Below, one piece after another: positions 1-64,000 of a stretch of 64,000 nt of DNA (positions are counted from its first letter, which is position 1; every line of letters starts with the position of its first letter). The stretch lies in the NCBI GenBank assembly GCA_965262605.1, contig CBDHFN010000003.1, forward strand, positions 7,222 to 71,221, in the 5' to 3' direction. The position numbers were made by a program, and so were the translations under genes. Source of the stretch: Alphaproteobacteria bacterium (GTDB lineage: Bacteria > Pseudomonadota > Alphaproteobacteria > JASGCL01). Below the pieces are notes generated by a model. That model had not been told where the DNA came from and searched no databases. It saw nothing but the letters and a program-made list of their open reading frames with translations.

Positions 1-365
1 TTAACGGGATTTTTGATTTTTAATATTTTCGGGGTAATTTGCCCTTGGGCATTTTTTGCGCTAAAATCAATCACGGCATTGTTATATTTATTGCGCCATT
101 GCGAATCATAATCATATATCATCGGCATAAAATAGCCGTTTTCCAAGGAACCATTAATAATTTGCTTGCCCCGCCAATGAAAAACTAAGTCTATAAGCCC
201 ATTTGTTTGCCCCTTGGCATCAATAAGATATTGCTGGTTTTGCGTATTAATTTGCACGATTGCTTGGGCAACGGGCAAACCCAGACTTTTAATTTGGTAA
301 ATAAAATCTGATGCAATCATCGGTTTTATCGCCAAAAACAGCAATATTAAAGCAATTTTACGCAT
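1..365 (-). CDS. hypothetical secreted protein, 3' end truncated by window start
   Basis: Minus-strand ATG at 365..363 opens a frame (MRKIALILLFLAIKPMIAS...) with a signal-peptide-like N-terminus and no in-frame stop before position 1. It is absent from the ORF track because it runs off the window. Confidence 0.35.
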   Translation of the reverse strand, partial: MRKIALILLFLAIKPMIASDFIYQIKSLGLPVAQAIVQINTQNQQYLIDAKGQTNGLIDLVFHWRGKQIINGSLENGYFMPMIYDYDSQWRNKYNNAVIDFSAKNAQGQITPKILKIKNPV

Positions 366-367
366 TT

Positions 368-3300
368 TCAAGCCAATTTTGCCGAATTTTCCACAATAAC
401 AGGATGCGGTAATTTATGCAAAACTTCAAAAGGCACCACCATTTTTATTTGCGTCATGGTGGTTTGCCAATTTGCCAATAAAGATTTACCCCAATTGGAA
501 TTTGTCGCTTGAATATGCAATTCAAGCAAAGATTTTGCGTGATTTTGCCAATATGGCGTGCTTAAATCATAATAATCAACGCATTGGCGATTGATTTTCT
601 TGCCAAGCTTTTGTTTATTATCCAAAATAAACGCAATACCGCCCGTCATGCCCGCCGCGAAATTATACCCGATGCGTCCCAGAATCATAACTTCGCCACC
701 CGTCATATATTCACAGCCGTTGGAGCCACAACCCTCAACCACGCTGATAGCCCCCGAATTGCGCACAGCAAATCTTTCGCCTGCTTGCCCAGCGGCGAAT
801 AAATAACCCTTGGTTGCCCCATAAAGGCAAGTATTGCCAATAATGCTGTTTTCATAGGTTAAAAGCGTGGAAGTTGCGGTTGGGCGAATCACCACCGAAC
901 CACCGCTTAACCCCTTGGCGACATAATCATTGGCTTCACCAATTAGCTCAATATGCATACCACCGACAATGAAAGCCCCCAGACTTTGCCCCGCGGTGCC
1001 CCGCAATTTAAGCTCAATATGTTTGGGTTGCAAGGCATTCATGCCATATTGCCGTGTGATTGAAGATGCTAGCTTAGTGCCAATCGCGCGGTCGGTATTG
1101 ACAATATTATATTCCAAATGGCATTTTTCACGGGTTGTGAATAATTTATGCGCATCGGCAATAATTTTATCGTCAAGATTTTTGGGCAATTCATTACGAA
1201 ATACCCGCGATTTCTTGGCAAAATCAATATTATTATGGGCTTTTGCCAATAAAGGATTTAAATCCAGACTATCAAGATATTGTTCGGTTTCGTGGTTGCG
1301 CACGACTTGTTGCAATAATTCCGTGCGCCCAATAATATCATGCAAATATTTAAAGCCCAAATGCGCCAAAATTTCGCGAACTTCGGTGGCAATAAAGCTA
1401 AATAAATTCACAACTTTTTCGGGCGTGCCGTTGAATTTTTCCAATAATTTTGGATCTTGGGTGCAAACGCCGACGGGGCAAGTATTAGAATGGCACTGAC
1501 GCACCATCAAGCACCCCATGGCAATTAACGAAGCCGTGCCGATGCCGTATTCTTCCGCACCTAAAATCGCGGCAATCACCACATCGCGCCCAGTTTTAAT
1601 ACCGCCATCAGTGCGCAAAACCACTTTATCGCGCAAATTATTCAAGCATAAAACCTGATGCGCTTCGGCAAGCCCCAATTCCCAAGGCAATCCCGCGTAT
1701 TTAATGGAAGATTGCGGCGATGCGCCCGTGCCACCACTATGACCCGAGATTAAAATCGCATCGGCTTTTGCCTTAACCACGCCCGCGGCGATAGTGCCAA
1801 TGCCAGACCTTGCGACTAATTTAACGCAAACGCGCGCTTCGGGGTTAATTTGTTTTAAGTCATAAATTAACTGGGCTAAATCCTCAATACTATAAATATC
1901 ATGATGCGGTGGCGGGCTGATAAGCGTGACACCTTCGGTGGAATGGCGTAATTTCGCGATAATCGCCGAAACTTTAAAGCCGGGCAATTGCCCGCCTTCA
2001 CCGGGTTTTGCGCCTTGCGCCATTTTAATTTCTATCTCATCACAATTATTAAGATATTCCGCCGTAACCCCAAAACGCCCCGAAGCAATTTGCTTAATCG
2101 CGCTGCACGCATTATCACCATTGGCGCGGGGTTTATATCGTTCGCTATCTTCGCCACCTTCGCCGCTATCCGATTTTGCGCCGATGCGATTCATGGCGAT
2201 TGACAAAGTTTCATGGGCGATGGGCGATAAAGCCCCTAAGCTAATGCCCGGTGAAATTAATCGTTTGCGAATATCGGTGATGGATTCAACTTCTTCAACC
2301 TTTACATTCGCGCCCGATGGTTTAAATTTCAATAAATCGCGGATATGAATCGCGGGTAAATCATAAATCATTTGCGAATATTTGCGAAATAACGCATATG
2401 AATCACGCGTGACCGCGCTTTGCAACATATGGATTGATTCGGCTTCCCAAGCGTGCGATTCGGCGGATTTACGGTATCGGTAAAATCCTCCAATCGGCAA
2501 TGTGCCTGAATATTGCTCAATCGTCTCATAATGATTTTTAAGCAATTGTTGCAAGCCCGTAATGCCTAAACCAGAAATTCGGCTGATAAGACCCGGAAAA
2601 AATTCATTGACCAACGCCCTTGAAAGCCCGATGGCTTCAAAAATATAGCCACCGCGGTATGAACTTATGATGGAAATACCCATTTTGGACATAATTTTCA
2701 ATAAACCATCATCAAGCGATTTTTTATAATTATCAAGCGCCCGTTCCACAGAAATCTTACCCAATAACCCGCGTTCATGCCTGTCTATAATAGTTGCAAC
2801 CGCAAGATTCGGGTTAATTGTTGTCGCGCCAACCCCGATTAAAACCGCAAAATGATGCACATCAAGCGCATCATCGCAACGGATATTAATGCTGGTATAT
2901 GACCTTAAACCCTCTTTACTTAGGCGTGTATGCACGGCGGCGGCGGCTAAAATCATCGGCACAGGGTATAAACCGCAAGCTTCGGGAATTTGGGTGTTAT
3001 CCAAAATAATATACGGATTTTTTGCCAAAGCCGCTTCAAAAGCATTTTCAGAAATTTCTAAAATCGCTTGGCGTAAGCCATTGGGATTGGCGGGATTATA
3101 TAAACATTGAATTTCAATCGCGTCTTTGCCCATCCATTGCCGCAATTTAGCATATTCATCGTCCATTAAAATCGGTGATTGCAATTCCATAAAATCTAAT
3201 TGCCCTTTGGCTGCAAGGCTATTACCCATGTTATTAAGCCTCGTTGCTAGGCTCATTACATGGCGTTCGCGCAATGAATCAATCGGCGGATTGGTGACTT

Positions 3301-4903
3301 GGGCAAAATTTTGCCGAAAAAAATGATGCAAACCGCGGTAAACTCCCGCCAAAACTGCCAAAGGCGAATCATCGCCCATGGATCCCGTGGCTTCTTTACC
3401 TTCCAGCGCCATGGGTTGCAAAATTAATTCGCAATCTTCCATTGTCCAACCCGCAATTAATTGCCGATTAATTAAATCTGTTTTGGTTATTTTGGGCGCA
3501 GGTTTCGTGGCGGGTAATTCTTTGATATTATGAATTTGTTTAATCCAATCAGCATAAGGATTTGCACCAGCAACCATAGATTTTAATTCTTTATCATGAT
3601 AAAATTTACCTTTGGCAAGGTTAATGCCAATCATCTGCCCCGGTCCGACTTTACCGCGCATACGCAAATCACTTTCGCGATATTTCACCATGCCCGTTTC
3701 CGAACCGACAACTAATAAATCATCATTCGTAATTGCATATCGTAATGGGCGCAAGCCGTTTCGGTCTAAACAAGCCAGCACCCAATTACCGCCGACCGCG
3801 CAAATTGCCGCAGGACCGTCCCATGGTTCCCAAGACGAATGGGCATAGCGATAAAATGCTTTGAGATTCGTTGCCATATCGGCGGCTTCTTCCCATGCTT
3901 CGGGCATTAATAATGATTTAATTTCGGGCAAATCGCGGCGCGAATGCAAGTTAATTTCAAAAACATTATCTAACGCCCCTGAATCGGAGACATTGGGCAT
4001 GATAATCGGTAAAATATCCTTCATATTGCCAAATTTATCGTCTTCAAGTCGTTGTTCGCGGTTGCGCATCCAATTAATATTGGCGGATAAGGTATTAATT
4101 TCGCCGTTATGCGCAATGACGCGAAAGGGTTGCGCCAACGCCCAGCTTGGAAAAGTATTCGTGGAATAGCGTTGATGATACACCACGAAATTTGAAATAA
4201 ACCGCGCATCGCATAAATCAGGATAAAAAATATCCAATTGTTCGGCTAAAAACAACCCTTTATAAATGATGGAACGGCTTGAAAAAGAACAAATATAGGC
4301 TTCTAGCAAGTTTTCTTCAAGGAATTTTTTTTCAATTTTACGCCGTATGACATATAATTCGGTTTCAAATTCCTCTTCGGTAAGGTTTTTCGTGTTGTTA
4401 ATTAAGATTTGTTCAATTTCTGGGCGGGTAGAATTGGCTTTATCGCCGATGACGCCCGTGTTAATCGGCACTTGGCGCCAACCATAAATTTGATAGCCTT
4501 TGCGAATAATTTCAGATTCAATAATGACGCGGGTGCGCTCTTGGGCATCTAAATTAGTGCGTGGTAAAAATACCATGCCAATCGCAAATTTATTATTGGG
4601 CTGTTCAATACCCAACGATTTAATATAATCCATAAAAAATTCTTGGGGAATTGCCAAATGAATGCCCGCCCCATCGCCAGTTTTACCATCGGCATCAACC
4701 GCGCCCCTGTGCCATAATGCTTTAAGCGCATCAATGCCATATTGCACGACCGCGCGGGTGGCGTGCCCCTTGATATTCGCAATTAAACCAACCCCGCACG
4801 CCGATTTCTCATATTGCGGTAAATACATGCCATTTTTTGCCAAATTTTGGGCATCTTGGTAAATATTGCCAAAATTTTCTGTGTTTAATGGTTTGTTTTT
4901 CAT
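368..4903 (-). CDS. gltB: glutamate synthase (NADPH) large subunit
   Basis: 1511 aa. N-terminal amidotransferase region with the CGVG catalytic-Cys motif after a short propeptide, and FMN/Fe-S and GXGXG domains typical of GltB. Confidence 0.95.
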   Translation of the reverse strand: MKNKPLNTENFGNIYQDAQNLAKNGMYLPQYEKSACGVGLIANIKGHATRAVVQYGIDALKALWHRGAVDADGKTGDGAGIHLAIPQEFFMDYIKSLGIEQPNNKFAIGMVFLPRTNLDAQERTRVIIESEIIRKGYQIYGWRQVPINTGVIGDKANSTRPEIEQILINNTKNLTEEEFETELYVIRRKIEKKFLEENLLEAYICSFSSRSIIYKGLFLAEQLDIFYPDLCDARFISNFVVYHQRYSTNTFPSWALAQPFRVIAHNGEINTLSANINWMRNREQRLEDDKFGNMKDILPIIMPNVSDSGALDNVFEINLHSRRDLPEIKSLLMPEAWEEAADMATNLKAFYRYAHSSWEPWDGPAAICAVGGNWVLACLDRNGLRPLRYAITNDDLLVVGSETGMVKYRESDLRMRGKVGPGQMIGINLAKGKFYHDKELKSMVAGANPYADWIKQIHNIKELPATKPAPKITKTDLINRQLIAGWTMEDCELILQPMALEGKEATGSMGDDSPLAVLAGVYRGLHHFFRQNFAQVTNPPIDSLRERHVMSLATRLNNMGNSLAAKGQLDFMELQSPILMDDEYAKLRQWMGKDAIEIQCLYNPANPNGLRQAILEISENAFEAALAKNPYIILDNTQIPEACGLYPVPMILAAAAVHTRLSKEGLRSYTSINIRCDDALDVHHFAVLIGVGATTINPNLAVATIIDRHERGLLGKISVERALDNYKKSLDDGLLKIMSKMGISIISSYRGGYIFEAIGLSRALVNEFFPGLISRISGLGITGLQQLLKNHYETIEQYSGTLPIGGFYRYRKSAESHAWEAESIHMLQSAVTRDSYALFRKYSQMIYDLPAIHIRDLLKFKPSGANVKVEEVESITDIRKRLISPGISLGALSPIAHETLSIAMNRIGAKSDSGEGGEDSERYKPRANGDNACSAIKQIASGRFGVTAEYLNNCDEIEIKMAQGAKPGEGGQLPGFKVSAIIAKLRHSTEGVTLISPPPHHDIYSIEDLAQLIYDLKQINPEARVCVKLVARSGIGTIAAGVVKAKADAILISGHSGGTGASPQSSIKYAGLPWELGLAEAHQVLCLNNLRDKVVLRTDGGIKTGRDVVIAAILGAEEYGIGTASLIAMGCLMVRQCHSNTCPVGVCTQDPKLLEKFNGTPEKVVNLFSFIATEVREILAHLGFKYLHDIIGRTELLQQVVRNHETEQYLDSLDLNPLLAKAHNNIDFAKKSRVFRNELPKNLDDKIIADAHKLFTTREKCHLEYNIVNTDRAIGTKLASSITRQYGMNALQPKHIELKLRGTAGQSLGAFIVGGMHIELIGEANDYVAKGLSGGSVVIRPTATSTLLTYENSIIGNTCLYGATKGYLFAAGQAGERFAVRNSGAISVVEGCGSNGCEYMTGGEVMILGRIGYNFAAGMTGGIAFILDNKQKLGKKINRQCVDYYDLSTPYWQNHAKSLLELHIQATNSNWGKSLLANWQTTMTQIKMVVPFEVLHKLPHPVIVENSAKLA

Positions 4904-4904
4904 G

Positions 4905-6404
4905 CTATTCTCCTATGGTAAGTAATTTTTTTACTTTACCCGGCTGGGCAAAGCTCATGGTGCCGTTCATGGCAAAAGATTGGAAATATCGTTTAACCGC
5001 GGGCATGGTGATTTGATTGAAAATGCTTTTGGCTAAGCGGTAATCGTCAAACGCCATAAAACATTGTAATGATTGATTGGCTTGAAATTTACCATCAAAT
5101 AATTGCGGATTAAATTCATTCGCGCCATATGCTTGCCAAATTATTTTATATGGTTGAAAATTATATTTGCCAACCCCCAGCAAAGCCCACCAATGATTGC
5201 GCCTTATCATATTTTGAATAATAACGCCCTTGCGGTTTTTTAAAACGCCTTGATGCTTTTGATAAAAATTATAACAAAGTGGATATTCGGCAAGCTGCTC
5301 CATAGAAATTACTTTGCCATTTTTTTGATACGGCAAAAATACCCATTTTTCTTCGTTTAATTCAGGTGCCTTAAAATTTTCTTTGGTTAATAACGGATAT
5401 AAATATTTTTTGGGAATCGGCACATTTTGAATTTTTTCATTGGACATTAAATAATAATCGTCATTGGCGTGCAAAGATTTTTTATTGAAAAAATATAAAT
5501 AATTGGCACCACAAGTATTTAACCCTTGGCGTGGCATCGCCGATTTTGGAATATGAATCGCATTCATGACATTTTTATCGTGAAAATAATGCAACGCATC
5601 ACCATGTTTATTAAGCGGGTTTAAATATTGTATTTCGTAATTATCTTGGCTGGTTTTAATAAAGGCTTTAATGGGGTAAATTTGTGTTTTATTATTTTGA
5701 AAATAATAAAATCCGCATCGGGTATTAATACCTTTAAATGGGGAAAAACCGCCAAAATCATGAATTTCCATTAAGCAATAATCGCCTTGATTGCCATGAA
5801 ATTCGCGAAATTTTTGTTGCGCGCCATCATTATAAATCAGCGATAAAGGCGCGAAAAAATACGCCTTGCCATTGGGTTTACAATGCGATTGTATAGATTT
5901 TTGCATGATTAAAGCCGCAATATCAATGCGCGATTTCCCCATTAACATATCGCGGCGATTTTTAATTAAATCATGGTCAAAATACACTGATTTTAAAATT
6001 TCTTTGTAATTATTAGGTAAATCATTAAAATTAAGCCATGGCGGGTTGCTTAGAATAATATCAAATTTTTTATCGTGAAAATTGCAAATAAAATCTTGGT
6101 GCCAAAAATTTTCGCGCGGTAAATTTATATTATAAATCTGGTGAAATTTAACGAATGTTTTGGCGAATAATTCGCCGTCTAATTCCACGCCAAACAAGCG
6201 ATTAATCGGTAAATTTTCCAATCGCACCCCTTGGTTTAGGGCAACCTGCACGAGTGCTTGCAAAAGATTACCCTCGCCCATGGTTGGGTCAAATACTGAC
6301 GCGCCATTAAGCCAATCTTTGGCAATATCATATTTTAAGACAAATTCCATGGCGCAATCCAAAGGAGTCATTATTTGCCCAATTTTATGATTGATATTTT
6401 GCAT
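4905..6404 (-). CDS. gamma-class N6-adenine DNA methyltransferase (Eco57I/TaqI-like), stand-alone
   Basis: 499 aa with motif I-like FDPTMGEGNLL and catalytic motif IV NPPW (ILSNPPWLNF). The N-terminal GQIMTP motif is typical of this MTase clade. No nuclease domain and no adjacent REase. Confidence 0.75.
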   Translation of the reverse strand: MQNINHKIGQIMTPLDCAMEFVLKYDIAKDWLNGASVFDPTMGEGNLLQALVQVALNQGVRLENLPINRLFGVELDGELFAKTFVKFHQIYNINLPRENFWHQDFICNFHDKKFDIILSNPPWLNFNDLPNNYKEILKSVYFDHDLIKNRRDMLMGKSRIDIAALIMQKSIQSHCKPNGKAYFFAPLSLIYNDGAQQKFREFHGNQGDYCLMEIHDFGGFSPFKGINTRCGFYYFQNNKTQIYPIKAFIKTSQDNYEIQYLNPLNKHGDALHYFHDKNVMNAIHIPKSAMPRQGLNTCGANYLYFFNKKSLHANDDYYLMSNEKIQNVPIPKKYLYPLLTKENFKAPELNEEKWVFLPYQKNGKVISMEQLAEYPLCYNFYQKHQGVLKNRKGVIIQNMIRRNHWWALLGVGKYNFQPYKIIWQAYGANEFNPQLFDGKFQANQSLQCFMAFDDYRLAKSIFNQITMPAVKRYFQSFAMNGTMSFAQPGKVKKLLTIGE

Positions 6405-6409
6405 GGTAT

Positions 6410-7840
6410 TTACGCAACCCTTGCCGCTGTTTGCAAGGCTTGATTAATGTATTTTTTAATGCCCAAGGCGGCATTTTTGCCATCTTTTATGCCCCAAACA
6501 ACCAATGAAGCCCCGCGCACAATATCACCCGCGGCAAATACGCCCGATAAATTTGTTGCGCCCGCGCTGTTTTTAACGGCAATTGTGCCATTTTTATTAA
6601 CGGCTAATTCAGGTTGATTAAATAAACGCGGCATATCTTCGGCTTCAAAGCCTAACGCCATAATAACTTTATCGCACGCAATAGTTCGTTCAGACCCCTC
6701 AATCGCGACAACCGATTGACGACCATCAGCGGAATCGCTTGTCAAGCGCATATTGGTAATTTCAATGGAGTTTACTTTATCAACCCCCAAAAATTTCACG
6801 GGCGCGCTTAACCAAATAAATTCTACGCCTTCGTCCATAGCATTTTGCACTTCGCGGTCGGAACCGGGCATGTTTTCGCGATCGCGCCGATAAAGGCAGA
6901 TAACTTTTTTCGCGCCTTGGCGAATGGCGGTGCGCACGCAATCCATCGCCGTATCACCACCGCCAACAACCACAATATTTTGTCCTTTGGCATTTAGTGA
7001 TTCATTAGGGGCAATTTTATCGCCTAAATTATCGCGATTAGCTTGCACCAAAAAATCAAGGGCTTGGATAATATTTTTTAAATTATGCCCCGCCACATCC
7101 GATTCGCGTTTTTTATACACGCCAGTTGCAATTAATACGGCGGAATATTCAAGGCGCAATTTTTGAAAATCATCGCCAATATCATGATTAAGTTGAAATT
7201 TTACCCCCGAATCCCTAAGCCATTGGGTGCGTTTTGCGATAATTTCTTTGTCTAGTTTGAAATTAGGAATGCCATAAATCATTAAACCACCCACGCGGTC
7301 GTATTTATCATAAACCACGACTTGAAAGCCAAATTTGCGTAAATCCGCCGCCGCCGCAAGCCCCGCAGGACCCGCGCCAATGATAGCGATTTTTTCTTTG
7401 CGTTCATTTTGGGGTTTTATCGGTTTTACCCAACCTTGTGCCCATGCGGTATCGGTAATATATTTTTCCACCGAACCAATGGTAATATAGCCATGCCCCG
7501 ATTGTTCTATGACGCAATTTCCTTCGCATAATCGGTCTTGGGGGCAAATGCGCCCGCAAACTTCGGGAAAAACATTGGTTTGCGATGATAATTCATATGC
7601 TTCTTGTAAGCGACCTTCGGCGGTAAGCATCAGCCAATCAGGGATATTATTCGCCAAAGGGCAATGAATTTGACAAAATGGCACACCGCATTGTTCGCAC
7701 CGACCCGCTTGTTCGGCGGCAGTTTTATCGTCATATTTTTCCGATATTTCATGGTAATTTTTTTTGCGCTCAAGGGCGGAAGCCTTCATCGGCAATAATT
7801 GCTGGCGATTAACGAATTGAGTCATTTTAGCGGTAGTCAT
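6410..7840 (-). CDS. gltD: glutamate synthase small subunit
   Basis: Fe-S Cys clusters (CEQCGVPFC, CPQDRLCEGNC) and FAD/NAD Rossmann motif IAIIGAGPAGLAAA. Start chosen at MTTAKM (7840), which has an AAGGA Shine-Dalgarno 8 nt upstream; the track ORF extends to 7891. Confidence 0.9.
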   Translation of the reverse strand: MTTAKMTQFVNRQQLLPMKASALERKKNYHEISEKYDDKTAAEQAGRCEQCGVPFCQIHCPLANNIPDWLMLTAEGRLQEAYELSSQTNVFPEVCGRICPQDRLCEGNCVIEQSGHGYITIGSVEKYITDTAWAQGWVKPIKPQNERKEKIAIIGAGPAGLAAAADLRKFGFQVVVYDKYDRVGGLMIYGIPNFKLDKEIIAKRTQWLRDSGVKFQLNHDIGDDFQKLRLEYSAVLIATGVYKKRESDVAGHNLKNIIQALDFLVQANRDNLGDKIAPNESLNAKGQNIVVVGGGDTAMDCVRTAIRQGAKKVICLYRRDRENMPGSDREVQNAMDEGVEFIWLSAPVKFLGVDKVNSIEITNMRLTSDSADGRQSVVAIEGSERTIACDKVIMALGFEAEDMPRLFNQPELAVNKNGTIAVKNSAGATNLSGVFAAGDIVRGASLVVWGIKDGKNAALGIKKYINQALQTAARVA

Positions 7841-8005
7841 AATTTTTCCTTTTTGATGATTCGTGCATTCACCATAATAAATAAATTGCAAAAATCTAGA
7901 TAAAAAGTGATTTATTTCAATTTAATTGACAAAAAAAATTTGTTTAAGGCAGAAAAATAACTTTTTTTAAACTAATATAAAATTATTATCAATATAGTTG
8001 ACAAA

Positions 8006-8761
8006 CTATATTAATGCCCGCATTTGCAAAGCCTGAAATTCGCTGGTGGGGATTTGCGCCACTAAAATATCATAAATTTCTTGCTCATCGCGTTTTAAAA
8101 ATTCGCTTAATAATTGCAATTCTGCTAAGGACATCGCCGATAAATGCGCAATAAAAACTTGATTCATCATTAAATCAATTTCTTTGGTGCCACGATGCTG
8201 GGCGCGAAAGGTAATTTTTTTAATGGTTTTTTGATAATTATCATCAGGGCAATCTTCGCGACCACAAAAAAATTTTTGTCCATTGGAATATATAAAATAT
8301 TCGCCGTTTTCGCCCTTTGCATGGGCGACTAAATCATAAAAAACATTGCGGTTGCATCGCAACCATAAATTATCGCGCACCCGCACCAAAGGCTTGGGTT
8401 CATCGTGGTTATTTAATAAAATAAAAGGCTGCTCGGCGGTAATTTCAACCCAAAAATCTAAATTCGTGCGAATTAAAATTTTTTCATCGCTTATATCGGC
8501 TTCTACGCCGATAAATGGCGTATCTTCAACGATTATTTTACCCTTTTCAAAGGGCGTTGCCAAAAAATAATCGTTGGCTTCGCGAATCAGGCAAACCGCA
8601 AATAATTGCGCTAATTTTAAGCGTCCAATCGGGGAATTTTGATAATACCATTGCCCATTTTTATCAATTTTAATGGCAAAATCACCACAAACTGGCGGGT
8701 ATGAAACACCACTTAACCCCTTGCCCAAAGCCATTAATGAGGCAAAATCGGGCTTTGCCAT
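8006..8761 (-). CDS. DUF1285-family conserved alphaproteobacterial protein
   Basis: 251 aa with the PPVCGDF...DGxWxYxxSPIGR pattern recalled for DUF1285. Start overlaps the hfq stop (TAATG). Confidence 0.5.
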   Translation of the reverse strand: MAKPDFASLMALGKGLSGVSYPPVCGDFAIKIDKNGQWYYQNSPIGRLKLAQLFAVCLIREANDYFLATPFEKGKIIVEDTPFIGVEADISDEKILIRTNLDFWVEITAEQPFILLNNHDEPKPLVRVRDNLWLRCNRNVFYDLVAHAKGENGEYFIYSNGQKFFCGREDCPDDNYQKTIKKITFRAQHRGTKEIDLMMNQVFIAHLSAMSLAELQLLSEFLKRDEQEIYDILVAQIPTSEFQALQMRALI

Positions 8762-9003
8762 TACGAATCACAATCATCATCATCGTCTAAATTTAAATTT
8801 TCGGTGGGCATGATGGTTGAAATTGCATGTTTATAGACTAATTGCGATTGACCATCGCGTTTTAGCAAAATACTGAAATTATCAAACCAAGTAACATTAC
8901 CTTGAAGCTTGACCCCATTCACTAAGAAAATAGTAACTGCCACCTTTAATTTTCGTGCTTGATTTAAAAATAAATCTTGCAAATTTTTCTTCTCCTGCGC
9001 CAT
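8761..9003 (-). CDS. hfq: RNA chaperone Hfq
   Basis: 80 aa. Sm1/Sm2 motifs ([13 protein letters not shown]...FDNFSILL...[13 protein letters not shown]). Unusual acidic C-terminal tail DDDDDCDS. Confidence 0.9.
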
Positions 9004-9338
9004 AATATTCCTTTTGTTGATTGGTTTTTTTAATGTAATTTTCGGCGATAAGTTTATAAAACTGATTCTTTTATCATTTGCAAGTATTATTTTAATTTTA
9101 TGGTAATTTATTTATACGCCATGATTACTGATTAAAATTAGGGAATAAAATTTTACTTGCATTTTAAACAATTATGATGGCGTAGCATGAAGGAATAGCA
9201 ACGCGGCGCGGAAATAAGGATTAATGCAACAAACTAAAAATACTGATTTTTTAGAAAAAACTCAAAATAAACCCAAAATAGCATTTTAAGCTTTACTTTG
9301 TGAAAGAATCTTTTTATTTTTATTTTGAGGAGTAAAAT

Positions 9339-10484
9339 ATGGCAGAAAATTTAATTTGGGATTTAAAGCATTCCAATTCTGAAGACAACGAGCAAAATAA
9401 AAAAAAATTACAGAATTTTTTATTAGCCAAGAATCTTGTTTGCTTGCTGGGTAGTGGCGCGTCTTTTGGGAAATTTAAAAATGATACCCAAAATACATTT
9501 CCAAGCATGGGTGAATTATTGGAAGCTATTAAAAGTAAAACCGAATTACTTGAAAATTTTAATAAAATTGCAGTTAAAGAGAAAAAGTTAAATGATGAAA
9601 AAAATCTTGAAGTTTTATTATCAAAAATCTCCCAATTATCGGTTCATGATGATATTAAAAAGGAAGTTGAAAATTATATTAATGAAGTAAAATGTTTAAT
9701 CACAACAATGTGCACTAAAACTATAAATTTTGAAGGTGAATCTAAAGAAATTCCACCCCACCTTGAATTTTTACGCAAATTACATAAACGCGGCAGTGGC
9801 AAAGATCGGTTGAAAATTTTCACCACAAATTATGATACATTAATTGAGCAAGCCGCCGCCGAACAAAATATCGTGATTATTGATGGTTTTTCTTTTACCA
9901 GCCCACGAAAATTTTCACCCCGAAATTTTAAATATGATATTATTCAAACCGAATCCAATTACCAAAAAAATCAACCGATTTATAATTTAATAAAATTATA
10001 TAAAATACATGGTTCAGTTAATTGGCAAGAAGAAAATCATGAAATAATTCAAAAAGAAAATCCCAATAAACCATGTATAATATACCCATCTTCCACAAAA
10101 TATCAATTATCTTATCAAAAACCATATTTTGAAATGATGAGCCAGTTTAATAATGCAATGGCGACCGAAGAAACTTGTTTATTGGTAATTGGATTTAGTT
10201 TTAGTGATGACCATATTTTCAGTGCGATTAAAAATGCCTTAACTCAAGACACAACATTTAAAATGATTATTGTCGCGCCAGATTTAATAAAATCAGATAA
10301 AGAAGAAAAATATCCAAATTTATCAAAATTAAAAAAAATTGCCTTAAAAAATGAGCAATTATTTCTAATTAATGCAACATTTAAGCAATTTGCAAATGCA
10401 ATTCCCAAATTTAATGATGCGGATACCGAATCACAAAAACTTGAACTTATATCAAAAATTTTAGACGCAAAAAATGACAAATAA
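9339..10484 (+). CDS. SIR2-like NAD+-hydrolase, partner of the HerA ATPase (SIR2-HerA defense module)
   Basis: 381 aa. N-terminal glycine loop LLGSGASFG, FTTNYDTLIEQA (catalytic-Asn motif of defense-type SIR2 domains), and LYKIHGSVNW (HG catalytic-His motif). Strong GAGGAG Shine-Dalgarno. Very AT-rich. Confidence 0.75.
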   Translation: MAENLIWDLKHSNSEDNEQNKKKLQNFLLAKNLVCLLGSGASFGKFKNDTQNTFPSMGELLEAIKSKTELLENFNKIAVKEKKLNDEKNLEVLLSKISQLSVHDDIKKEVENYINEVKCLITTMCTKTINFEGESKEIPPHLEFLRKLHKRGSGKDRLKIFTTNYDTLIEQAAAEQNIVIIDGFSFTSPRKFSPRNFKYDIIQTESNYQKNQPIYNLIKLYKIHGSVNWQEENHEIIQKENPNKPCIIYPSSTKYQLSYQKPYFEMMSQFNNAMATEETCLLVIGFSFSDDHIFSAIKNALTQDTTFKMIIVAPDLIKSDKEEKYPNLSKLKKIALKNEQLFLINATFKQFANAIPKFNDADTESQKLELISKILDAKNDK

Positions 10485-12174
10485 AGACCATCAACAAATT
10501 TTTATTGAAAAATTATATATTGGTAAAATTACCAATATTACTTATTCCAAGGTTGAATGCGTGATTGATTATAACCCATCAAACAAAACCACCACGCATT
10601 TTGGTAATCAATATATGTCGGGTTCGGTTGGTGAATATATCGTTATTGAACATGAATATCTTGCAATTTTGGGGCAGATATATGCCATAAATCTTGAAGA
10701 ACGAGAAAAAAATTATGATGATAGCCAAGCATTAAAACCACGCGTTTCAATACAATTATTAGCAACTTATTATTGGCTTGAAGATAAATTACAAGCTGGA
10801 ATCAAGGAATCACCAAGAATAAGCGAAAAAATTTATTCCGCGCCCAATTGGTTTTTAAATAAACTAACCAATTTAATCAATGACAAAAATGAAAATGGAA
10901 AGATAACGCTTGGCAAATTAAGCAAAGGCGTAGATGGTATGGTGGAATTTCCATGGCAGGCATTATTTGAAAGGCATTGTGCAATTTTGGGGGCAACGGG
11001 GGGTGGCAAATCATATAGTGTTGCAAAAATTATTGAAGAATTAATAAAATTAAATGATGCTGAAGCACCAAATATTTTATTATTGGACGCGACAGGGGAG
11101 TATCAAAAATTTAAAAGGAAAAATAAATATATACTTGGCGAAGATTGTTTTTTAAATTATGCAAATTTTAATGATAATGATTTTATGGCATTATTTAGTC
11201 CAGCACCAAATATTCAAACACCGATATTTATTGAAGCAATAAAAAGTCTTAAAGCAGTTGCATTTGCCAAAAGACAATCAGTAAATCCATTGCAGGAATA
11301 TATAAAAGATAGTGGCGACAATTCCCTACTATTTAAGAGAAATAAAAATAAGCAATTTTATATTAATTTTTTAAAAGAAATAGAAAGTAGCGAGTATGTT
11401 AACAACCCAAACAGCCAGTATGATGTAAATAAATTACCTGATCAAATTCAATTAGAATGCATTTTTGATTCTAATAGGAATGATAATGATAAAGATAATT
11501 TTAAATTTTGGGGTGATATTAATAATAATTCCTTAGTATTTTGCACTACTCTAATTTTAAGAATTAGAAGTTTTCTTATGGCAGAATACACTAAAAAAAT
11601 ATTTCAAAGCAATGATGATAATAATATTTTTAATTTATTAAAGAAAGACAAAGGTAAAATAAATAAACTAACCCATATTTCCCTTAAAGAAGTATCATAT
11701 GAATTTCAAATGCGTGAAATTATAGTCAATTGTATTGCCCGTAAATTATTAACAATGGCACGCGAAGGCAAATTTCAACAAAAACCTTTAATAATTTTCA
11801 TTGACGAAGCCCATAATTTTATCGGTAAAAAAGCAGGAGGCGGTGAAAATAGATTTCCCTTAGATGCGATTGAAATTATTGCCAAAGAGGGGCGAAAATA
11901 TGGCTTGCATTTATGTTTGGCAACACAACGACCCGCCGATTTACCCGATGGAATTATTAGTCAAATGGGTTGTATGCTAGTTCATCGCTTAACAAATGGC
12001 GCAGACCGCGAAAAAATTGAACGGGCAAGCAATGACATTGACCGCGAAACTGCCCGCAATTTACCATCTTTGATTGCGGGTGAAGCGATTATAGCAGGCG
12101 TTGGCTTTCCATTCCCAATGACTATTCAAATGGACAAACCTAAAAATTGCCCAGAGTTTAAAGCAAATTCATAA
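10474..12174 (+). CDS. HerA-like (DUF87/FtsK-HerA superfamily) ATPase/helicase, SIR2-HerA module partner
   Basis: 566 aa. Beta-rich N-terminal region, Walker A ILGATGGGKSYSV, Walker B LIIFIDEAHNF (DEAH), and downstream LATQRPADL (TQRP motif typical of HerA). 11-nt overlap with the upstream gene. Confidence 0.75.
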   Translation: MTNKDHQQIFIEKLYIGKITNITYSKVECVIDYNPSNKTTTHFGNQYMSGSVGEYIVIEHEYLAILGQIYAINLEEREKNYDDSQALKPRVSIQLLATYYWLEDKLQAGIKESPRISEKIYSAPNWFLNKLTNLINDKNENGKITLGKLSKGVDGMVEFPWQALFERHCAILGATGGGKSYSVAKIIEELIKLNDAEAPNILLLDATGEYQKFKRKNKYILGEDCFLNYANFNDNDFMALFSPAPNIQTPIFIEAIKSLKAVAFAKRQSVNPLQEYIKDSGDNSLLFKRNKNKQFYINFLKEIESSEYVNNPNSQYDVNKLPDQIQLECIFDSNRNDNDKDNFKFWGDINNNSLVFCTTLILRIRSFLMAEYTKKIFQSNDDNNIFNLLKKDKGKINKLTHISLKEVSYEFQMREIIVNCIARKLLTMAREGKFQQKPLIIFIDEAHNFIGKKAGGGENRFPLDAIEIIAKEGRKYGLHLCLATQRPADLPDGIISQMGCMLVHRLTNGADREKIERASNDIDRETARNLPSLIAGEAIIAGVGFPFPMTIQMDKPKNCPEFKANS

Positions 12175-12297
12175 AAAAATGCAACAAACTATTTTATAAT
12201 TTCAATGATTATACGACTAACGCCTATATAACATATAAATTTTAATAAAATTCTTAAAATTATTATAACGCATAAGCGCAATTTATATACCAATTAA

Positions 12298-13662
12298 TCA
12301 ACGCGCTATAAATCTTGCGGCGATGGTTGCTTGTGAGCCATTGGCGCAATTAAGGGTAAAATTAAAATCATTAATCGGTTCTAAATTTTGGGCGGGTGCA
12401 TACAAGAAAATTTTAAATTGGCTAATATCATCGGCGATTAAACGCAATAAAAATGCTGATTTCGCCGCGCCATTTTGTATAAAAACAGCATTTTCCATTT
12501 CATTTATTGACAAAATACAATCAATTTCGGTGCTGGATTTATTCATGATTTTAATGGTATAACCATTGCGTATGCCGCCATCTTTGGTAAGCACGAATAA
12601 GGGGTTGCGGTCATGTTCGGCGGAAAATTCTAAATTGCTTCGGGTGGCAAAATATAATAAAATTGCCAAACCGCCAAGAATCCATAAAAAACTATAAATA
12701 TAAAACCGCCAATGATGATAAAAATATCGTTTATTTTGCGAAATTTGTGATGAGATATTATGGTTATTATTATAATCAATTAACCCCAAAGGCTTGTGAA
12801 TTTTTGTCATTACCGAATTGCACGCATCAATGCAAAGCGCGCAAGTAATGCAGCCCAATTGCTGACCATTGCGAATATCAACACCCGTGGGGCAAACCGC
12901 CACGCATAAGTCGCAATCTATACAATCGCCTTTATCCGTACCTTTACCACGCGGTTCGCCGCGTTTTTCGTCATAAACCACAATTGACGATAAATTATCC
13001 AGCATCGCGCCTTGAATACGGGGCCAAGGGCACATATAAATACAGACTTGTTCGCGTAATAAACCGCCAAAAATATAAGTTGTTAAAGTCAAAATCATTA
13101 TCGCAATATAGGCTTGATAAGCGGCATCGCCGCGAATTAATTGCCCCAAAAGACTTGGCGCATCGGCAAAATAAAAAACCCACGCCCCACCAGTCGCCAC
13201 CGATGTAATTAACCAAAGCCCGTGTTTAAGGCTTCGTTTGCTGATTTTTGCGAAATTATAAGGCGATGAATCTAGTTTCATGCGTGAATTTCTGTCGCCT
13301 TCAACGATTGTTTCAATTTTTAAAAATAAATCCACCCAAACTGTTTGCGGGCAAGCATAACCGCACCATGCACGCCCAACCGCCGAAGTGATTAAAAACA
13401 GCCCCAAACCCGCCATAATTAACAAGATAGCCGCAATAAATAATTCATGCGACCATAATTCAATGCTTAAAAAATAAAATTTTCGGTTTGCTAAATCAAC
13501 TAAGAATGCTTGGTTAGGCGCGTTTTCGCCCCGATTCCACCGCAACCACGGCGCAATATAATAAACCGACAAGCAAAATATTAAAATGATATTTTTTATA
13601 TTGCGAAATTTGCCTTTAATGGGTTGCGGGAAAATTTTGACTCGTTTCGCAAATAAATTCAT
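12298..13662 (-). CDS. ccoG: cbb3-type cytochrome oxidase accessory protein CcoG/FixG (4Fe-4S ferredoxin-type)
   Basis: AWCGYACPQT hallmark and two 4Fe-4S cysteine motifs (CIDCDLCVAVCP, CITCALCIDACN). Overlaps the ccoP stop. Confidence 0.85.
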   Translation of the reverse strand: MNLFAKRVKIFPQPIKGKFRNIKNIILIFCLSVYYIAPWLRWNRGENAPNQAFLVDLANRKFYFLSIELWSHELFIAAILLIMAGLGLFLITSAVGRAWCGYACPQTVWVDLFLKIETIVEGDRNSRMKLDSSPYNFAKISKRSLKHGLWLITSVATGGAWVFYFADAPSLLGQLIRGDAAYQAYIAIMILTLTTYIFGGLLREQVCIYMCPWPRIQGAMLDNLSSIVVYDEKRGEPRGKGTDKGDCIDCDLCVAVCPTGVDIRNGQQLGCITCALCIDACNSVMTKIHKPLGLIDYNNNHNISSQISQNKRYFYHHWRFYIYSFLWILGGLAILLYFATRSNLEFSAEHDRNPLFVLTKDGGIRNGYTIKIMNKSSTEIDCILSINEMENAVFIQNGAAKSAFLLRLIADDISQFKIFLYAPAQNLEPINDFNFTLNCANGSQATIAARFIAR

Positions 13663-14531
13663 TCGCCGCCGCCCAATTCATGAATATAAATCGCGACTTG
13701 TTTTAATTGCACGGGCGTAAGCACATCACCCCACGCGCGCATTTGCCCTTGACGGCTTTTGCTGATAGTTTCAATGATGCTTGATTGTTTTTTGCCATAT
13801 AACCAAATGGCATCGGTTAAATTGGGCGCGCCAATTTCGCGATTGCCCGTTGCTTTTTCACCATGGCAAGCCGCACAATTATCGGCGAAAATTTTCTTGC
13901 CATTTTCGGATTTACCCGTTACGATTGGCGATTGCGAAAGGTTTAACACGAAAGCGGATACATCGGCGATTTGCTGGGGGTTTAAAATCCCGTCCGTGCC
14001 AAACGCGGGCATTTGCGAATCGCGCGCTTTGGCATGTCCCGACCTTACGCCATATTGAATTGTTTGGTGAATTTCTTCAATTTTACCGCCCCATAACCAA
14101 TCATCATCTAATAAATTTGGGAATCCAATATTGCCTTGTGCGCCATCATTATGGCATTGCGTGCAATTAAGCGCGTATATTGATTTACCCGCGGCTATAC
14201 TATATTGGCGAAGTGGTTCATCATGCAGAATTTCTTGAAAATTGGCTTGGATAATTTTGCCGTCAATCACGGACTTTGCTTGGGCATCTTGGGCGATTTC
14301 GGCATTTAAATTAGCGCGATTCGTGCTTGCCAATAAGCCTGTGCTATTGCCGTGAATTAAGGGAAGCGACGGATATAAAATACAATAAACAACCGCAAAA
14401 ATTATCGTTGCGTATAATGTCCATAACCACCATCTGGGAATCGGTGCATCATATTCGGTAATGCCGTCCCAATCATGCCCCGTTGTGTTTTGCGCTTCGG
14501 TTTTATGGTCTTTATCGTGCATGTTAATCAT
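13659..14531 (-). CDS. ccoP: cbb3-type cytochrome c oxidase subunit III (diheme cytochrome c)
   Basis: Two CxxCH heme-binding sites (CTQCH, CAACH) after an N-terminal TM helix. Confidence 0.9.
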   Translation of the reverse strand: MINMHDKDHKTEAQNTTGHDWDGITEYDAPIPRWWLWTLYATIIFAVVYCILYPSLPLIHGNSTGLLASTNRANLNAEIAQDAQAKSVIDGKIIQANFQEILHDEPLRQYSIAAGKSIYALNCTQCHNDGAQGNIGFPNLLDDDWLWGGKIEEIHQTIQYGVRSGHAKARDSQMPAFGTDGILNPQQIADVSAFVLNLSQSPIVTGKSENGKKIFADNCAACHGEKATGNREIGAPNLTDAIWLYGKKQSSIIETISKSRQGQMRAWGDVLTPVQLKQVAIYIHELGGGE

Positions 14532-14679
14532 CCTTTAAGATTGATTGGTTGATTTTATCGTAAATTTTTTTTGAATTTGGGCGAAAAAATACAAATAAAC
14601 TGGCAATCATATAAAACACCCCAAGGGAAATTAAACCCCAAGAATCCGCAAAATGCCGTAATTGTTCATATTTATCCAT
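14524..14679 (-). CDS. ccoQ: cbb3-type cytochrome oxidase subunit CcoQ (small single-TM protein)
   Basis: 51-aa frame MDKYEQLRHFADSWGLISLGVFYMIASLFVFFRPNSKKIYDKINQSILKDD found by hand between ccoO and ccoP, the conserved ccoQ position. Below the ORF-track size cutoff. Confidence 0.5.
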   Translation of the reverse strand: MDKYEQLRHFADSWGLISLGVFYMIASLFVFFRPNSKKIYDKINQSILKDD

Positions 14680-14681
14680 AT

Positions 14682-15404
14682 TTACCTGTTATTTTCTGTT
14701 TCATTATATTGTGAAAAATCAACTAAACTGCCTAACATTTGCAAATACGCAATTAACGCGTCCATTTCAGTGATTTTATCTTGATTATCAAAATTGCGAA
14801 TTTGTATTGCACCATAGCGCGATTGTAAGTCTTTGCTGGGTTTATTAGGGTCAGCTTGCGCTTCTAAATCTGCCAAAGCATTATCAATCATGGCATCAGT
14901 ATAAGGCACGCCGATAATTTTTTGCGCTTTAAGATGATCTTTAATATCGTCATAGCTTAATTTATTATGCGTCAAAAATTGATATGGTGGCATGATGGAC
15001 CCGGGCACGCTTTGGGCGGGATTGGATAAATGCGCAATATGCCATTCATCAGAATATTTTTTACCCACGCGGGCTAAATCTGGACCCGTGCGCTTTGAAC
15101 CCCATTGAAACGGATGATCATACATGGATTCCGCCGCCAAAGAATAATGCCCATAGCGATCAACTTCATCGCGAAGCGGGCGAATCATTTGGCTATGGCA
15201 ATTATAGCACCCCTCACGGATATAAATATTGCGCCCCGCCAATTCAAGCGGTGTATAAGGGCGAATGCCCGATATTTTTTCAATGGTATTATCCAAATAA
15301 AACAACGGCACAATCTCCACTAAACCCCCAATTAACACGGTAATTAACGAAAAAACCAATAATAATGAAGCATTTTTCTCAATAAATTGATGGGAAAATT
15401 TCAT
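14682..15404 (-). CDS. ccoO: cbb3-type cytochrome c oxidase subunit II (monoheme)
   Basis: N-terminal TM helix plus CYNCH heme-binding motif. Position between ccoN and ccoQP. Confidence 0.9.
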
Positions 15405-16972
15405 GATATTGCTCCTCTTTGCTGGGAATCCGTGGTGATAGTTTTAATAAGATTATATGCCATAATTAACGCCCCACTTAAATATAACAAGCCACCAAAC
15501 GCCCGCAATATATAATATGGCTGAATATGCGCAATAGTTTCCACAAAACTATATTGCAAAAAGCCAAGCTTATCATAACTACGCCACATTAAGCCTTGCG
15601 AAATTCCGCTGACCCACATGGAAGACGCATAAAATACAATGCCAATTGTTGCCAACCAAAAATGAATATTGACAAGATTTAAGCTAAAAACTTCTTTTTT
15701 GCCGTATAATTTGGGCACTAAATAATATAAAACCGCAAAGGAAATTAAACCATTCCAACCCAAAGCTCCCGAATGCACATGCCCAATCGTCCAATCTGTA
15801 TAATGGCTTAGGCTATTGACAGATTTAATGGACATTAACGGACCTTCAAATGTTGACATGCCGTAAAATGCTAACGAAGCGACAAACATTTTAATTATCG
15901 GGTCGGTGCGCAATTTATGCCATGCGCCTTGCAAAGTCATTAAGCCATTTAACATACCGCCCCAGCTTGGCATCCAGAGCATTACCGAAAATACCATGCC
16001 CAAAGTTTGCGCCCAATCAGGCAAAGCCGTATAATGCAAGTGATGGGGTCCCGCCCAAATATACATAAAAATCAAACTCCAAAAATGCACGATTGACAAT
16101 CGGTATGAATAAATCGGTTGCCCGATGCGTTTGGGCACAAAATAATACATCATGCCCAAAAATCCCGCAGTCAAGAAAAAACCAACCGCATTATGCCCAT
16201 ACCACCATTGGGTTAAGGCATCTTGCACGCCCGCAAATAACCCATATGATTTTGACCCCAAGAAAGAAACAGGCACAGCTAAATTATTGACTAAATGCAA
16301 TAAAGCCACGGTGACGATGAAGGCTAAATAAAACCAATTCGCAACAAAAATATGGGGTTCCTTGCGTTTTAATATTGTGCCTAAGAACACTAATAAATAA
16401 GCCACCCAAACTATTGTCAGCCAAATGTCAACATACCATTCAGGTTCGGCATATTCTTTGCCTTGGGTTGCACCCATTAAATATCCAGTTGCGGCAAGAA
16501 TAATAAAAACTTGATACCCCAAAACCACAAACCAAGCTAATCGCCCCAGTGCTAATTTTGCTTGGCAAGTGCGCTGGACAACATAAAATGAACTGGCAAT
16601 TAAAATATTGCCACCAAAGGCAAAAATTACCGCCGAAGTATGCAAGGGGCGCAACCTGCCGAAATTGGTAAATTCATAACCAAAATTAAGCACGGGGAAG
16701 GCTAATTGCAAGGCGATTATTAAGCCAACCAAAAATCCCGCAAGCCCCCAAAATAAAGTAGCCCAAACACCAAAGCGAATTGGGTCGTCAAAATATAATT
16801 CGTCCTTAATATTTTGCGGATTTAAACCATAAATAACCCAACCCAAAGCCAAAGCCATAATAATACCACCATGCACCCGAAATGCCGTGTCATGCCCAAG
16901 CCCAGCCATAATAATGCCAATTATCCCCGCCACAACGGCAAACGCAATTGATGTAATACGCCAATTTGTCAT
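15401..16972 (-). CDS. ccoN: cbb3-type cytochrome c oxidase subunit I
   Basis: 523 aa, polytopic, with the His-rich heme-copper oxidase subunit I signature (HxxLxxxGG, WxGPHH). Confidence 0.95.
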
Positions 16973-17026
16973 TGGTTAACTCCCTTACAAAATTTTATTA
17001 ACTATATTATAAAAGGTAAATTATAC

Positions 17027-17040
17027 CATGATTTAAATCA
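17027..17040. promoter_or_regulatory. candidate FNR/FixK-type anaerobox (aTGAT-N4-ATCAA) upstream of ccoN
   Basis: ATGATTTAAATCAA matches 9 of 10 positions of TTGAT-N4-ATCAA, about 55-70 bp upstream of the ccoN start. This is the classical control site of ccoNOQP/fixNOQP. Confidence 0.45.
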
Positions 17041-17086
17041 AAATATACTAATAATATCAAAAATTTTCAATGAAGCGACTGATTTT

Positions 17087-17614
17087 TTACAACGCAACAT
17101 AAGAACCATCAATATCTAACAAAATGCCATTTACTGCTAATTGCGGAAAATTTGCGTTGATGATTTTTTTTGCTTTTTGGAATACTTCACCATGAAGTTT
17201 GGTTTCTTCGTCCCTACCTTTGATGGAATTTTCACCATATACTAATTTGAAAGCCCCGCAGTCTCGGTGATGTATGACATGAATTTCACTGATATTATGT
17301 AATTCTTTCGCTAATTTGACATGTTCGTTAAAGCTTGCAATCCAAGTGGGAAATTTATCAATTTGCAAAGCAAGTGAACCACCCGCCAAGGAAAAATTAT
17401 CAAAACTTCCGCTATATCCCTTTGATTCCAAGTATTTTTGTGATAAATGCGGATAACGATAATCAATACAACCAAGGACCAATGCTTTAATTGTAGTGCC
17501 ACCCGCTTGCAAACCCTTTACCGCAAGGCTTTGGGCAATAAAAAAAGCCCCTGATAATTTTAAAAATTCGCGCCTGTTATTTTGATTGCAACATTTTTCC
17601 ATTTTTTTCCTCAT
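17087..17614 (-). CDS. beta-class carbonic-anhydrase-like protein with twin-arginine (Tat) signal
   Basis: RREFLKL Tat motif. CIDYR (CxDxR) and HHRDCGAF (HxxCG) zinc-ligand patterns of beta-CAs. 175 aa. Confidence 0.4.
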   Translation of the reverse strand: MRKKMEKCCNQNNRREFLKLSGAFFIAQSLAVKGLQAGGTTIKALVLGCIDYRYPHLSQKYLESKGYSGSFDNFSLAGGSLALQIDKFPTWIASFNEHVKLAKELHNISEIHVIHHRDCGAFKLVYGENSIKGRDEETKLHGEVFQKAKKIINANFPQLAVNGILLDIDGSYVAL

Positions 17615-17664
17615 TGCTTGTTGATATTTATAATAATATTTAAATTTAAAGCAAAAGTCAAACT

Positions 17665-18480
17665 TTAAATTAAATATATAAAAAAATCATGGTCTTGGCA
17701 AAATTTTTCGCATTCGGCTTCTTGCATTAAATTGCCTAAATGTGTGAAAAATACGCCAGCAATACCAATTTCTTGCATGGATTTCAACGATTCTAAGCCT
17801 AAGGTTGGTAAGTCCAAAGCCATTGATTGCCCCGATTTACAATTTTTTACCATAATGGGTTTTTCGCCATTTTTAATTAACCCGCCCATGCGGTTAATCA
17901 AGCCTTGCGTGCCTTCGCAAGCCTCAATCCCAAGCACTAAATTTTGCTGCATAATAATTGCTTGCCCAATATCAAATGGGCTTAAAGTTTTTAAGATTTC
18001 TTGCCCATATTGCGCAGATTTTATTTGTTCTGGACTGGGTTTTTTGCCCGCCCAAAGCCCAATTTTGCGCTGAATTTGCAAGGCTTGATTGGGTGATTGC
18101 CATTCAACGCCAGTTTTATCGGTGATAAAATTGGTCAAAAGCTTTAATAATCCATCATCGCCTTTTAAAAACGCCATGGCATTTTGTTTCAAAAATTCCT
18201 TGCCCATAGTATCAATATGCTTAATTTCATTCAAGCTTGGACGGCGAATATCGCCCGCCATGATAGCAATTTTCGCGTCAATTTTGGTAATTAATTGGCA
18301 TAATTTTCCCAATTCGCCCAAATGCAATTTTATATGGGGAATTGCTTGCCATTCATCAGCATATGCAATGCCATGCAATAAAATCGCATGACAAGGTTGG
18401 CAATGGCGCATAATTTGAATCGGCAAAACCCCTTGCCCCGCCACGATAATTTTTACTAAATTAGTCATCTTTGGCTTCAA
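17665..18480 (-). CDS. lpxI: UDP-2,3-diacylglucosamine pyrophosphatase LpxI (DUF1009)
   Basis: Matches the LpxI pattern ([10 protein letters not shown]; [23 protein letters not shown]; DLPTLGLE) and lies downstream of lpxA, as in other alphaproteobacteria. Confidence 0.75.
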
Positions 18481-19693
18481 TTAAGCCGTTTTTATGGGAT
18501 AAAGCCAAAAATTGCCGTAAATCATCAATTAAATGGTTGGTTTGCTTGAAATTATCGGCATGTTCTTTGATAGTTTTATTATCAGAATTAAAAAACACGC
18601 TGCGGGCGAATTTATTTAATAACGCCACGGCTTCTTTATCAAAGCCTTTTCGTTTTAAGCCTAAATGATTAATTCCCCGCAATTTTGCCCGATGGCTATA
18701 AACCATGCCATAGGGAATTACATCCTTTTCAACGCCGCTTAAACCGCCAATCATTGCCCCAGCGCCAATATGCACAAATTGTTGCACCGCCGATAATCCC
18801 CCCAAAATTGCGCCATCATCAACGCGGACATGCCCCGCCAAAGTCGCATTATTTGCCAAAATAACATTATTGCCGATGATGCAATCATGGGCGATATGGC
18901 TTGACATCATCAATAAGCAATTATCGCCAATTTGCGTCAGCGACCCGCCGCCCAATGTGCCCGGATTTATTGTAGTATGTTCGCGGATTTTATTATTTTT
19001 ACCAATAATTAAGCGGTTTTCCTCGCCTTGATATTTTAAGTCTTGGGGATTCGTGCCGATTGATGCAAATGGATAAATTTCTGTGCCCGCGCCAATTTCT
19101 GTATTGCCTGCAATATTAACATGGTTGTGAATCACGACATTTTCATGAATCACGACATTTTTGCCAATCACGCTATACGCGCCAATTTCAGAATTTTTAC
19201 CAATTTTTGCGCCTTCTTCAATAATGGCGGTTTTATGAATTTTTGCATTAGAATCATCACGAATCATGGCGCAAATAAGGGCTTCGGCGCATAATTGCCC
19301 ATCAACATAGGCGTTGCCTTGTAATTTCCAAACGGGACCACGGCTTTGCACCACTTCCACTTTAACATGCAAAACATCACCGGGGGTAACGATTTTGCGA
19401 AATTTTGCGTTATCTATGGACATGAAATAAACTAATTTTCCCGCAAACCCATCGCCCAAGGAATGCACAACCAATGCCCCCGCCGTTTGCGCCATGGATT
19501 CAATAATTAACACGCCCGGCATAACAGGGTGCGACGGAAAATGCCCATTAAAAAAATTTTCATTGATTGTCACGCATTTTATGCCGCACGCACTTTTGAA
19601 TGGCACAACATCAATAATTTTATCAATTAATAAAAATGGGTATCTGTGCGGAATTAATTTCATAATTTCTTGAATGTTAATTTGATTATCCAT
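18461..19693 (-). CDS. fabZ-lpxA: FabZ-LpxA fusion: 3-hydroxyacyl-ACP dehydratase fused in frame to UDP-GlcNAc O-acyltransferase
   Basis: Residues 1-147 form a complete FabZ hot-dog domain ([11 protein letters not shown]...GHFP...). Residues ~150-410 are LpxA hexapeptide repeats that begin where LpxA normally starts ([15 protein letters not shown]). There is no stop or start codon at the junction. Confidence 0.8.
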
Positions 19694-20679
19694 TAATTTA
19701 AGCCCTTTCGCATTTTAACGCTGTTTTTTAAATGAGTTTGCAAATGATAAGCGGGAATGCCGCCAACTTTTTCATGCGCACCGATATTGCTTATCACCCC
19801 AGATTTAGCGGCAATTTGCACAAAATCACCAATATTTATATGCCCTGCAATGCCGACTTGGGCGGCAATCATAGCCAATTTGCCAATCTGGGTTGACCCT
19901 GCAATACCGCTTTGCCCTGCAATAATTGCACCAAATTCAATTTTAACATTATGGGCAATCATCACTAAATTATCAATGCGCACATGATCCTTGATAATGG
20001 TATCGTCAAGCACCCCCCTGTCAATGCAGGTATTTGCGCCAATTTCGCAATAACTGCCGATTTGCACTTTGCCAATATGGGGAATATTTATATGCCCGTT
20101 TGGCGTGGGCGCAAAGCCAAAACCGCGATTACCAATTCTGACCCCGCTGTGAATATGATTATGGTTGCCTATCATACAAAATTGTATTGTTGCATGGGAT
20201 TCTATATGATTATATTCGCCAATTTGCACATTATCTTCTATCACGCAATAATGTCCAATTTGCGTATGCGCCCCGATAACCACGCCCGCGCCAATAACGA
20301 CGCCCACGCCAATATGGCAAGGTTCATGAATAATCGCGGTTTTATCAATGATGGCGCTGGGGTGAATATCATGGGCATTGACGGGTGGTTTTTCATAAAA
20401 TTCCACCATTAATTGCGCATATAATAAATAAGGGTGCTTGGTAATGATGGCTTGGCTTGATTTTGGCATATCATTGATAAATTCAGGCGATATTATCACG
20501 AATCCTGCTTTGGTTTGCCGCAATTCTTGGCGATATTTGCCCGCATGACAAAAACTTAATTGCGTGGCTTGAGCATCGGATAGGGTGGCAATGGCACTTA
20601 TCACGCAATTTGGGGATATTTCCGCAAAATTACTGATTTTATCGGCATGTTTTTCAAGAATTTTATATAAATTTAGCAT
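19693..20679 (-). CDS. lpxD: UDP-3-O-acylglucosamine N-acyltransferase
   Basis: 328 aa with left-handed beta-helix hexapeptide repeats. Conserved position upstream of fabZ. Confidence 0.9.
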
Positions 20680-20680
20680 G

Positions 20681-21292
20681 TTATTTCGTTTTATTTAAAG
20701 GCACAGCGGGTTTTAAATCAACATCTTTGATGATGATTTTATCGGGGTCTGTCCATGGAATTTCTTTTAAATTATAATTCAGCAAATTTAAAACTTCCCC
20801 AGTAATTTCCAAAGAATCACGCAATAATAAAATTGAATCATCATTTTTTATGTTAATAACCGCATCAATTTGGTATTTTTTAGCGATTTCGGTTGCATTT
20901 TTTTTGATATTATCGCGCAAAATTTGCCGACTGATGATAAATACTTCGTCCAATTGCCGTTTTTTAATTTCAAATGATTTATTTAATTCTAAAGTTTCCT
21001 TTTGAATTTTTTCTTGCGATTGATTATATTCAATTTTGGAAATTATCGCGCGTTTTTTTTGCAATATATTTTCTTTGCTTCTGATTTCTTGTTCAATATT
21101 TTTGACATTATCTTGAAATTTGCTAATTTCACCATTTAAGCGATTGACGAATGCCAACCAAGCATCAGATTTTTTCTCAATTAACTCATTATTCATAAAC
21201 GCAAATTTAGCATTCTTAGGCGCTTCATATCCCCAAAGAGGCGCGAAAATTAACCAAGAAAAAATAACTAAGCTTGCGCGCAACATTAACAT
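20681..21292 (-). CDS. skp: periplasmic chaperone Skp/OmpH family
   Basis: Signal peptide plus a long coiled-coil-rich region. Canonical position between bamA and lpxD. Confidence 0.65.
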   Translation of the reverse strand: MLMLRASLVIFSWLIFAPLWGYEAPKNAKFAFMNNELIEKKSDAWLAFVNRLNGEISKFQDNVKNIEQEIRSKENILQKKRAIISKIEYNQSQEKIQKETLELNKSFEIKKRQLDEVFIISRQILRDNIKKNATEIAKKYQIDAVINIKNDDSILLLRDSLEITGEVLNLLNYNLKEIPWTDPDKIIIKDVDLKPAVPLNKTK

Positions 21293-23679
21293 TAAAACCG
21301 CGATCTAAAATCAAATCTAAATAATTGATCATGGTCGTAGCTTTCCTTAGAATAGGCTTTGGCAAGTGAAAATACCATGGGTCCGATGGGGGTTTTAAAT
21401 GACAAACCTGCACCCGCCGCCGCACGAATCTTTGAAGAATCGCGTATCGTTGCCCCTTTTTCTTCGGGGGAAGTTAAATAACCAATATCGTTAAATATAC
21501 TTACTTTTGCGCCAACTTCTTCAAAAAACCCTAATGGAAAGCGGATTTCAGTTGATTGTGTTGCGTAATTTCTGCCACCCAGCGCATCGCCATTACTATC
21601 AACGGGACCTGCGCCACCATCGCTAAAACCACGCAAATTATTACCGCCCAAGAAAAATCTGTCGCTAACTAGGACTTTTCTGCCCGAAAAGCCCCGCATG
21701 GCACCAATTTCAGCCCCCATGACGCCCACCATATCATTAAAAATATTATTATAAGCCGCGGCGCGAATATTACCGCGATAAAATGAAACATCGCCGCCCA
21801 AACCCGCAATATCGCTATTAAACGAAGTTATATAACCATCAGTTGGATCAATTTTGCTGTTTCTTGTATCATAGGAAATGGTTTGCCCGACCGAAGAACT
21901 TAAATTCGCGCCTTGCTGTTGCTTGATAGCTAATGATGCGGTGGGTTGAATTTCGTAAATTTTGCGGTTGTTTAATTTATAAAAATAATTTTGCGAAGTC
22001 GTATCATTATAATCAAAATTTGTTCTAAGAATAAAACCCGAATCCAATGAATTATAAGCACTAATTCGTTGGCGATTTGAACGGGTAGAGAAAATATCAA
22101 AGCCTGCGTCTAAATCTTTATCCATGAAATAGCGTTCAGTAAAACCTAAATTCACATTTTGCCGTCTTTGTGCGGCTTGCAAATCAAGGGACAAGGTGCG
22201 CCCTTCGCCCAATAAATTGCGTTCTCTTATGCCCGTTTGCAACAAAGCACCATCAGAAGTGGAAAAACCGACCCCTAAGGAAATATCGCCCGTGGATTGT
22301 TCTTCCACAACGATGCCAATTTGGCTTCTGTCTGGGGCGGATCCTTGTTGATTTTCTAACTTAACTGATTTGAAAAAGCCTAAATCTTGGACATTTTGGC
22401 GCGAATTGCGGATTTTTGTGCTGTTATATGGGTCGCCTTCCGCTATCAACAATTGACGGCGAATTAATTTATCAACGGTTCGTGTATTGCCTTTGATGTT
22501 AATTCGTTCAACATAAACTTGTTTGCCATTTTGAATTTGAAAGTCTATATTAAGCCGTTTTGTTTCAAGATTCTTGCTTAATTTCGGTTCAATTTCCACA
22601 AAGGCAAAGCCATTTTTACCCAATAAATCGGTAATTGCGATAATTGTTTCATCAATTTTTTTGGTGCTATAATAATCATCGGCTTCAATGGTGATTAATT
22701 CTTTGAGTTGCGCCAAATTTAAATCTGGAATCTGGCTGGTAATATCGGTTTTGTCAACTTTATATCTTACGCCTTCGCTAAGCGTAAAATTAATGAAAAA
22801 TCCCGATTTATCTTCTTCCAGTTCGGCAACGGCGGATAAAACGGTGAAATCTGCAAAACCGGCATTATTATATAATCGGCGCAATTCGTCTTTATCAACA
22901 TTTAATCGGTCGGCATCATAAGAATCATTGCTGGTTAAAAATCGCCACCATCTTGCTTCTTTGGTTAAAATTTTACTGGCAAGTTCCGTATCGGTGAAAT
23001 ATTTATTGCCAATAAAATTAATTTTCTTTACCTCGGACCTTGCGCCTTCGGTAATTTCAAACACTAAATCAATGCGGTTTTCCGATTGTTCAATGATTTT
23101 TGGCTCAACAATCACGGCATATCGCCCCTTGCGCTGATAAATTTGCAAAATTCGTTGCACGGCGGCGCGCACTTTATCTTTGGAATAAATAGTGCGCGGT
23201 TTAATGGCAACTTCGGCATCTAAAATATTTGTTTCAATTCGGTCATTGCCTTCAAAGGCGATTCGGGAAATTGACGGGTTTTCTTGCACTTTAACCACTA
23301 CGGATTTTTTATCTTCGTTGCGCGTAATTATCACATTGGCAAATAAATCCGTGGCAAATAAAGATTTAATAGATTCATCAACCAATTTGGGCGACCAAGG
23401 ATCGCCGACTTTGAATGCCAAATATGAAATAATAGTATTCGGTTCAACCCGTTGCGCACCCTCAATCGTAATTGTAGCTATTTCGCTGTTTTTTTCGGCA
23501 TCGGCAGGTTTAATATTAGTAGTTGCGCCTGATTTTGTCGGGGCAACTAATGGCACGGAAGATTGTGCAAGCTGAATATTATTAAGGGGCGCGCCATTAA
23601 TTAATGCCGCCGATAAAATAAAGGTCGTTAAAAGAAAACTAATTTTAATGGTATTTATATAGCGCATTGTCTCTCTCAA
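21292..23679 (-). CDS. bamA: outer membrane protein assembly factor BamA
   Basis: 795 aa with POTRA repeats followed by a C-terminal beta-barrel ending in the aromatic beta-signal ...FDFRSRF. Confidence 0.9.
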   Translation of the reverse strand: MRETMRYINTIKISFLLTTFILSAALINGAPLNNIQLAQSSVPLVAPTKSGATTNIKPADAEKNSEIATITIEGAQRVEPNTIISYLAFKVGDPWSPKLVDESIKSLFATDLFANVIITRNEDKKSVVVKVQENPSISRIAFEGNDRIETNILDAEVAIKPRTIYSKDKVRAAVQRILQIYQRKGRYAVIVEPKIIEQSENRIDLVFEITEGARSEVKKINFIGNKYFTDTELASKILTKEARWWRFLTSNDSYDADRLNVDKDELRRLYNNAGFADFTVLSAVAELEEDKSGFFINFTLSEGVRYKVDKTDITSQIPDLNLAQLKELITIEADDYYSTKKIDETIIAITDLLGKNGFAFVEIEPKLSKNLETKRLNIDFQIQNGKQVYVERINIKGNTRTVDKLIRRQLLIAEGDPYNSTKIRNSRQNVQDLGFFKSVKLENQQGSAPDRSQIGIVVEEQSTGDISLGVGFSTSDGALLQTGIRERNLLGEGRTLSLDLQAAQRRQNVNLGFTERYFMDKDLDAGFDIFSTRSNRQRISAYNSLDSGFILRTNFDYNDTTSQNYFYKLNNRKIYEIQPTASLAIKQQQGANLSSSVGQTISYDTRNSKIDPTDGYITSFNSDIAGLGGDVSFYRGNIRAAAYNNIFNDMVGVMGAEIGAMRGFSGRKVLVSDRFFLGGNNLRGFSDGGAGPVDSNGDALGGRNYATQSTEIRFPLGFFEEVGAKVSIFNDIGYLTSPEEKGATIRDSSKIRAAAGAGLSFKTPIGPMVFSLAKAYSKESYDHDQLFRFDFRSRF

Positions 23680-23830
23680 TTAGGTAATTACGAAATTAAT
23701 AATACAAATTTTTTTTACTAAGTCAAGTAATATCAAATTTAAGTTTCATGAAAAAAAATCTTTATTTTAAAAAATAAATCTGCTAATATAAATATTAAAG
23801 TTTGTTGCATTAAGAATTTTACAAAGCAAT

Positions 23831-23920
23831 AGAGGGCAAAAACATACGACAAAGCGCAGAATACATGAAGTATTTGAGCATTTTGAGTGTGTTTTTAACC
23901 GACTAGTGCAAAGCAAAAAC
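23831..23920 (+). other. conserved ~90-nt intergenic element, copy 1 (candidate sRNA or cis-regulatory element)
   Basis: About 80% identical to 46598..46688 (AGAGGGCAAnAAnAnACGAnAAAGCGCAG...TGAGCATTTTGAGnGTGTTnTTAACCGA). Lies in the divergent bamA / PotD-like intergenic region. Confidence 0.4.
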
Positions 23921-23954
23921 TTAATGCTACAAACTTATTAGGATTTTTAAATAT

Positions 23955-25040
23955 ATGTCGCGCAGAAAATTTTTAAATAACGCCATAACCACTAGCATAG
24001 GATTATCGCTGGGCGGGGGGGCATTGTTTGCGCCCAATATATTAAAAGCGCAAACCCCGATTTTGCATGTTTTAGCCCCAAGCGCGCTATATTCCAATGA
24101 AATTATTGAATATTTGCAAACTTCTATTAACGCGAAAATTCAAATTACGGCTTATAAAAATGAATTTCAAATTATTAATAATCTTAAATCAAGCAATATT
24201 AATTATGATTTAATTATTTGCAGCCATTTTACCGGTATGATTTTGAAAAAACACGAATTAATTCAGCCGATTCAATGGGGAAAAATTAAAAATATATCCG
24301 TATATCGCTATGATTTTGAAATTAATGATTATGATCCATTGCGCGAATTTTCCATTTTATTTGCGTATCAATTTTGGTCATTGGCATTTAACACAAAATT
24401 AACCTATCAAAAACCGATAAGCTGGGGTGCAATTTTTGATTCTATACCCACTGATTCGCAAATAAATTGGTCGCAAGCACCCATGGATTTAATTAAAACT
24501 GCGTGTTTATATTTGGGTTTTGGCATTAATAATACTAATCGGTCAAATTTTAATATTGTTGAAGACATGTTAATTACCTCTTTGCCTATGGTCAAGAAAA
24601 TACCTTTTAGCTTAAATGTATTGGGTTTTGAATTTAATCAAGTTGACATTGCGTTTGCAACCACGAATCAAATTCAAAACGCGATTAATAACTATAAAAA
24701 CATTGGCGCGGCTTTTCCCAAGGAGGGCGTGCCAGTTTATGAAACTATTGCTTTAATTTCTAAGGATAGTTCACAAATTGAATTGGTGCATAGCTTAATT
24801 AATTTATTGCTTAATCCCCTAGTTGGCAAGGCAATTGCCGAAGATTCGTGCTTATTAAACCCGTTTGAACGGGTAATAAGGCTAACTTCCAATAACTATC
24901 AAACCAATAAAATCATTAATCCATCTTTAAATAAACTTATTAAACTTGAACCCATACGCACCTTTGATATACAAACATATAATTATATGCAAGATATGTG
25001 GGCAAGAATAATTAGCAACGCGAAAAGCGAGTCTTCGTAA
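23955..25040 (+). CDS. PotD/PotF-family periplasmic polyamine-binding-like protein, Tat-type signal (paralog 1)
   Basis: RRKFL signal. Alignable to E. coli PotD (YDLIICSHFTGMILKKHELIQPI ~ YDLVVPSTYYVDKMRKEGMIQKI; PKEG...LINLLLNPLVGKAIAE ~ PKEG...LINFLLRPDVAKQVAE). No permease or ATPase genes adjacent. Confidence 0.6.
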   Translation: MSRRKFLNNAITTSIGLSLGGGALFAPNILKAQTPILHVLAPSALYSNEIIEYLQTSINAKIQITAYKNEFQIINNLKSSNINYDLIICSHFTGMILKKHELIQPIQWGKIKNISVYRYDFEINDYDPLREFSILFAYQFWSLAFNTKLTYQKPISWGAIFDSIPTDSQINWSQAPMDLIKTACLYLGFGINNTNRSNFNIVEDMLITSLPMVKKIPFSLNVLGFEFNQVDIAFATTNQIQNAINNYKNIGAAFPKEGVPVYETIALISKDSSQIELVHSLINLLLNPLVGKAIAEDSCLLNPFERVIRLTSNNYQTNKIINPSLNKLIKLEPIRTFDIQTYNYMQDMWARIISNAKSESS

Positions 25041-26113
25041 TGTTAAGAAGAAATTATCTTAGTAAATTCTTAATGGGAGTATGTGGATTTTCTTTATCAA
25101 ATATTTTAAGTGCAGATGAATTAAAACAAGATAGCGGCGTTATTGAAGGGTATGTGCCACAGGCATCTGGAAATTTGGATTTTTTTGGGCATTTCACGCG
25201 CACATATGGTATAAAAGTTAAATTTAATTCATACACAAATTATTTAAAATTTGTCAATGATGTTTTAAGTGATAAAATTCAAGCCGATTTTCTAATTGTT
25301 AGCTCATACACCGCTGATGCTTTAATTAAAGCGGGCAAAGTCCAAAAAGTAGACTGGAGTAGGGTTAAAAATTATGAATTTCCAAAATATGAATCAGTAA
25401 GTAATACTTATGATAAAAACCGCGAATATAGTTTGCCCATTGGCACGGCTTATTTATGTTTGGCATATGATAAAATTCAATTTCCGAATACACCGTTGAC
25501 TTGGGGGGTTTTATTTGATAAAAAATTACCAAAATCCAAAATTGGTTGGTTAAATTATCCGAATGATGTTTTTCAAATTGCTGGGGCTTATATGGGGTAT
25601 GGTTATAATGTTTCGGATAAAAATACATTAATAAAAATTCAAAAATTTTTAATTGATAATGCCAGCAAAGTTAACCGATTAGCCGAAGGCGCGCAACAAG
25701 ACTTAATAGCGTATAAAGAAGTAAGCCATATTGAAACTTATACTTCGGCAATTTTGCAAGTCATGAATGAATTTAATCATATTGACATTCAATTTCCCCA
25801 AGAAGGCATTTTAGCCGATGAATCGGTTGCCGTCATTCCCAATAGCATGAATAATATGAATAATTTATATCAATTTGTTAATTATTTAATGATACCTTTG
25901 GTAGGCAAAACTTTGATTGAAAGCACTAATCTTGATGCTTCATTTGATAGTTTTTTGCGTTTAACTTCCGCAAAATATAAAAATAATAAATTTATTCACC
26001 CTAATTTAAATAAATCGGCGAAAGTTTACCCATTTTTAAATTTAGGCACGCAATATCAAGATACGATTAATAGCCTATGGCTTGATGTTATTAAAAATAT
26101 TCCCAAAGTTTAA
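25040..26113 (+). CDS. PotD/PotF-family periplasmic binding-like protein (paralog 2)
   Basis: Paralogous to the upstream ORF (TWGVLFD, FPQEG, LMIPLVGKTLIE). Start overlaps the previous gene's stop. Confidence 0.6.
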   Translation: MLRRNYLSKFLMGVCGFSLSNILSADELKQDSGVIEGYVPQASGNLDFFGHFTRTYGIKVKFNSYTNYLKFVNDVLSDKIQADFLIVSSYTADALIKAGKVQKVDWSRVKNYEFPKYESVSNTYDKNREYSLPIGTAYLCLAYDKIQFPNTPLTWGVLFDKKLPKSKIGWLNYPNDVFQIAGAYMGYGYNVSDKNTLIKIQKFLIDNASKVNRLAEGAQQDLIAYKEVSHIETYTSAILQVMNEFNHIDIQFPQEGILADESVAVIPNSMNNMNNLYQFVNYLMIPLVGKTLIESTNLDASFDSFLRLTSAKYKNNKFIHPNLNKSAKVYPFLNLGTQYQDTINSLWLDVIKNIPKV

Positions 26114-26136
26114 TCATAAATCGCGGGTGGCAAGGT

Positions 26137-27240
26137 TTAATCGGCAATAATATTGGCGGAAATCGCGGGCATAATTTTCGCAATTATATCGCGCCATAAA
26201 GGTTTTTCGGGGTTGCCTTGATGGCGTTTGCCGAAAAATATTGCCATAATTTCTCCATTTTTATCAAAAATTTCCAGCGAAGTAATAATGCCATCTAAGG
26301 TGGGTTTTTTGACAACCCAAATATTCGCTATTTTATCCTCGCGCAGGTGCAGGTTAAAATTCGGGTCCATAATATTATACCAATTGTCATAATTTAATAA
26401 ATTATTTACGGGTCCACAATATATTTGAATTACCCCGTGATTGCCCACAAAAATCATCATTTCAGTTTGATAATTGCGAATATCATTGCAAACTTCGCGC
26501 GCCGCATAATTATCAACAAGATAGGCAAAATCACTGCCAATATGGGTAAAAGCCTGTTCGCGACTAACTTTAAATTTACGCAACATGGGGTCAAAATCAT
26601 GCGTGTCTTTAAGATTTTTCCAAGCAACCCTTAAACCCGCCCAATCAATTTCATCATTGTCAAGCATCGGTGCTTTTGCGGGTTTGGGAATAACTTCAAG
26701 CCAATTATCTTGATTTTCATGCGTGAATTTTGCGACTAAATCGTTAAATTTTACTTCGTCAGAATTATCAGTTAAGTATATTTTATGTAATGCCGTGCCA
26801 TATTTATCAAAAAATTGCAAACTTTTGCGGGTTTTAGGGGCAACGCCATCATTCAACGCAAAAGCATATTGCCAATGATTTAAAAATAATCTTAAATCAA
26901 TATCAGGGTTTACAAATAAACCAATGGTCATTTTGCCATGGTGGTGTATTTCAAAATTATCATAAATGCCTTTTCGTTCATGCACGCAATTATCGTTACG
27001 GGTAAGCGCCATTAACTCGCCTAAGGGCTGTAAATCCCCTAAAATTTCGGCAATATTATCGCTTAATCGCGTGGCACCGAAGCCAACTTGCGCTGCGACT
27101 AATTCGCCTTCGGATATATTTAACATTTGCGCCGCATCACGCGCGCGTAGCATTTTATTATTGGCACGCATGGCTGTATATTCAAGATATATATTGTTTT
27201 TTTCTGCGATTGTTGCTTTTTTCATGATAACTCCTTTCAA
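26137..27240 (-). CDS. hemS: hemin-degrading/heme-utilisation protein HemS/ChuS/HmuS family
   Basis: Clear similarity to ChuS along its length (LRLFLNHWQYAF ~ LRLFLNQWASVF; MIFVGNHGVIQIYCGPV ~ MVFVGNRGCVQIFTGVV; KKPTLDGIITSLEIFDKNGE ~ RKPTSDGYVTSLELFAHDGT). Confidence 0.85.
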   Translation of the reverse strand: MKGVIMKKATIAEKNNIYLEYTAMRANNKMLRARDAAQMLNISEGELVAAQVGFGATRLSDNIAEILGDLQPLGELMALTRNDNCVHERKGIYDNFEIHHHGKMTIGLFVNPDIDLRLFLNHWQYAFALNDGVAPKTRKSLQFFDKYGTALHKIYLTDNSDEVKFNDLVAKFTHENQDNWLEVIPKPAKAPMLDNDEIDWAGLRVAWKNLKDTHDFDPMLRKFKVSREQAFTHIGSDFAYLVDNYAAREVCNDIRNYQTEMMIFVGNHGVIQIYCGPVNNLLNYDNWYNIMDPNFNLHLREDKIANIWVVKKPTLDGIITSLEIFDKNGEIMAIFFGKRHQGNPEKPLWRDIIAKIMPAISANIIAD

Positions 27241-27244
27241 AGAT

Positions 27245-27505
27245 TTATGCTAATTCCACGGCGATGGTTTGCCTGCTGGTTCTTGATCTATCATCAACTG
27301 CCACGCCAACATCACTTTTGCTAAGTTCGTCAGTTTTAAGCCCCGTGATAATATGCCGCAGGGTAAAACTAGATTCGGCATGGCGGGTTTCATGCACTGA
27401 AATAGCGACAATAATTTGTTGTTCTTGCCCAAACATTTGAAAAGGCGAGATAATAGCGGTTAAAAATAGGCTAGCTTGAAAAATTTTATAATAGCTTTTG
27501 AACAT
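27245..27505 (-). CDS. hypothetical small protein with hydrophobic N-terminus, between hemP and hemS
   Basis: 86-aa ORF. No recognisable motifs. Lies within the heme locus and is possibly co-transcribed. Confidence 0.3.
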   Translation of the reverse strand: MFKSYYKIFQASLFLTAIISPFQMFGQEQQIIVAISVHETRHAESSFTLRHIITGLKTDELSKSDVGVAVDDRSRTSRQTIAVELA

Positions 27506-27579
27506 TTTTTCCTCTTGAATAAAAAACGATAAATTGCTTGCTTAAATATTTTTTCAAATTTTGGCTGGCTATGGCGGAT

Positions 27580-27756
27580 TTATTTTGTTAAAATTAATTT
27601 ATTATTCGCCGTGATGCGCATGGTATATTCTTGGTCATTATGGGTGATGGTAATAATTTTTGATTGTTCAAATAATTCATGGCTTTTCATGGTATTATTA
27701 ATTACAAAGACGCTGCGTTGCGATAAATTTGAATTGTTAATTATATTATTATTCAT
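27580..27756 (-). CDS. hemP: hemin uptake protein HemP/HmuP family
   Basis: 58-aa hand-found frame MNNNIINNSNLSQRSVFVINNTMKSHELFEQSKIITITHNDQEYTMRITANNKLILTK with the HemP signature (...I.I.H.G..Y.LR.T..GKLILTK). Strong AAGGAG Shine-Dalgarno 8 nt upstream. Confidence 0.6.
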   Translation of the reverse strand: MNNNIINNSNLSQRSVFVINNTMKSHELFEQSKIITITHNDQEYTMRITANNKLILTK

Positions 27757-27797
27757 TATTACTCCTTTTTAAATAACTTTGTGATATTAAATTAATT

Positions 27798-27816
27798 GAT
27801 AATGATTATCATTATC
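27798..27816. promoter_or_regulatory. Fur box (GATAATGATTATCATTATC) in the hemP promoter
   Basis: 18 of 19 positions match the Fur consensus GATAATGATAATCATTATC. It is embedded in a 35-bp perfect palindrome (27790..27824), 42 bp upstream of the hemP start. Confidence 0.65.
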
Positions 27817-28031
27817 AATTAATTTTTGTGATGTCAAGAAAAAATTACTAATTTTATTAAAATTTTATTTATAAATTTTCATTATATAATAATAGATTAT
27901 TACCATAGCGCAATTAATTTTTTAAAAATTAAATAAAATTTTATTTATACTAAAAATCCGTCATATATAGATTAAAAATATTGACTTTATAAATAATTTG
28001 ATTAAAAATACCATTATTATTAAGGATTACC

Positions 28032-28505
28032 ATGAGCAAAAACCCAACAACACCAGAAAATTCCGAAGAATTAGCATCGCAACCACCCTTTGTGATTCAT
28101 GCGCAATATTTAGTGGATTTTTCCTTTGAAAATAAAATTATTCTGCCTTATTTGCGCGGTGAAGTAGACCCAAAATTCACCCATGAAATGGAATGGAGTT
28201 TGGCGATTAACCATTTAGAAGAAACAAATTACGAAGTAGTTTTACATATTTTAATTAATGGTATTTCCGCTGATAAAACGGCGTATATTATTGAAATATA
28301 TTACGGCGCAGTCGTGGCGATTAACCCCGCATATGCCGAACATATTCGCCCCATTTGCCAAGTTGAAGTGCCTAATCTTTTATTCCCAAATGCAAGGCAG
28401 ATAATTACCGAAAGCGTGATGCGCGCAACTTACCCGCCCTTATACCCGCCCGTCATTGATTTTCGTGCCAAATTTCTAAGCGATATTCAATCGGCTGAAG
28501 CATAA
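28032..28505 (+). CDS. secB: protein-export chaperone SecB
   Basis: 157 aa alignable to E. coli SecB (YEVVLHILINGI...PNLLFPNARQIITESVMRATYPPL ~ YEVVLRVTVTAS...[24 protein letters not shown]). Confidence 0.85.
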   Translation: MSKNPTTPENSEELASQPPFVIHAQYLVDFSFENKIILPYLRGEVDPKFTHEMEWSLAINHLEETNYEVVLHILINGISADKTAYIIEIYYGAVVAINPAYAEHIRPICQVEVPNLLFPNARQIITESVMRATYPPLYPPVIDFRAKFLSDIQSAEA

Positions 28506-28506
28506 A

Positions 28507-29940
28507 ATGCCGTATCAAGACGATAAACTCCACGAAGAATGCGCCGTTTTTGCGGTGGCGAATCATCAAGATGCCGTGGCTTTAACGATTTTGGGACTGC
28601 ATGCCTTGCAACATCGCGGGCAAGAAGCATCAGGTATTATTTCATTTGACGGCAAGAATTTTCATTCCAAAAAAGCCATTGGCTTAGTCGGCGATAATTT
28701 CGGTAAAATGGCAAATTTACAAAAATTACATGGTAAATTTGCGATTGGGCATAACCGATATTCCACAACGGGCAGTTCGGAATATAAAAATATTCAACCT
28801 TTATACGCGGATTTTGATTTTGGCGGTGCCGCAATTGCCCATAATGGTAATTTAGTCAATGGATTGGAATTGCGCCATGATTTAGTGTCCCAAGGGCGAA
28901 TTTTTTATACCACCACGGATACCGAGGTAATTTTGCACCTGATGGCAATGGTCAAGGGCGAAATTACCGAACGATTAAAATATGCGCTTTCAAGGGTTTC
29001 GGGCGCATATGCGTTAATCTGCATGTCCGAAAATAAATTAATTGGTGTTCGCGATAATTTGGGGATTCGCCCGCTTATGATTGGCAAATTGCAAGATAAA
29101 TTCGTGTTAAGTTCCGAATCGGTCGGATTTGATATTATTGGCGCGCAATATTTGCGCATGGTTGAACCCGGCGAAATGGTGATAATAACTAATGATAAAT
29201 TAACTTCCGTGCAAATTGCCCCAAAACGGCGCGCCAAAACTTGCTTGTTTGAATTTGTGTATTTTGCGCGTCCCGATGGCATAATTGACGATATTAATAT
29301 TTATCAAGCCCGCAAAAAGTCTGGGATTGAACTGGCAAAGCAAGCCCCGTGCGATGCTGATGTTGTCGTGCCGATTCCTGATAGTGGCACGCCCGCGGCT
29401 TTGGGTTATGCGCTTGAATCTGGTATTGAATTTGAATTAGGCATAATTCGTAATCATTATATCGGGCGCACATTCATTGAACCAACCGATGCGATTCGCC
29501 ATTTGGGCGTGAAATTAAAGCATAACGCGAATCGTAAAGTGCTTAAAAATAAACGCGTGATTTTGGTTGATGATTCCTTGGTGCGTGGCACAACCGCCAG
29601 TAAAATTGTCAAAATGGTGCGCGATATGGGCGCAAAAGAAGTGCATTTTCGCATCGCAAGTCCGCAAGTTTTATACCCTGATTTTTATGGTATTGATATG
29701 CCTTCGCAACAAGAATTATTGGCGGCAAGCATGAATTTAGAGGAAATGACCAAATTTTTGGGCGTGGATAGTTTGGCATTTTTATCGTTAAATGGGCTTT
29801 ATCGTGCCCTTGGTGAAGAAAATCGCAACGATGCCGACCCGCAATTTACCGACCATTATTTCAGTGGTGATTACCCCATTGCCATTAATAAATCTTCGCA
29901 AACCCCCAAAGAGCAATTATCGCTGATGCAAAGTATTTGA
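28507..29940 (+). CDS. purF: amidophosphoribosyltransferase
   Basis: Ntn-type glutamine amidotransferase domain (CAVFAV after a short propeptide; GHNRYSTTGSS) plus PRTase motif VILVDDSLVRGTT. Confidence 0.9.
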   Translation: MPYQDDKLHEECAVFAVANHQDAVALTILGLHALQHRGQEASGIISFDGKNFHSKKAIGLVGDNFGKMANLQKLHGKFAIGHNRYSTTGSSEYKNIQPLYADFDFGGAAIAHNGNLVNGLELRHDLVSQGRIFYTTTDTEVILHLMAMVKGEITERLKYALSRVSGAYALICMSENKLIGVRDNLGIRPLMIGKLQDKFVLSSESVGFDIIGAQYLRMVEPGEMVIITNDKLTSVQIAPKRRAKTCLFEFVYFARPDGIIDDINIYQARKKSGIELAKQAPCDADVVVPIPDSGTPAALGYALESGIEFELGIIRNHYIGRTFIEPTDAIRHLGVKLKHNANRKVLKNKRVILVDDSLVRGTTASKIVKMVRDMGAKEVHFRIASPQVLYPDFYGIDMPSQQELLAASMNLEEMTKFLGVDSLAFLSLNGLYRALGEENRNDADPQFTDHYFSGDYPIAINKSSQTPKEQLSLMQSI

Positions 29941-29946
29941 ATCAAC

Positions 29947-31431
29947 ATGGCTTATAAAGATTTATCGCAATATCTGGACGCTTTGGCAAAGAACAATGAT
30001 TTATGGCGCATTCAAGAACCATTTTGTGTGCGCCACGAAACCACCGAATTACATCGCAGAATTTTAGAATCGGGCGGACCAGCCTTAATTTTTGATAATC
30101 CAACCGCGATTAATGGGCAAAAATACGCCATGCCTTTGGTGCAAAATATTTATGGCTCGGTTGAACGAATCGCGTTTAGCATCGCCAGAAAACCCCAAGA
30201 TATGCGTGATTTGGGGCATTTATTAGCGTCTTTGCAAAAACCCGAACCGCCGAAATCCCTCAAAGATTTGCCAAAAATTTGGGAAATGGTGAAAATTGCC
30301 CGCAATATGCGCCCCAGCAAAACTAAAGACGCCCCATGCCAAGAAATTATTTTAAGGGGCGATGATATTGACTTAAATATTCTACCTATTACCACGAATT
30401 GGCAAGGCGATGTCGCGCCTTTAATAACATGGGGCATCGTCATAAGCCAAGGACCAAACCCTGATACTGATGCCACTGATGATTATAATATGGGTATTTA
30501 CCGCATGCAGGTTTTGAATAAAAATCAATGTATTATGCGCTGGTTAAAGCACCGCGGCGGCGCCCAACATCATCAAAAATGGGGCAAGAATAAAAAAGGC
30601 AACTTGCCGGTAGCCGTGGTAATTGGCGCATCGCCCGCCACGACTTTGGCGGCGGTAATGCCCTTACCCGACAATTTAAGCGAATATAAATTTGCTGGAT
30701 TCTTACAAGAATCGCCCCTGCAATTAGTGCGCGCCATCACCAATAATTTGATGATTCCCGCCCATAGCGAAATTGTGCTTGAAGGCTTCGTTAGCCTTGA
30801 TGATTATCACCTTGAAGGACCATATGGCGACCATACGGGATATTATAATGACACGGAATATTTTCCCATCATGACAATTACCGCCATCACCATGCGCCAA
30901 AAACCTTATTATTTATCAACCTATACGGGCAGACCACCGGACGAGCCCGCCATGCTGGGTATGGCACTCAACGAAGTATTTATCCCGATTTTTCAGCAAC
31001 AATTCCCCGAAGTTATTGATTTTTATCTGCCACCCGAGGGGTGTTCTTACCGAGTCGCCGTGGTGAGTATTAAAAAAACTTACGCTGGACAAGCAAAACG
31101 AATAATGATGGGAGTTTGGTCGTTTTTACGGCAATTTACCTATACTAAAATGGTGATAATTGTTGATGAAGACATAAATTGCCGTTCATGGCAGGATGTT
31201 ATTTGGGCGGTTGCAACCCGCATGGATCCCGCGCGCGATTGCACAATAATTAATAATACCGCGATTGATTATCTTGATTTTGCTTCACCGCAAAGTGGTT
31301 TAGGGTCAAAAATCGGCATTGATGCCACGAATAAAATCGCCCCTGAAACCCATCGCGCTTGGGGGCAAGTAATGGATATGCCCCAAGACACGCAAGCAAA
31401 AATACAAAATTTTTTAGAAAAAAACCGATAA
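29947..31431 (+). CDS. ubiD: UbiD-family (4-hydroxy-3-polyprenylbenzoate) decarboxylase
   Basis: 494 aa. N-terminus alignable to UbiD (DLSQYLDALAKNNDLWRI...ILESGGPALIFDNP). Confidence 0.85.
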   Translation: MAYKDLSQYLDALAKNNDLWRIQEPFCVRHETTELHRRILESGGPALIFDNPTAINGQKYAMPLVQNIYGSVERIAFSIARKPQDMRDLGHLLASLQKPEPPKSLKDLPKIWEMVKIARNMRPSKTKDAPCQEIILRGDDIDLNILPITTNWQGDVAPLITWGIVISQGPNPDTDATDDYNMGIYRMQVLNKNQCIMRWLKHRGGAQHHQKWGKNKKGNLPVAVVIGASPATTLAAVMPLPDNLSEYKFAGFLQESPLQLVRAITNNLMIPAHSEIVLEGFVSLDDYHLEGPYGDHTGYYNDTEYFPIMTITAITMRQKPYYLSTYTGRPPDEPAMLGMALNEVFIPIFQQQFPEVIDFYLPPEGCSYRVAVVSIKKTYAGQAKRIMMGVWSFLRQFTYTKMVIIVDEDINCRSWQDVIWAVATRMDPARDCTIINNTAIDYLDFASPQSGLGSKIGIDATNKIAPETHRAWGQVMDMPQDTQAKIQNFLEKNR

Positions 31432-31487
31432 TTAATCCATCGCTTATTCATCATAACATAATCACCATTAACGAATAAATAGTTAGT

Positions 31488-32672
31488 TTAAGCGTGGACT
31501 TTATCTTGCAGGTGCTTTGTTTTTTGAAAACCATAAATAATTAATATAGAACCAATGATAAATAACGCCCCCAAGCATTTCATGCCATATTCGTGGAATA
31601 AGCCAGCTAAGGAAGCCGTGATAGAGCCAAAGCCATATTGCATAATAGATTGCAACGAAGTTGCCGTGCCAGCGCGGGCGCGAAACGGCGCGGAGGCTCC
31701 GGCAAAACTAATACCCATGACAATGCCCGTGCCAAAGCTGTTGAGCATCATCGGCAATGCCAAAGCCAATAAATTATGCCATTCAAACCAAGCAAAAATA
31801 TTAAGCAAAATTGTGACTAAGCATAATGATAATACGCCAAATCCCAATAATTTTGGCGAATGGAAATATTTTCGGTAAACCATATTGCCGACAATGAAAC
31901 TGCCCGCAGTGAAGGGAAAAATAAAGCCAAATTGCGAAGCATTTAAGCCCATTTCATTAATAAAAATAAAAGATGATATGGATAAATAGGCAAAAAAATT
32001 CATAAATTGCCCAACTAATAATGCGCTATACGCCTGAAAATGCTTATGTTTTAAAATATCGCGAAAGGCTTTAAGATGATTTTTAAAACCTAAATCATGG
32101 GCTTCTAGTTTTGTTGCGGTTTCTTGCAAAAATAAAATAATTATTGTAAAATAAATTGCCGCCGCAACAAACATAATGGCAAAACTGGCACGCCAACCAA
32201 AATATTCTTGCAAAACCCCGCCCAATACCGGCGCGATTAGGGGGGCGATTGCAATGATTGAACCAATAGTGGCAAAGGATTTTGCCATTTCCTTGGGCGG
32301 AATCACATCACGAATTAATGCCCGTGCTGTATTATTTACCGCCGATGCGCCGATGGCTTGCACCACGCGTGTCGCTAATAAAATTTCAAAATTTTGGCTG
32401 AAAACCGCGCAAAAACTGGCAAAAATATAAACACCCAATCCCCCTAATAACAGGGGCTTACGCCCATAAACATCGGACATTGCGCCGACAAAAATAAAAC
32501 TAATGGCAAATGATATTAAATATATTGCGACTAATTGGGCAACTTGGTCGGGGCTTCGGTTTAAATCTTGGGCAATCGCGGGCAAAGATGGCAAAAATGT
32601 ATCAATGCTTATCGGACCCAAAGCAATCAAACCCGCGCTTAAATATATAATTAATTTTGGTTTCATACCCAT
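31488..32672 (-). CDS. MFS transporter, Bcr/CflA drug-resistance subfamily
   Basis: 394 aa, 12 predicted TM segments. Signature N-terminus (ISIDTFLPSLPAIAQDL; GAMSDVYGRKPLLLGG). Confidence 0.7.
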   Translation of the reverse strand: MGMKPKLIIYLSAGLIALGPISIDTFLPSLPAIAQDLNRSPDQVAQLVAIYLISFAISFIFVGAMSDVYGRKPLLLGGLGVYIFASFCAVFSQNFEILLATRVVQAIGASAVNNTARALIRDVIPPKEMAKSFATIGSIIAIAPLIAPVLGGVLQEYFGWRASFAIMFVAAAIYFTIIILFLQETATKLEAHDLGFKNHLKAFRDILKHKHFQAYSALLVGQFMNFFAYLSISSFIFINEMGLNASQFGFIFPFTAGSFIVGNMVYRKYFHSPKLLGFGVLSLCLVTILLNIFAWFEWHNLLALALPMMLNSFGTGIVMGISFAGASAPFRARAGTATSLQSIMQYGFGSITASLAGLFHEYGMKCLGALFIIGSILIIYGFQKTKHLQDKVHA

Positions 32673-32873
32673 TAATTAAAGCATATTATGCAAAAATCAA
32701 GTTTTTTATCTGTTTTTTTTCAAAATATACTATTTTGCGTGAAGCAGTCAAAAAAATTATTCAGTTGGGGGTATGGTTGAATTTGCACATAAAAAAGTCA
32801 ACAGACTATTTTATACTCAGATGGCATTAATCTTGTTGAGGATTCAGGGTTTAGGTAATTTATATTAACTTAT

Positions 32874-33662
32874 TTATACATTAAAAAAATGCTTAACAAT
32901 TCCCCAAATGCTTGATCCTATATTTTGAAGCACACCTTGAAACATACCAAAAGCAATAAGTGCCAATAATCCAGTTATCCATTTTGCATATTTTTTTATA
33001 TTAGATAATTTGCTTAAAAATGGTTTAGCAATCGTCACTACTTCTTTAATTTCATGCACATCCGCTTGCAAATTAAGCATACCAGTTTCAAGTCTATCCA
33101 CCGTTTTAATTACTTTACTAAAATCTTTAGATTCAATTGTTAGCATTCTTTGTAAGTCCTCGGTTTTAAATTCTCTTTGTCCTTGATTTTCGCCCATATA
33201 CCCTTGACTTTTATCTGTTAATTGGTAAAAAATCATGGTAAAAAATGGTTTATTAATATCAATTACAACATCTGCTAATGTTGGGTTAAAGATTTGACAA
33301 TAAATTTTACCATTATAGCCCGGATCAATTTGCGGTCCGCCAAATTGAATCAACCCAGATCGCGCAACAGATGAGGTTACGCCATAACTTGCGCAAATAT
33401 CTAAAGGAAGTTTTATAATTTCTTTGGATTCCACTAACGCCCAATTATGCGCTTCTATTATTATTCGGCTTGAATTATTTTCAGCGGTTTGTATGTCAAG
33501 CTTATTGCCAGCCCTTACAACACGACCAATTTTAAGGTCATAGCTTGCAGGTTGCAATTGATTAAAATGCCCATCTTCTGTATAGGGATTATAAGGATCT
33601 ATACCAATGTGATTTTCTGCAACTAAAGATTCAATTCTTTTATCATGTAAAATCATTATCAT
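32874..33662 (-). CDS. dcd: dCTP deaminase (Dcd/dUTPase-fold) with extra C-terminal amphipathic/membrane segment
   Basis: Residues 1-190 are alignable to E. coli Dcd (ASYDLKIG; SSVARSGLIQFGGPQIDPGYNGKIYCQIFN ~ [31 protein letters not shown]). An additional ~70 aa follows, ending in the hydrophobic stretch WITGLLALIAFGMFQGVL. Confidence 0.6.
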   Translation of the reverse strand: MIMILHDKRIESLVAENHIGIDPYNPYTEDGHFNQLQPASYDLKIGRVVRAGNKLDIQTAENNSSRIIIEAHNWALVESKEIIKLPLDICASYGVTSSVARSGLIQFGGPQIDPGYNGKIYCQIFNPTLADVVIDINKPFFTMIFYQLTDKSQGYMGENQGQREFKTEDLQRMLTIESKDFSKVIKTVDRLETGMLNLQADVHEIKEVVTIAKPFLSKLSNIKKYAKWITGLLALIAFGMFQGVLQNIGSSIWGIVKHFFNV

Positions 33663-33737
33663 TACCTTTGCTTAACATTACAAATTTTTAAATACCAAGC
33701 GAAAATCATGCCATATTTAATTTGCCTTACAAAAAAA

Positions 33738-35276
33738 TCACAAATATTTTGCGTCAAGTTTAATGGGATATTTCGCGCGCAATTGCTTGTCCAATTCATC
33801 GGATATAAAGCTGTGCGGGGGTTTTGCCAGAATTTTTTCTTTAATATCGCGCGCCCGTTCAACTAAATCAGGTTTGCCATTGGCTGCCCATTCTTTGGGG
33901 GAACTGCGGTCAAAAGTTTGCGGATAAAAATAATCCCGTTGCATTAAACGCATGGTTTGGTCAGAACCCAAGAAATGTCCGGGACCATTAAGGCAAGTTT
34001 GGCGAATCACATCAACCGATAATGTATCTTCATTAACTTCAATCCCACGCACAATGCGCATGACGGAACCCAATAAATCATTATCAAGCACCAAAGTTTC
34101 AAGGCAATATCCCAATAATGATGCGTGCATTCCCGCCGATTCATAAATTATATTTGCGCCAGATTGGGCGTCAATACTATGGGTATAGGCTTTTTCTGCG
34201 CCCGCTTGATAATCGGGCAATTTACTATCCGCCATACCAGCGGCAACGCCCGTTGTTAAATTATAATGCCGTCCCATTTGGGCGACGCCCGCCATTAATA
34301 AGGCTTGTTCGGCACTGCCGCCGCTCATTGCGCCCGTTCGTAAATCGGAGACAAAGGGCCAAGTGCCAAAAATACAAGGCGTACCGGGCACAACCGCATT
34401 GGCATAACATAAAGCCCCCAAAACTTCAGACACTGATTGCACTAAGGATCCAGCAATCGCGGCGGGCGAAGTCGCGCCAGCTTGCCCCGCGGATAATAAT
34501 AAAATCGGCATGCCCGCCAAAGCCGCTTCTTCAAGGCAACGACAAGCATCTTGGGCAAATTTTAAAGGGGGGACAACAAAGCAACAAGACATGCTGACAA
34601 AGGGTCTGGCGCGCCAATTAGCTTCACCACCCGCTATATCATGCAACATTTTCATGGATTCGCGAAATTGCTTGGGGTCAACCCAAGATGTGCCAACATG
34701 CTTGCGCGTGCCCCTTACGGACGCATAACAAGTATTAAAATCCATGTCAAATGGGTCGGGTAAATCACGGCATACCATCGTGCGCTGAAACATATGGATA
34801 TTATCTAAATTATCCACTAATTTCGCGGCATGGTAAAGGTCTTTGGTCGTTGATTCATGGTAAATTTTGGTAAAAGGGTCAACTAAATGCACCGCGGCAC
34901 CAGCGGTAGAAAAATAAACCCGCCCATCCGAAGGGTGCAAGTCATGTTCGGGGTCTTGGGCATAAAGCGTAAAACCACGGGTTGCTTTGGCAATAGTATC
35001 TTCAACTAATGCGCGCGGAAAGCATAATCTGCCTTTTTCATTAACAAATGCGCCAGCTTTGGTGCAATATTCAATAGTCGTAGGCAAGGCATCGGCAAAA
35101 CCGATGGTTTCTAATATTTCAAGGGCGGATTGATGCACTTTTTCCACTTCGCTGGGCGTTAATACTTGATATTTATTGCCCGTCATGCCGCCACGAATTG
35201 GCTTTATATTATCCTCTAATGGTGCGGCACGCATGGCGACTCTGGCTTCTCTGCCACCTGATCTTCTTGAACTCAT
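33738..35276 (-). CDS. MttB-superfamily (trimethylamine/glycine-betaine:corrinoid) methyltransferase
   Basis: 512 aa of MttB-family length and composition. Markedly GC-richer (~50%) than surrounding genes. Confidence 0.7.
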   Translation of the reverse strand: MSSRRSGGREARVAMRAAPLEDNIKPIRGGMTGNKYQVLTPSEVEKVHQSALEILETIGFADALPTTIEYCTKAGAFVNEKGRLCFPRALVEDTIAKATRGFTLYAQDPEHDLHPSDGRVYFSTAGAAVHLVDPFTKIYHESTTKDLYHAAKLVDNLDNIHMFQRTMVCRDLPDPFDMDFNTCYASVRGTRKHVGTSWVDPKQFRESMKMLHDIAGGEANWRARPFVSMSCCFVVPPLKFAQDACRCLEEAALAGMPILLLSAGQAGATSPAAIAGSLVQSVSEVLGALCYANAVVPGTPCIFGTWPFVSDLRTGAMSGGSAEQALLMAGVAQMGRHYNLTTGVAAGMADSKLPDYQAGAEKAYTHSIDAQSGANIIYESAGMHASLLGYCLETLVLDNDLLGSVMRIVRGIEVNEDTLSVDVIRQTCLNGPGHFLGSDQTMRLMQRDYFYPQTFDRSSPKEWAANGKPDLVERARDIKEKILAKPPHSFISDELDKQLRAKYPIKLDAKYL

Positions 35277-35518
35277 AATTACTACCCCTGATAAAGTTTC
35301 AATAATCTTTATTTATCTTAAATCGCGATATTGTCAAGTAATTTTATCATCGGGTAATTCGTAAATTGTTCATGGTTTAATAAATTTTATTAACGACAAG
35401 CTTAAAATAATTTATGAATAATTGCTAATAAAAAATTAAATTGTTAAAAATAACTATTGACTACATTGTATTTTCTGATAAATTTAAATTAATCATATAC
35501 ATAACAGGAGGAATGATT

Positions 35519-37207
35519 ATGTCTAAAAAAATTGAAACATTAACCGGTAAGCCAGCTCACCCTTGGGTTGGACAATATATTGCAGATTTCAAAAGCGGTT
35601 TATTGGAACGCCGTGAATTTTTATCCGCAATTACCGCGCTTGGTGTAACCGCGGCATCGGCTTTAACTTTGGCTGGTTTGCCCAGCAAAGCCAATGCGCA
35701 AACCCCTAAAAAAGGTGGTGTTGTGCGTTTTTCACAAACAGTGCAAAAAATTGCCGACCCCGCATATGGCGAATGGTCACAACATGGTAATGCGTTTCGC
35801 CCCATGCTTGATGGTTTGATTTTATGGAATGATGACGGCACGTTTCAACCTTGGTTGGCTGAAAAATGGGAATATTCCACTGATTTGAAAACTTTCACCC
35901 TGCATTTACGCAAAGGCGTAAAATGGACAAATGGTGATGAATTCAACGCATCAGATATTACCGCAATTTTTGATCGTTGGTTGAATAAATTGCCAAAAAC
36001 TTCCATGCAATCAAAATTTGATGGTATGTTAGAAGAATATGACACGGGTAAAAAAGACGACAAAGGCAATGCAATTAAAGCCAAAAAAGCACTTCCAAAT
36101 TGCGTTAAAGTCGTAGATAGCCATACTGTGCAATTAATTTTCACAAAACCCGATATTTCAATCCCCGGCGGTTTATCTGATTATCCTTCGTTAATTACGC
36201 ATCGCGATTTTGAAAAAAATGGCGGTAATTTTTGGGATAAGCCAATTGGCACTGGTGCTTTTGAAGTGGCAGAATATAAAGTTGGCGAACGGGCTGTTTA
36301 TAATGCGCGTAAATCTGGTTATTGGGGCAAAGGTCCATATATTGATCAATTAGTATATGTTGATTTAGGCGAAGATGCTGGCAAAGAATTAGCTGCTTTT
36401 TCGGCGGGTCAAATTGACATTAACTATAAAACTGCACCCGACCAAGTTTCTAAATTGGAAGCGATTAAAACCATTCAAAAGAATGAAAAAGCAACCGCTG
36501 GAACTTTGGTTATGCGTTTTAACCAAAAAACCAAACCCGGTGATAATAAAAAATTGCGTCAAGCTTTAAATTTATCGGTTGATAATCAAAAAGTGTTGGA
36601 AATTGCATATGCTGGTAAGGCGGCTGCGGCAGAAAACCATCATGTAGCACCAATTCACCCTGAATATGCTAAATTACCTGCGATTAAACGCGATGTAGCG
36701 GCGGCAAAAAAATTATTAGCCGAAGCCGGTTATCCCAATGGTGTTGAATTAGAAATGATTTGTATTGACGCGCCCAAGTTTGAAAGCGATATGGGTTTAT
36801 CCATCGCAGACCAAGCCAAAGACGCAGGCATTAAAATCAATGTTAAAGTTCTTCCCGGTGGTGCATATTGGGATAAATGGGATACATGGCCTCTTTCCAT
36901 CACCGCATGGAATGGTCGCCCATTTGGCACGCAAATTTACAATTTAGCATACCGCTCGGGCGCAGTTTGGAACGAAGCTGGCTATTCAAATCCTGAATTA
37001 GACAAATTATTGGACGAAGCCGACAAAACTCCAGATGCGAAAAAACGCTCGGTGATTATGGAAAAATTGGAAAAAATCATGCAAGAAGATGCAGTAATTT
37101 TACAACCATTCTGGCAAAAAAATTACAATTTTCAAAACACGAAATTGAAAAATTTCAAATATCACTTCGCCAACGAATTCCGTTTTCACGAAGTTTGGAT
37201 TGACTAA
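35519..37207 (+). CDS. ABC transporter substrate-binding protein, family 5 (DppA/OppA-like), Tat signal
   Basis: Start taken at MSKKIETL (GGAGG Shine-Dalgarno upstream). RREFLS twin-arginine motif. Size and composition match a family-5 SBP. Confidence 0.75.
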   Translation: MSKKIETLTGKPAHPWVGQYIADFKSGLLERREFLSAITALGVTAASALTLAGLPSKANAQTPKKGGVVRFSQTVQKIADPAYGEWSQHGNAFRPMLDGLILWNDDGTFQPWLAEKWEYSTDLKTFTLHLRKGVKWTNGDEFNASDITAIFDRWLNKLPKTSMQSKFDGMLEEYDTGKKDDKGNAIKAKKALPNCVKVVDSHTVQLIFTKPDISIPGGLSDYPSLITHRDFEKNGGNFWDKPIGTGAFEVAEYKVGERAVYNARKSGYWGKGPYIDQLVYVDLGEDAGKELAAFSAGQIDINYKTAPDQVSKLEAIKTIQKNEKATAGTLVMRFNQKTKPGDNKKLRQALNLSVDNQKVLEIAYAGKAAAAENHHVAPIHPEYAKLPAIKRDVAAAKKLLAEAGYPNGVELEMICIDAPKFESDMGLSIADQAKDAGIKINVKVLPGGAYWDKWDTWPLSITAWNGRPFGTQIYNLAYRSGAVWNEAGYSNPELDKLLDEADKTPDAKKRSVIMEKLEKIMQEDAVILQPFWQKNYNFQNTKLKNFKYHFANEFRFHEVWID

Positions 37208-37230
37208 TTTTAGTTGATATTAAAATGGCA

Positions 37231-37259
37231 AAGCCCCCAATTTTGGGGGCTTTGTTTTA
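37231..37259 (+). terminator. rho-independent terminator of the SBP gene
   Basis: AGCCCCCAA-TT-TTGGGGGCT hairpin followed by TTTGTTTT. Confidence 0.65.
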
Positions 37260-37289
37260 TATATTTTAATTGCTTGATATATTAAATAT

Positions 37290-38340
37290 ATGCCTGCATC
37301 ATAACAAAGAAAAAATCCTTAAAATCCTTGGTAAAGGGGGTTTGGGGGAATCCCCCAAAATATAGCGAATAAAACAGCAAGAATTTTTATTTACGCACCT
37401 TATTTTGCGCTTACGCTTTACTAGGATTTTAAGGATTGAAAAGGATTTAAGGATTATTAAAATATCACCATTTAAAACAGCAAGAATTTTTATTTTCGCA
37501 CCTTATTTTGCGCTTACGCTTTACTAGAATTAAAAGAATTTTAAGAATTAAAAGAATTTAATGATTATTAAAATATTTAATTATCAAATTTGTTTAAAAA
37601 TATATGGTTGCATGATGAAAAAGAAAAAAATTCTTAAAATTCTTAAAATTCTTAAAATTCTTGGTAAAGGGGGTTTGGGGGAATCCCCCAAAATATAACG
37701 AATAAAACAGCATGAATTTTTATTTTCGCACCCGTTTTGACGCTTACGCTTTAATAGGATTATGGGATTATAGGATTAAATGATTATTAAAATAGTAATT
37801 AATCAAATTCGGTTAAAAATATATGCATGTATGATGAAAAAGAAAAAATTCCTTCAATCTTTTTAATCCTTAAATCCCATTTTAAGGGGGATTGGGGGAA
37901 TCCCCCAAAATATAACGAATAAAACAGCAAGAATTTTTATTTTCGCACCTTATTTTGCGCTTACGCTTGAATAGAATTAAAAGAATTAAAAGAATTTAAT
38001 GATTATTATAATATTTAATTATCAAATTTGGTAAAAAATATATGATTGAATGATGAAAGAGAAAAAAAATTCTTAAAATTCTTAAAATTCTTGTAAAAGG
38101 GGGTTTGGGGGAATCCCCCAAAATATAACGAAAAAACAGCATGAAATTTTATTTTCGCACCCGTTTTAACGCTTACGCTTGAATAGAATTAAAAGAATTA
38201 AAAGAATTTAATGATTATTATAATATTTAATTATCAAATTTGGTAAAAAATATATGGTTGAATGATGAAAGAGAAAAAAATTCTTAAAATTCTTAAAATT
38301 CTCGCGCGAAGCGCAAAGCGTAAGCGTTAATTTAAATCCA
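37290..38340 (+). repeat. tandem array (~4.5 units of ~220 bp) of a structured AT-rich repeat family containing a GGGGG-A-CCCCC palindrome
   Basis: Repeated units: ...TATATGnTTGnATGATGAAAnAGAAAAAAA(TTCTTAAAAT)n TCTTGGTAAAGGGGGTTTGGGGGAATCCCCCAAAATATAACGAATAAAACAGCAAGAATTTTTATTTTCGCACC.TTATTTTGCGCTTACGCTTT... Unit starts near 37604, 37822, 38040 and 38263. Confidence 0.85.
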
Positions 38341-38526
38341 TTCTAAATTTGCACATAAGCAAGAAAATTATCGTCATTAATATACTATGCCATGGGTAAT
38401 TATATTTGAACCCTGCTATTACGGGGCTGGTAATAATTAATCCATAAATCGCTAATGCTAATTAATCTTTTCTGCTCCTTGCATGCACCGCAAGTATTGC
38501 ATCAGGGCTTGAAATAGTCTGTTGAC

Positions 38527-39108
38527 TTATACCTTAATGATATTCGCGATTGCTGTGCTGACTTTATCAATCGCTAATGTGCCGTCTAAAACCGATAATT
38601 TACCGCTTGATTGATAATAAGGCAGGACAGGGGCGGTTGATTCATGGTAAGTTTTTAATCGTTTCTTTAAGGTTTCTTCGTTATCATCGGCGCGAACTGG
38701 AATATTCTTGGCGATATTTTCAGCAGCGCGCGATTGAATTCGTTGCAATAAAATCTCGTCTGGGACGCGTAATTCAATAACATGGTTAATGGTTTTTTTC
38801 GCGCTTGCCAACATTTTATCTAAACCTTCGGCTTGGGGGATAGTGCGCGGAAACCCATCTAAAATAAAGCCATTTTGGCAATCTGATTCGGTAATGCGGT
38901 TTGCAATAATGCCAATAATGGTTGCATCATCAACTAATTGCCCTGCTTCCATAATGGATTTTGCTTTTAAGCCAAGATCCGTGCCATCTTTAACGGCTTG
39001 GCGAAGCATATCGCCCGTGGCAAGTTGCACTATATTATGTTTTTTGGTAAGAATCTCCGCTTGCGTGCCTTTTCCTGCGCCCGGTGGTCCAAACATAATT
39101 ATAATCAT
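38527..39108 (-). CDS. adk: adenylate kinase
   Basis: P-loop GPPGAGKGTQ. LID and NMP-binding regions. Follows secY. Confidence 0.9.
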   Translation of the reverse strand: MIIIMFGPPGAGKGTQAEILTKKHNIVQLATGDMLRQAVKDGTDLGLKAKSIMEAGQLVDDATIIGIIANRITESDCQNGFILDGFPRTIPQAEGLDKMLASAKKTINHVIELRVPDEILLQRIQSRAAENIAKNIPVRADDNEETLKKRLKTYHESTAPVLPYYQSSGKLSVLDGTLAIDKVSTAIANIIKV

Positions 39109-39112
39109 AGCA

Positions 39113-40453
39113 TTACCTTTTTTGAGTTAATTTTGATTTTTTGATTAATTTTTCATATTGATGGGCGAATAAATGCCCTTGAATTTGGGTAACCGTGTCC
39201 ATGGTAACTGATACCACGATAAGCAAGCTTGTGCCACCAAAATAAAATGGCACGGAATATTGCGAAATTAAAATTTCAGGCAAAACGCAAACCACCGCCA
39301 AATAAGCCGCACCAATACAGGTTAAACGGGTAAGAATATAATCAAAATAATCGGCTGTATTTTTGCCGGGGCGAATGCCCGTAATAAATCCACCTTGCTT
39401 GCGTAAATTTTCTGCCGTTTCTTCGGGGTTAAAAACAACCGCCGTATAAAAAAATGCGAAAAACACAATAAGCGTTACATAGGTAATAATATAGGCAATA
39501 TGACCGCGCCCTAAGGAAGTTGCGATAGTTTGCAACCAATCGGGGCCGGTATTTTGCAAGAATCCTAAAATTGTTAAAGGCAATAATAAAATTGAACTGG
39601 CAAAAATTGGCGGAATCACCCCTGCCGTGTTTAATTTTAACGGCATATGCGAAGTATCACCGCCAAATTGCTTATTGCCAACCATTCGTTTGGGGTAAGT
39701 AACTAAAATCTTGCGTTGCGCCCGTTCAATGAAAACTATAAAAGCCACAACTGCAATCGCTAATGCTAAAAAAATGATAATGAAAAAAGTGCTTAAAGCA
39801 CCATTTCTGCCCAATTCCAATAAGCGCACCAAAGCAACCGGTAAATTTGCAACAATCCCCGAAAATATAATCAAGCTTACGCCATTACCAATGCCGCGAT
39901 TTGTGATTTGCTCGCCCAACCACATTAAAAATAATGTGCCCGCCGTTAAAGTTGACACCGTGGTAATGATGAAAAAACTTTTGCTTAACACGACAACGGG
40001 ACCTACGGGGCTTGTCGCGCCAATAAGGCTTACCGCGATGCCGTAAGATTGCACAATGGCTAATAATAAAGTTAAATATCTTGTATATTGGCTTATTTTT
40101 TTGCGTCCCGCTTCACCATCTTTTTTTAATGCTTCAATCGCAGGCACAATGGAAGTTAATAATTGCATAATAATTGATGCCGAAATATAAGGCGCGATAT
40201 TTAACGCAAATATCGTCATGCGCCCCAAAGCACCGCCCGAAAACATATCAAACATGCCCAATATCCCTTGGGATTGGGTTTTAAAAATAGCCGCAAGCGC
40301 AACAGGATTAACACCGGGCAAAGGAATATATGTGCCAATTCGGTAAACAACCAAAGCCGCCAAGGCAAAAAATATCCGTGATTTTAACTCACTTGATTTG
40401 CCCATGGCAGACATGGAAAAGTTTTTTGCAAATTGATCAGTAACCGAAGCCAT
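39113..40453 (-). CDS. secY: preprotein translocase subunit SecY
   Basis: 446 aa with 10 TM helices, in the conserved rplO-secY-adk order. Confidence 0.95.
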   Translation of the reverse strand: MASVTDQFAKNFSMSAMGKSSELKSRIFFALAALVVYRIGTYIPLPGVNPVALAAIFKTQSQGILGMFDMFSGGALGRMTIFALNIAPYISASIIMQLLTSIVPAIEALKKDGEAGRKKISQYTRYLTLLLAIVQSYGIAVSLIGATSPVGPVVVLSKSFFIITTVSTLTAGTLFLMWLGEQITNRGIGNGVSLIIFSGIVANLPVALVRLLELGRNGALSTFFIIIFLALAIAVVAFIVFIERAQRKILVTYPKRMVGNKQFGGDTSHMPLKLNTAGVIPPIFASSILLLPLTILGFLQNTGPDWLQTIATSLGRGHIAYIITYVTLIVFFAFFYTAVVFNPEETAENLRKQGGFITGIRPGKNTADYFDYILTRLTCIGAAYLAVVCVLPEILISQYSVPFYFGGTSLLIVVSVTMDTVTQIQGHLFAHQYEKLIKKSKLTQKR

Positions 40454-40461
40454 TTGATTTA

Positions 40462-41007
40462 TTAAGCTGCTAAACGACTAGCGCGTTTTTTTTCTGAATC
40501 AACACGGCGTTGTTGGCGTTTGCCCCATTTCGCTGGCGTTGCTTTTTCAACAACTTTGACCGAACCACCCAATGATTCAATTAAGGCAACCACCGAAGCC
40601 GATGCACCCGCAACATCAAAATTGCAATTTTTAGCATCAAATGCAACATCAGAACCAACAAGGCGAATACCATCGCGTTTATTGCTTATCACACCCGCGG
40701 CAACAATCGCATCGCAAGTTATCGGTGATTTAATGTCAATTTTTTTCGCTTCAATGAATGGCAATAAGCGACCCAAAGAAATTGTGACAAAGCGTTTCGC
40801 ATTTGGATTTTTAAATCCGCGTTTCGGTAAACGGCGATATAAAGGCATTTGACCACCTTCAAACCCATTAATTGCCACGCCTGAACGGGCTGTTTGCCCT
40901 TTGCCACCGCGTCCGCAAGTTTTACCTTTGCCAGAGCCAATACCGCGTCCGACACGCATTCTTGATTTTCTTGCGCCTTCGTTATCAAATAATTCATTTA
41001 ATTGCAT
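40462..41007 (-). CDS. rplO: 50S ribosomal protein L15
   Basis: Gly/Arg-rich N-terminus ([21 protein letters not shown]). Confidence 0.9.
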
Positions 41008-41011
41008 GATG

Positions 41012-41221
41012 TTAACTTTCTAATTTAATTAAATGCTGAACTTTGCGAATCATGCCTTGCACCGAAGGTGTATCAATTAATTCGCTGGTTTTGTGCATTT
41101 TGTTTAAGCCCAAACCAATTAAGGTTGCCCGTTGATCCTTTTTGCGCCGAATCGGCGAACCAATTTGCGTAATTTTCACTGTTGCTGGTGCAACGGCTTG
41201 TTTTTCTGCTTTTTTTGCCAT
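41012..41221 (-). CDS. rpmD: 50S ribosomal protein L30
   Basis: 69 aa ([26 protein letters not shown]). Confidence 0.85.
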
Positions 41222-41394
41222 AATAATTTCCTAAAATTCGTTTAATATCTCTATTTAACTATGCCTTTTAATAAGTTATTCATTAAGAGTCAATAGATAT
41301 TTTAAGGAATAAGAATTTTTTTATGATATACCCTGATTACTGCCATGATATTGAGTGGCATTGGTATTTGTGCGAATCGCTTTATTATAACCAG

Positions 41395-41510
41395 AAAATA
41401 TAAATTCTTGCTGTTTTATTCGTTATATTTTGGGGGATTCCCCCAAACCCCCTTTACCAAGAATTTTAAGAATTTCTTTTAATTCCATTCAAGCGCAAAA
41501 TATATAAACT
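41395..41510 (-). repeat. solo copy of the G5-A-C5 repeat family (reverse orientation)
   Basis: AAATTCTTGCTGTTTTATTCGTTATATTTTGGGGGATTCCCCCAAACCCCCTTTACCAAGAATTTTAAGAATTT... matches array units at 37290..38340 and 44560..45660. Flanked by imperfect inverted motifs TTGAGTGGcATTG / CAATACCACTCAA. Confidence 0.7.
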
Positions 41511-41593
41511 CAATACCACTCAAACGAATCGCGACAATTATTCTTAGCCATTTTGTGCAAAAAAGCTGTTATTTTATAGAAAATTGCATGGTT

Positions 41594-43429
41594 TTATAAT
41601 TGAAATAATTCTTCTAATTGCGTCATCATGGTGCTTGCCAATTGTTCAACATCATTGATGGTTACGGCTTTTTTATAATAACGGGTAACATCGTGCCCAA
41701 TACCAATGGCGCATAATTCAACCGCGCGATATTTTTCAACATAATCAATGGCATCACGCAAATGGCGTTCCAAATAATTTGATTCATTCACCGATAAAGT
41801 AGAATCATCAACGGGGGCACCGTCCGAAATAACCATAAGGATTCTTCGTTCTTCGGAGCGTTTAAGCAATCGCCGATGCGCCCAAAGCAAGGCTTCGCCA
41901 TCAATATTTTCTTTCAAAAGCCCATCGCGCAACATTAAAGAAATATTGCGCCGTGCCTTGCGGTAAGGGGTTTGCGCCGATTTATAAATAATATGCCGCA
42001 AGTCATTTAATCGTCCGGGGTTATTTGGCTTGCCGTGTGCAAGCCATTTTTCGCGTGATAAGCCCCCCTTCCAGCGGCTGGTGGTGAAGCCTAAAATTTC
42101 AACTTTTAAGCCGCATCGCTCCAAAGTGCGCGTTAATATATCCGTAGAAATGGCGGCAATAGAGATTGGGCGACCGCGCATTGACCCAGAATTATCAATT
42201 AATAATGTCACCACCGTGTCTTTAAATTTCATTTCGCGTTCAATTTTATATACTAAATTTTGCGTGGGATCAATAATGATGCGGCTTAATCGGGCGTTAT
42301 CAATCATGCCATCTTCGGCATCAAAATCCCAAGACCGCAATTGTTCCGCCATTAATTTTCGTTGCAATCGGTTGGCTAATTTCGCAATGATTGAAGATAA
42401 ATCGCCCATTTGCTCGTCAAGAATTTTGCGGTATTTGTCAAATTCTTCATCGCGTTCAATTAATTCCTCGGCGGGAATTTCTTGGTCAAATTCTTTGGTA
42501 TAAACATTGTAAAAAGGTTCTTTGGGAATGTGCGATAAATCATGTTCGGGGCGCGGGCGTTTGTCCATTTCGCGCGTTTCATCGCCCGGTTCTGATGGTA
42601 ATGATTCTAAATTTTGATTTTCGTCAATTTCATCTTCACCATTTTCATCTTCTTTATCTAATTTTTCTTGTTCTTGTTCGGATAATTTTTGGCTATTATC
42701 CTCACTTCCATCGGATAAGGTTTGCTCATCTTGAGTTTCTTGAGGTTCTTGTTGTTCGGCGTCATCATCATTATCATTATTATCAAATTCGTCCTGCATA
42801 TCGGTTGGATTAAATAATAATTCTTGCAATAATTTTTGGGATTTTTCGGCAAATAATTTTTGATTATTCATATATGGGCTTAATTCTTCAATTAAGACTT
42901 GAAATTTTGACGCAATTTGCGGTTGCTTGATGGCGTAAAGACTTTGGGCGGTGGGGGGCACGGGTAATTTGCCAAATTGTTCGCGCGCGTATAATTTTAC
43001 TGATTCAATTTGCAATTCTTCGCTATTTTCATCTAATCTATCAAAACCCATACGCCGATAAGTTTTTTCCAAATCTGCCGTTAAATTTTGCTTGACACCA
43101 ATTAAATATTGCGAACCCACGGCTTCAACCCTTGCTTCTTCAAGCGCATCAAATAATGCCCCAGCTTGCTCGCTTTGGGGGCGGGATTTATGGTGAATAT
43201 TGGCGTTATGATAGCGATATTCAATAGCAATCTTATCGGTTGTGCCACGAAATTCCGCTAATTTTTCTTCGTCTGGATTAAAAGAAGGCGGCGGTAATTT
43301 GGCTTCTTTGTCCATGACGCCAGTTTCACCATTTTGGAAAACGACATTTAATATCGGCGCATCAGCAAGCGCCTTAAATCCAGCACCTATTTTGCGTTTC
43401 AAGCGTTCTTGCGGTTTTTCATTGCTCAT
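41594..43429 (-). CDS. cobT: CobT-like protein (aerobic cobaltochelatase subunit family) with acidic linker and C-terminal vWA domain
   Basis: 611 aa. N-terminus resembles alphaproteobacterial CobT. Asp/Glu-rich central stretch. vWA MIDAS motif ([11 protein letters not shown]). Confidence 0.65.
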
Positions 43430-43438
43430 TTAAGTGCA

Positions 43439-44494
43439 TTAACCATAAATTTCTTGCCAAGCATTCGCAATTTCAATAGCGGTTGATTCAGAAAAATTCT
43501 TGGCTTGAATAATTTTAATTTTCTTTGGGTAAATATCCGCATTATTCAAATGAGCATTATCTAAAATAAAGCTTGCTTCGCGATTATATGTGCCTAAATT
43601 TAGTGTTTCTGAGGTATTTTTCGCAATCGCAGGCGAAAGCATTAAATCAATAAATGCGTGCGCGGCACTTAAATTATCGCTTGTTTTGGGGATAAGCACC
43701 GCATAATCATCGCGAATAATACCCTCTTCGGGCAGGGAAATCCCTAAATAATTAAACGATTTTTTAGCACTAATTATATCATGGGCAAAAGATACGGTTA
43801 TATCAGCATTATTATCAATAATTTGCTGAAAGCTGTTAAAATTAACGATGTTGCTGATATTTTTCTTGCAATTAGCAAGAAATTTTTGGGCATTTAAAAT
43901 TTCATCGCTGGTCGGATCGTTAAAATTAGCATTCATGTAATTTAATGCTAAGCGAAACATAATATTACCATCATTTAGCCATGCAATGCGCGCCGTGGTG
44001 CCATCACTTTTTGTCGTGGGCTTTGTAAAAATTGTGCCCCATGAAGTTTGTTTGGATAATTTTTTTTCGTTATACCCCAAAATAATATTGTAATAAAATA
44101 ATGGCAAAGAAAATTTTAAGGCTGTGTCGTAATTATTTTTGTAATTTTTTTCAATATTATCAAAATTTTTCAAATATTTAGGGTTAATCGGGTTTATATA
44201 ATTACGCTTAATATAAGGCGCAAGTTCTGAACCAGATGCAATTATGCAATCATATTTAACATTTTTCTGAATAATTTCTTTAGCTAATTCATCGTTATTA
44301 TAATAATTTTTTATATCTAAGACTACCCCATAAACCGAACGGAAATAATCGGTTAAATAGCGCGAATCATAAAATCCGGGGCATAAAATCTGCAATTGCC
44401 CCGCCGCGCGTAATTTATCCACTACGCCCCCGCTAAGTCCTGCAATAGCAATATATTGAACGAGTGATTTGAAAAAATTTCTTCTATCTAACAT
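43439..44494 (-). CDS. PotD/PotF-family periplasmic binding-like protein, Tat-type signal (paralog 3)
   Basis: RRNFF motif. Paralogous to 23955..26113 (SWGTIFT, LPEEG, LMLSPAIAK). No transporter genes adjacent. Confidence 0.55.
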   Translation of the reverse strand: MLDRRNFFKSLVQYIAIAGLSGGVVDKLRAAGQLQILCPGFYDSRYLTDYFRSVYGVVLDIKNYYNNDELAKEIIQKNVKYDCIIASGSELAPYIKRNYINPINPKYLKNFDNIEKNYKNNYDTALKFSLPLFYYNIILGYNEKKLSKQTSWGTIFTKPTTKSDGTTARIAWLNDGNIMFRLALNYMNANFNDPTSDEILNAQKFLANCKKNISNIVNFNSFQQIIDNNADITVSFAHDIISAKKSFNYLGISLPEEGIIRDDYAVLIPKTSDNLSAAHAFIDLMLSPAIAKNTSETLNLGTYNREASFILDNAHLNNADIYPKKIKIIQAKNFSESTAIEIANAWQEIYG

Positions 44495-44559
44495 GTTTGC
44501 AATTTTAGCTTGATTATTTTAAGAGTCAAGTAAAAAATAACATGACTTTCCTTATTTTT

Positions 44560-45660
44560 TATTTGATAAGATTATATTTATTATTTTGTATGGCAATAGT
44601 TTGGGGGATTCCCAAATCACGAAAACATTATAATTCGTGGCTGTTTGAACGCTTGCGCTTTAATGGGATTAAAGGATTGAACGATTGATTTTATAATTTC
44701 TGTTTCGCACCTTTTTAATATAATTCACGATAAACCACCCCGCTTGTTTATTGCCAAGGCAATTACGCAAGTATTGCAAAGCAAGCGTGGTGGTTTAAAA
44801 TCTTTTAATCATTAAAATTCTTAGAAAAATATATAAAATTCTTTTAATTCTTTTAATTTTATTTAAGCGTAAGCGTCAAAACGGGTGCGAACCGAAAAAA
44901 TTCATGCTGTTTTATTCGTTATATTTTGGGGGATTCCCCCAATCCCCCTTAAAATAGGATTTAAGGATTAAAAAGATTGAAGGATTTTTTTCTTTTTCAT
45001 CATGCAGGCATATATTTTTAAACGAATTTGATTAATTACTATTTTAATAATCCTATAATCCCATAATCCTATTAAAGCATAAGCGCAAAATAGAGTACGA
45101 AAATAAAAATTCTTGCTGTTTTATTCGCTATATTTTTGGGGGATTCCCCCAAACCCCCTTTACCAAGAATTTTAAGAATTGAAAAGAATTTTAAGAATTT
45201 TTTTCTTTGTCATCATGCAACCTTATATTTTTAACCGAATTTGATTAATTACTATTTTAATAATCCTATAATCCCATAATCCTATTAAAGCGTAAGCGCA
45301 AAATAGAGTACGAAAATAAAAATTCTTGCTGTTTTATTCGCTATATTTTTGGGGGATTCCCCCAAACCCCCTTTTGCAAAAATTTTAAGAATTGAAAAGA
45401 ATTTTAAGAATTTTTTTCTTTGTCATCATGCAACCATATATTTTTAACCGAATTTGATTAATTACTATTTTAATAATCCTATAATCCCATAATCCTATAA
45501 TCCCATAATCCCATAATCCTATTAAAGCGCAAGCGCAAAATATGGTGCGAAAATAGAAATTCTTGCTGTTTTAGATGGTGATATTTTAATAATCTTTTAA
45601 TCCTATTAAAGCGTAAGCGCAAAATAAGGTGCGACAATAAAAAATCATGCTAATATAAAA
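44560..45660 (-). repeat. tandem array of the same repeat family in inverted orientation (~4 units, first unit degenerate/interrupted)
   Basis: Reverse complement of the units of 37290..38340 (...TTTTGGGGGATTCCCCCAAACCCCCTTTACCAAGAATTTTAAGAATT...). Includes the ATAATCC(C/T)ATAATCC short tandem tracts. Confidence 0.85.
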
Positions 45661-45810
45661 GCTTTCATCACCGATGGCAATACCACTCAATCATATGGCG
45701 ATATTCATGCACAGCATCGTTGATGCTAAATTCTGAGGAATGTCCTGAAAAATAACAAGAGATTCCCCATTTTTATTGGATAAAAATTTATGCTGTTTTA
45801 AATTGTGGAT

Positions 45811-46515
45811 TTATCCAAATTTTTTAATAGCTTCTTGGTAAGATTCGGGAATACCCATATCAATAAAATAACCATCGCATGGCATGGCAAGAATCTGATT
45901 TTTCTGGCATAATTGCGGTAAAATATCAGTTTCAAACCCGCAAGGCTGGCGTTTAATTAAGTTTAAAACCGCTTGTTTGCGCACGGCATACACGCCCGCA
46001 TTAATATCGCCAGATTCATGAATGCCGTTTTTTTCACAAAACTCACTGACCCATTTTTTGCCTTTGATTATTTTGGTTTGCACCTTGCCGTATCGTGCGG
46101 TGCTTGCTTGATGCGATAAAGCCATGACTAATTCTGCCTTGGGCGTGTTTTGTAAATTAATCATGGCATCATGCCAATCACAATCAATAAAACTATCGCC
46201 ATTCACCACTAAAAATTCTGGTTCAAGGCGATTCGCCACCATGGCAAGCGCCCCAGCCGTGCCCATGGGGCTTGGCTCAATGAAAATTTGAATATGGGCA
46301 TTTTGCCGATTTAACAAATGATAGGGATAAAATTGTTCGCCCAAATACCCCGCCATTAATAATATTTTCGTAAATCCGCATTTAATTGCGTGGTTAATCG
46401 CCAAATCAATAAAGGGCTTATCGCCAATGGGCAATAAGGGCTTGGGCGTATTTTTGGTGTAATCACCTAATCTTGTGCCTTTACCGCCGACTAAAAAAAT
46501 ACATTGCATGTTCAT
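45811..46515 (-). CDS. sugar-phosphate nucleotidyltransferase (NTP_transferase family; HddC/GCD1-like)
   Basis: 234 aa with the N-terminal LVGGKGTRLGDYTKNTPKPLLPIGDKPFID signature (GGxGTRL). Confidence 0.7.
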   Translation of the reverse strand: MNMQCIFLVGGKGTRLGDYTKNTPKPLLPIGDKPFIDLAINHAIKCGFTKILLMAGYLGEQFYPYHLLNRQNAHIQIFIEPSPMGTAGALAMVANRLEPEFLVVNGDSFIDCDWHDAMINLQNTPKAELVMALSHQASTARYGKVQTKIIKGKKWVSEFCEKNGIHESGDINAGVYAVRKQAVLNLIKRQPCGFETDILPQLCQKNQILAMPCDGYFIDMGIPESYQEAIKKFG

Positions 46516-46597
46516 ATCCTTAATTTATCTTGATTCCGAAGAATCTGTTAAAAATTATACTAAGAGCGAATTTCAAAATTAATTTTTTAGAAGGATT

Positions 46598-46688
46598 AGA
46601 GGGCAAGAATACACGAAAAAGCGCAGTTTACATCTAGGTAATGAGCATTTTGAGGGTGTTCTTAACCGATTAAGGCAAATAAAAAATA
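46598..46688 (+). other. conserved ~90-nt intergenic element, copy 2
   Basis: About 80% identical to 23831..23920. Lies between two minus-strand genes. Confidence 0.4.
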
Positions 46689-46703
46689 ATTTTGAAATCG
46701 TCT

Positions 46704-47072
46704 CTAAAAACATTTCAGCACCCATAAATCAATGATGGGGTGGTCTAAAAAACTAACTTCGGGGGCGGAAGCCAACATCCAACCCGAAAATAACGGCGCA
46801 TTATCCTTGGCATTAATATCGTGTATCGTCAAAAAAGCCTTTGATTCAGGAATTTCATTGGGTTCAGATTGAAAACAAACCGATAAATTTATGATGATAT
46901 TTTGATAGTCAAATGGTTTGCCAATTTTGACGCTTATATCCTTAGTCTGCCCAGTAGTTTTATTAATTACCCGCAATTGCGCGTTAAAATTAGGAATATT
47001 GCCCGCCAAAACCGCCCATGAAAAAAACTGGCATGCCATAAAAATTATTAAATATTTCCGCAAATTTTTCAT
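46704..47072 (-). CDS. hypothetical secreted protein (signal peptide), conserved-alphaproteobacterial-like
   Basis: 122 aa with an N-terminal signal-like hydrophobic segment. No diagnostic motifs. Confidence 0.4.
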   Translation of the reverse strand: MKNLRKYLIIFMACQFFSWAVLAGNIPNFNAQLRVINKTTGQTKDISVKIGKPFDYQNIIINLSVCFQSEPNEIPESKAFLTIHDINAKDNAPLFSGWMLASAPEVSFLDHPIIDLWVLKCF

Positions 47073-47093
47073 TAATTTTCCTCCAATTGCCGA

Positions 47094-49307
47094 CTATAAT
47101 TGTCCAAGGGTGCGAACTTTCGTGCGCGGGTGAATTTCGGCTTGGGCGATGACGGGAACGGGGGTTCGGGATCGTTCCACCACTAAGCGCACGAAACGGC
47201 GCACATTGCCCGAAGTCAGCAAAATTGCTTGATGCCCTTGGTCGGAAGCTTGCCCAAATAAATCATCAACATTGGCGATAAATTGTTCAATTAATGATGG
47301 CTGCATGACAAAATTTTTCTCTTCACCATTGCCTTGTAAGCTTTGCACGAAGGCTTGTTCCCATTCTTCGGATAAGTGAATAATTGGTAATTCTTTGTCG
47401 GCATTTAAATATTGATGGCTAATTTGCCGATTAAGCGACACGCGCACCCATTCGGTCACACGATTGATGGATGTAATCCCCGATGAAAACGCCAAAGCCA
47501 TGCCCTCTAATATTGAGGCTAAATCCCGTATAGACACTCGTTCGCGCAATAAATTTTGTAAAACCCGTTGCACATCGGATACGGATATTTTATTGGGAAT
47601 AAGTTCATCGGCTAATTTTTTATGTTGTTCGGGTAAATCATCAATTAACTTACGGGTTTCGGCATATGATAATAAATCCGCCATATTGTCTTTGAGTATT
47701 TCGGTTAAATGCGTGGTAATAATCGTGCAAGGGTCAACCACGGTATAACCGCGAAAATGGGCATCTTCGCGCATATTTTCGGTAACCCAAACGGCGGGAA
47801 TTTTATAAACAGGTTCAACCGCTGGCTCACCGGGAATTGTTACCTTATCGCCCTTGGGGTCCATCACCATCAGCATTTTGGGGCGCAACTCGCCCACGCC
47901 TTCTTCAATTTCTTTGACGCGAATTACATAATTATTGCCCGGTAATTCCAAATTATCTTGAATCCGCACCGAAGGCATCACAAAACCAAATTCGGATGCT
48001 AATTGCTTGCGCAGATTTTTTATTAATTGCGTTAGGGTTAATTCGCCTTCGTTTAACAAGGATAATAAGCTATACCCCAATTCCATGCGCACCAAATCAA
48101 TTTGCAAGGAATTTTGAATCGGCTCATCGGGTGTGGCATTTTCAGCCTTTTGGGTTTCGGCATTATCCATCGGCTTATCGGCATCAACCGCGTCTCTTTG
48201 TGCCCTTCGGCGCATGACCAGCGCGAAAAATCCTAAAACTGCCGCCAATAAAATAAATGGCACGGGCGGCATTTTGGGAATAAATGCCATTAATAATAAA
48301 GTAACCGCGGCAACAATTAATACCCCAACATTTGTGCCTAATTGTTTGCCGATGGCGGAGTCAATTTTTTCTTCTACCCCCGCTTTAGTTGCTAATAAAC
48401 CTGCGGCAGTTGACACGATAAGTGAGGGAATCGTGCTAACTAAACCATCGCCAATGGTTAATATCGTGTATATTTCTGCGGCTTTGCTTAATGTTAAGCC
48501 GCCTTGAGCAACGCCGATAATAATGCCGCCCACGACATTAATTCCCGTAATTAATAAGCCTGCGACCGCATCGCCGCGCACGAATTTTGACGCACCATCC
48601 ATGCTACCATAAAATTTTGATTCGGCTTCTAAATCCTTGCGTTTTTGCTTGGCTTCGGCTTCGGTGATTAAGCCCGAAGATAAATCAGCATCAATGGATA
48701 ATTGCTTACCCGGTAAAGCGTCAAGGGTAAATCGGGCGGCAACTTCGGCGATTCTGCCTGCGCCTTTGGTAATAACCACGAAATTAATAATCATCAGAAT
48801 AATAAAGATAATCGTGCCAATCACAAAATTACCGCCCGCGACAAATTGCCCAAAGGCTTCAATAATATGCCCCGCTGCGCCCGTGCCGTTTTTACCCTCG
48901 CTTAATATAATTCTGGTTGATGCGACATTGAGTGATAAGCGAAACATAGCAGCGATAAGCAAAATCATCGGAAAAGTTGAAAATTTCACGGGATTTTCGG
49001 CAAAAACCACCGCCATCATGATTAATAATGACAAGGCAATGGAAATCGTCAGCAACCCGTCCAATAAAAAAGTTGGCAAGGGAATTAACATGATAGCTAA
49101 AATTGCCATCATGCCCGCAGGGAAAATAAACGACCCCGGGCTTAGGGCTAATTTTGACCCGCCCGTGATTCTGTCGGCTTTATCCAAAGTTTGATTAATC
49201 CGTTTGGCAAGCGAGCCTAAACCCAAGCCTAATGAGGGTGATTCACCACTCTCATTATCGCCTACGGCAGAAGTTTTCGGTAATTCAGAAGGAATTGCAT
49301 CAACCAT
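47094..49307 (-). CDS. flhA: flagellar biosynthesis protein FlhA
   Basis: 737 aa. TM region plus the conserved FHIPEP core (KGAGRIAEVAARFTLDALPGKQLSIDADL; FYGSMDGASKFVRGDA). N-terminal extension; the true start may be internal. Confidence 0.9.
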   Translation of the reverse strand: MVDAIPSELPKTSAVGDNESGESPSLGLGLGSLAKRINQTLDKADRITGGSKLALSPGSFIFPAGMMAILAIMLIPLPTFLLDGLLTISIALSLLIMMAVVFAENPVKFSTFPMILLIAAMFRLSLNVASTRIILSEGKNGTGAAGHIIEAFGQFVAGGNFVIGTIIFIILMIINFVVITKGAGRIAEVAARFTLDALPGKQLSIDADLSSGLITEAEAKQKRKDLEAESKFYGSMDGASKFVRGDAVAGLLITGINVVGGIIIGVAQGGLTLSKAAEIYTILTIGDGLVSTIPSLIVSTAAGLLATKAGVEEKIDSAIGKQLGTNVGVLIVAAVTLLLMAFIPKMPPVPFILLAAVLGFFALVMRRRAQRDAVDADKPMDNAETQKAENATPDEPIQNSLQIDLVRMELGYSLLSLLNEGELTLTQLIKNLRKQLASEFGFVMPSVRIQDNLELPGNNYVIRVKEIEEGVGELRPKMLMVMDPKGDKVTIPGEPAVEPVYKIPAVWVTENMREDAHFRGYTVVDPCTIITTHLTEILKDNMADLLSYAETRKLIDDLPEQHKKLADELIPNKISVSDVQRVLQNLLRERVSIRDLASILEGMALAFSSGITSINRVTEWVRVSLNRQISHQYLNADKELPIIHLSEEWEQAFVQSLQGNGEEKNFVMQPSLIEQFIANVDDLFGQASDQGHQAILLTSGNVRRFVRLVVERSRTPVPVIAQAEIHPRTKVRTLGQL

Positions 49308-49309
49308 GA

Positions 49310-50581
49310 TTAATTTTTATTCTTTATATCATCAAGCCGTTCGCGCAATAATTGCACGGAAATCCCTAACATCGCCGCCGCATGATTATTATCGCCCAAG
49401 CAATAACGAATAGTGTTTAAAATATGCTCATTTTCTACTTCGGCAAGGCTTTTGGGATTTTGTTGCTTGGCACGGTAATTGGCAAAAATAATTTCACCCG
49501 CCGTGATTAATTCGTCATTTGCCAATAAAACGGCGCGGTGAATCGTGTTTTCCAATTCGCGAACATTGCCGGGCCAATTATGCGATTGTAATTTTGCTAT
49601 GGCTTCATGGGTAAATTCTTTGCTGGCTAATTTATTGATTTTAAGATATTTATCCTTAAAATAAATTGCCAAAGCTTCGGTATCGGCGGGTCTTTGGCGC
49701 AAGGGTGGTAAATCAAGATTAATCACATTCAGGCGAAAATATAAATCTTCACGAAATTTATTTTCATGAATAAAATCTTGCATATTGCGGTTGGAAGTCG
49801 CCAAAATCCGCACATTAATTTTGATGGGTTTGCCAGACGCGCCGATGGGGTCAACTTCGCGTTCTTGAATCACCCTTAATAATTTCGCTTGTAAGCGCAA
49901 ATCCATTTCGGAAATTTCGTCCAATAAAATTGTGCCGTTATTGGCTTCTTCAAATTTACCCATGCGTCTGGCAACCGCGCCCGAAAAAGCCCCTTTTTCA
50001 TGCCCGAATAATTCAGATTCCAATAAATTTTCTGGGATAGCCGCGCAATTAATCGCGATAAATGGTCCCTTGGCGCGTGAAGAATTATCATGAATATAGC
50101 GCGAAATTACTTCTTTACCCGTGCCAGATTCACCAGTAATTAAAATGGACGCTTCGGAATTGGCGACTTTTGCCGCCATATTTAGAATTTCTTGCATTTT
50201 TGCATCTTTGGTGATGAAATTTTGCATGGGGGTTGCCATGGCTTCAAGCATCAAGCCAATCACCCTTGGGTCGGGGGGCAAAGATAAAAAATCCAGCGCG
50301 CCCGCATCAATGGCTTTTTCAGCAATGCGCCCCGATGTGCCGCTTATACCGCAAGCAACCACGGGTAATTTAATTCGTTCAGATTCTAATTGCGAAATAA
50401 AGCTTTCCATTTCAAGACGCACATCAACTAAGGCTAAATCAGCACCGCGCCCGGAACGCAAATTTATCATTGCTCTATCAATCGTATCAACAACTTCAAC
50501 TAACGCGCCTTTTTCAATGGCGTATTTCGCAGCTTCGTTGCTTTTACCATCAAGCTTGCCAACAATTAAAACCCTAACCAT
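49310..50581 (-). CDS. flbD: sigma-54-dependent flagellar transcriptional regulator FlbD
   Basis: N-terminus is nearly collinear with Caulobacter FlbD (M.RVLIVGKL.G; GADLALVDV; PVVACG). AAA+ sigma-54 interaction domain (GESGTGKE, GAFSGA) and C-terminal HTH. Confidence 0.8.
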   Translation of the reverse strand: MVRVLIVGKLDGKSNEAAKYAIEKGALVEVVDTIDRAMINLRSGRGADLALVDVRLEMESFISQLESERIKLPVVACGISGTSGRIAEKAIDAGALDFLSLPPDPRVIGLMLEAMATPMQNFITKDAKMQEILNMAAKVANSEASILITGESGTGKEVISRYIHDNSSRAKGPFIAINCAAIPENLLESELFGHEKGAFSGAVARRMGKFEEANNGTILLDEISEMDLRLQAKLLRVIQEREVDPIGASGKPIKINVRILATSNRNMQDFIHENKFREDLYFRLNVINLDLPPLRQRPADTEALAIYFKDKYLKINKLASKEFTHEAIAKLQSHNWPGNVRELENTIHRAVLLANDELITAGEIIFANYRAKQQNPKSLAEVENEHILNTIRYCLGDNNHAAAMLGISVQLLRERLDDIKNKN

Positions 50582-50589
50582 TTGCCCCC

Positions 50590-50937
50590 CTATTCATTAT
50601 TATCAACTTTAACAATTTCCGTCATTGTCACGCCTAAATTGCCATTAATAAGCACAACTTCGCCCCGTGCGATAAGCCGATTATTAACAAAAATTTCAAT
50701 GGCTTCACCGACACGGCGATTTAATTCAATTAAATCACCATTTTTTAATTTTAATAATTGATTAACTGGTAATGATGCCTGACCCAAAACCGCCATAACC
50801 ACGACTGGCACTTCAAAAACGGCTTCTAAGTCGGACGAACCAGTCGGATTATCTAAACCCGCTTGTCCTTCAAAAAATTCGCGTCCATTTTCTTGATCTA
50901 ACTGATTAAGATTCATACCTGAACTTGATTTTGTCAT
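50590..50937 (-). CDS. fliN: flagellar motor switch protein FliN
   Basis: 115 aa with a SpoA-like C-terminal domain (LKNGDLIELNRRVGEAIEIFVNNRLIARGEVV). Confidence 0.8.
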   Translation of the reverse strand: MTKSSSGMNLNQLDQENGREFFEGQAGLDNPTGSSDLEAVFEVPVVVMAVLGQASLPVNQLLKLKNGDLIELNRRVGEAIEIFVNNRLIARGEVVLINGNLGVTMTEIVKVDNNE

Positions 50938-52124
50938 ACATTCTCTCCTTCTTCTTCGTCATCATAAAACGAAGCTTTTGCTTGATTTATTGATGCGCTG
51001 GAATTATCTGATTCACCATGCACCGATTCACCATGCACCGATTCGTTAGGCATTTCATTATAATTCGCATCATTGTCACGAATTAAATTTGCGGGCAAGT
51101 CATCGGGTAATTGTTCTTGATTAATATGGGGTATATCAGGGTTGGGCGCGTGATATTCGGCGTGAATTTGTGATATATTTTCTTGGTCACTGGCAAGATT
51201 TTTATCAAATTCATCATCATTGGCTTGATTCGGCGATTCTTCGGGGCGATTTTGCGCATCGCTGGGTATTAATTCTTCTAAAGGTGCGCTAAAAATACTC
51301 TGGATTGAATCATCGTCCGCATGGGTGTGTTGTTGCGTATATTCGTGCATATTTTGCATAAATTGCCGAATTTTTGCAAATGTCGCTTGATATTTATCTA
51401 ACCGCAACGAAATACCGCCTTCAAGATGTTCAATTTCAATTTGCTTATGGGCGCAATCTTTATCATCAACTAATTCATATTTATCGCTGGCAATGGCGAT
51501 TTTATTCAATAAATTTTGGCATTCTTGGCGATATTGCGGGTTAATATGAATAATTAGCCGTTGTTCGTTGCGCGCAAAGCGAAAATGTGATTTAATTTCA
51601 TTGGCAATCAAATTTTCCGATTTTTGATTGACGAATTCGTCCAAAAATATTTGGCAAATTTGATATATATTCCATTGCGTAATTTTTAATAATTCGGCTT
51701 CTTGGGCGGCAATAATTTGGCTATATTCATGAAATTTTGCTAATAAATTGCTAAAATTTTGAATATTTTCTTGATATAATTGCTGTTCTTGGAGATTAAT
51801 ATTTTGCAAGGCGGTTTCATACCCTTTATCAAAGCCAATTTTTTCGCCCTCTGCCATGGATATTTTTTGCTGTTGTTCCATTTTTAATTGATGTTCAAAT
51901 AATGAAATTGTCGCAACCGATGGTATTATATCGCTTGGCATGGCGGGGGAATTTTCTTGGGTTTGCGATGGCGTTTGGGGCGCTTGCATTCTGCGCCCTT
52001 GCCCTTCTATGACGGCACCTTTACGAATCATATTTTTCTCATCAATGATAAAATTGCGATTCGCCAGCAAGCTGGTTATGCCCACTGATTTTTCTAAATT
52101 ACTGCCTAAATTATCATTTGTCAT
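50934..52124 (-). CDS. putative flagellar assembly protein (FliH/FlbE position), low-complexity Q/E/N-rich
   Basis: 396 aa between fliG and fliN, with overlapping start and stop codons. No strong motif; the call rests on position. Contains a local ESVHGESVHGES duplication. Confidence 0.4.
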   Translation of the reverse strand: MTNDNLGSNLEKSVGITSLLANRNFIIDEKNMIRKGAVIEGQGRRMQAPQTPSQTQENSPAMPSDIIPSVATISLFEHQLKMEQQQKISMAEGEKIGFDKGYETALQNINLQEQQLYQENIQNFSNLLAKFHEYSQIIAAQEAELLKITQWNIYQICQIFLDEFVNQKSENLIANEIKSHFRFARNEQRLIIHINPQYRQECQNLLNKIAIASDKYELVDDKDCAHKQIEIEHLEGGISLRLDKYQATFAKIRQFMQNMHEYTQQHTHADDDSIQSIFSAPLEELIPSDAQNRPEESPNQANDDEFDKNLASDQENISQIHAEYHAPNPDIPHINQEQLPDDLPANLIRDNDANYNEMPNESVHGESVHGESDNSSASINQAKASFYDDEEEGENV

Positions 52125-52132
52125 TTTTACCC

Positions 52133-53149
52133 TTAATATACTAACGAATCGCTCTCGCCTTTTTGTGCGATATAAATATCACCCGAAGCGGCTAGATTTT
52201 TGGCAGTGGTTACAATGGCTTGTTGCGATTCATCAACCGCTTTCATGCGCACGGGACCCATGGAATTAATATCATCGCCAAGAATTTTCGCTGCCCTTGA
52301 CGACATATTTTGAAAAAATAATTGCCGCATTTCTTCGTTAGAGCCTTTAAGTGCGATAGCCATCGTGGTGGCATCGGTTTCACGAATTAATAATTGAATA
52401 CCCGTGGCGTCCAAAGTTGCTAAATCTTCAAAGGTGAACATTAACGAGCGCACCTTAACCGCGGATTCAGGGTCGCGTTCATCTAAGATATTTAAGAATC
52501 GGTTTTCATTGGTTCGGTCTAAATTATTCAACATTTCCGCGATAATTTCAAAACCATCGCGTTTTGTGCCACGGGCAATATTACTGACGAATTCGTTGCG
52601 TAAAGTTTTTTCCACATCTTCAATAATTTCGCGTTGCACGGCTTCCATATTTAGAATTCTAAGCATCACATCAGAGGCAAAATCATCGGGCAAGGCAACC
52701 AAGACACGGCATGAATGTTCAGGTTTAATTTTTGATAATACCACCGCCACGGTTTGCGGATATTCGTTGCGCAAATAATTTGCCAAGACGACTTCATTAA
52801 CATTGGATAATTTATCCCACATAGTGCGCCCCGCTGGACCACGAATATCTTCGAGCATTTGCGATACTTTTTCTTGCCCCAAGACTTTGGACAACAACCG
52901 CTCGGTGCTCTCATAGGAGCCGACTAAATTCCCCGTAGAAGACAGGCTTTCCACAAATTCAACAAATATTCGGTCAACAATTTCGGCGTTAATCTGCCCT
53001 AAATTAGTCATGGCTTGCGATACTTCGCGGATTTCTTCTTCTTCAAGATATTGAAATAATTTTTGGGCATAATCTTCACCGACAGAAAGAATAAAAATTG
53101 CCGCTTTTTCAGTGCCGGTTAATGAACGATAATCAACTGCTTTTGCCAT
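52133..53149 (-). CDS. fliG: flagellar motor switch protein FliG
   Basis: 338 aa. FliG N-terminal, middle and C-terminal domains (KAAIFILSVGEDYAQKLF...). Confidence 0.9.
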   Translation of the reverse strand: MAKAVDYRSLTGTEKAAIFILSVGEDYAQKLFQYLEEEEIREVSQAMTNLGQINAEIVDRIFVEFVESLSSTGNLVGSYESTERLLSKVLGQEKVSQMLEDIRGPAGRTMWDKLSNVNEVVLANYLRNEYPQTVAVVLSKIKPEHSCRVLVALPDDFASDVMLRILNMEAVQREIIEDVEKTLRNEFVSNIARGTKRDGFEIIAEMLNNLDRTNENRFLNILDERDPESAVKVRSLMFTFEDLATLDATGIQLLIRETDATTMAIALKGSNEEMRQLFFQNMSSRAAKILGDDINSMGPVRMKAVDESQQAIVTTAKNLAASGDIYIAQKGESDSLVY

Positions 53150-53161
53150 TTATTCTCTCCC

Positions 53162-54853
53162 TTAATATGAATCTTGATAAAGCCAAGAACGAATAACGCC
53201 CACAGCTTCTTCGGGATTTTTATCAATAATTTCGCCTATTTTCTTAATGGCTGATGCTTTAACGCGACCCTCTACCTCATCAATATTAAGAATATCTTCA
53301 AGTTCTTTTTTATCTTCGCCGGCAAAGCCTTCACCCGGTGCTAATTGCCGCGTAACGGGCACGGGCACTTCTTGCTGTTCGCCTGATTCTGGATCAATAT
53401 ATACCATGCGTCCGTCTGGCAAGCGAATCATGCCTTTGCCCATTTGCGCCGAAATACTAGCGGCGGGCGATTCAAATATCCGCATCACCAAGGGACGCAC
53501 CACCAAAAACACCACTAATAAACCCACGGTGGCTAAAATCATTAATTCCATGAATCTTTTTAAATCCGCGCTGGTAAAAAATCCTAAATATTTAATTTCT
53601 GGGGCTTCAATTGATCCGGGCAAGACAGCAAAAGGTAATTCGGTAATAGTCACTAAATCATTGCGCGATTCACTAAATCCAATCGCGCTGCTAACCAATT
53701 CTCTAATCTTTGCCAATTCTTCGGGATTGCGCGGTTGGCTTATATCCTTACCATCGGCATCCTTAGTCGTCACTTGGTCAATTAATACGGCGACTGAAAT
53801 TCGTTCAATTTTACCCGGTTGAATCACCGTATTTGTCACGGTGCGCGAAATTTCAAAATTATTGCGCTCTTCGGTTTTATTGGTATTTTCGGAATTACCA
53901 CTATTGGCTTGGTTGCCTTGGTCAGAATTGGGCACATTATTACCCACGGTGACGGTGGTATCCGCGCCATTTTTAAGGGCGGTTACTTCTTCAATATTTT
54001 CTTTTGACCTTAAAGCCGATTTTTCTGGATCGTAAGTTTCTTGATTAATTTCGGATTTTTGCAACGACATTTCAACTTGCACTTCCACGCGGGCTTTACC
54101 AAATCCCAAAACTCTGGTAAGCATGGTTTCCAAATGACTTCTTAACCTATCGGCTTCTTTGATGCGCAATTCATCAATATTGCTGCTGGTTGAATTTTCA
54201 TCTTGCTTGCCACCCCTTGCCAATAATGCCCCTTGGTCGTCAAGCACGCTAATATCGGATACTTTTAATTTCGGAATTGCCGATGATAATAAATGCTGAA
54301 TCGCCAAAACTTGCGCCGATTCCAGTCGTTGCACCGAACCCATTTTTAACACCACCGAAGCCGATGGATTTTGTTCGGTTTTGGAAAATAAATCGCGTTG
54401 CGGCAAAACAATATGCACTCTTGCGCCCGCCACGCCCTTAATGGTTGAAATCGTGCGGGCAAGCTCGCCTTCCATGGCGCGCAATTTATTAATATTTTGT
54501 TGAAAAGACGAAGTGCCCAGCGTGCCGTCTTTGTCAAAAATTTCCCAACCCACTATCGCGCCCGATAAACCAATTTCGGCTAAGGATACGCGCAATTGCC
54601 CAACATGTTCGCGACTAACATAAATTTCTGCGCCGTTATTACGGGCATCAAAAGTTTCTTCGCGTTTGGATAATTCAATTTGAATGCGTTGCGAAGAAGA
54701 AGAATCTAAATTGCCAAACAGCAACACCATTTCTGGACCCGTATAGCGAATGCCAACAAACATCACAAATATCAAAGTGACAAGCAATACCGCCAACGCC
54801 GCCCAAGTGCGGCTGACACCGATATTACGCATCATACCAATAAATTGTTCCAT
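53162..54853 (-). CDS. fliF: flagellar M-ring protein FliF
   Basis: 563 aa. N-terminal TM helix, conserved RFNG-type periplasmic domains, second TM, C-terminal FliG-binding region. Confidence 0.9.
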   Translation of the reverse strand: MEQFIGMMRNIGVSRTWAALAVLLVTLIFVMFVGIRYTGPEMVLLFGNLDSSSSQRIQIELSKREETFDARNNGAEIYVSREHVGQLRVSLAEIGLSGAIVGWEIFDKDGTLGTSSFQQNINKLRAMEGELARTISTIKGVAGARVHIVLPQRDLFSKTEQNPSASVVLKMGSVQRLESAQVLAIQHLLSSAIPKLKVSDISVLDDQGALLARGGKQDENSTSSNIDELRIKEADRLRSHLETMLTRVLGFGKARVEVQVEMSLQKSEINQETYDPEKSALRSKENIEEVTALKNGADTTVTVGNNVPNSDQGNQANSGNSENTNKTEERNNFEISRTVTNTVIQPGKIERISVAVLIDQVTTKDADGKDISQPRNPEELAKIRELVSSAIGFSESRNDLVTITELPFAVLPGSIEAPEIKYLGFFTSADLKRFMELMILATVGLLVVFLVVRPLVMRIFESPAASISAQMGKGMIRLPDGRMVYIDPESGEQQEVPVPVTRQLAPGEGFAGEDKKELEDILNIDEVEGRVKASAIKKIGEIIDKNPEEAVGVIRSWLYQDSY

Positions 54854-55065
54854 TTTAACCTTCGTTATGGCAATTTAAGAATCATTTTTATTAAAAAAAT
54901 GCTATTTATCAATGAGTTTTGTAAATTCACTGATAAAACTGGCATATTTCTTGAATAATGAACAGATTCCCCATTTTATTTTTCAATAGCTAAATGGATA
55001 AATTGATTCGCGAATCATGTAAATAATAAAGGGTAATTATTTTATATTTTCTTGTGGATAAGTAT

Positions 55066-55791
55066 TTATTTTTTCAAGCCTTGTAATTGCGAGCGCAAAG
55101 CATCGCCTTGGGGATTTTCGGGAATCAGCGGTTGAATTTCATCAATAATTTGATTGGTAATATTTTTCGGCGCACCAATTTGCAAGGAGATTTTTAAACG
55201 AAATAATTGAAAATCTAAATTTGCCTGCACCTCATGCGATGCGTTATTAAAAATTTCTTGCACTTTCGCGGTATCTTGCATTTTAATCGCATTTTCTATT
55301 AATAAAATAGTATATTCAAGGTTATCGCCGACTAAATCATGGTATTTTTCCAAAAAATCCAACGATTGTTGATATTGCCCAAAGCGCAAATTGGCAATTG
55401 CCTCTTCAAAATAATAATCCGAAAATTCACTTTTTGTCATGGGGGATAATAAAGGCGAACCAATTGATATATAGGCAACTCCGCCAATTATTGGCATCAA
55501 AATAATTAATAAAATCATCAGAAATTTTTGTTTTTTGGGGCTAAATTGTGTAAAATTCACGGGAGTTGCTTGATATTCAAGAATTTGTCTTGCTAAATCT
55601 TGTTCAAGTTTTTTCGCATCTTGGTCATGCCAGATTTTTGCTTGAATTTCGCGTAATAATTGCGCGTAAGAATTTTTCAAATATTGCAAATCATTTTGAT
55701 TATGGGTATTGGGCGTAAAATCGCGCCGCAAATTCCAACAAAATACCAAGCTAAGGCTAAGAAATATCGCCAATGCGGTTAAAATAATCAT
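55066..55791 (-). CDS. ccmI: cytochrome c-type biogenesis protein CcmI/CycH-like (short form)
   Basis: Two TM helices separated by a cytoplasmic loop, then a helical TPR-like periplasmic region. Directly downstream of ccmH. Confidence 0.45.
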   Translation of the reverse strand: MIILTALAIFLSLSLVFCWNLRRDFTPNTHNQNDLQYLKNSYAQLLREIQAKIWHDQDAKKLEQDLARQILEYQATPVNFTQFSPKKQKFLMILLIILMPIIGGVAYISIGSPLLSPMTKSEFSDYYFEEAIANLRFGQYQQSLDFLEKYHDLVGDNLEYTILLIENAIKMQDTAKVQEIFNNASHEVQANLDFQLFRLKISLQIGAPKNITNQIIDEIQPLIPENPQGDALRSQLQGLKK

Positions 55792-56243
55792 GAAGATTGC
55801 CTTTCATTATGCAAGGATTGTTGAATTTTTTCTAAATCAGTTTGGCTTATTTCGGGGGATTCGCTGACGGGTGCGCGATAAAAACGGCGAATTAATAAAA
55901 ATCCCAAAATTAAAATAATTAATGGCGAAAACCATAAAAAATAAGTCGCAAGATAAAAAGGCGGCTTCATTAAGACAAAATTGCCGTATTTACTGACGAT
56001 ATAGTCGGTTATGGCTTGATTTGATTCGCCCAATAGCAATCTTTCGCGCACGATGATTCGTAAAGTTTTGGCAATTTGTGCCCCAGAATCGTCAATCGTT
56101 TGGTTTTGGCATACTAAGCATCGCAGATTTGCGCTAATTTCGCGGGCACGCGCCTCTAAATTCGGGTCTTGTAATTGTTCGCTTGGGGCGATTGCCGATA
56201 ATTTCAGCGGAATAATTAGCAATAAAATCAATAAAAACTGCAT
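55788..56243 (-). CDS. ccmH: cytochrome c-type biogenesis protein CcmH/CycL
   Basis: Signal peptide plus the LRCLVCQNQ thiol motif, then a C-terminal TM helix. Confidence 0.8.
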   Translation of the reverse strand: MQFLLILLLIIPLKLSAIAPSEQLQDPNLEARAREISANLRCLVCQNQTIDDSGAQIAKTLRIIVRERLLLGESNQAITDYIVSKYGNFVLMKPPFYLATYFLWFSPLIILILGFLLIRRFYRAPVSESPEISQTDLEKIQQSLHNERQSS

Positions 56244-56244
56244 A

Positions 56245-57495
56245 TTAACGCCATAATTTTGGAATTTGTGATGGCGGGCATTGGCGCACCATTAAAAACC
56301 CCCAATAAAACCAAAAAATCCGTTGAAAAAACATATCATGGGGCATGGAAAATAAGGCAATCGCCAATAATAACGCCATGGCTAAAAAATCATGCGAAAA
56401 TCTGCGCCATTTTTTTTGCGTGAAAAAACTCATCACCACTTGCCAAGCGGGGCTTAAAAATACCAAACCGCCAATGATTCCTAATTCCGCGCCCAACCAA
56501 ATAAAGCCGTTATGAATCGTATGATATTCGCCATATTGCTGATATTCTCGGGCTATAAACGCGCCCAAACCAGCCCCAAAATAGGGGTATTCTTGCCATA
56601 AATCCAAACCATTCCAAAATAAACTTGCCCGTTCTTCGTTAACTTCGGTAAAGCCATGCTGCATTTCTGTGCCCAGCATAATGATAATTTCTTGCCAATC
56701 GGTAAAATAATTAATGATTAATTCCAACCCATAAATTGCGCCAAATAATAATATTGTGCCGATAAAGCTTGCCAACATAAAGCGCGGGCGGATAAAAATT
56801 AAGCCTATACTAAGCAAGGCAAGAACCACCCAACCTGTTGCCGAAGTGGTGATAATCATGCCAAGCCCAAGCCAACTGCCACAAAAAACGGCGAGTAAGT
56901 TGATTTTTTTATGCAAATATGCCAAAACAACGCCATTAATTAAAATAAAAAAACTATACGCATTGGGGTTTAATAATAAACCATAAAATCGGAAGCTATC
57001 CGCGGGATATTGAAACCAAGATTGATGAGTTTTTTTCAAAATAAATTCAAAAATTATCGCGAAAATTATCGCAAAACATGTAGTATAAACCATTTTTCTT
57101 AAGCCTTTATAGCCAAAAATCTGCCGCACCATGATGCCGCTTAGAAAAAAACCAAAACACACTAATAAACCCAAGAAACGCGCGAAAAATGCCCATTTAA
57201 CGAAACCATATTGCGAATAACCATGCCAAAAAGCCAAAGCCAAACATATGCCCATCATCACCAAACCAAAACGCATGGCAGGCACACGCCAAATATTTGC
57301 CCGCAAAATTAACAATCGCCAAGAAATTAAGGCACTAAGCCCCAAGATTGCCATGGGAATATCGGCACCATTGCCGTTAAACTCAAAATACCCCAAAAAA
57401 ATACGCACATTCATCACCATGCCAATCGCGATGGCGAAGCATAACAGCATGAAAAAATTACGATAAATTGGGGAGGATAGCTTGAAATTGGGCAT
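56245..57495 (-). CDS. O-antigen ligase (Wzy_C/RfaL)-family polytopic membrane protein
   Basis: About 10-12 TM helices and a large periplasmic loop with conserved H/R and FGAGLG motifs. The true start is probably the internal Met near 57450, because the track ORF overlaps hdaA by 38 nt. Confidence 0.5.
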   Translation of the reverse strand: MPNFKLSSPIYRNFFMLLCFAIAIGMVMNVRIFLGYFEFNGNGADIPMAILGLSALISWRLLILRANIWRVPAMRFGLVMMGICLALAFWHGYSQYGFVKWAFFARFLGLLVCFGFFLSGIMVRQIFGYKGLRKMVYTTCFAIIFAIIFEFILKKTHQSWFQYPADSFRFYGLLLNPNAYSFFILINGVVLAYLHKKINLLAVFCGSWLGLGMIITTSATGWVVLALLSIGLIFIRPRFMLASFIGTILLFGAIYGLELIINYFTDWQEIIIMLGTEMQHGFTEVNEERASLFWNGLDLWQEYPYFGAGLGAFIAREYQQYGEYHTIHNGFIWLGAELGIIGGLVFLSPAWQVVMSFFTQKKWRRFSHDFLAMALLLAIALFSMPHDMFFQRIFWFYWGFLMVRQCPPSQIPKLWR

Positions 57496-58144
57496 AATTA
57501 TTCAATATTTCCTTGACTAATGGGCGAATTATTTTTCGTGATGCGTTATGCTGGGTGCTTATTTCTTCTATAATAAAATCAATGGCGGGATAATCGCATT
57601 GGATTTTTTCCACTATATACGATATTTCCGCCATTGTCATGAAAATTTGCCGTTCGCATAAAATATTATGAATAATTTGCCGCGCAATACGAAATGTCGG
57701 TTTGCCAAAGGAAATTTCATAAAAATAATTTAAGCGCGATTGCACATCGCGAATCGGCATTTTAGCCTGAAAATCGCCAAGGCTTGTGCGATTAGTTAGC
57801 AATAAAAACCGATTTTGGGCGTGAATTTCATTAATTAAATGAAATAACGCCATGGGATTATTGCCAAAAAATCTGTCCGCATCATCAACGATTATTAAAT
57901 CGGCGATTAATAACGCATCTTCGTCATAAAATTGGGCGTTTTGATGATTAAAATATTGGGTAATATAATGGGTTTTGCCGCTGTATTTTTCGCCGCTTAA
58001 ATATAAAAAACGCGATGAAAAATGCCGAAAATCGCTTAAAATTTCATGCGCAATATAATTATTGGGCGATAAAATAAATTCCCCAAATAATTTTGGCGTA
58101 TGGGTATTGGCAATGGCTAAATCAAAAAATAATTGCTGATTCAT
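57458..58144 (-). CDS. hdaA: DnaA-related regulatory inactivator HdaA
   Basis: 228 aa. Walker A-like GEKYSGKTHY, Walker B IIVDDADRF, and box VII-like region. Conserved alphaproteobacterial neighbourhood with DUF2066 and purM. Confidence 0.6.
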   Translation of the reverse strand: MNQQLFFDLAIANTHTPKLFGEFILSPNNYIAHEILSDFRHFSSRFLYLSGEKYSGKTHYITQYFNHQNAQFYDEDALLIADLIIVDDADRFFGNNPMALFHLINEIHAQNRFLLLTNRTSLGDFQAKMPIRDVQSRLNYFYEISFGKPTFRIARQIIHNILCERQIFMTMAEISYIVEKIQCDYPAIDFIIEEISTQHNASRKIIRPLVKEILNNYAQFQAILPNLS

Positions 58145-59220
58145 CGTGAAATACCAAATTTATAAAATTTCGTTTTTTGGTAATATCGCCAATATATTTT
58201 CGCAAAATGCACCATGATGCAGGCAATGGGTATGGAAAAAATAATGCCAAAAATGCCAAACCAATTACCCATTAACAAGACGGCTAATATGGCAACGGCG
58301 GGTTTTAAACCCACGCTGCTGCCGACTAATTTAGGGATTAAGATAAGATTTTCCACTAAATGCCCAACACCATATACCACCCATACTAATAATAAAATTT
58401 GGAAACCATCGCGCCAATCGCTTAACGCCGTAATCGTGGCAATAGCAAGCGCGGTAATAAAGCCTAAAAATGGGATAAAGCTTATGACACCCGTAATAAA
58501 ACCAATGACAAGCCCGTTTTTTAAACCAATGATGAATAAAATTGCCGTATAATAAAGCATTAAAATCAACGATACTATCATTTGCCCGCGCAAAAATGTT
58601 GCAAATACTTGGGTGGAATATGAAATATTATTCATCACAATGCGCTGATAGGGGCGCGGTGTGGATCTTGCCATAAATTTACCAATTTCATGCCAATAAA
58701 TTAACAAATAATACCCAAAAATTGGCGCCAATAAAATATAAAATAAAATTTGAATAATAAAAGTTAAATTGACAATAATTTCTTCGCCATGACTTGAAAT
58801 ATAATTGGTAATTTGCGGTAAGACTTCAATAATTTGCTTGGATTGAATCGTAATATCATATTCGCCCAACCGCCTGACAAACCATCGCACCAAGGAATTA
58901 ATGCTGGGGAAAATATTTTTGACCAACGAAATACCATCAACAATTAAATAAGGAATCGCGCCCACAATCAGTAATTCCAATATGAAACAACCAATCATAA
59001 TAATACCCGCCCATATAGGCGGCGGCAATAAATGCAAGGACGAATGATGAATAATTGGGTGAAAAATCAAGGCAAATAAAAAACCAACAAATAACGGCAA
59101 TAAAATCACCCCAGACGATTGCACCAACCAAAATATCGCCCACAAAGCCAAGATAGTCAATAAAATCGGCAAAACCCGTTTGAAAAAAATATTCATATAA
59201 TTAATGGAATTTTCACTCAT
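58141..59220 (-). CDS. AI-2E family transporter (PerM/UPF0118)
   Basis: 359 aa with 8 TM helices and typical family-length loops. Confidence 0.7.
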   Translation of the reverse strand: MSENSINYMNIFFKRVLPILLTILALWAIFWLVQSSGVILLPLFVGFLFALIFHPIIHHSSLHLLPPPIWAGIIMIGCFILELLIVGAIPYLIVDGISLVKNIFPSINSLVRWFVRRLGEYDITIQSKQIIEVLPQITNYISSHGEEIIVNLTFIIQILFYILLAPIFGYYLLIYWHEIGKFMARSTPRPYQRIVMNNISYSTQVFATFLRGQMIVSLILMLYYTAILFIIGLKNGLVIGFITGVISFIPFLGFITALAIATITALSDWRDGFQILLLVWVVYGVGHLVENLILIPKLVGSSVGLKPAVAILAVLLMGNWFGIFGIIFSIPIACIMVHFAKIYWRYYQKTKFYKFGISR

Positions 59221-60392
59221 TTTTTAATCTTAATACCTAATTTATCATTGGAATCGGTGCTTAACACAAAACCTGCTAATTGTAAATCATTTTTAAGATT
59301 ATTTTTATCGCCAAAATAAATTATTTCCGCATCAACGCGATAAGGTTCAAATTTCATAATTTTGATTGTTGCAAAATTTTTCATGCGCGTCAGCCTGTCT
59401 TGCACGCTAAGCCATTCATTATAATCAGCAAATTGGAATTGCAATAAATATTTATATTTGATGCTATTATTAGCCGAAACCATGGCATATTTTTTCCAAT
59501 CTGATTCTAAATCCGCCAATATTTTTGCGGTTGCGGGGTTTAATAATTCGCTTATATCCTGTCCCACGGCTTTTTGCATACGGAATTCATAGCGTTTCGT
59601 TAGCCAATCTTTACCCAATAATTGCGCTTCAAATTGAAAAAAATCTTGCCCCGCAACGGCGCCACCGACCGCGCCAATGATTAAAATTTGCGGTGTTGCA
59701 TAAAGATTCATGATATTCGCCAAGCCCCTCTCATCAATGCGTTTTACCATGTCGGTGGTTAAAAAATCTTTGCGCCTATCGTCCAGTTCGGGCAAGACAA
59801 AGCGCATTAAACCATCGCGCGGTAATTGCAGGCGAATCGCATCATGCAGTTGATTAACATTATCCCAAACAACAGGCGTGCCATTATCGTAATAAGGCAC
59901 GATTAAAATTGGCGAAGATTCCACCATCGCAAATTGATATTTTTTTTGCACCCAAAGGCTTTGGGTTTTTATGGGGTTGAATTGCACGACAATTTGCGCG
60001 TGGTATCGGTGCTTATAGGCTTGATTATTATCAGTTTTTTGCGCGTCATTTTTCATCAAACTTTGTTCTTGATTAATGGTTAATTTATCAATTATTTCGT
60101 TTAATTCTGTTGGGTTTGGCATATCTTCGGGATTATAATCAAGCACCATACGCGCCAATAATCGCTTATATGCTGATTTTTTCGCCACGCTTAACGCTAA
60201 ATCTTTGGCAACTTGAGCATCATTGGCGCCAATATCCACGAAAATTTGCGTGATGGTAAATGCTTCGCCCAATTTTTTTGGGATAATTTCTTGACTTTTC
60301 GCGCCTTGGCACAGAAAAAAAATCGCAAATAATAAAAAAATCCTTGCGATTATGGGAAAAATCTTTATTGGTAAAGCTATGGAGTAATACAT
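59217..60392 (-). CDS. DUF2066-family secreted protein
   Basis: 391 aa with a signal peptide, divergent from purM as recalled for DUF2066 in alphaproteobacteria. Confidence 0.45.
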   Translation of the reverse strand: MYYSIALPIKIFPIIARIFLLFAIFFLCQGAKSQEIIPKKLGEAFTITQIFVDIGANDAQVAKDLALSVAKKSAYKRLLARMVLDYNPEDMPNPTELNEIIDKLTINQEQSLMKNDAQKTDNNQAYKHRYHAQIVVQFNPIKTQSLWVQKKYQFAMVESSPILIVPYYDNGTPVVWDNVNQLHDAIRLQLPRDGLMRFVLPELDDRRKDFLTTDMVKRIDERGLANIMNLYATPQILIIGAVGGAVAGQDFFQFEAQLLGKDWLTKRYEFRMQKAVGQDISELLNPATAKILADLESDWKKYAMVSANNSIKYKYLLQFQFADYNEWLSVQDRLTRMKNFATIKIMKFEPYRVDAEIIYFGDKNNLKNDLQLAGFVLSTDSNDKLGIKIKK

Positions 60393-61431
60393 GGATTCTA
60401 TTATAACTTATGAAAAGTCAGGAGTCAACATTGCGAATGGAAATGATTTTGTAAAAAAAATTAAACCATTCGCGGCGGCGACTAAAAAACCATGGGCAAA
60501 TGCATCATTGGGGGGGTTTGGCGCGGTGTTTGACCCGAAAAAAGCTGGGTTTATTGATCCATTAATTTTGACTTCAACTGATGGGGTTGGCACAAAATTA
60601 GCCATTGCGATTGCCATGCGCCGTTATGATACGATTGGCATTGATTTAGTGGCAATGTGCGTCAATGATCTTTTGGTTGAAGGCGCAAAGCCGCTTGCCT
60701 TTTTGGATTATTATGCTTGCGGGCAGTTAAATATTATCAATGCCGCCCAAGTAGTCAAGGGCATAAGCGCGGGTTGTATTCAAGCAAATTGCGCCTTAAT
60801 CGGTGGTGAAACGGCGGAAATGCCGGAATTTTACGATGCGGAAAAATTTGACTTGGCGGGATTCGTGGTTGGCGCGATTGAGCGCGAAATATACGAACAT
60901 CGCCAAAAACCGATGGCTGGTGATATGTTAATTGCCCTGCCTTCTTCGGGACTGCATAGTAATGGTTATTCTTTGGCGCGCAAAATCATTGCCACCCATA
61001 ATTTATCATACCAAGACCCATGCCCATTTGATAAAAATATTTCCTTAGGTGATGCCTTATTAACGCCGACTTTAATTTACGAACAAGCCAGTTTATTGGG
61101 ATTTAATCACGGGCTTATTAAAGCGGGCAGTCATATCACGGGTGGTGGCTTATTGGAAAATTTACCGCGGGTTTTTGGCGATGATTTATGCGCGAATATT
61201 GACAAAAATTCTTGGCAAATTCCCCCAATTTTTACATTTTTGCAAAATTTAGGCAATGTGCCATTAAACGACTTATACCGCACGCTTAATTGCGGGATTG
61301 GCATGGTTTTTATTGTTGCCCAAGAAAATATAAGCCCATTGCAAAAATTATGGCGCGATATTGGGCAAGAATCTTGGGTAATTGGGCAATTATCGGCGAA
61401 AATTGGCGCAGAATCGGTGCTTATCGCATGA
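60391..61431 (+). CDS. purM: phosphoribosylformylglycinamidine cyclo-ligase (AIR synthetase)
   Basis: DGVGTKL, GIDLVAMCVNDLLVEGAKPLAFLDYYA and IGGETAEMP motifs. Confidence 0.9.
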   Translation: MDSIITYEKSGVNIANGNDFVKKIKPFAAATKKPWANASLGGFGAVFDPKKAGFIDPLILTSTDGVGTKLAIAIAMRRYDTIGIDLVAMCVNDLLVEGAKPLAFLDYYACGQLNIINAAQVVKGISAGCIQANCALIGGETAEMPEFYDAEKFDLAGFVVGAIEREIYEHRQKPMAGDMLIALPSSGLHSNGYSLARKIIATHNLSYQDPCPFDKNISLGDALLTPTLIYEQASLLGFNHGLIKAGSHITGGGLLENLPRVFGDDLCANIDKNSWQIPPIFTFLQNLGNVPLNDLYRTLNCGIGMVFIVAQENISPLQKLWRDIGQESWVIGQLSAKIGAESVLIA

Positions 61432-61961
61432 AATTAATGGGGATAGCTGGTTGGAGTGGCTCGGGAAAAACCTCGTTAATCGTGCGATTATTGGCATATT
61501 TTAATGAAAAAAATTTGCGCACTTCGGTTATTAAGCACGCCCATCATAATTTTGAACCCGATATTATCGGCAAAGATTCTTACCGATTTCGCACCGAAGG
61601 GGCTTATCAATGTTGTATTTCATCGCAAAAAATTACCATGGTGGTGGAACAACGCCAAACAAAAAATTTGCAAGAAAATGAACCTAATTTAGCCGAATTA
61701 TTGGCACGGTTAAAACCCTGTGATTTAGTCATTATTGAGGGGTTTAAATTTGATCCAATAATTAAATGCGAAATTTTTAATTCCACGCTTAACAAGCCGT
61801 ATTTATACGAAAATGATTCGCAAATTCAAGCCTTAATTGCCGATATTATCCCCCATCATTTACCCAATTGGCACAATAAACCGATTTTTCAGCGCGATGA
61901 TATTGCGCAAATTGGCGAATTTATTTGGCAAAACGCGCAAAATACTTCATCAAGATTCTAG
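61428..61961 (+). CDS. mobB: molybdopterin-guanine dinucleotide biosynthesis adapter protein MobB
   Basis: Start taken at the ATGA overlap with the purM stop (MKLMGIAGWSGSGKTSLIVRL P-loop), giving 177 aa of typical MobB size. The track ORF begins earlier, inside purM. Confidence 0.7.
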   Translation: MKLMGIAGWSGSGKTSLIVRLLAYFNEKNLRTSVIKHAHHNFEPDIIGKDSYRFRTEGAYQCCISSQKITMVVEQRQTKNLQENEPNLAELLARLKPCDLVIIEGFKFDPIIKCEIFNSTLNKPYLYENDSQIQALIADIIPHHLPNWHNKPIFQRDDIAQIGEFIWQNAQNTSSRF

Positions 61962-62633
61962 AAAATTATTTATAATGGGCGCAATAATATTAGGTCGTTC
62001 TAAAAAAGCCGTATGCCCGCAATTTTCAATGATATGATGGCGAACATTGGGTAATTTTGCCACCATGGCGATAATTTTTTCGTTGCTGACTAATTGGTCA
62101 TGGCTGGCTTGCAGAACAAGCGTGGGTTGGTGAATTTGCGCTAAAAAATCTAATTTATTCTCACGCAGTAAAATTGCATTTAGTTGTTGATAATAAATTT
62201 CGGGTCCTAAATCTTGATTCATTTCGTTAATTATTGCCAAAATTTCCCAATCTTGGGCAAAATCTTCATGCACTAATTTTTTAAAATATTGCGGGTGGAC
62301 TTTAACTTGATTGATTTTTGCGCTTAATTTTAATTGATTTAAGCGAAATTGCCGAATTTCCAAACTATCCGCGCCCGCATGGGTAAAGCTAAGCATAAGT
62401 TTTTGCACCCGTTGGGGCGCAAGCAAGGCGCATTCAAGCGCGACATACCCCCCCATGGAATAGCCTAAAATATTTAAATCCCCAGTATTTTCGGCTAATA
62501 TCCGCTCTGCCATTGCCTTAATACTGCTATCTTTTGTGGTATCGGCGGCATGAAATTGCGGTAAATATTGGTGGATTCGCCCAAAAATCTTATGATTGCA
62601 CATTAAACCCGGAATAAATATCAGCGCCGTCAT
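61950..62633 (-). CDS. alpha/beta-fold hydrolase
   Basis: 227 aa. Nucleophile elbow GYSMGG. His near the C-terminus (GHTAFLE). Confidence 0.6.
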   Translation of the reverse strand: MTALIFIPGLMCNHKIFGRIHQYLPQFHAADTTKDSSIKAMAERILAENTGDLNILGYSMGGYVALECALLAPQRVQKLMLSFTHAGADSLEIRQFRLNQLKLSAKINQVKVHPQYFKKLVHEDFAQDWEILAIINEMNQDLGPEIYYQQLNAILLRENKLDFLAQIHQPTLVLQASHDQLVSNEKIIAMVAKLPNVRHHIIENCGHTAFLERPNIIAPIINNFLES

Positions 62634-64000
62634 GCCGGCAATCCCAATAATAATTTTGCTTGGGCGCGCGCTTCGTGCGTTATAATATCTGATGATAACA
62701 TTCGGGCAATTTCTTCAATGCGCATATTCATGTCGCATAAGCGAATATGGGTGGTTGCTTGATTATTTTCGGTGATTTTTTCAATTTTAAAATGGCTCTG
62801 CCCCATGGCGGCAATTTGCGGGGAATGGGTTATGACAAAACATTGCTGATATTGGCTTAATGATTGTAAAATCTTGCCAATCGCCGAAGCGGTTGCGCCC
62901 CCAACCCCGCTGTCAATTTCATCAAAAACAAGGGTTTGATGGGTATCTTGCAGCGCCATGGCGTTTTTAATTGCCAATAATAATCGCGATAATTCCCCGC
63001 CCGATGCAGTTTTATGAACAAAATCAAAGGGCTGGCTTGGGTTAATGCTTGCCAAAAATTGCACTTTATCAAGCCCATCACGGTGCGGATTTTCGCGTTC
63101 AATTAATTGTATTTTAACGCGGGCATGGGGTAATTTTAACAAAACTAAAATCGGATTTATCATATTTTGCAAATTTTCTGCGGCTTTCATGCGCAATTTA
63201 CGCATATTTTGGGCGCAATCATGATAAAATTTGCTGGCATTTTGAAATTCATGCAATAATTTTGGAATCGCGTTTAATTTTTGTTGATGGCTGGCAAGTT
63301 TTAAGGCAAAATCCGCGGCTAAATTATTAAGTTCGTGGCTGGGCACGCGATATTTGCGGGCTAATTCGCGTAATTTATATAATCTTTCTTCAATTTCCAC
63401 GATATTTTCATCGGAATTTTGCCAATCATATAATGCCCGTTCGGCATGTTGCAATAAATCTGATGATAAATTATTAATATTATCGGCGATGGTGCAAATA
63501 TTATCACGATATTCGCCATCAGGTAATTTTAACGAAGCCTTAGATATTTGCCGAAGATTCTTAAAAATTCCATGATTATCTTGCAAATTATTGATAATTT
63601 CTTGAATATTTTGCAGATTTTTTTCTAAATTTTGTAATTCACGGCGTTTATTATTGCGCCATTCTTCTTCGTTATCCGCAATACCCATCGCGTCAATTTC
63701 CGCAAAAGATTCCGCCCAATAAGCGCAATCCTTGGCAATTTGTTCTTGATGCAATTGCGCAGCTTCATATTGGGTTTTTGCGCTCATCATTGCATCAAAT
63801 GCTTGCCGTAATTGGGCTAATTTATCGGCGTATCTGCCAAAATTATCCAGCATTGCCAAATGATTTTGCGCGTCTAACAAGGCATGTCGTTCATTTTGGG
63901 TTTGAATTTCCACGCATAAAGGCGCGATTTTTTGCAAAAAATTTAAACTAACTGGCGTTTCATTAACAAAACATTTGCTTTTACCATCATTTTTAATGAT
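62630..64000 (-). CDS. recN: DNA repair protein RecN, N-terminal part beyond window end
   Basis: C-terminal SMC-like signature and Walker B (ASGGELSRLLLAIK; LVFDEIDSGVGG). The frame stays open upstream to the window edge; the track's M at 63937 is a TTG. Confidence 0.8.
   Translation of the reverse strand: MIKNDGKSKCFVNETPVSLNFLQKIAPLCVEIQTQNERHALLDAQNHLAMLDNFGRYADKLAQLRQAFDAMMSAKTQYEAAQLHQEQIAKDCAYWAESFAEIDAMGIADNEEEWRNNKRRELQNLEKNLQNIQEIINNLQDNHGIFKNLRQISKASLKLPDGEYRDNICTIADNINNLSSDLLQHAERALYDWQNSDENIVEIEERLYKLRELARKYRVPSHELNNLAADFALKLASHQQKLNAIPKLLHEFQNASKFYHDCAQNMRKLRMKAAENLQNMINPILVLLKLPHARVKIQLIERENPHRDGLDKVQFLASINPSQPFDFVHKTASGGELSRLLLAIKNAMALQDTHQTLVFDEIDSGVGGATASAIGKILQSLSQYQQCFVITHSPQIAAMGQSHFKIEKITENNQATTHIRLCDMNMRIEEIARMLSSDIITHEARAQAKLLLGLPA

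Follow-up and report, generated by a model that had tools for sequence, protein, structure and literature searches.

The stretch of DNA analysed here, referred to below as the window, is 64 kb in length and carries at positions 4905..6404 of the minus strand an orphan gene for a predicted gamma-class N6-adenine DNA methyltransferase (MTase), 499 codons long from its ATG start to its TAG stop. The gene is flanked on both sides by the genes of glutamate synthase. The small subunit is encoded by gltD (6410..7840, minus strand), which was identified by model TIGR01318 (494.5 bits, cut-off 482.95) together with the Pfam domains Fer4_20 and Pyr_redox_2; its start was placed at ATG 7840 by alignment to the orthologue at a second locus, L003 (75% identity), the mechanical list of open reading frames having given TTG 7891. 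The large subunit is encoded by gltB (368..4903, minus strand), which scored 1668.8 bits against NF008730, contained all four of the Pfam domains GATase_2, Glu_syn_central, Glu_synthase and GXGXG, and was 82% identical to its L003 orthologue.

All three genes are read from the minus strand in the order gltD, MTase, gltB. Reading directly from the sequence, the boundary of gltD and the MTase gene is TAA-ATACC-ATG, with a spacer of 5 nt (6405..6409, minus strand), and the junction of the MTase gene and gltB (4904..4914, minus strand) is TAG-C-ATG, in which the stop codon occupies 4905-4907 and the spacer is the single nucleotide at 4904. A Shine-Dalgarno-like AGGAG is found at 4910-4914, within the final codons of the MTase gene and 6 nt before the gltB ATG, and is a putative ribosome-binding site for gltB. 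The first-pass annotation had described an open reading frame of 499 amino acids between gltD and gltB with gaps of 5 nt and 1 nt, and this matched the sequence exactly. The reading frame is taken to be real and not a chance opening, since at least 839 homologues were found and Pfam cut-offs were passed.

Scans of positions 1-9400 for sigma-70 promoters and intrinsic terminators returned counts equal to those of shuffled sequence, and in the terminator scan of this region no terminator-like site on the minus strand fell at the junctions. Spacers of 5 nt and 1 nt leave room for neither a promoter nor a terminator. Judging by this spacing, the MTase gene is most likely carried on the gltD-gltB transcript and expressed from the gltD promoter. 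Given gaps of 1-5 nt, and given that the putative ribosome-binding signal of gltB lies inside the 3' end of the MTase gene, translation in tandem with glutamate synthase, by translational coupling, is likewise the most likely arrangement.

The G+C content at third codon positions (GC3) of the MTase gene was 0.340, compared with a window mean of 0.356 +/- 0.055, and codon positions 1 and 2 contributed most to the gene's low overall G+C. This host-like GC3 is consistent with long residence. A SIR2-HerA defence pair located 3 kb away (9339-12174) had a GC3 of 0.21-0.23 and includes no restriction-modification (R-M) component. The remaining open reading frames checked in the window were ordinary housekeeping genes, and genes for LpxI and a cbb3 oxidase are also present.

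The MTase protein was matched above cut-off by two Pfam models, PF07669 Eco57I (34.8 bits, cut-off 25.3, E 2.2e-8, residues 100-223) and PF02384 N6_Mtase (25.5 bits, cut-off 20.4, E 1e-5, residues 8-201). From the Pfam matches and the secondary structure of the model, in which strands and helices alternate, the N-terminal portion (residues ~1-225; 5730..6404, minus strand) is assigned as a catalytic, Rossmann-type, SAM-binding domain. Within it were read the SAM-binding motif I, FDPTMGEGNLL (residues 38-48; 6261..6293, minus strand), and motif IV, SNPPW (residues 119-123; 6036..6050, minus strand), which would form the pocket for the flipped adenine. Motif I precedes motif IV and about 275 further residues follow, which is the gamma-class layout. 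Residues D39, P40, T41 and G45 of motif I and N120, P121, P122 and W123 of motif IV were invariant across 120 family members.

The C-terminal portion (residues ~226-499; 4908..5729, minus strand) is assigned as the target-recognition domain on the basis of family conservation, PADLOC and Foldseek. Conservation within the family spans the full length of this domain and includes the motifs PRQGxNTxGAN, WWALLGVGxYNF, QANQSLQ and GTMxxAQPGK. PADLOC models for type IIG enzymes and type II MTases matched both halves of the protein (best 1.2e-26), with model MTase_II PDLC03310 covering residues 321-476. The best PADLOC match, to a type IIG model, aligned residues 111-425 with positions 603-957 of a 1100-position profile. 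A type IIG fusion was considered and rejected, the match being limited to this part of the profile and the protein having no endonuclease domain. There was no match to Pfam TaqI_C at E <= 0.01.

A structural model built by AlphaFold with 120 homologues as input had a pLDDT of 91.7 and a pTM of 0.86. Searched by sequence against the PDB, the MTase had no better than marginal matches (E 0.063); in a Foldseek comparison of the model to the PDB the top match was CamA, the Clostridioides difficile adenine methyltransferase A (2.9e-23), followed by M.BseCI, MmeI, BpuSI, M.TaqI and BrxX. The alignments to CamA and M.BseCI extended over ~560 columns and included both domains, and all of the 50 Foldseek matches listed were DNA adenine MTases with target-recognition domains. 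The assignment of the protein as a two-domain gamma-class DNA N6-adenine MTase is well supported by sequence and model, in agreement with the first-pass annotation, which had called a gamma-class enzyme: the motif order, the Pfam cut-offs and the two-domain match to solved DNA MTases all point this way. A missing catalytic-motif context, or membership of another MTase family, had been raised at the same time; motifs I and IV are both present, and the fold is that of a DNA MTase. The protein is accordingly predicted to methylate DNA. It retains all 54 invariant columns of the family, as it must by construction, and 126 of the 159 columns conserved at >=90%; the other 33 near-invariant residues (21%) are lost, which makes it one of the three most divergent of the 120 members, and its activity may be altered or weakened.

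The MTase gene had been described as an orphan with no R-M partner nearby, and this held for the window. No gene for a restriction endonuclease, specificity subunit or nuclease was found among the open reading frames of 368-27240 or the seven between 28507 and 44494, and a tblastn search of the whole 64 kb with the partner endonuclease of the family (described below) returned nothing, the best E value being 0.56. The gene is not part of a complete type II R-M system, as its neighbours are gltD and gltB and an adjacent cognate endonuclease is absent, and the 5-nt gap from gltD leaves no space for a vestige of the partner. Among the window open reading frames examined there was likewise no brxA/B/C, pglZ, brxL or drmA/B/C, and assignment as a BREX or DISARM methylase was rejected since the genes that accompany these methylases are absent.

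At E <= 1e-3 the MTase had at least 839 homologues, all of ~500 aa and aligning over their full length. The best non-self match had an E value of 3.7e-136, no homologue was more than 44% identical to the window MTase, and mean mutual identity among the best 120 family members was ~56%. In species-representative genomes the family was overwhelmingly found in Bacteroidota and Spirochaetota. The donor family is thus essentially one of these two phyla, and the origin of the window gene was apparently cross-phylum. An origin from phage or plasmid was considered and set aside: there were zero matches in the phage collection, and plasmid matches were remote (21-22% identity).

Gene neighbourhoods across the family were unconserved save for an open reading frame of ~222 aa that lies directly upstream of the MTase gene on the same strand, usually with a gap of 8 nt. 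By tblastn, this partner or a remnant of it was present at 28 of 83 family loci, and the other 55 had no trace. About 18 of the copies were full-length in one frame, one of these with its motif aspartate replaced (GFVVKTK), and about 10 were frameshifted, truncated or vestigial. Among the degraded copies, those at L026 and L058 are frameshifted; those at L024, L055 and L066 are missing their N-terminal portion; that at L008 is reduced to 60 codons; those at L015, L020 and L027 consist of the last 16-22 codons; and that at L077 is fragmentary.

The partner protein, of which WP_101357358.1 of Raineya orbicola is an example, has 609 homologues, with 70-95% identity among the best 120 listed, and no model in Pfam, NCBIfam or PADLOC matched it. 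Source databases name it "hypothetical protein", with the exception of one UniRef entry, "Restriction endonuclease". Its AlphaFold model (pLDDT 87.7) was most similar to R.SwaI (TM 0.69/0.68, E 2e-8), then to EcoRV and HincII, and it carries a D...DxK motif (IFDF...GFDVKTK) resembling PD-(D/E)XK. Weak PDB sequence matches (E 0.002) had suggested an AbrB/VapB-like protein, and were superseded by the structural match to restriction endonucleases. An adjacent partner of SwaI/EcoRV/HincII fold, in conditions from intact to vestigial, points therefore to the MTase family being the modification (M) component of a type IIP R-M system that has repeatedly lost its endonuclease (R), as read from sequences and models. 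The suggestion that the window gene might have been left behind by a decayed R-M system is in this way supported at the level of the family, in which the adjacent endonuclease is found in every state of decay. In a comparison aimed at the recognition site, the palindromes CTCGAG, CACGTG, GATATC, GATC and others were rarer in loci with R than in loci lacking it; none stood out as a clear candidate, and both phylogeny and the presence of further R-M systems confound the difference.

The gltD-MTase-gltB block was found in two genomes in all, that of the window and that of L003, where it lies on a 77-kb contig of assembly GCA_013572995.1. In L003 a single nucleotide separates gltD from the MTase gene, whose stop codon shares a 4-nt overlap (ATGA) with the start of gltB. 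Between the two genomes GltB was 82%, GltD 75% and the MTase 44% identical, and comparison of the window with the 21.5-kb L003 locus revealed no synteny beyond the three-gene block. The next-closest GltD proteins were 62-64% identical, the best named relative being that of Hwanghaeella (63%). This relative, the order of gltD before gltB and the LpxI and cbb3 oxidase genes of the window hint at an alphaproteobacterial origin. At three outgroup loci (L086, L087 and L088) gltD is followed directly by gltB at a distance of 16-52 nt with no insert. The insert is taken to be derived, since gltD and gltB are adjacent at all three outgroup loci examined; these loci also supply the relatives without the insert that the first-pass annotation had proposed to look for, and its view of the insertion into a core operon as unusual stands, as the nearest gltD relatives outside the lineage do not have it. 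A metagenome scan with patterns of the window and L003 subclade recovered no new member among the matches listed, which included one relative of 28% identity. No relevant paper came up in a literature search for orphan MTases associated with gltB or gltD.

The window and L003 MTases have in common 16 derived substitutions at positions that are otherwise near-invariant in the family, which argues for a single old insertion in the common ancestor of the two organisms. Two independent insertions at the one site are disfavoured by these shared substitutions. Support from the tree of the family is weak: neighbour-joining grouped the window MTase with P0003 and the Leptospira-type P0030, the pair of the window MTase and P0003 having bootstrap support of 33/100, and long-branch effects on this pairing are possible. 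With no partner in 64 kb and an intact copy at the same locus in L003, the MTase would count as an orphan retained in its lineage. As the arrangement is shared with a distantly related second genome, the insertion appears to have been long retained and not to be a fresh accident.

Taken together, these results are best accounted for by a gamma-class MTase descended from the M gene of a type IIP system, inserted between gltD and gltB without its R gene and maintained since as a constrained but fast-evolving orphan, a reading to which we assign a probability of about 0.78. The ancestral R-M system would have had a SwaI/EcoRV/HincII-like R gene, often lost, immediately upstream of M. An M gene lacking R would then have inserted between gltD and gltB in an organism ancestral to those of the window and L003, and the MTase would have been kept from that time as an intact orphan, under constraint yet evolving rapidly. 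Going by its homologues M.TaqI and CamA, the enzyme would bind as a monomer at its target site, flip the adenine into the NPPW pocket and transfer to it a methyl group from SAM, the N-terminal Rossmann domain supplying SAM motif I and the pocket and the C-terminal domain recognizing the target. This mechanism of monomeric binding, base flipping and methyl transfer from SAM is established for the gamma class (for CamA, see PMC8187626). Possible benefits that could maintain the gene are protection from incoming cognate R-M systems, epigenetic regulation, or a positional entrenchment in which deletion would harm gltB.

The least unlikely of the alternatives, though still improbable, is that the MTase is a neutral or selfish passenger, no longer useful or active, that persists only through its place inside an essential operon: clean deletions would be rare, and a premature stop would lower gltB expression by polarity or by loss of translational coupling. 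The putative gltB ribosome-binding signal embedded in the 3' end of the MTase gene is in keeping with this, and the open frame might be preserved in part to avoid polarity on gltB. The MTase has also evolved far faster than its neighbours (44% identity between the two genomes, as against 75-82%), and the loss of 33 of 159 near-invariant family residues is not peculiar to the window copy in degree: the window MTase keeps 79% of the near-invariant columns and that of L003 77%, where the family median is 98%, and both rank in the top three of the 120 members for divergence. However, selection for an open frame alone would not preserve catalytic and recognition positions. Identity between the window and L003 MTases was 79.5% at family-conserved columns and fell to 36%, 25% and 12.5% as variability rose, a gradient not expected from drift or from open-frame selection alone, but expected if the fold and active site continue to be under purifying selection. 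Both orthologues have motifs I and IV and every invariant residue intact, and most replacements at near-invariant positions are conservative (W to F, Y to F, L to I, M or F). Retention as a constrained orphan is preferred to passenger status on these grounds.

A stronger form of function would have the methylase domesticated in the glutamate-synthase operon: made from the gltD-gltB transcript, it would track nitrogen status in its level, and the resulting 6mA, whether genome-wide or site-specific, would provide a readout of nitrogen assimilation. This is a long shot. If true, an epigenetic switch would be wired into central metabolism, and selection for that link would explain why the block was kept in two diverged and otherwise rearranged genomes.

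It is very unlikely that the MTase is half of a working R-M system with its endonuclease encoded elsewhere in the genome, beyond the window. The search covered 64 kb of a genome of ~1.7 Mb, which gives this some room; however, wherever the partner is present in family loci it is immediately upstream of M, a solitary M is the usual state (55 of 83 loci lack the partner), no partner-like sequence was detected in the 64-kb window, and the 21.5 kb of L003 had no match to the partner, the sole nuclease Pfam match there being a GmrSD-like gene. The R-less orphan is thus the reading retained.

Motifs of the NPPY/F/W type also occur outside DNA MTases, in PrmC/HemK and some rRNA/tRNA m6A enzymes, but an RNA or protein (glutamine-N5) MTase, perhaps with a substrate connected to glutamate synthase, is extremely improbable: the odd position for a DNA MTase in a metabolic operon and a faint NCBIfam PrmC match (TIGR03534, E 0.0055, 16.2 bits, far under its cut-off of 199.1) are set against a whole model, C-terminal domain included, that aligns with DNA-complexed DNA MTases, the absence of any RNA or protein MTase among the 50 Foldseek matches listed, relatives that are paired with a gene of restriction-endonuclease fold, and family members outside the window and L003 lineage that are unlinked to glt genes.

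Epigenetic regulation in bacteria arises mainly through orphan DNA MTases, Dam, CcrM and CamA among them. To our knowledge, their rise from R-M systems has mostly been inferred and seldom seen. In the family described here, public genomes contain intact R-M pairs, frameshifted R genes, R vestiges of 16 codons and solitary M genes, and the window gene would be the end point of the series, having apparently crossed phyla, settled in an operon of core nitrogen assimilation and remained under selection. What sets it apart is a place inside a core operon that two diverged genomes have in common, together with an origin that apparently crossed phyla. As a gene probably co-expressed with glutamate synthase, it offers a simple test case for retention by function versus retention by position. 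The predicted 222-aa endonucleases, a family so far without annotation, may represent a new type IIP restriction enzyme. These results leave the general picture of R-M biology as it was.

Among characterized enzymes the closest structure is CamA (PDB 7LNI/7LT5; Foldseek 2.9e-23), which like the predicted MTase acts as a monomer, belongs to the gamma class of N6-adenine DNA MTases and carries its recognition domain at the C terminus. CamA is an orphan without an endonuclease and is conserved within its lineage (PMC8187626). The two differ in that their identity is 16-18%, CamA has CAAAAA as its target and a documented part in sporulation, CamA lies outside any metabolic operon, and relatives of the window MTase still have an endonuclease partner. 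M.BseCI (PDB 7QW5-8; Foldseek 3e-21) and M.TaqI (PDB 2ADM, 1G38; Foldseek 1e-13) have the same order of catalytic and target-recognition domains and an NPPY/W motif IV, and come from type IIP systems in which a small endonuclease is encoded separately, as is also the case for the members of the present family that retain R; identity to these is 12-15%, and the window gene differs from them in having no endonuclease partner. The partner of the family, absent from the window, is comparable in turn to R.SwaI, EcoRV and HincII, with a similar fold and a PD-(D/E)XK-like motif at 10-15% identity. The type IIG/IIL enzymes MmeI and BpuSI and the BREX methylases PglX/BrxX combine an Eco57I-type core with a recognition domain as the MTase does (Foldseek 1e-16 to 1e-12). 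Unlike the type IIG/IIL fusions, the 499-aa protein opens directly with its MTase domain and has no N-terminal nuclease domain, and unlike PglX it is under half the length and has no BREX genes nearby. On its sequence and predicted structure, the window MTase belongs with the gamma-class type II DNA adenine MTases, and its orphan status is like that of CamA.

An unannotated 222-aa protein is encoded directly upstream of the methyltransferase in L014, one of the 83 gene neighbourhoods of methyltransferase homologues (positions 7307-7993 of that locus, forward strand), and the same ORF or a remnant of it lies at the corresponding place in 27 further loci of the family. This partner has 609 homologues, with 70-95% identity among the best 120 of the 609, and is covered by no model in Pfam, NCBIfam or PADLOC. 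By predicted fold the partner is a match for R.SwaI, EcoRV and HincII, and the family is a candidate for a new type IIP restriction endonuclease. Every stage of decay of the partner next to the methyltransferase is present across the family loci.

In the glt operon, the mechanically called gltD ORF carries an extra stretch from TTG 7891 (7841-7891, reverse strand); alignment of orthologues indicates that the true start is ATG 7840 (MTTAKMTQF...). On the far side of gltB, an ORF with a signal-peptide-like start (MRKIALILLFL...; 1-365, reverse strand, cut by the window edge) begins a few bases from the gltB stop. The operon may continue into this ORF, or the genes may merely be tightly packed.

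Two reverse-strand ORFs of the window join domains. In one of them (251 aa, 8006-8761), located between hfq and gltD, both the N and the C domain of DUF1285 share a single reading frame with a flavinylation-factor domain of the Sdh5/SdhE type. The other (410 aa, 18461-19693) combines FabA/FabZ-like dehydratase, LpxA-type hexapeptide and Acetyltransf_11 domains, and is apparently a fusion of fabZ and lpxA, located in an lpxD-fabZ-lpxA-lpxI cluster.

An Rfam match to PYLIS_3, the pyrrolysine insertion element of mttB (34136-34235, reverse strand; 47 bits, gathering score 38), is enclosed by a 512-aa MttB-family ORF on the same strand (33738-35276; Pfam MTTB, 2.5e-109). Because this ORF is uninterrupted, with no in-frame stop, it is presumably a non-pyrrolysine MttB homologue whose likeness to the element is at the nucleotide level. 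A 262-aa dCTP-deaminase-like protein (32874-33662, reverse strand; Pfam DCD, 2.3e-18) gave no match in PADLOC and is encoded at an unusually low GC3 of 0.217. Two neighbouring forward-strand ORFs of ~360 aa each (23955-25040 and 25040-26113) matched nothing in Pfam or PADLOC; GC3 of the second is also low (0.24).

Overlapping forward-strand ORFs (9339-10484 and 10474-12174), which adjoin hfq at a distance of 3 kb from the glt operon, encode a SIR2-HerA anti-phage defence pair, identified by PADLOC (SIR2, 2.7e-79; HerA, 2.7e-141) and also matched by SIR2_antiphage and HerA_antiphage of NCBIfam. The pair looks recently acquired, since its GC3 of 0.21-0.23 lies below the window mean of 0.36. In L003, the locus of a second genome with the gltD-methyltransferase-gltB block, gltB is directly followed by a gene for a DUF262 (GmrSD_N) and HNH protein (16075-17679 of that locus, forward strand), low in G+C (GC3 0.27 versus ~0.53 in gltB). 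The defence genes by the glt operon therefore differ between these two genomes, SIR2-HerA in the window and GmrSD_N/HNH in L003, the latter protein resembling a type IV, modification-dependent endonuclease.

Follow-up and report, generated by a model that had tools for sequence, protein, structure and literature searches.

A very probable horizontally acquired SIR2-HerA antiphage module between hfq and ccoG of a small-genome alphaproteobacterium

Analysis of a 64,000-nt stretch of alphaproteobacterial DNA (the window) identified two overlapping genes, encoding a predicted SIR2_2-type NADase effector and a HerA-type ATPase, that very probably constitute an intact two-gene antiphage module of the SIR2-HerA type, acquired horizontally. 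The assignment draws on gene structure, family membership by sequence and predicted fold, retained catalytic residues, strict pairing throughout the clade and a composition foreign to the window. The pair is an ordinary further copy of a well-known defence family and alters nothing known about SIR2-HerA; it adds to an abundant subfamily a copy from a deep-branching alphaproteobacterium with a small genome, wedged between core genes at the fixHIS place after ccoG and unaccompanied by mobility genes.

Organization and composition of the gene pair

The SIR2 gene (positions 9339–10484, + strand) and the HerA gene (positions 10474–12174, + strand) both start with ATG and encode proteins of 381 and 566 aa, respectively. 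They overlap by 11 nt (10474–10484), exactly as described in an earlier reading of the same DNA that was made from the sequence alone. A strong Shine-Dalgarno sequence, GAGGAG, is located at 9327–9332, 6 nt upstream of the SIR2 start codon, at the end of a leader (9237–9338, + strand) delimited by reading the sequence, within which the promoter presumably lies. The start codon of HerA is placed 11 nt inside the SIR2 gene and, judging by its context, is not preceded by a separate Shine-Dalgarno sequence. One transcript probably carries both genes, with the translation of HerA coupled to that of SIR2 via the overlap. No Rfam match was obtained in or near the pair, and no tRNA gene was found in the window.

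The composition of the pair is foreign to the window, with GC contents of 0.282 (SIR2) and 0.316 (HerA) against 0.383 for the window as a whole, and with GC3 values (0.212 and 0.229, respectively) that are the two lowest among 48 ORFs (mean 0.356, sd 0.055). The two genes had been described as visibly more AT-rich than their flanks, which is clear relative to ccoGPON (GC 0.39–0.45) and modest relative to hfq (0.337).

Family assignment and similarity to known systems

The only Pfam match of the SIR2 protein is SIR2_2 (PF13289; E-value 6.8e-16, 59.1 bits, cut-off 24.5), and the PADLOC SIR2 model PDLC04075 aligns with residues 13–375 of 381 at 2.7e-79. The motifs GSGAS (38–42, the glycine loop G38–S42), TTNYD (162–166) and HGS (224–226) are all present, with N164, D166 and H224 at the catalytic positions. 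In an alignment with 54 homologues all 31 invariant columns are retained, N164, D166 and H224 being among the invariant residues. The catalytic Asn and His also hold in the comparison with S. aureus Sir2 (SaSir2), where N164 and H224 align with N226 and H287; mutation of SaSir2 H287 yields a protein without NADase activity (PMC11514289), and the catalytic residues of PsSIR2 are N163, D165 and H212 (PMC11472057). The best PDB sequence matches (8yhx_G, 8j4u_A and 8w9l_A) are chains of SIR2-HerA complexes. The AlphaFold model is confident (pLDDT 87.1), and its top 38 Foldseek matches are Sir2 chains of SIR2-HerA complexes (E-values down to 7e-21, TM 0.71), followed by ThsA at 1e-9, 11 orders of magnitude weaker. 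The model has an N-terminal helix at residues 14–28; in solved complexes the N-terminal SIR2 helix and the HerA barrel form the interface (PMC11472057, PMC11514289).

The HerA protein exceeds the Pfam cut-offs for DUF87 (3.6e-23, 83.3 bits) and HerA_C (2.6e-08, 33.4 bits), with a marginal, below-cut-off match to HAS-barrel (E 0.025), and the PADLOC HerA model PDLC04103 spans residues 1–564 of 566 (2.7e-141). PADLOC E-values of 1e-79 and 1e-141 place the SIR2 and HerA identities beyond chance, and the profile searches thus bear out the family assignment of the sequence-only reading, all of whose listed motifs were located in the two translations. In HerA these are GATGGGKS (173–180, Walker A, with K179), IFIDEAH (441–447, Walker B, with D444/E445) and TQRP (484–487). 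All 78 invariant columns of the homologue alignment are retained, K179 and D444/E445 being invariant; K179 is the equivalent of the Walker A lysine whose replacement in a studied HerA (K173A) abolishes defence (PMC11472057). The AlphaFold model is confident (pLDDT 84.9), with beta strands spanning residues 15–122, in agreement with the beta-rich N-terminus noticed earlier and with a barrel region at approximately residues 12–122. The best PDB sequence matches are 8wiv, 9c1m, 8yho and 8xau, and Foldseek places defence HerAs on top (E 8e-35, TM ~0.7). The HerAs of SIR2-HerA and DUF4297-HerA systems score alike here, which makes this a match to defence HerAs generally; with that reservation, the structural comparison returned solved SIR2-HerA complexes as best matches for both proteins.

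The NCBIfam equivalog models gave scores far under their cut-offs: 123.4 against 500 bits for SIR2_antiphage (NF042942), and 130 against 800 and 118.2 against 850 bits for HerA_antiphage (NF042943 and NF042944, respectively). As judged from these scores, the pair is related to the NCBIfam antiphage subfamilies without being a member of them. PADLOC-type models recognise the pair at once. Since only the NCBIfam models miss, a general pipeline would probably assign the generic names that homologues carry ('SIR2 family protein', 'ATP-binding protein'). The practical value of the finding is in annotation, a complete defence system standing behind generic gene names.

The layout of two overlapping genes with SIR2 upstream is shared with the SIR2-HerA systems of E. 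coli (Nezha, 8J4U/8SU9), S. aureus (8YHX/8YHO) and Paenibacillus sp. 453MF (8W9L/8WIV/8WLD), as are the SIR2_2 fold with Asn, Asp and His and a HerA in which an N-terminal barrel is joined to a RecA-like core bearing the Walker A and B motifs. Chains of these complexes, those of 8su9 and 8wld included, are the best PDB matches of the pair by sequence. However, structural alignments with the solved proteins give only ~20–25% identity, the SIR2 and HerA proteins are shorter than those of several studied systems (381 against 415–428 aa and 566 against 610–696 aa, respectively; S. aureus HerA has 562 aa), and the junction overlap is 11 nt instead of the usual 4 nt. The pair also belongs to a different subfamily (PDLC04075/PDLC04103) from the structurally solved SIR2-HerA systems, and no solved structure or biochemistry was found for that subfamily. 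Nezha itself was rejected as the identity of the pair, the 8j4u HerA matching the window HerA only at E 1e-14. The HerA protein is equally close to those of DUF4297-HerA systems (8XAU/8XAV, 8ZIQ, 9C1M; E 8e-35 to 4e-33, TM 0.68–0.72), also by sequence, but the effector of those systems is a DUF4297 nuclease, whereas the partner gene here encodes SIR2_2 and no DUF4297 nuclease according to Pfam and PADLOC; membership of that group was likewise rejected. Thoeris ThsA, SPARSA (SIR2-APAZ/pAgo) and DSR1/DSR2 share the SIR2 NADase fold and the logic of NAD+ depletion, and the PADLOC Aga_SIR2 models match the SIR2 protein at 1e-26 to 1e-28. ThsA and SPARSA are among the fold matches, although far weaker ones (Foldseek 1e-9 to 1e-7 against 7e-21). 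Unlike ThsA, SPARSA and DSR, the protein has no SLOG, APAZ/pAgo or DSR C-terminal sensor domain, and its partner is HerA.

SIR2-HerA pairs were reportedly put forward as candidate antiphage systems by Gao et al. in 2020. By analogy with the studied systems, the pair would be expressed and its products would assemble into a complex in which, going by homology, HerA would be a hexameric ATPase, with 12–14 SIR2 subunits arranged as a ring docked on its N-terminal barrel. The SIR2 NADase would be kept inactive in the uninfected cell, and a phage-derived cue, as trigger, would activate the complex. SIR2 would then hydrolyse NAD+ to ADP-ribose and nicotinamide, and ATPase or nuclease activities that depend on HerA may act alongside. 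Growth of the infected cell would cease and the phage could not multiply, a defence of the abortive-infection type. NAD+ depletion and an abortive-infection phenotype are documented for tested SIR2-HerA systems (10.1101/2021.12.14.472415; PMC13434337). Because identity is low and enzymology differs among the studied subtypes, with a HerA devoid of ATPase activity in S. aureus and a nickase in the E. coli type III system (PMC11514289, PMC13434337), details of mechanism are not transferable to this copy.

We give little credence to the view that the pair is what remains, silent or in decay, of a defence island in a small genome, with ORFs that are open but not expressed or no longer activatable. 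It would accord with a contig of only 1.72 Mb, with the absence of recombinase, mobility or other island genes adjoining the pair (ORF list and Pfam), with a promoter and terminator scan of 8700–12500 that yielded no more candidates than shuffled sequences, and with the missing Shine-Dalgarno sequence of HerA. Junctions that overlap and lack a Shine-Dalgarno sequence for the second gene are, however, the norm in this family, and the relic reading is further opposed by the strong GAGGAG in front of SIR2, by the full length of both ORFs against the PADLOC models and by the retention of every invariant family residue.

Relatives and genomic setting

The two genes belong together throughout the clade: a SIR2 ORF lies directly upstream of this type of HerA, on the same strand, in 69 of 70 independent loci, the seventieth having a truncated SIR2, and the genes overlap at 63 of 81 junctions in the HerA clade, usually by 4 nt. 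The searches gave more than 2,300 HerA homologues, carried by plasmids, satellites and chromosomes from many phyla. [quoted passage not shown] The closest relative, on metagenomic contig JACCDX010318993.1 (locus L001), has a HerA of 44% identity and is likewise AT-rich (GC 0.279/0.317) amid GC-richer flanks. A type II N6-methyltransferase gene lies directly 3' of that pair. The idea that an Eco57I-type methyltransferase completes a three-gene unit with SIR2-HerA, following the example of L001, was rejected for the window, whose methylase (4905–6404) is only 22% identical to that of L001; a search of 88 related loci found a similar methylase on the L001 contig alone, two weak matches aside. PDLC04075 is the best PADLOC SIR2 model for the partners of related HerAs too (6.9e-82 in E. 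coli, 7.3e-71 at L001).

Same-clade pairs were recorded on 45 plasmids, including Klebsiella and Acinetobacter plasmids, and in E. coli (P0028, locus L083) on a P4-like satellite, between psu/ogr-delta and an integrase gene. The invariant Asp of the same-clade E. coli protein is D213, which differs from the nickase residue of type III, D218. The L083, Klebsiella, Acinetobacter and L001 pairs have the same gene order and overlap and are AT-rich relative to their hosts, but the plasmid copies and the one beside the integrase and psu/ogr-delta are in mobile settings, whereas the window copy lies between core genes with no adjacent mobility gene. This frequency on plasmids and the occurrence on a satellite would suit a selfish, addiction-like or mobile-element-excluding module, with the same NADase and ATPase chemistry and with self-stabilisation or exclusion of plasmids and other mobile DNA, not phage defence, as its selected role. 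So would the compact, compositionally foreign character of the pair, its bracketing by a direct repeat, and the response of the E. coli type III system to SSB-type proteins and DNA ends, triggers that also exist outside phages (PMC13434337). Nevertheless, phage protection with an abortive-infection phenotype is a property of every SIR2-HerA system tested (10.1101/2021.12.14.472415; PMC13434337; PMC11472057), and the ORF list contains no antitoxin-like third gene with the pair; a selfish role is considered very improbable, and the antiphage reading is retained.

The pair is flanked by hfq (8761–9003, − strand) and ccoG (12298–13662, − strand), the latter followed by ccoP (13659–14531, − strand), all three assigned by Pfam. 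It had been placed where alphaproteobacteria normally carry hflX or fixHIS, of which only the second is correct. The hflX position is 3' of hfq, where the window has a DUF1285/Sdh5 fusion gene, and the SIR2-HerA pair lies 5' of hfq and so occupies the fixHIS position after ccoG. The pair is absent from all 80 other alphaproteobacterial ccoG neighbourhoods, in which fixHIS follows ccoG, and is accordingly not conserved at this position; tblastn found no fixH, fixI or fixS elsewhere in the window. A search for close relatives of the host via ccoG, in a genome collection and a set of 5.8 billion proteins, gave best matches of only 51–54% identity, and the housekeeping genes of the window have homologues at ~50% identity across the whole class. 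Searches for sequences identical to HerA and Hfq retrieved no record, and the proteins are known only as singleton clusters from a single 1.72-Mb contig. The host is a deep-branching, small-genome alphaproteobacterium without close sequenced relatives.

HerA was originally a repair helicase, and weak NCBIfam matches to helicase_HerA (84.5 against a cut-off of 970 bits) and HerA_Thermprot (91.6 against 800 bits), together with the presence of Sulfolobus HerA (4d2i) among the sequence and fold matches, could recall a housekeeping pair of a sirtuin protein deacetylase and a DNA-repair translocase of the archaeal HerA-NurA type. This is hardly credible, given a SIR2_2 domain (PF13289) that is not of the sirtuin deacetylase family, repair-HerA equivalog scores so far below cut-off, neighbours that are hfq and ccoG with no adjacent NurA, Mre11 or Rad50, the foreign composition, the absence from the 80 ccoG neighbourhoods, and a nearest homologue of only 44% identity against the class-wide ~50% of housekeeping genes. 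Both components were rejected individually as well: a canonical sirtuin deacetylase (CobB/Sir2), in view of the sole match to PF13289 and a sequence with cysteines at 35, 119, 125, 246 and 280 that form no CxxC and lack the zinc-ribbon Cys4 module; and the HerA-NurA end-resection machinery, in view of the lack of a NurA partner (with Mre11/Rad50) and the missed equivalog cut-offs.

Direct repeat around the pair

Two exact copies of a 14-nt direct repeat, AATGCAACAAACTA, bracket the pair at a distance of 2955 nt, the left one at 9223–9236 (+ strand), 103 nt ahead of the start of SIR2, and the right one at 12178–12191 (+ strand), 4 nt past the HerA stop codon. When the two flanking intergenic regions were shuffled, they had a 14-mer in common in 12 of 5000 mononucleotide shuffles and in 37 of 5000 Markov-1 shuffles. 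Similarity around the copies, sought as a MITE or an att arm, did not extend beyond ~15 nt, and none of the 177 loci retrieved contains the 14-mer. We regard as unlikely the proposal that the 2,955-bp SIR2-HerA unit is a self-contained, recombinase-less defence cassette inserted by site-specific recombination at a short host motif, TTAATGCWACAAACT. If true, it would mean that a small alphaproteobacterial genome captures foreign cassettes in an integron- or hotspot-like manner, served in trans. The short repeats at the ends of the pair could also shed light on the movement of minimal defence cassettes.

The repeat may mark an insertion boundary or else be a recurrent intergenic motif. Two further copies of its core, ATGCWACAAACT, lie upstream of ORF 23955, and in the window TTAATGCWACAAACT is confined to intergenic DNA, where it forms the direct repeat around the SIR2-HerA pair and an inverted pair preceding a second gene pair of low GC (23955–26113).

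Gene structure and family assignment

The SIR2 gene (9339..10484, forward strand) and the HerA gene (10474..12174, forward strand) encode ORFs of 381 and 566 aa, respectively, and overlap by 11 nt. A sequence-only reading had proposed here a SIR2-like NADase and HerA-like ATPase module; its coordinates, lengths and overlap agree exactly with the ORF listing, and every motif it quoted is present, namely GSGAS (38-42), TTNYD (162-166) and HGS (224-226) in the SIR2 protein, and Walker A GATGGGKS (173-180), Walker B IFIDEAH (441-447) and TQRP (484-487) in HerA. A strong Shine-Dalgarno sequence, GAGGAG (9327-9332), precedes SIR2, and HerA, which lacks one, starts at an ATG inside the 3' end of the SIR2 gene; translational coupling of HerA to SIR2 would fit this start-codon context. 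The AT-richness attributed to the pair was borne out by GC values of 0.282 (SIR2) and 0.316 (HerA) vs 0.383 for the window. Compared with 48 window ORFs (mean GC3 0.356, sd 0.055), GC3 is lower, being 0.212 for SIR2 (z = -2.6, the lowest in the window) and 0.229 for HerA (z = -2.3, among the lowest).

The proposed domains were recovered by profile searches, with Pfam matches above gathering scores to SIR2_2 (6.8e-16) in the first protein and to DUF87 (3.6e-23) and HerA_C (2.6e-08) in the second. The PADLOC defence models matched end-to-end: PDLC04075 (SIR2) over residues 13-375 (2.7e-79) and PDLC04103 (HerA) over residues 1-564 (2.7e-141). Matches to the NCBIfam equivalogs SIR2_antiphage and HerA_antiphage fell far under their cut-offs, which places the pair as kin to those subfamilies but outside them. 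The top sequence matches among solved structures were subunits of three SIR2-HerA complexes, from S. aureus (8YHX/8YHO), E. coli (Nezha, 8J4U/8SU9) and Paenibacillus (8W9L/8WIV/8WLD), and HerA also matched DUF4297-HerA complexes. Experimentally established catalytic residues of homologues, PsSIR2 N163/D165/H212 with HerA K173 (PMC11472057) and SaSir2 N226/H287, the H287 mutant of which lacks NADase activity (PMC11514289), align with SIR2 N164/D166/H224 and HerA K179; the catalytic N and H are thus retained.

Both AlphaFold2 models were confident (pLDDT 87.1 for SIR2 and 84.9 for HerA). For the SIR2 model, Foldseek filled the first 38 places with Sir2 chains from SIR2-HerA complexes (E as low as 7e-21, TM about 0.7), followed by ThsA, KomBC and SPARSA at 1e-9 or weaker; the HerA model matched defence HerAs (E 8e-35 to 1e-28, TM about 0.7), with archaeal repair HerA behind. 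As judged from domains, catalytic residues, pairing and predicted fold, the pair belongs to the SIR2-HerA family. Its subfamily is large, with more than 2,300 HerA and more than 1,200 SIR2 homologues at E ≤ 1e-10 among the candidates examined, and we found no structure or biochemistry for it.

Predicted mechanism and related loci

An intact SIR2-HerA abortive-infection module is the best-supported reading. In the manner of studied systems (10.1101/2021.12.14.472415; PMC11472057; PMC11514289; PMC13434337), a HerA hexamer would dock a two-layer SIR2 ring via the N-terminal regions of both proteins, a barrel in HerA and a helix in SIR2 (about 15-122 and 14-28 in the predicted models), infection would activate NAD+ hydrolysis by SIR2, and the loss of NAD+ would halt both cell and phage. 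According to the same sources, subtypes vary in auxiliary activities: the HerA of S. aureus lacks ATPase activity, and E. coli type III relies on nicking by HerA and on an ATP checkpoint, with T7 Gp2.5 and Gp5.9 as triggers (PMC13434337). Since subtypes differ in this way and share only 13-22% identity (PMC13434337), trigger and auxiliary chemistry are not transferable to the window pair. That the pair is a silent relic appears improbable; all invariant columns in alignments with 53 SIR2 and 50 HerA homologues are kept.

From metagenomes and viral contigs, 88 independent loci encoding HerAs of the same clade were gathered. A SIR2 ORF lies directly upstream of HerA on the same strand in 69 of the 70 loci whose upstream sequence runs to 1150 nt or more, the remaining locus carrying a truncated SIR2. 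Of 81 SIR2-HerA junctions, 63 are overlapping (52 of these 63 of the 4-nt ATGA type), and the 11-nt overlap is a rare variant of this usual geometry. The closest relative, on contig JACCDX010318993.1, has the same gene order (HerA 44%, SIR2 40% identity) and is likewise AT-rich (GC 0.279/0.317), with GC-richer flanks. At this locus (610-4948), a 506-aa type II N6-methyltransferase (PADLOC MTase_II, 7.9e-124) follows HerA by 2 nt, all three genes being AT-rich vs the flanks; two weak matches apart, the methylase association is absent from the other 87 related loci.

An E. coli pair of the same clade (38% identity), which has its best PADLOC SIR2 model in common with the window pair, sits in a P4-like satellite between psu/ogr-delta and the integrase, a recognised defence hotspot. 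Same-clade HerAs also occur on 45 plasmids, mostly of Klebsiella and Acinetobacter, in one phage record and in about eight IMG/VR contigs. A selfish or mobile-element-exclusion module is rated a little lower still than a relic.

Genomic position and flanking repeat

The gene order along the forward strand is gltB, an Eco57I-type methylase ORF, gltD, a DUF1285/Sdh5 fusion, hfq, SIR2-HerA, ccoG, ccoP, ccoO and ccoN; all except the pair lie on the reverse strand, which makes hfq the divergent and ccoG the convergent neighbour of the pair. In alphaproteobacterial relatives, fixH, fixI and fixS follow ccoG (four examined, Pfam-confirmed in two), and in the window the HerA 3' end takes their place. 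The sequence-only reading had put the pair where hflX or fixHIS would be expected; the fixHIS part holds, and the hflX part does not, because the pair is 5' of hfq. The expected position of hflX in alphaproteobacteria is 3' of hfq, where the window carries a single ORF (8006-8761, reverse strand) with DUF1285 N- and C-terminal domains fused to an Sdh5/SdhAF2 'flavinator' domain; this ORF has one nucleotide in common with the hfq stop codon. The cbb3 cluster ccoN-O-(Q)-P-G (12298-16972, reverse strand) lacks the usual downstream fixH-fixI-fixS maturation genes, no copy of which turned up elsewhere in the 64-kb window.

Among 80 alphaproteobacterial ccoG neighbourhoods (±10 kb), all from genomes distant from the host, not one carried SIR2, HerA or hfq; the pair is therefore not conserved at that position. 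A housekeeping sirtuin with a repair HerA is the least credible alternative; lacking a CxxC zinc ribbon, the SIR2 protein is not a canonical sirtuin. By ccoG, no close sequenced relative of the host was found in the genome collection or among 5.8 billion proteins (best identity 51-54%), and the window proteins are singletons on one 1.72-Mb contig.

An exact 14-nt direct repeat, AATGCAACAAACTA, brackets the pair, with its left copy (9223-9236, forward strand) 103 nt upstream of the SIR2 ATG and its right copy (12178-12191, forward strand) 4 nt past the HerA stop. Shuffling the two short flanking intergenic regions produced a common 14-mer at rates of 0.24% (mononucleotide) to 0.74% (Markov-1), and 14 nt was reached in 2 of 405 sliding placements of matched geometry, one of them the real site. 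The copies suggest, not securely, the insertion boundary of a 2,955-bp unit. The core, ATGCWACAAACT, also forms an inverted pair (23799-23810, reverse, and 23924-23935, forward; sites 23798-23811 and 23923-23936, 112 nt apart) shortly before two low-GC ORFs that abut on the forward strand (23955-25040 and 25040-26113, the latter with GC3 0.237) and have no Pfam or PADLOC matches. These four copies, all intergenic, are the only ones in the window even with one mismatch (four matches in 1 of 100 shuffles), and no similarity around the 14-mer copies extends past about 15 nt; the motif could thus serve repeatedly in regulation or recombination. No integrase, transposase or tRNA lies near the pair. 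Overall, the pair adds one more copy to a known kind; the initial analysis was accurate, and the pair is mildly unusual only in its apparent insertion between core genes, flanked by a repeat and lacking a recombinase, in its orphan host lineage and in its 11-nt overlap.

Other genes in the window

The Eco57I/N6_Mtase-type ORF (4905-6404, reverse strand, 499 aa) is squeezed between gltD (6410-7891), only 5 nt away, and gltB (368-4903), only 1 nt away, and has a GC content of 0.347 vs 0.44 for its neighbours. Its best PADLOC match covers positions 603-957 of the 1100 in a type IIG restriction-methylase, the methylase/target-recognition part, so that by sequence the ORF resembles an orphan methylase lacking the nuclease domain; it shares only 22% identity with the methylase following SIR2-HerA in the closest relative. 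A 262-aa dCTP-deaminase-like ORF (32874-33662, reverse strand; PF22769, 2.3e-18), longer than housekeeping Dcd, ranks second from the bottom of the window in GC3 (0.217, z = -2.55), has no PADLOC match, and might be a further foreign gene acting on nucleotides. The Rfam element PYLIS_3 (mttB pyrrolysine insertion element) matched at 34136-34235 (reverse strand; 47 bits, above the gathering threshold) inside an uninterrupted MttB-family ORF (33738-35276; Pfam MTTB, 2.5e-109), and probably stems from conserved coding sequence in a non-pyrrolysine MttB homologue and not from a functional PYLIS. Finally, in the lpxD-fabZ-lpxA-lpxI cluster, fabZ and lpxA appear to be fused in a 410-aa ORF (18461-19693, reverse strand), which joins a FabA/FabZ-like dehydratase domain to hexapeptide and acetyltransferase domains of LpxA type.

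What the first reader, a model, noticed from the sequence alone, without database searches (positions are those of the whole stretch)
37290..38340. Tandem array of a ~220-bp structured repeat with a G5-A-C5 palindrome and 10-bp-phased A-tracts
Four to five consecutive units share a conserved core: TCTTGGTAAAGGGGGTTTGGGGGAATCCCCCAAAATATAACGAATAAAACAGCAAGAATTTTTATTTTCGCACC. The core is flanked by variable short tandem tracts, namely TTCTTAAAAT repeated 2-4 times, AAGGATT/AAAAGAATT, and GGATTAT. The TTTGGGGGAATCCCCCAAA element can form a 9-bp stem with a 1-nt loop. The 10-bp periodic A-tracts predict strongly curved DNA. This is not a CRISPR array, because units abut without spacers. It is not coding either, because the ATG-initiated KILKILKIL frame in one unit is destroyed in the others. 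It looks like a lineage-specific palindromic repeat family, analogous to REP/RPE/MITE-type elements, amplified in tandem.
Basis: seen in the sequence. Interest (0 to 1): 0.55.

Follow-up and report, generated by a model that had tools for sequence, protein, structure and literature searches.

The report
Hairpin-rich intergenic tandem repeat family
A real, non-coding ~212-bp repeat full of hairpin-forming inverted repeats sits in two oppositely oriented arrays plus one stray copy between genes of a poorly sampled alphaproteobacterium; it looks like the unstable "satellite"/VNTR DNA known from other small alphaproteobacterial genomes, and nothing points to a new functional system.

Summary
The array is real: period 212 bp, about five units at 37262-38331, and non-coding. 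It matches no Rfam family and has no per-unit promoter or terminator.

A second array of the same family lies inverted at 44593-45657, and a solo fragment at 41394-41500.

Each unit is a mosaic of:
- a D segment;
- an arm of 8-9-bp boxes;
- a ~70-nt AT-rich centre;
- the inverted arm;
- a G5-AAT-C5 hairpin.

The arms form a long hairpin in 5 of 7 full units. Two unit haplotypes are interleaved, and the closest unit pair lies across the two arrays. Both arrays end in an inverted partial unit.

The "10-bp phased A-tract / curved DNA" claim fails. The short tracts have periods of 9 and 8 bp, and there is no helical periodicity.

The family is absent from every collection searched and from the two closest relatives. 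Where synteny could be compared, it breaks at or beside the repeat sites. The 64-kb window holds no transposase.

Best reading: a lineage-specific, MITE-like palindromic unit amplified into a VNTR-type satellite by slippage and unequal exchange, with the whole array copied during local rearrangement. The closest analogues are Wolbachia VNTR-105/141 and the Ehrlichia ruminantium repeats.

Interest is low to moderate.

The parts
37262..38331 (+). Array 1. It comprises a partial head unit (37262-37369), a truncated unit (37370-37472), full units u1 37473-37702, u2 37703-37919 and u3 37920-38131, and the terminal unit u4 38132-38331. It lies between the 3' ends of an SBP_bac_5 gene (+) and adk (-).
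   Evidence: TRF period 212; alignment of units; module breakdown; nhmmer hits with E 1e-20 to 1e-65; flanking genes.
37341..37359 (.). G5-AAT-C5 palindrome TTTGGGGGAATCCCCCAAA (module C). Further copies in array 1 are at 37674-37692, 37892-37908 and 38104-38122. It is preceded by an extra GGGGG(T/A)TT.
   Evidence: Eight copies in the window against 0.04 expected; folds as an 8-bp stem with a 3-nt loop in every unit; invariant across units.
37526..37661 (.). Example of the long internal inverted repeat of a unit. Arm E (37526-37559) is a run of AGAATT boxes at 9-bp spacing. Arm B (37628-37661) is a run of AATTCT boxes. They flank the ~70-nt AT-rich centre A. The type-II counterpart is at 37762-37780 / 37862-37880 (GGATT / AATCC boxes).
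   Evidence: Inverted-repeat pairs I2 (34 nt, 88% complementary) and I6 (19 nt, 89%); MFE folds with z about -5.3 on either strand; pair counts.
38166..38330 (.). Terminal ~165-bp palindromic (MITE-like) unit of array 1. The outer 15-nt arms TTAACGCTTACGCTT / AAGCGTAAGCGTTAA are perfectly complementary. Inside them are three box pairs and the A centre.
   Evidence: Inverted pair I9, 100% complementary; DNA fold -30.9 kcal/mol, z -4.5.
41394..41500 (-). Solo partial unit between cobT (3' end) and rpmD (5' end). It has a shortened D3', one E box, no A centre, two B boxes, the C hairpin (41428-41446) and D5'.
   Evidence: Similarity to the close relative L105 stops at 41341, 53 bp short of the fragment's gene-proximal end at 41394.
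44593..45657 (-). Array 2, inverted relative to array 1. It comprises a diverged head unit (45574-45660), full units u1 45337-45573, u2 45124-45336 and u3 44915-45123, and a decayed tail (44593-44914). The tail holds an inverted D3' copy (44650-44676) and a degenerate C hairpin (44596-44613). The array lies between the 3' end of an NTP_transferase gene and the 5' end of an orphan solute-binding-protein gene.
   Evidence: TRF period 213, 93% matches; sequence; blastn and nhmmer; module breakdown; genes.
44732..44796 (.). Unrelated 65-bp palindromic element (termini AAACCACCNCGCTTG) inserted in the tail of array 2. A longer element with the same termini lies downstream of adk in relative L105.
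   Evidence: L105 sequence.

Best explanation
WHAT IT IS. A non-coding, lineage-specific, AT-rich (26-30% G+C) satellite or VNTR-type repeat. Its ~212-bp unit derives from a palindromic, MITE-like sequence. That sequence has an outer arm GCGCTTACGCTT, a run of 8-9-bp boxes, a ~70-nt centre and the inverted arm. A G5-AAT-C5 hairpin and a ~33-nt D5' segment are added.

HOW IT EVOLVES. Hairpin-prone inverted repeats promote slipped-strand mispairing and unequal exchange. These processes expand, contract and homogenise the array. Box number inside the arms changes in the same way one level down. The array as a whole, with its head and inverted tail, was copied in inverted orientation 6.3 kb away. 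A decayed fragment was left at a third site. These events accompanied the local rearrangements that scrambled gene order in this lineage.

FUNCTION. It most likely has no dedicated function. Expected side effects are recombination substrates, structural obstacles in DNA or in read-through RNA, and strain-to-strain length variation. The two arrays share perfect inverted matches of up to 51 bp, so they could invert the adk-secY-rplO-rpmD-cobT-SBP segment.

SHOWN VERSUS INFERRED. Shown: the anatomy, hairpin potential, the relationships between units, absence from relatives, and no coding, RNA-family, promoter or terminator signal. Inferred: the slippage/exchange mechanism, the copying of the whole array, and the inversion potential.
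For: NO SIGN OF A GENE OR RNA FAMILY
- The period, 212 bp, is not a multiple of 3, and the only recurrent ATG frame runs 8-28 codons.
- No Rfam family reaches its gathering score in the arrays. Within the array units the permissive scan gave nothing better than E about 1, at roughly a third or less of each family's gathering score; its few low-E hits (0.006-0.06, about half gathering score) sit on the upstream gene's terminator hairpin at the array's edge. No tRNA or tmRNA was found.
- Promoter-like sites are no more frequent than in shuffles, and there is no intrinsic terminator inside either array.

HAIRPIN POTENTIAL
- Strong on both strands equally (z -5.3 and -5.4).
- Perfect 15-nt outer arms in the terminal unit.

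SATELLITE-LIKE DYNAMICS
- There are two unit haplotypes. Type I is AGAATT / AATTCT / GGGGGTTT. Type II is GGATT / AATCC / GGGGGATT. They are interleaved in both arrays, and array 2 u1 and u2 are chimeric.
- A1u2 is 95% identical to A2u3 but only 86-88% identical to its own neighbours.
- Central units are the most alike, while head and tail units are decayed.
- Box number varies from 2 to 5 per arm.

COPYING OF A WHOLE ARRAY
- Both arrays share the odd D-E-ATTATTAAAATATCACCAT-D junction near the head. Both also end in an inverted D3' copy.

LOCAL, NOT DISPERSED
- All three sites lie within 8.5 kb, with nothing in the other ~55 kb.
- No transposase or integrase was found among 49 ORFs.

REARRANGEMENT CONTEXT
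- Similarity to relative L105 (88% nucleotide identity) runs only from 41341 to 38533. It therefore ends 53 bp short of the solo copy on one side and at the adk stop codon on the other, about 200 bp of unique spacer before array 1.
- L105 and L103/L106 have different neighbouring genes at all three places and lack the repeat.
- L105 carries other hairpin elements and an IS110 fragment there.

PRECEDENT
- Wolbachia VNTR-141 and VNTR-105 are intergenic, have 141- and 105-bp periods with 23-bp hairpins on 9-bp stems, are confined to wMel-like strains, and are attributed to hairpin-triggered slippage and concerted evolution (PMC3287509).
Against: - The arms show some co-variation: A-T changes to G-C in every box of both arms between haplotypes. 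Hairpin box number is matched in type-I units (4/4, 3/3, 3/3). The covariation score is 0.161 against 0.121 in shuffles, reached by 5 of 500 shuffles. This could reflect selection for pairing. However, it rests on about two independent events among seven related sequences. The tool's own calibration says 5-25% of unconstrained alignments reach that level.
- All three copies have the same orientation as the gene immediately upstream. This would fit a transcribed 3'-UTR element.
- Copy-number variation between strains, which is the defining behaviour of a VNTR, could not be tested.
- The genome-wide copy number is unknown.
Confidence: 0.55

Rival explanations
1. A non-autonomous mobile element (MITE/REPIN-like) is mobilised in trans by a transposase encoded elsewhere in the genome. 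It tends to insert next to copies of itself, and this builds the arrays.
For: - It meets the descriptive MITE features listed in PMC3049150: AT-rich, long terminal inverted arms, highly base-paired.
- Copies lie at three separate intergenic sites.
- Two subfamilies are interleaved in the arrays.
- The solo copy defines unit ends (TTTTGCGC...ATTTTC) that differ from the array register. This leaves an 8-nt linker, GCACCTTA, between units.
- Another palindromic element has inserted into array 2. An IS110 fragment sits at the equivalent place in relative L105.
Against: - No clear target-site duplication flanks the solo copy or the arrays (by inspection).
- No transposase was found among 49 ORFs in 64 kb.
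- All copies lie within 8.5 kb.
- The arrays share head and tail architecture. This is better explained by copying a whole array.
- No copy was found in any relative or public collection.
Confidence: 0.2
2. Each unit encodes, or acts as, a structured RNA: a long interrupted hairpin followed by a GC hairpin. It could be a small RNA, an RNase III substrate, or a 3'-UTR stabiliser or attenuator of the upstream gene.
For: - Fold z-scores are about -5.3.
- 95% of cells are paired, and three pairs show changes on both sides.
- In the chimeric units the arm mismatches are G-U on the forward strand. They would be A-C on the reverse strand.
- All three copies are co-oriented with the upstream gene. No canonical terminator separates NTP_transferase or cobT from the element.
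Against: - No Rfam match.
- No per-unit promoter above chance and no intrinsic terminator on either strand.
- The long hairpin is lost from the MFE fold of 2 of 7 units.
- Folding is equally good on both strands, as expected of DNA palindromes.
- Array 1 is preceded by a strong terminator of the upstream gene at 37227-37256.
- No relatives are available for a real covariation test.
Confidence: 0.1
3. The arrays are protein-binding iterons. The 6-bp boxes AGAATT/GGATT sit at 8-9-bp spacing in opposed blocks around an AT-rich centre. They would serve as a centromere-like, origin-like or nucleoid-organising site.
For: - Blocks of 2-5 identical boxes face each other across an AT-rich ~70-bp centre. 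This is formally like iteron/operator layouts.
- The G5-AAT-C5 palindrome also contains the GGATT/AATCC box (by inspection).
Against: - No partition, replication-initiator or regulator gene adjoins any copy.
- There is no GC-skew inflection, so the site is not an origin or terminus.
- Two box variants switch in concert on both arms. Base pairing or templated copying explains this; a single protein specificity does not.
- Fur-box similarity is at background level (5 mismatches).
- GANTC sites are not depleted in the window as a whole, so the one site at each hairpin apex is not a distinctive CcrM-type signal (211 observed, 223 expected).
Confidence: 0.07
4. The array is an assembly artefact, with repeats expanded, collapsed or mis-joined.
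For: - Tandem and inverted repeats of ~1 kb are classic sources of mis-assembly.
- No reads were available to check.
Against: - Units differ from one another (82-95% identity) and carry unit-specific indels, so they can be ordered unambiguously.
- Both arrays have unique, non-repeated flanks that continue into intact genes.
- The record is a single 1.72-Mb contig.
Confidence: 0.03

Closest known systems
Wolbachia VNTR-141 and VNTR-105 (PMC3287509)
   Same: - Intergenic, head-to-tail repeats in a small alphaproteobacterial genome.
- The period (105-141 bp) is built from internal direct and inverted short repeats plus hairpins with 9-bp stems.
- Restricted to one narrow lineage.
- Units carry internal deletions.
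- Attributed to hairpin-triggered slippage and concerted evolution.
   Different: - No sequence similarity.
- The unit here is longer (212 bp). It contains a much longer arm-centre-arm hairpin (~130 nt) made of 8-9-bp boxes.
- The family occurs as two inverted arrays plus a solo copy, not as single loci.
- Strain polymorphism is not yet shown.
Ehrlichia ruminantium intergenic tandem repeats (Collins et al. 2005, as cited in PMC10710844 and PMC3287509)
   Same: Non-coding tandem repeats that actively expand and contract in long intergenic regions of a reduced alphaproteobacterial genome.
   Different: Those repeats are many unrelated local duplications. Here one structured family recurs at three sites. 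The organism is a different, Rhodospirillales-like lineage: the best SecY identity to any other species representative is 68-70%.
BOX elements of Streptococcus pneumoniae and BIME/NIME-type mosaic elements (PMC3049150)
   Same: A composite, modular build in which an inner module is tandemly repeated a variable number of times between fixed outer modules. The elements are tightly folded, intergenic, and vary in length by unequal crossover.
   Different: BOX elements are dispersed at more than 100 sites per genome, have TIRs with target-site duplications, and are under 200 bp as a rule. Here the whole mosaic is itself tandemly repeated, and only three clustered sites are known.
REP/REPIN-RAYT systems and MITEs such as Correia elements, RPE, RIME and Bru-RS (own knowledge, plus the definition in PMC3049150)
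   Same: Palindromic, AT-rich, intergenic and lineage-specific. The terminal unit at 38166-38330 has MITE-like terminal inverted arms.
   Different: - REPs are 20-40 bp and occur in hundreds of copies with a flanked RAYT gene.
- RPEs insert in frame into genes.
- MITEs show target-site duplications and dispersed single copies.
- None of these features was found here.

Membership tests
Hairpin-containing intergenic VNTR / satellite repeats (descriptive class; Wolbachia VNTR-105/141 type) | Head-to-tail repeats of about 100-250 bp lying wholly in intergenic DNA | tested here: met
   Period 212/213 bp in the 37208-38526 and 44495-45810 intergenic gaps.
Hairpin-containing intergenic VNTR / satellite repeats (descriptive class; Wolbachia VNTR-105/141 type) | Internal palindromes or short internal repeats within the period | tested here: met
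   G5-AAT-C5 hairpin; E/B arms of 8-9-bp boxes.
Hairpin-containing intergenic VNTR / satellite repeats (descriptive class; Wolbachia VNTR-105/141 type) | Copy number varies between closely related strains | not testable with these tools
   No second strain carrying the locus could be retrieved. The nearest relative, L105 (88% nucleotide identity), lacks the family.
Hairpin-containing intergenic VNTR / satellite repeats (descriptive class; Wolbachia VNTR-105/141 type) | Restricted to a narrow lineage | tested here: met
   No related copy in genome, metagenome, viral, plasmid or phage collections, or in relatives. Caveat: the collection scans used exact patterns only.
MITE | Terminal inverted repeats and a tightly base-paired fold; AT-rich; under ~300 bp | tested here: met
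   38166-38330 has perfect 15-nt outer arms and paired boxes. G+C is 26-30% against 38% for the window.
MITE | Target-site duplication flanking insertions | tested here: inconclusive
   By inspection of the solo copy and array ends, only a weak AT-rich resemblance (GTTTATATA / GGTTATAATA) was seen. No empty site is available for comparison.
MITE | Many dispersed copies and a related autonomous IS | tested here: inconclusive
   Three sites, all within 8.5 kb of a 64-kb window. No transposase in the window.
REP/REPIN with RAYT | 20-40-bp imperfect palindrome present in many copies, often as inverted pairs | tested here: not met
   The only short palindrome (19 bp) always occurs inside the 212-bp unit in one orientation relative to it. 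There are 8 copies, all in the three sites.
REP/REPIN with RAYT | Associated RAYT (Y1 HUH transposase) gene | tested here: inconclusive
   None among 49 ORFs of the window. The genome outside the window was not testable.
Rickettsia palindromic elements (RPE) | In-frame insertion into protein-coding genes; similarity to an RPE family | tested here: not met
   All copies are intergenic. RPE similarity was not tested: no RPE library was available, and no copy was found in any sequence collection searched. The host is not Rickettsia-like.
CRISPR array | 23-47-bp repeats separated by unique spacers, with cas genes | tested here: not met
   Units of 212 bp abut without unique spacers. None of the 49 large ORFs scanned has a Cas-domain hit.
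Known RNA families (Rfam 15) | Score at or above a family's gathering threshold | tested here: not met
   No hit in the arrays at gathering score. Within the array units the permissive scan gave nothing better than E about 1, at roughly a third or less of each family's gathering score. Its few low-E hits (0.006-0.06, about half gathering score) sit on the upstream gene's terminator hairpin at the array's edge.
Integron cassette array (attC sites) | intI gene; attC with R''/R' core sites (RYYYAAC ... GTTRRRY); variable cassette content | tested here: not met
   No tyrosine recombinase in the window. No core-site pair was found at the arm ends by inspection. The 'cassette' part (C-D) is the most conserved part, not the variable one.

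The most novel reading that the evidence does not exclude
The unit is an active element of a new kind, in one of two forms:
- a non-autonomous mobile palindrome that targets its own ends and so builds arrays. An IS110-type or other recombinase encoded elsewhere might drive it; an IS110 fragment occupies the equivalent site in the nearest relative.
- an array of long-hairpin RNAs whose arms are kept paired by selection. The concerted A-T to G-C switch and the matched box numbers in both arms hint at this.
Probability: 0.1. Interest if true: 0.6.

Novelty: new member of a known kind. Interest (0 to 1): 0.3.

Why it matters
- PRACTICAL. The two arrays are ready-made VNTR typing markers. They are also likely assembly trouble spots for a barely sampled, small-genome (1.72 Mb) alphaproteobacterial lineage.
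- GENOME EVOLUTION. Two ~1-kb inverted arrays bracket essential genes (adk, secY, rplO, rpmD), and gene order there differs from both relatives. This makes the region a concrete place to study how hairpin-rich repeats drive rearrangement in reduced genomes.
- FUNCTION. Nothing found so far suggests a new functional system. If the hairpin arms prove to be under selection, or the unit proves to be mobile, it would be a new family of structured bacterial repeats worth describing.

Tried and rejected
- CODING. The conserved ATGATG start gives peptides of 8-28 aa with different sequences. Rejected.
- KNOWN RNA. Rfam at gathering score and at permissive thresholds, plus ARAGORN. Nothing.
- sRNA GENES WITH THEIR OWN SIGNALS. 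Promoter-like sites are at or below shuffle expectation, and there is no terminator in either array.
- CURVED DNA. The short-tract periods are 9 and 8 bp, and there is no 10-11-bp Fourier peak. Rejected.
- CcrM/GANTC. Each hairpin apex contains GAATC, but GANTC is not depleted in the window (211 against 223 expected). Dropped.
- FUR REGULATION OF THE A CENTRE. The best match has 5 mismatches, which is background level, whereas a genuine perfect Fur box exists at 27798. Dropped.
- SIGMA-54, XerCD/dif, integron attC, CtrA (TTAA-N7-TTAA) and IHF consensus checks by eye on the D, E and A modules. Spacing or core bases do not fit. Dropped; these were inspections, not formal tests.
- ORIGIN OR TERMINUS. 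No GC-skew inflection.
- FINDING RELATIVES OF THE REPEAT.
  - Exact-pattern scans of genome, metagenome and viral collections gave only chance single hairpins.
  - blastn against plasmids and phages gave nothing.
  - An nhmmer profile against 108 fetched loci gave nothing.
  - Literature string search gave nothing.
- FETCHING MORE OF THE SOURCE GENOME. Exact-protein look-ups returned 'not on record'. 90%-identity clusters contain only the L105 contig.
- ORGANISM NAME. Accession searches in the paper library found nothing.
- The homologue search with the solute-binding protein next to array 2 returned only itself.
Full report
WHAT IS THERE

The reported array exists.
- Tandem Repeats Finder gives a 212-bp period, 3.8 copies and 83% matches at 37473-38302.
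- With two partial units at its head, the array fills 37262-38331. This is most of the 1.3-kb gap between the 3' end of a family-5 solute-binding-protein gene (35441-37207, +) and the 3' end of adk (38527-39108, -).
- The palindrome core TTGGGGGAATCCCCCAAAA occurs eight times in the 64-kb window, against 0.04 expected.
Two copies lie within three mismatches of it.

- The same family forms a second array on the opposite strand at 44593-45657. Its TRF core is 44896-45498, with period 213 and 93% matches. It lies between the 3' end of a nucleotidyl-transferase gene and the 5' end of a solute-binding-protein gene.
- A solo partial unit lies at 41394-41500, between cobT and rpmD.
- A unit profile finds nothing else in the window.
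- All three sites therefore lie within 8.5 kb. Each is co-oriented with the gene upstream of it.

ANATOMY

Aligning the units shows a mosaic of five modules:
- D: TAAAACAGCAAGAATTTTTATTTTCGCACC-TTA-TTTTGCGCTTACGCTT.
- E: 2-5 copies of an 8-9-bp box, either AGAATTAAA or GGATTAT(G/A).
- A: a ~70-nt AT-rich centre ending in TATATGGTTGCATGATGAAAAAGAAAAAAA.
- B: the reverse complement of E, that is AAAATTCTT or AATCC boxes.
- C: GGTAAAGGGGG(T/A)TTGGGGGAATCCCCCAAAATATAACGAA.

E and B form a long interrupted hairpin around A (34 nt at 88% complementarity, 19 nt at 89%). A unit folds with z = -5.3 on the plus strand and -5.4 on the minus strand. It is therefore a DNA-level palindrome with no strand preference.

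The last unit of array 1 (38166-38330) is a complete ~165-bp palindrome. Its outer 15-nt arms, TTAACGCTTACGCTT / AAGCGTAAGCGTTAA, are perfectly complementary. Array 2 also ends in an inverted D3' copy at 44650-44676.

CORRECTIONS TO THE OBSERVATION

- The short tracts have periods of 9 and 8 bp, not 10.
- Neither array shows AA/TT periodicity at 10-11 bp or above shuffled controls. The curved-DNA inference therefore falls.
- The G5/C5 element is an 8-bp stem with a 3-nt loop.
The peptides are 28, 11, 8, 22, 14, 14 and 11 residues long.

RELATIONSHIPS BETWEEN UNITS

Two haplotypes exist:
- Type I: AGAATT boxes, centre ATTTAATTATC, AATTCT boxes, GGGGGTTT.
- Type II: GGATT boxes, centre AGTAATTAATC, AATCC boxes, GGGGGATT.

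They are interleaved in both arrays. Array 2 u1 and u2 are chimeras, with type-II E and A joined to type-I B and C. In those two units the long hairpin is absent from the minimum-energy fold.

A1u2 is 95% identical to A2u3 but only 86-88% identical to its own neighbours. Both arrays share an odd truncated junction near the head, D-E-ATTATTAAAATATCACCAT(T/C)-D. The arrays are thus copies of one another as wholes. They have since been modified by duplication (A1u3/u4 94%, A2u1/u2 95%), exchange and box-number change, with decayed units at the edges. This is the pattern expected of a satellite evolving by slippage, unequal crossing-over and gene conversion.

IS THE HAIRPIN SELECTED?

The evidence is suggestive but weak.
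- Between haplotypes, the third box position changes from A-T to G-C on both arms.
- Type-I units have equal box numbers on both arms (4/4, 3/3, 3/3).
- On the seven-unit alignment, 95.3% of cells pair and three pairs change on both sides. The covariation score is 0.161 against 0.121 in shuffles, reached by 5 of 500 shuffles.
- These seven sequences are close relatives and represent about two independent events. By the tool's own calibration this level is reached without constraint in 5-25% of cases.
- Two of the seven units have lost arm complementarity.

FUNCTIONAL SIGNALS LOOKED FOR AND NOT FOUND

- No Rfam family at gathering score in the arrays. In the permissive scan nothing inside the array units was better than E about 1, at roughly a third or less of each family's gathering score. 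The few low-E hits (0.006-0.06, about half gathering score) sit on the upstream gene's terminator hairpin at the array's edge.
- No tRNA or tmRNA.
- No excess of sigma-70-like promoters and no intrinsic terminator inside either array or the solo copy.
- The only good terminator, 37227-37256, belongs to the upstream gene and precedes array 1.
- The rpmD and SBP promoter-like TTGACTCTTA motifs lie outside the repeat. For rpmD the motif is conserved in relative L105, which lacks the repeat.
- GANTC is not depleted in the window.
- Fur-box similarity is at background level.
- There is no GC-skew turn.
- Pfam scans of 49 ORFs found no transposase, integrase, Cas, Par or Rep protein.

DISTRIBUTION

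- Exact-pattern scans of 185,579 species-representative genomes found nothing.
- JGI metagenomes and IMG/VR returned only isolated G5/C5 hairpins with unrelated flanks.
- PLSDB plasmids and GenBank phages gave no blastn match.
- The paper library holds none of the diagnostic strings.

The host is an alphaproteobacterium on a 1.72-Mb contig. Its SecY is at most 68-70% identical to named Rhodospirillales-type bacteria.

Two relatives could be fetched:
- L105 is an ENA metagenome contig with 88% nucleotide identity over rpmD-adk.
- L103/L106 come from assembly GCA_013572995.1, at 72% identity.

Neither carries the family. Similarity to L105 runs from window 41341 to 38533 only. On one side it ends 53 bp short of the solo copy. 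On the other it ends at the adk stop codon, and array 1 begins about 200 bp of unique spacer beyond that. In L105 those places hold flgE plus three unrelated perfect hairpins (z = -9.9) and an IS110 fragment plus another palindromic element. In L106 the genes after flhA-DUF2155 also differ. So gene order differs from the relatives at or beside every repeat site that could be compared.

The rest of the source genome could not be retrieved. A genome-wide count remains open.

INTERPRETATION

The best-supported reading (about 0.55) has four parts:
- It is a lineage-specific, non-coding, hairpin-rich satellite or VNTR-type repeat.
- Its unit derives from a MITE-like palindrome.
- It was amplified and homogenised by slippage and unequal exchange.
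- The whole array was copied in inverted orientation during local rearrangement, leaving a decayed solo fragment.

The two arrays share perfect inverted matches of up to 51 bp. In my understanding this is long enough for homologous recombination, so the 6.3-kb adk-secY-rplO-rpmD-cobT-SBP segment may be invertible. That step is inference.

Rival readings:
- A trans-mobilised MITE/REPIN-like element: 0.2.
- A structured RNA: 0.1.
- Protein-binding iterons: 0.07.
- An assembly artefact: 0.03.

COMPARISON WITH KNOWN SYSTEMS

- Wolbachia VNTR-141/-105 are the closest analogues. They are intergenic, with 105-141-bp periods built from short direct and inverted repeats and 23-bp hairpins with 9-bp stems. 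They are confined to one strain group and are ascribed to hairpin-triggered slippage and concerted evolution (PMC3287509).
- Ehrlichia ruminantium has actively expanding and contracting intergenic repeats (PMC10710844).
- The modular build recalls BOX elements and BIME/NIME mosaics, and the unit meets the descriptive MITE criteria of PMC3049150 except for target-site duplication and dispersal.
- It is not a REP/RAYT system, an RPE, a CRISPR array, an integron array or any Rfam family by the features tested.

VERDICT

This is a real feature, partly mis-described. It is more extensive than reported but ordinary in kind: a new sequence family of a known class. Interest is 0.3.

Noticed in passing
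window 9339-12174 (+): A SIR2-like protein (381 aa) and a HerA-type ATPase (566 aa) overlap by 11 nt in a low-G+C island (about 30-33% against 38% for the window). They match the PADLOC SIR2 and HerA models at E 3e-79 and 3e-141, so this is a SIR2-HerA anti-phage defence pair.
   Followed up: partly
window 4905-6404 (-): A 499-aa Eco57I / type IIG-like methyltransferase ORF is wedged between the large (368-4903) and small (6410-7891) glutamate synthase subunit genes. No nuclease partner was seen.
   Followed up: partly
window 27798-27816: A perfect match (0 mismatches) to the 19-bp Fur-box consensus GATAATGATAATCATTATC lies in the 0.8-kb gap between a hemS/chuX haem-degradation gene (26137-27240, -) and secB (28032, +).
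   Followed up: no
window 34136-34235 (-): An Rfam PYLIS_3 (pyrrolysine insertion sequence, mttB) hit above gathering score (47 bits against 38) lies inside the MttB-family methyltransferase gene 33738-35276. It probably reflects conserved coding sequence and not Pyl decoding.
   Followed up: no
window 44732-44796; L105 7293-7452: A second, unrelated palindromic element has termini AAACCACCNCGCTTG. A 65-bp copy sits inside the tail of array 2. A ~160-bp element with the same termini lies downstream of adk in the relative L105. This looks like a MITE-like family shared by the two genomes.
   Followed up: partly
L105 4200-4420: In the closest relative, the gap upstream of rpmD holds three consecutive near-perfect hairpins (DNA fold -45 kcal/mol, z -9.9). 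They are unrelated in sequence to the window's repeat. Hairpin-rich intergenic DNA seems to be a trait of this lineage.
   Followed up: partly
window 38527-41221; L103 and L105: The rpmD-rplO-secY-adk block is detached from the rest of the ribosomal-protein operon (no rpsE upstream) in this genome and in both relatives. Each has different flanking genes: cobT, flgE, or a methyltransferase.
   Followed up: partly
window 43439-44494 (-): The solute-binding protein gene just downstream of array 2 has a twin-arginine-like N-terminus (MLDRRNFF). In the 5.8-billion-protein search it has no homologue at E <= 1e-60 other than itself.
   Followed up: partly
window 23955-26113 (+), 50934-52124, 55066-55791, 57458-58144, 59217-60392 (-): Six sizeable ORFs (228-396 aa) have no Pfam match at E <= 1e-5. 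Two are adjacent at 23955-25040 and 25040-26113, and those two also have no PADLOC match.
   Followed up: no
window 38489-38501 and 44766-44778: The 13-mer CGCAAGTATTGCA occurs near the tail of both arrays in the same absolute orientation, that is, not mirrored like the arrays. At 44766-44778 it lies inside the 65-bp palindromic element. Its meaning is unclear.
   Followed up: no

Follow-up and report, generated by a model that had tools for sequence, protein, structure and literature searches.

A probable lineage-specific modular repeat at rearrangement junctions around conserved gene modules in a small alphaproteobacterial genome

We identified two mirror-image tandem arrays and one solo copy of a repeat in a 64-kb stretch of alphaproteobacterial DNA (64,000 nt, the whole of which we call the window). 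The repeat is probably, at roughly 60%, a lineage-specific, non-coding, modular intergenic element of a VNTR- or MITE-like kind that is sited at rearrangement junctions. Its copies and the features next to them are as follows.

37227..37256, no strand: bidirectional, terminator-like hairpin (13-pair stem, then a T run) 3' of an OppA-like gene; outer (left) limit of the array A region
37284..38341, plus: array A (TRF, profile, arm pairs)
37284-37372, plus: partial unit of array A
37373-37475, plus: short deletion-variant unit of array A
37476-38345 (by anchor split), plus: four full units of array A, 211-230 nt each
38255-38341, plus: conserved family terminus at the end of array A
41335..41393, minus: left copy of flank module F, core TTGAGTGGCATTG at 41351-41363
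41394..41510, minus: solo copy, one unit without the ~70-nt central spacer, oriented as array B and inverted relative to array A
41511..41548, plus: short right copy of flank module F, core CAATACCACTCAA at 41511-41523
44614..44723, minus: inner terminus of array B in degenerate form; homologues are the array A terminus and sister-species locus L027 411-517
44732..44796, no strand: unrelated 65-nt palindromic element inserted in array B, ends AAACCACCCCGCTTG ... CAAGCGTGGTGGTTT
44813..45654, minus: array B proper (TRF, profile, arm pairs)
44813-44911, minus: truncated unit of array B
44912-45570, minus: three full units of array B
45571-45654, minus: outermost unit of array B, a short deletion variant
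45648..45706, plus: flank module F at the outer end of array B, core CAATACCACTCAA at 45678-45690
45780..45803, minus: isolated repeat fragment AAAAATTTATGCTGTTTTAAATTG, beyond F and just before the stop codon of a nucleotidyl-transferase gene

The repeat is a tandem repeat in which head-to-tail copies follow one another at a constant period, outside genes and without coding capacity. TRF gives a period of 212 nt for array A (37473-38302; 3.8 copies, 83% matches) and 213 nt for array B (44896-45498; 2.8 copies, 93% matches). A profile built from seven full units matches 37284-38341 (+), 44813-45654 (-) and the solo copy at 41394-41483 (-), contiguously within the arrays. These three loci are the only ones in the window and cluster within 8.4 kb. 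The core palindrome TTGGGGGATTCCCCCAA occurs at eight sites in the 64 kb, all of them in repeat copies (0.01 expected).

Arrays A and B (37284-38341 and about 44614-45654) are reverse complements of one another, as an initial annotation of this DNA had proposed. The best pair of inverted arms (37762-37938 versus 44896-45072) is 94% identical over 177 nt, and the remaining pairs are 73-90% identical. The solo copy between the arrays matches 37646-37727 of array A in inverted orientation (98% over 82 nt). Of the extent first given for array B, 44560-45660, the portion 44560-44830 is not simply array but contains the degenerate terminus and the unrelated palindromic insert. The degenerate terminus is recognizable by its alignment score (66 versus a shuffle mean of 26.9, sd 4.3), and part of it runs in the opposite orientation. 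A longer relative of the 65-nt palindromic element lies at 7293-7446 of a sister-species contig (L007) and shares the end AAACCACCCCG. By eye, the ends of a segment at ~690-885 of L027 (CCACCCCG/CGGGGTGG) also resemble those of this element.

Allowing up to one mismatch, the motif CAATACCACTCAA has three sites in the window (0.07 expected): 41351-41363 (-) and 41511-41523 (+), on either side of the solo copy, and 45678-45690 (+), outside array B. The inverted motifs around the solo copy and the recurrence of the right-hand one beyond array B thus agree with the initial annotation. The left F copy is ~70% identical to the F copy at the outer end of array B (score 47 versus a shuffle mean of 25.5, sd 4.4).

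Each repeat unit (~212 bp) has four parts. One is a G5/C5 palindrome that contains a single GANTC site, and the second is a GCGCTTACGCTT module. Units also carry two mutually inverted blocks of 8-9-nt micro-repeats, (AGAATTAAA)n and (AAAATTCTT)n or GGATT variants, separated by an AT-rich spacer. Because of this four-part make-up with inverted blocks, a unit can fold as a long imperfect hairpin (DNA folds of the terminal unit score z = -3.6, those of an internal unit z = -3.0). The two micro-repeat arms of a unit do not complement each other better than arms paired by permutation (11.6% of the permutations do equally well), and two array B units have mismatched arm types; the hairpin is therefore not demonstrably maintained.

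The arrays occupy gaps between annotated open reading frames (37208-38526 and 44495-45810). No open reading frame is conserved across the units compared, a 52-aa frame inside array B has no Pfam match, and an Rfam search of the repeat returned no family. GC content is 29-31% in the repeat versus about 34-43% in the enclosed genes.

The REP/BIME elements of enterobacteria are extragenic mosaics in which GC-rich palindromes alternate with short modules, often in tandem and often at operon ends. The repeat described here is likewise an extragenic mosaic of a GC-rich palindrome and other short modules. Its palindromes, however, all point one way within each array (4 of 4 GGGGGAATCCCCC in array A, 3 of 3 GGGGGATTCCCCC in array B), whereas those of REP/BIME alternate. 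The window encodes no RAYT-type transposase or Y1-transposase domain, and the sequences are unrelated. We therefore rejected assignment to REP/BIME.

A closer parallel in form is provided by VNTR-141 and VNTR-105 of wMel-like Wolbachia, which contain hairpins, internal short repeats and deletion-variant units, and for which slippage and concerted evolution have been proposed (PMC3287509). Like the arrays in the window, these VNTRs are intergenic, non-coding and head-to-tail, with periods of 100-200 nt that each hold a short GC-rich hairpin and internal direct or inverted short repeats; some periods are internally deleted, and the host is an alphaproteobacterium with a small genome. Unlike the Wolbachia VNTRs, with which it shares no sequence similarity, the present repeat has a longer period (212 nt), each unit is a long imperfect palindrome, and two mirror-image arrays and a solo copy lie around essential genes.

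The segment between the arrays carries the six genes first assigned to it, each identified by NCBIfam and Pfam. They form two modules.

38527..41221, minus: four-gene module rpmD-rplO-secY-adk
38527-39108, minus: adk
39113-40453, minus: secY
40462-41007, minus: rplO
41012-41221, minus: rpmD
41222..41341, minus: conserved leader and putative promoter of this module (three-genome alignment)
41594..44494, minus: two-gene module, binding-protein gene then CobT-family gene
41594-43429, minus: CobT-family gene
43439-44494, minus: PotD/PotF-like solute-binding protein gene (weak match)

The four-gene module is a fragment of the S10-spc-alpha ribosomal-protein cluster. It does not form a canonical cluster: rpsE is absent upstream of rpmD and rpsM-rpsK-rpoA downstream of adk, as originally reported, and the other 16 of the 20 cluster genes are found nowhere in the 64-kb window. 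The leader upstream of rpmD may provide the module's own promoter (TTGACT at 41293-41288, 17 nt, TAAAAG at 41270-41265). All three aligned genomes share ATTGAC at the -35 position. A consensus promoter scan does not list this putative promoter, because its second hexamer lacks the final T.

We considered whether the repeats are functional cis-elements, either clustered protein-binding sites (iteron-like, centromere-like or nucleoid-organizing) or regulatory DNA for the flanking operons. The regular micro-repeats in two inverted blocks per unit and the GANTC site in each palindrome are compatible with such a role, as are the transcription units downstream of array B and the solo copy and the presence, in relative L025, of unrelated hairpin repeats upstream of its binding-protein/cobT pair. 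We consider it very improbable, however: the micro-repeats differ freely in sequence and number from unit to unit, promoter-like sites are no commoner than in shuffled sequence, the solo copy does not include the conserved putative rpmD promoter, array A sits between two convergent gene ends, and no partner gene is found nearby.

Comparison with relatives bears on the age of the operon break. The sister-species contig L007 is 88% identical to the window over 38533-41341. The same isolated rpmD-rplO-secY-adk module is also present in L001/L002 (81% SecY identity), with different neighbours in each case; at the module locus of L007 and L001/L002, only these four of the 20 S10-spc-alpha genes are found. 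The module junctions of L001 are free of repeats: upstream there is a gap of 94 nt, and downstream rnc overlaps adk. In L023 and L024, the closest genomes outside the clade (70% SecY identity), the S10-spc-alpha order is intact. Since relatives share the isolated module, one of them without repeats at its junctions, the break is ancestral to the clade; it preceded the present arrangement and is not the work of the arrays. The proposal that the repeats record the operon-breaking events is thus contradicted by the relatives in which the fragment stands alone.

The initial annotation had also named, as an outcome against its reading, an intact operon at this locus in all related genomes together with a misassembly of this one; instead, the isolated module recurs in L007 and L001/L002. 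A misjoin at the repeats that created the isolated fragment or its orientation has negligible probability. Inverted repeats of ~1 kb can confuse short-read assemblies, but the module is found in independent assemblies (NCBI and Logan for one relative, ENA for the sister species) and reads can tell the arrays apart (73-94% identity, exact runs of at most 51 nt).

The repeats do coincide with later changes in gene order. Homology to L007 ends at array A on one side and, on the other, ~10 nt before the TTGAGTGG motif and the solo copy. The view of the repeats as rearrangement breakpoints therefore holds for these two loci and not for array B, which lies upstream of the separate, conserved binding-protein/cobT pair; on the rpmD side, it is the solo copy that marks the break. 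L025/L026 keep the binding-protein/cobT pair (43% and 64-81% identity) next to other genes. One of the three breakpoints between the window and the sister species, just after ubiD (~31431), has no repeat in the window. An IS110 fragment adjoins adk in L007, with no relation to the repeat shown.

A breakpoint relative to another genome is an association, not a cause. Within this clade of small alphaproteobacterial genomes, the two modules have changed surroundings more than once, and the repeats mark later junctions rather than the original operon break. Any causal role in the rearrangements is an inference: the repeats probably take part in them through homologous or illegitimate recombination.

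The arrays themselves retain traces of their history. In each, the outermost unit is short and the inner end carries the same conserved terminus. The short end units A1 and B0 both contain a ATATCACCAT junction (A1 scores 56 against B0 and 60 against B1), and the best unit pairings between the arrays are collinear (A1-B0/B1, A2-B1/B2, A3-B3, A5-B4). No homology between A and B was found beyond the array limits. Collinear mirror copies with matching ends point to duplication of a whole array. We infer a mechanism of slippage and duplication: units would have multiplied head-to-tail by replication slippage or unequal exchange, with modules shuffled between units, and one complete array, bounded by a short unit and by the terminus, would then have been copied whole in inverted orientation to give A and B. 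A one-unit copy lies between them. The three copies occupy junctions between small conserved modules, rpmD-rplO-secY-adk and binding-protein/cobT.

Inverted repeats, for example rRNA operons or copies of an insertion sequence, can recombine and so invert the chromosomal DNA between them, and exact runs of 47-67 nt suffice for RecA-type recombination. The window resembles these cases in having inverted homologous DNA around a segment of a few kilobases. Its longest exact runs (51 nt between A and B, inverted; 67 nt between A and the solo copy, inverted; 47 nt between B and the solo copy, direct) bear out the earlier suggestion that the arrays are possible recombination substrates. Such recombination between A and B, or A and the solo copy, could flip the segment so that both orientations coexist, a reading to which the 177-nt arms at 94% identity and a clade visibly prone to rearrangement lend support. 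We nevertheless regard working inversion as unlikely. The homology is short and diverged compared with that of rRNA operons or insertion sequences, and no inversion has been seen; divergence to 73-94% and differing unit content argue against frequent exchange or conversion, and secY and the ribosomal-protein genes would come to oppose the direction of 38 of the 47 tabulated window genes. A site-specific invertase switch is likewise unlikely: no transposase, recombinase, integrase or invertase domain was found in the major open reading frames of the window. Third-position GC skew carries no strand signal and thus speaks neither for nor against a past flip.

The repeat family also occurs outside the window. 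A homologue of the array terminus lies at L027 411-517 (z about 9 versus both array termini), in a 577-bp insert between purF and ubiD; in the window, the purF-ubiD gap is 6 bp. A terminus fragment at a sister-species site that is empty in the window indicates that the family has entered new sites. Further small G5/C5 elements are found at sister-species sites that are empty in the window, or at breakpoints there.

Bacterial MITEs and hairpin elements, such as the Correia elements of Neisseria and the Rickettsia palindromic elements, are small, non-coding and hairpin-forming. The repeat shares these properties, together with the short inverted motifs around one copy and a site that is filled in one species and empty in its sister. 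It differs from MITEs in its tandem amplification, as opposed to single insertions, and in that no target-site duplication or parent insertion sequence was found. Neither the arrays nor the outer sides of the motifs at 41351 and 41523 show a direct duplication, and none is visible at the filled L027 site, which is composite. Terminal inverted repeats are not present at every copy, unlike in a canonical MITE.

The repeat might still be the tandemly amplified core of a miniature non-autonomous transposable element, with the inverted F modules (TTGAGTGGYATTG) as its true ends and a transposase elsewhere in the genome. The 13-nt inverted motif on both sides of the solo copy, the ~60-nt F module found again, inverted, outside array B, the filled site in the sister species and the hairpin potential of the units make this conceivable, and slippage alone does not explain the F modules. 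We consider it fairly unlikely. The 13-nt motif is limited to the solo flanks and the outer end of array B, being absent from array A, from the inner end of array B and, contrary to the initial expectation that it would recur at other repeat copies, from all 28 fetched loci. The F module is lacking at array A, in ~29 kb of sister-species DNA and at the other fetched loci. The three window loci are clustered rather than dispersed, and searches of JGI metagenome contigs, of viral contigs and of a set with one genome per species (185,579 species) found no repeat copy. The mobile, MITE-like origin first suggested has some support from the terminus in the sister-species insert; no target-site duplication was found, nor any transposase or recombinase in the window.

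A decidedly unlikely further reading is an undescribed non-autonomous family with a defined terminus and ~60-nt inverted flanks that builds arrays by internal amplification and acts as a portable recombination site, through which small gene modules (rpmD-rplO-secY-adk; binding protein-cobT) would be excised and re-inserted as cassettes. If true, it would account for modules that remain intact while their neighbours change in every genome of the clade, and for repeat-F flanking the cobT pair on either side in direct orientation.

Returning to the favoured lineage-specific intergenic element, the window reveals no new mechanism; as a lineage-specific satellite of intergenic DNA, the repeat is ordinary. 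In practice, the arrays would be good markers for strain typing, and are also spots where assembly and synteny-based annotation can err. The locus is a clean example of how one of the best-conserved bacterial gene clusters is dismantled in a small genome rich in repeats: four of its genes, with a putative promoter of their own (conserved TTGAC hexamer), stay together next to neighbours that differ from species to species, and lineage-specific hairpin repeats pile up at the junctions between modules.

Two AT-rich regions of the window, array A and array B, contain tandem repeats with periods of 212 and 213 nt (GC 29–31%, versus ~34–43% in the enclosed genes). A repeat profile built from seven full units and run over the 64-kb window matched only at 37284–38341 (+), at 44813–45654 (−) and, as a partial single unit, at 41394–41483 (−). 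The features of the region are as follows.

37284–38341, plus strand: array A
38527–41221, minus strand: four-gene module rpmD-rplO-secY-adk
41394–41510, minus strand: solo copy of the repeat
41594–44494, minus strand: cobT pair (binding-protein gene and cobT)
44560–44830: degenerate array terminus and a 65-nt palindromic insert (44732–44796) unrelated to the repeat; not plain array
~44614–45654, minus strand: array B
45780–45803: extra repeat fragment beyond the CAATACCACTCAA motif at array B

Arrays A and B are mutually reverse-complementary, with a best arm pair of 177 nt at 94% and remaining pairs at 73–90%. As the initial annotation had proposed, the arrays and the solo copy bracket adk, secY, rplO, rpmD, a CobT-family gene and a gene whose product weakly resembles PotD/PotF solute-binding proteins; all these genes are on the minus strand. 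A 17-nt core palindrome occurs at eight sites, all of them at the arrays or the solo copy (0.01 expected in 64 kb). The motif CAATACCACTCAA and its one-mismatch inverted partner occur three times (0.07 expected): two flank the solo copy, and the third sits at array B's outer edge, which confirms that the right-hand motif of the solo copy recurs there. The array annotated at 44560–45660 is real, but its inner end consists of the degenerate terminus and the unrelated insert.

This insert belongs to a separate palindromic family, which has a longer copy in a sister-species contig (L007 7293–7446) with common inverted ends AAACCACCCCG / CGGGGTGGTTT. Another sister-species site (L027 ~690–885) has similar CCACCCCG/CGGGGTGG ends by eye. 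A further dispersed intergenic element of ~100 nt is present at 23792–23913, 46571–46672 and L027 11337–11458, in copies that are 75–81% identical. One copy lies just right of array B, between nucleotidyl-transferase and DUF2155 genes.

In array A orientation, the repeat unit has five parts.

Part 1: AAGGGGG-TTT-GGGGGAATCCCCC
Part 2: a stretch with TTTTGCGCTTACGCTT at its end
Part 3: a block of 8–9-nt micro-repeats, AGAATTAAA or GGATT variants
Part 4: an AT-rich spacer of ~70 nt
Part 5: a second micro-repeat block (AAAATTCTT or AATCC variants), the inverted complement of part 3

Judging from their sequences, the two micro-repeat blocks of one unit can pair. DNA folding of single units gave z = −3.0, and the last unit of array A reached z = −3.6 because its second block is followed by AAGCGTAAGCG, the complement of the GCGCTTACGCTT module. 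Arm co-variation as evidence for a maintained hairpin was not significant (11.6% of permuted pairings were as good), and two array B units combine mismatched arm types. The units look like shuffled modules rather than conserved structures.

No reading frame is conserved across units, and a coding reading of the ATGATGAAAAAG... stretch was rejected, as other units interrupt the frame. Rfam searches at gathering and permissive thresholds placed no family in the arrays and returned only sub-threshold terminator look-alikes at 37114–37326. The arrays are not enriched in promoters or terminators, and promoter-like sites are no commoner than in shuffled sequences. A CRISPR (unique spacers are absent) and a composite transposon (no insertion sequence lies at the ends) were rejected on anatomy, and a replication origin was rejected on the cumulative skew, which has no switch.

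The two arrays resemble mirror copies. From outside to inside, the best matches between their units are collinear (A1-B0/B1, A2-B1/B2, A3-B3 and A5-B4). The short deletion-variant units A1 and B0 have a common ATATCACCAT junction, and A1 scores 56 against B0 and 60 against B1. The same terminus is found at the inner ends of both arrays, each homologous to sister-species L027 411–517 (alignment scores 66–67; shuffle means 27, sd 4.4). Outside the arrays, the unique sequences next to A and B are not homologous. Neighboring units within an array can also be alike (B1/B2 93%, A4/A5 84%). The collinear pattern fits a scenario in which a complete array would have been duplicated in inverted orientation and altered locally later. 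A single array split by inversion does not fit this pattern.

The initial annotation took the repeats to mark the events that broke the ribosomal-protein operon, and comparison with relatives does not bear this out. The window SecY matches one identical entry and one relative at 81% identity; thousands of others follow, none above 70%. In the 70% relatives the genes stand in the textbook order, ...rplR-rpsE-rpmD-rplO-secY-adk-rpsM-rpsK-rpoA-rplQ. In the 81% relative (L001/L002, two independent assemblies), rpmD-rplO-secY-adk stand alone, with a methyltransferase gene upstream and rnc-era-rho downstream. In L007 (88% nucleotide identity), the same four genes have a flagellar hook-like gene on one side and an IS110 remnant on the other. 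None of these L001/L002 and L007 neighbors is present in the 64-kb window, and the other 16 cluster genes are absent from the window and from the L001/L002 and L007 loci. The spc-alpha cluster is broken in L007 and L001/L002 and intact in the 70% relatives. Since the isolated module is common to relatives and its junctions in L001 are free of repeats, the sequence comparison indicates that the operon was already broken when these genomes diverged, and that the present arrays did not cause the break. Upstream of rpmD, an ATTGAC at −35 is invariant in three genomes (window, L007 and L001); the promoter predicted there spans 41293–41265 in the window, and the fragment is probably its own transcription unit. 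The IS110-family transposase remnant (L007 7519–7683) is directly downstream of adk, at the junction held by array A in the window.

The broader proposal that the repeats are rearrangement breakpoints holds for the module junctions, but not for the original operon break. The repeats coincide with REARRANGEMENT at the ends of the homology between the window and L007, which spans 38533 (the adk stop) to 41341. Array A lies at one end; at the other, the homology stops 10 nt short of the TTGAGTGG motif and the solo copy. A second conserved module consists of the binding-protein gene and cobT, which are adjacent in the relative represented by L025/L026 (43% and 64–81% identity) with other neighbors on both sides. 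Together, the homology ends and this second module place all three repeat loci at module junctions. The association of repeats with breakpoints is not perfect: at a third breakpoint between the window and the sister species, immediately past ubiD, the window lacks a repeat and the sister has small G5/C5 elements. The two are collinear over ~8.7 kb of the flagellar region, and homology of the solo-copy region to the equivalent L007 upstream region does not exceed shuffled controls.

Several observations concern the cobT pair and other genes of the window. A long intergenic region upstream of the pair in L025 (8465–8833; a 69%-identity relative) is laden with repeats, including direct repeats 170 nt apart with hairpins, of sequence unrelated to the window arrays. 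Tandem ORFs at 23955–25040 and 25040–26113, without a Pfam match, are distant paralogues of the cobT-preceding binding protein (21–24% identity to its L025 homologue). SIR2-like (9339–10484) and HerA-like helicase (10474–12174) genes on the plus strand occupy a 28–30% GC island amid minus-strand housekeeping genes, and look like a horizontally acquired pair of an anti-phage defence type. Glutamate synthase large- and small-subunit genes are normally adjacent; here (368–4903 and 6410–7891) they are separated by an ORF of 499 aa (4905–6404) that encodes an Eco57I-type methylase domain. PYLIS_3, the Rfam pyrrolysine insertion element, matches at 34136–34235 (−; 47 bits, above the gathering threshold) inside an MttB-family methyltransferase ORF (33738–35276) that reads through with no in-frame stop. 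This ORF probably encodes an MttB homologue of the non-pyrrolysine type in which the PYLIS_3 sequence has persisted.

Array A has exact matches of at most 51 nt to array B and 67 nt to the solo copy (inverted); array B matches the solo copy exactly over at most 47 nt (direct). Exact matches of 47–67 nt are long enough for rare RecA-dependent recombination. On sequence grounds, the outcome of such recombination could be an inverted A–B segment, inversion of only the four-gene module, or loss of the cobT pair. Their divergence counts against frequent exchange between arrays A and B. GC skew was uninformative on a past flip, as third-position skew has no strand signal in the window.

The suggestion of a mobile, MITE-like origin stands in part. 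In the sister species, purF and ubiD are separated by a 577-bp insert that contains a terminus of the family; in the window these genes are 6 bp apart. We conclude that the family entered new sites at least once. Other small elements likewise differ in presence between the window and the sister species. Among these, short tandem G5/C5 hairpin elements (e.g. CCCCCTTGGAAGCGGTGGTATTGAGT) occupy sister-species sites that are empty in the window (L028 5394–5592, window ~55060; L027 2412–2681, window 31431–31488), one of which is a synteny breakpoint. A ~60-nt flank module, F, which includes a 13-nt motif, occurs left of the solo copy and, in inverted orientation, at array B's outer end (score 47; shuffle mean 25.5, sd 4.4), and a shorter copy lies right of the solo copy. 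Against a MITE, no target-site duplications were found and array A has no F. The proposed terminal motif was sought at other copies; the 13-nt motif is absent from array A and from all fetched loci of relatives. No transposase or recombinase was found in the window, and its repeat copies are clustered, not dispersed. By these tests the family does not qualify as a MITE. The cobT pair is flanked on each side by a repeat and then F, both sets in direct orientation. Speculatively, a circular intermediate that integrated by recombination within a repeat would leave such an arrangement.

No copy of the repeat was found in the genome, metagenome or viral collections searched, including two scans of viral contigs. 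A search with the G5/C5 core pattern gave 4 genome and 15 metagenome matches, which were rejected as repeat copies (unrelated contexts, with only a 21–31-nt palindrome shared). The pattern GGGGG-N-TT-GGGGGAATCCCCC recurs in such unrelated organisms as Nitrosopumilus and Chloroflexi and in gut and freshwater metagenomes (L003–L006, L008–L022). One case, L014, is a 1.7-kb contig with mutually repeating ends, which suggests a small circular replicon. A literature search found no paper on the assemblies or sample accessions.

Tested against the definitions of MITEs, REP/BIME clusters and invertase switches, the window repeat fails in each case. Its closest described analogues are VNTR-141 and VNTR-105 of Wolbachia, intergenic repeats whose periods are 141 and 105 nt long. 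Both have hairpins of 23 nt and short repeats inside the period, and both include deletion-variant periods; the evolution proposed for them combines slippage promoted by the hairpins with concerted evolution (PMC3287509). The window repeat has the same anatomy and setting, but a different period and no sequence similarity, and is unusual only in forming two mirror arrays and a solo copy around essential genes. It is thus a lineage-specific repeat of a known kind, an intergenic hairpin-bearing tandem repeat, located where reshuffled gene modules meet, in a clade that already had a broken ribosomal-protein cluster.
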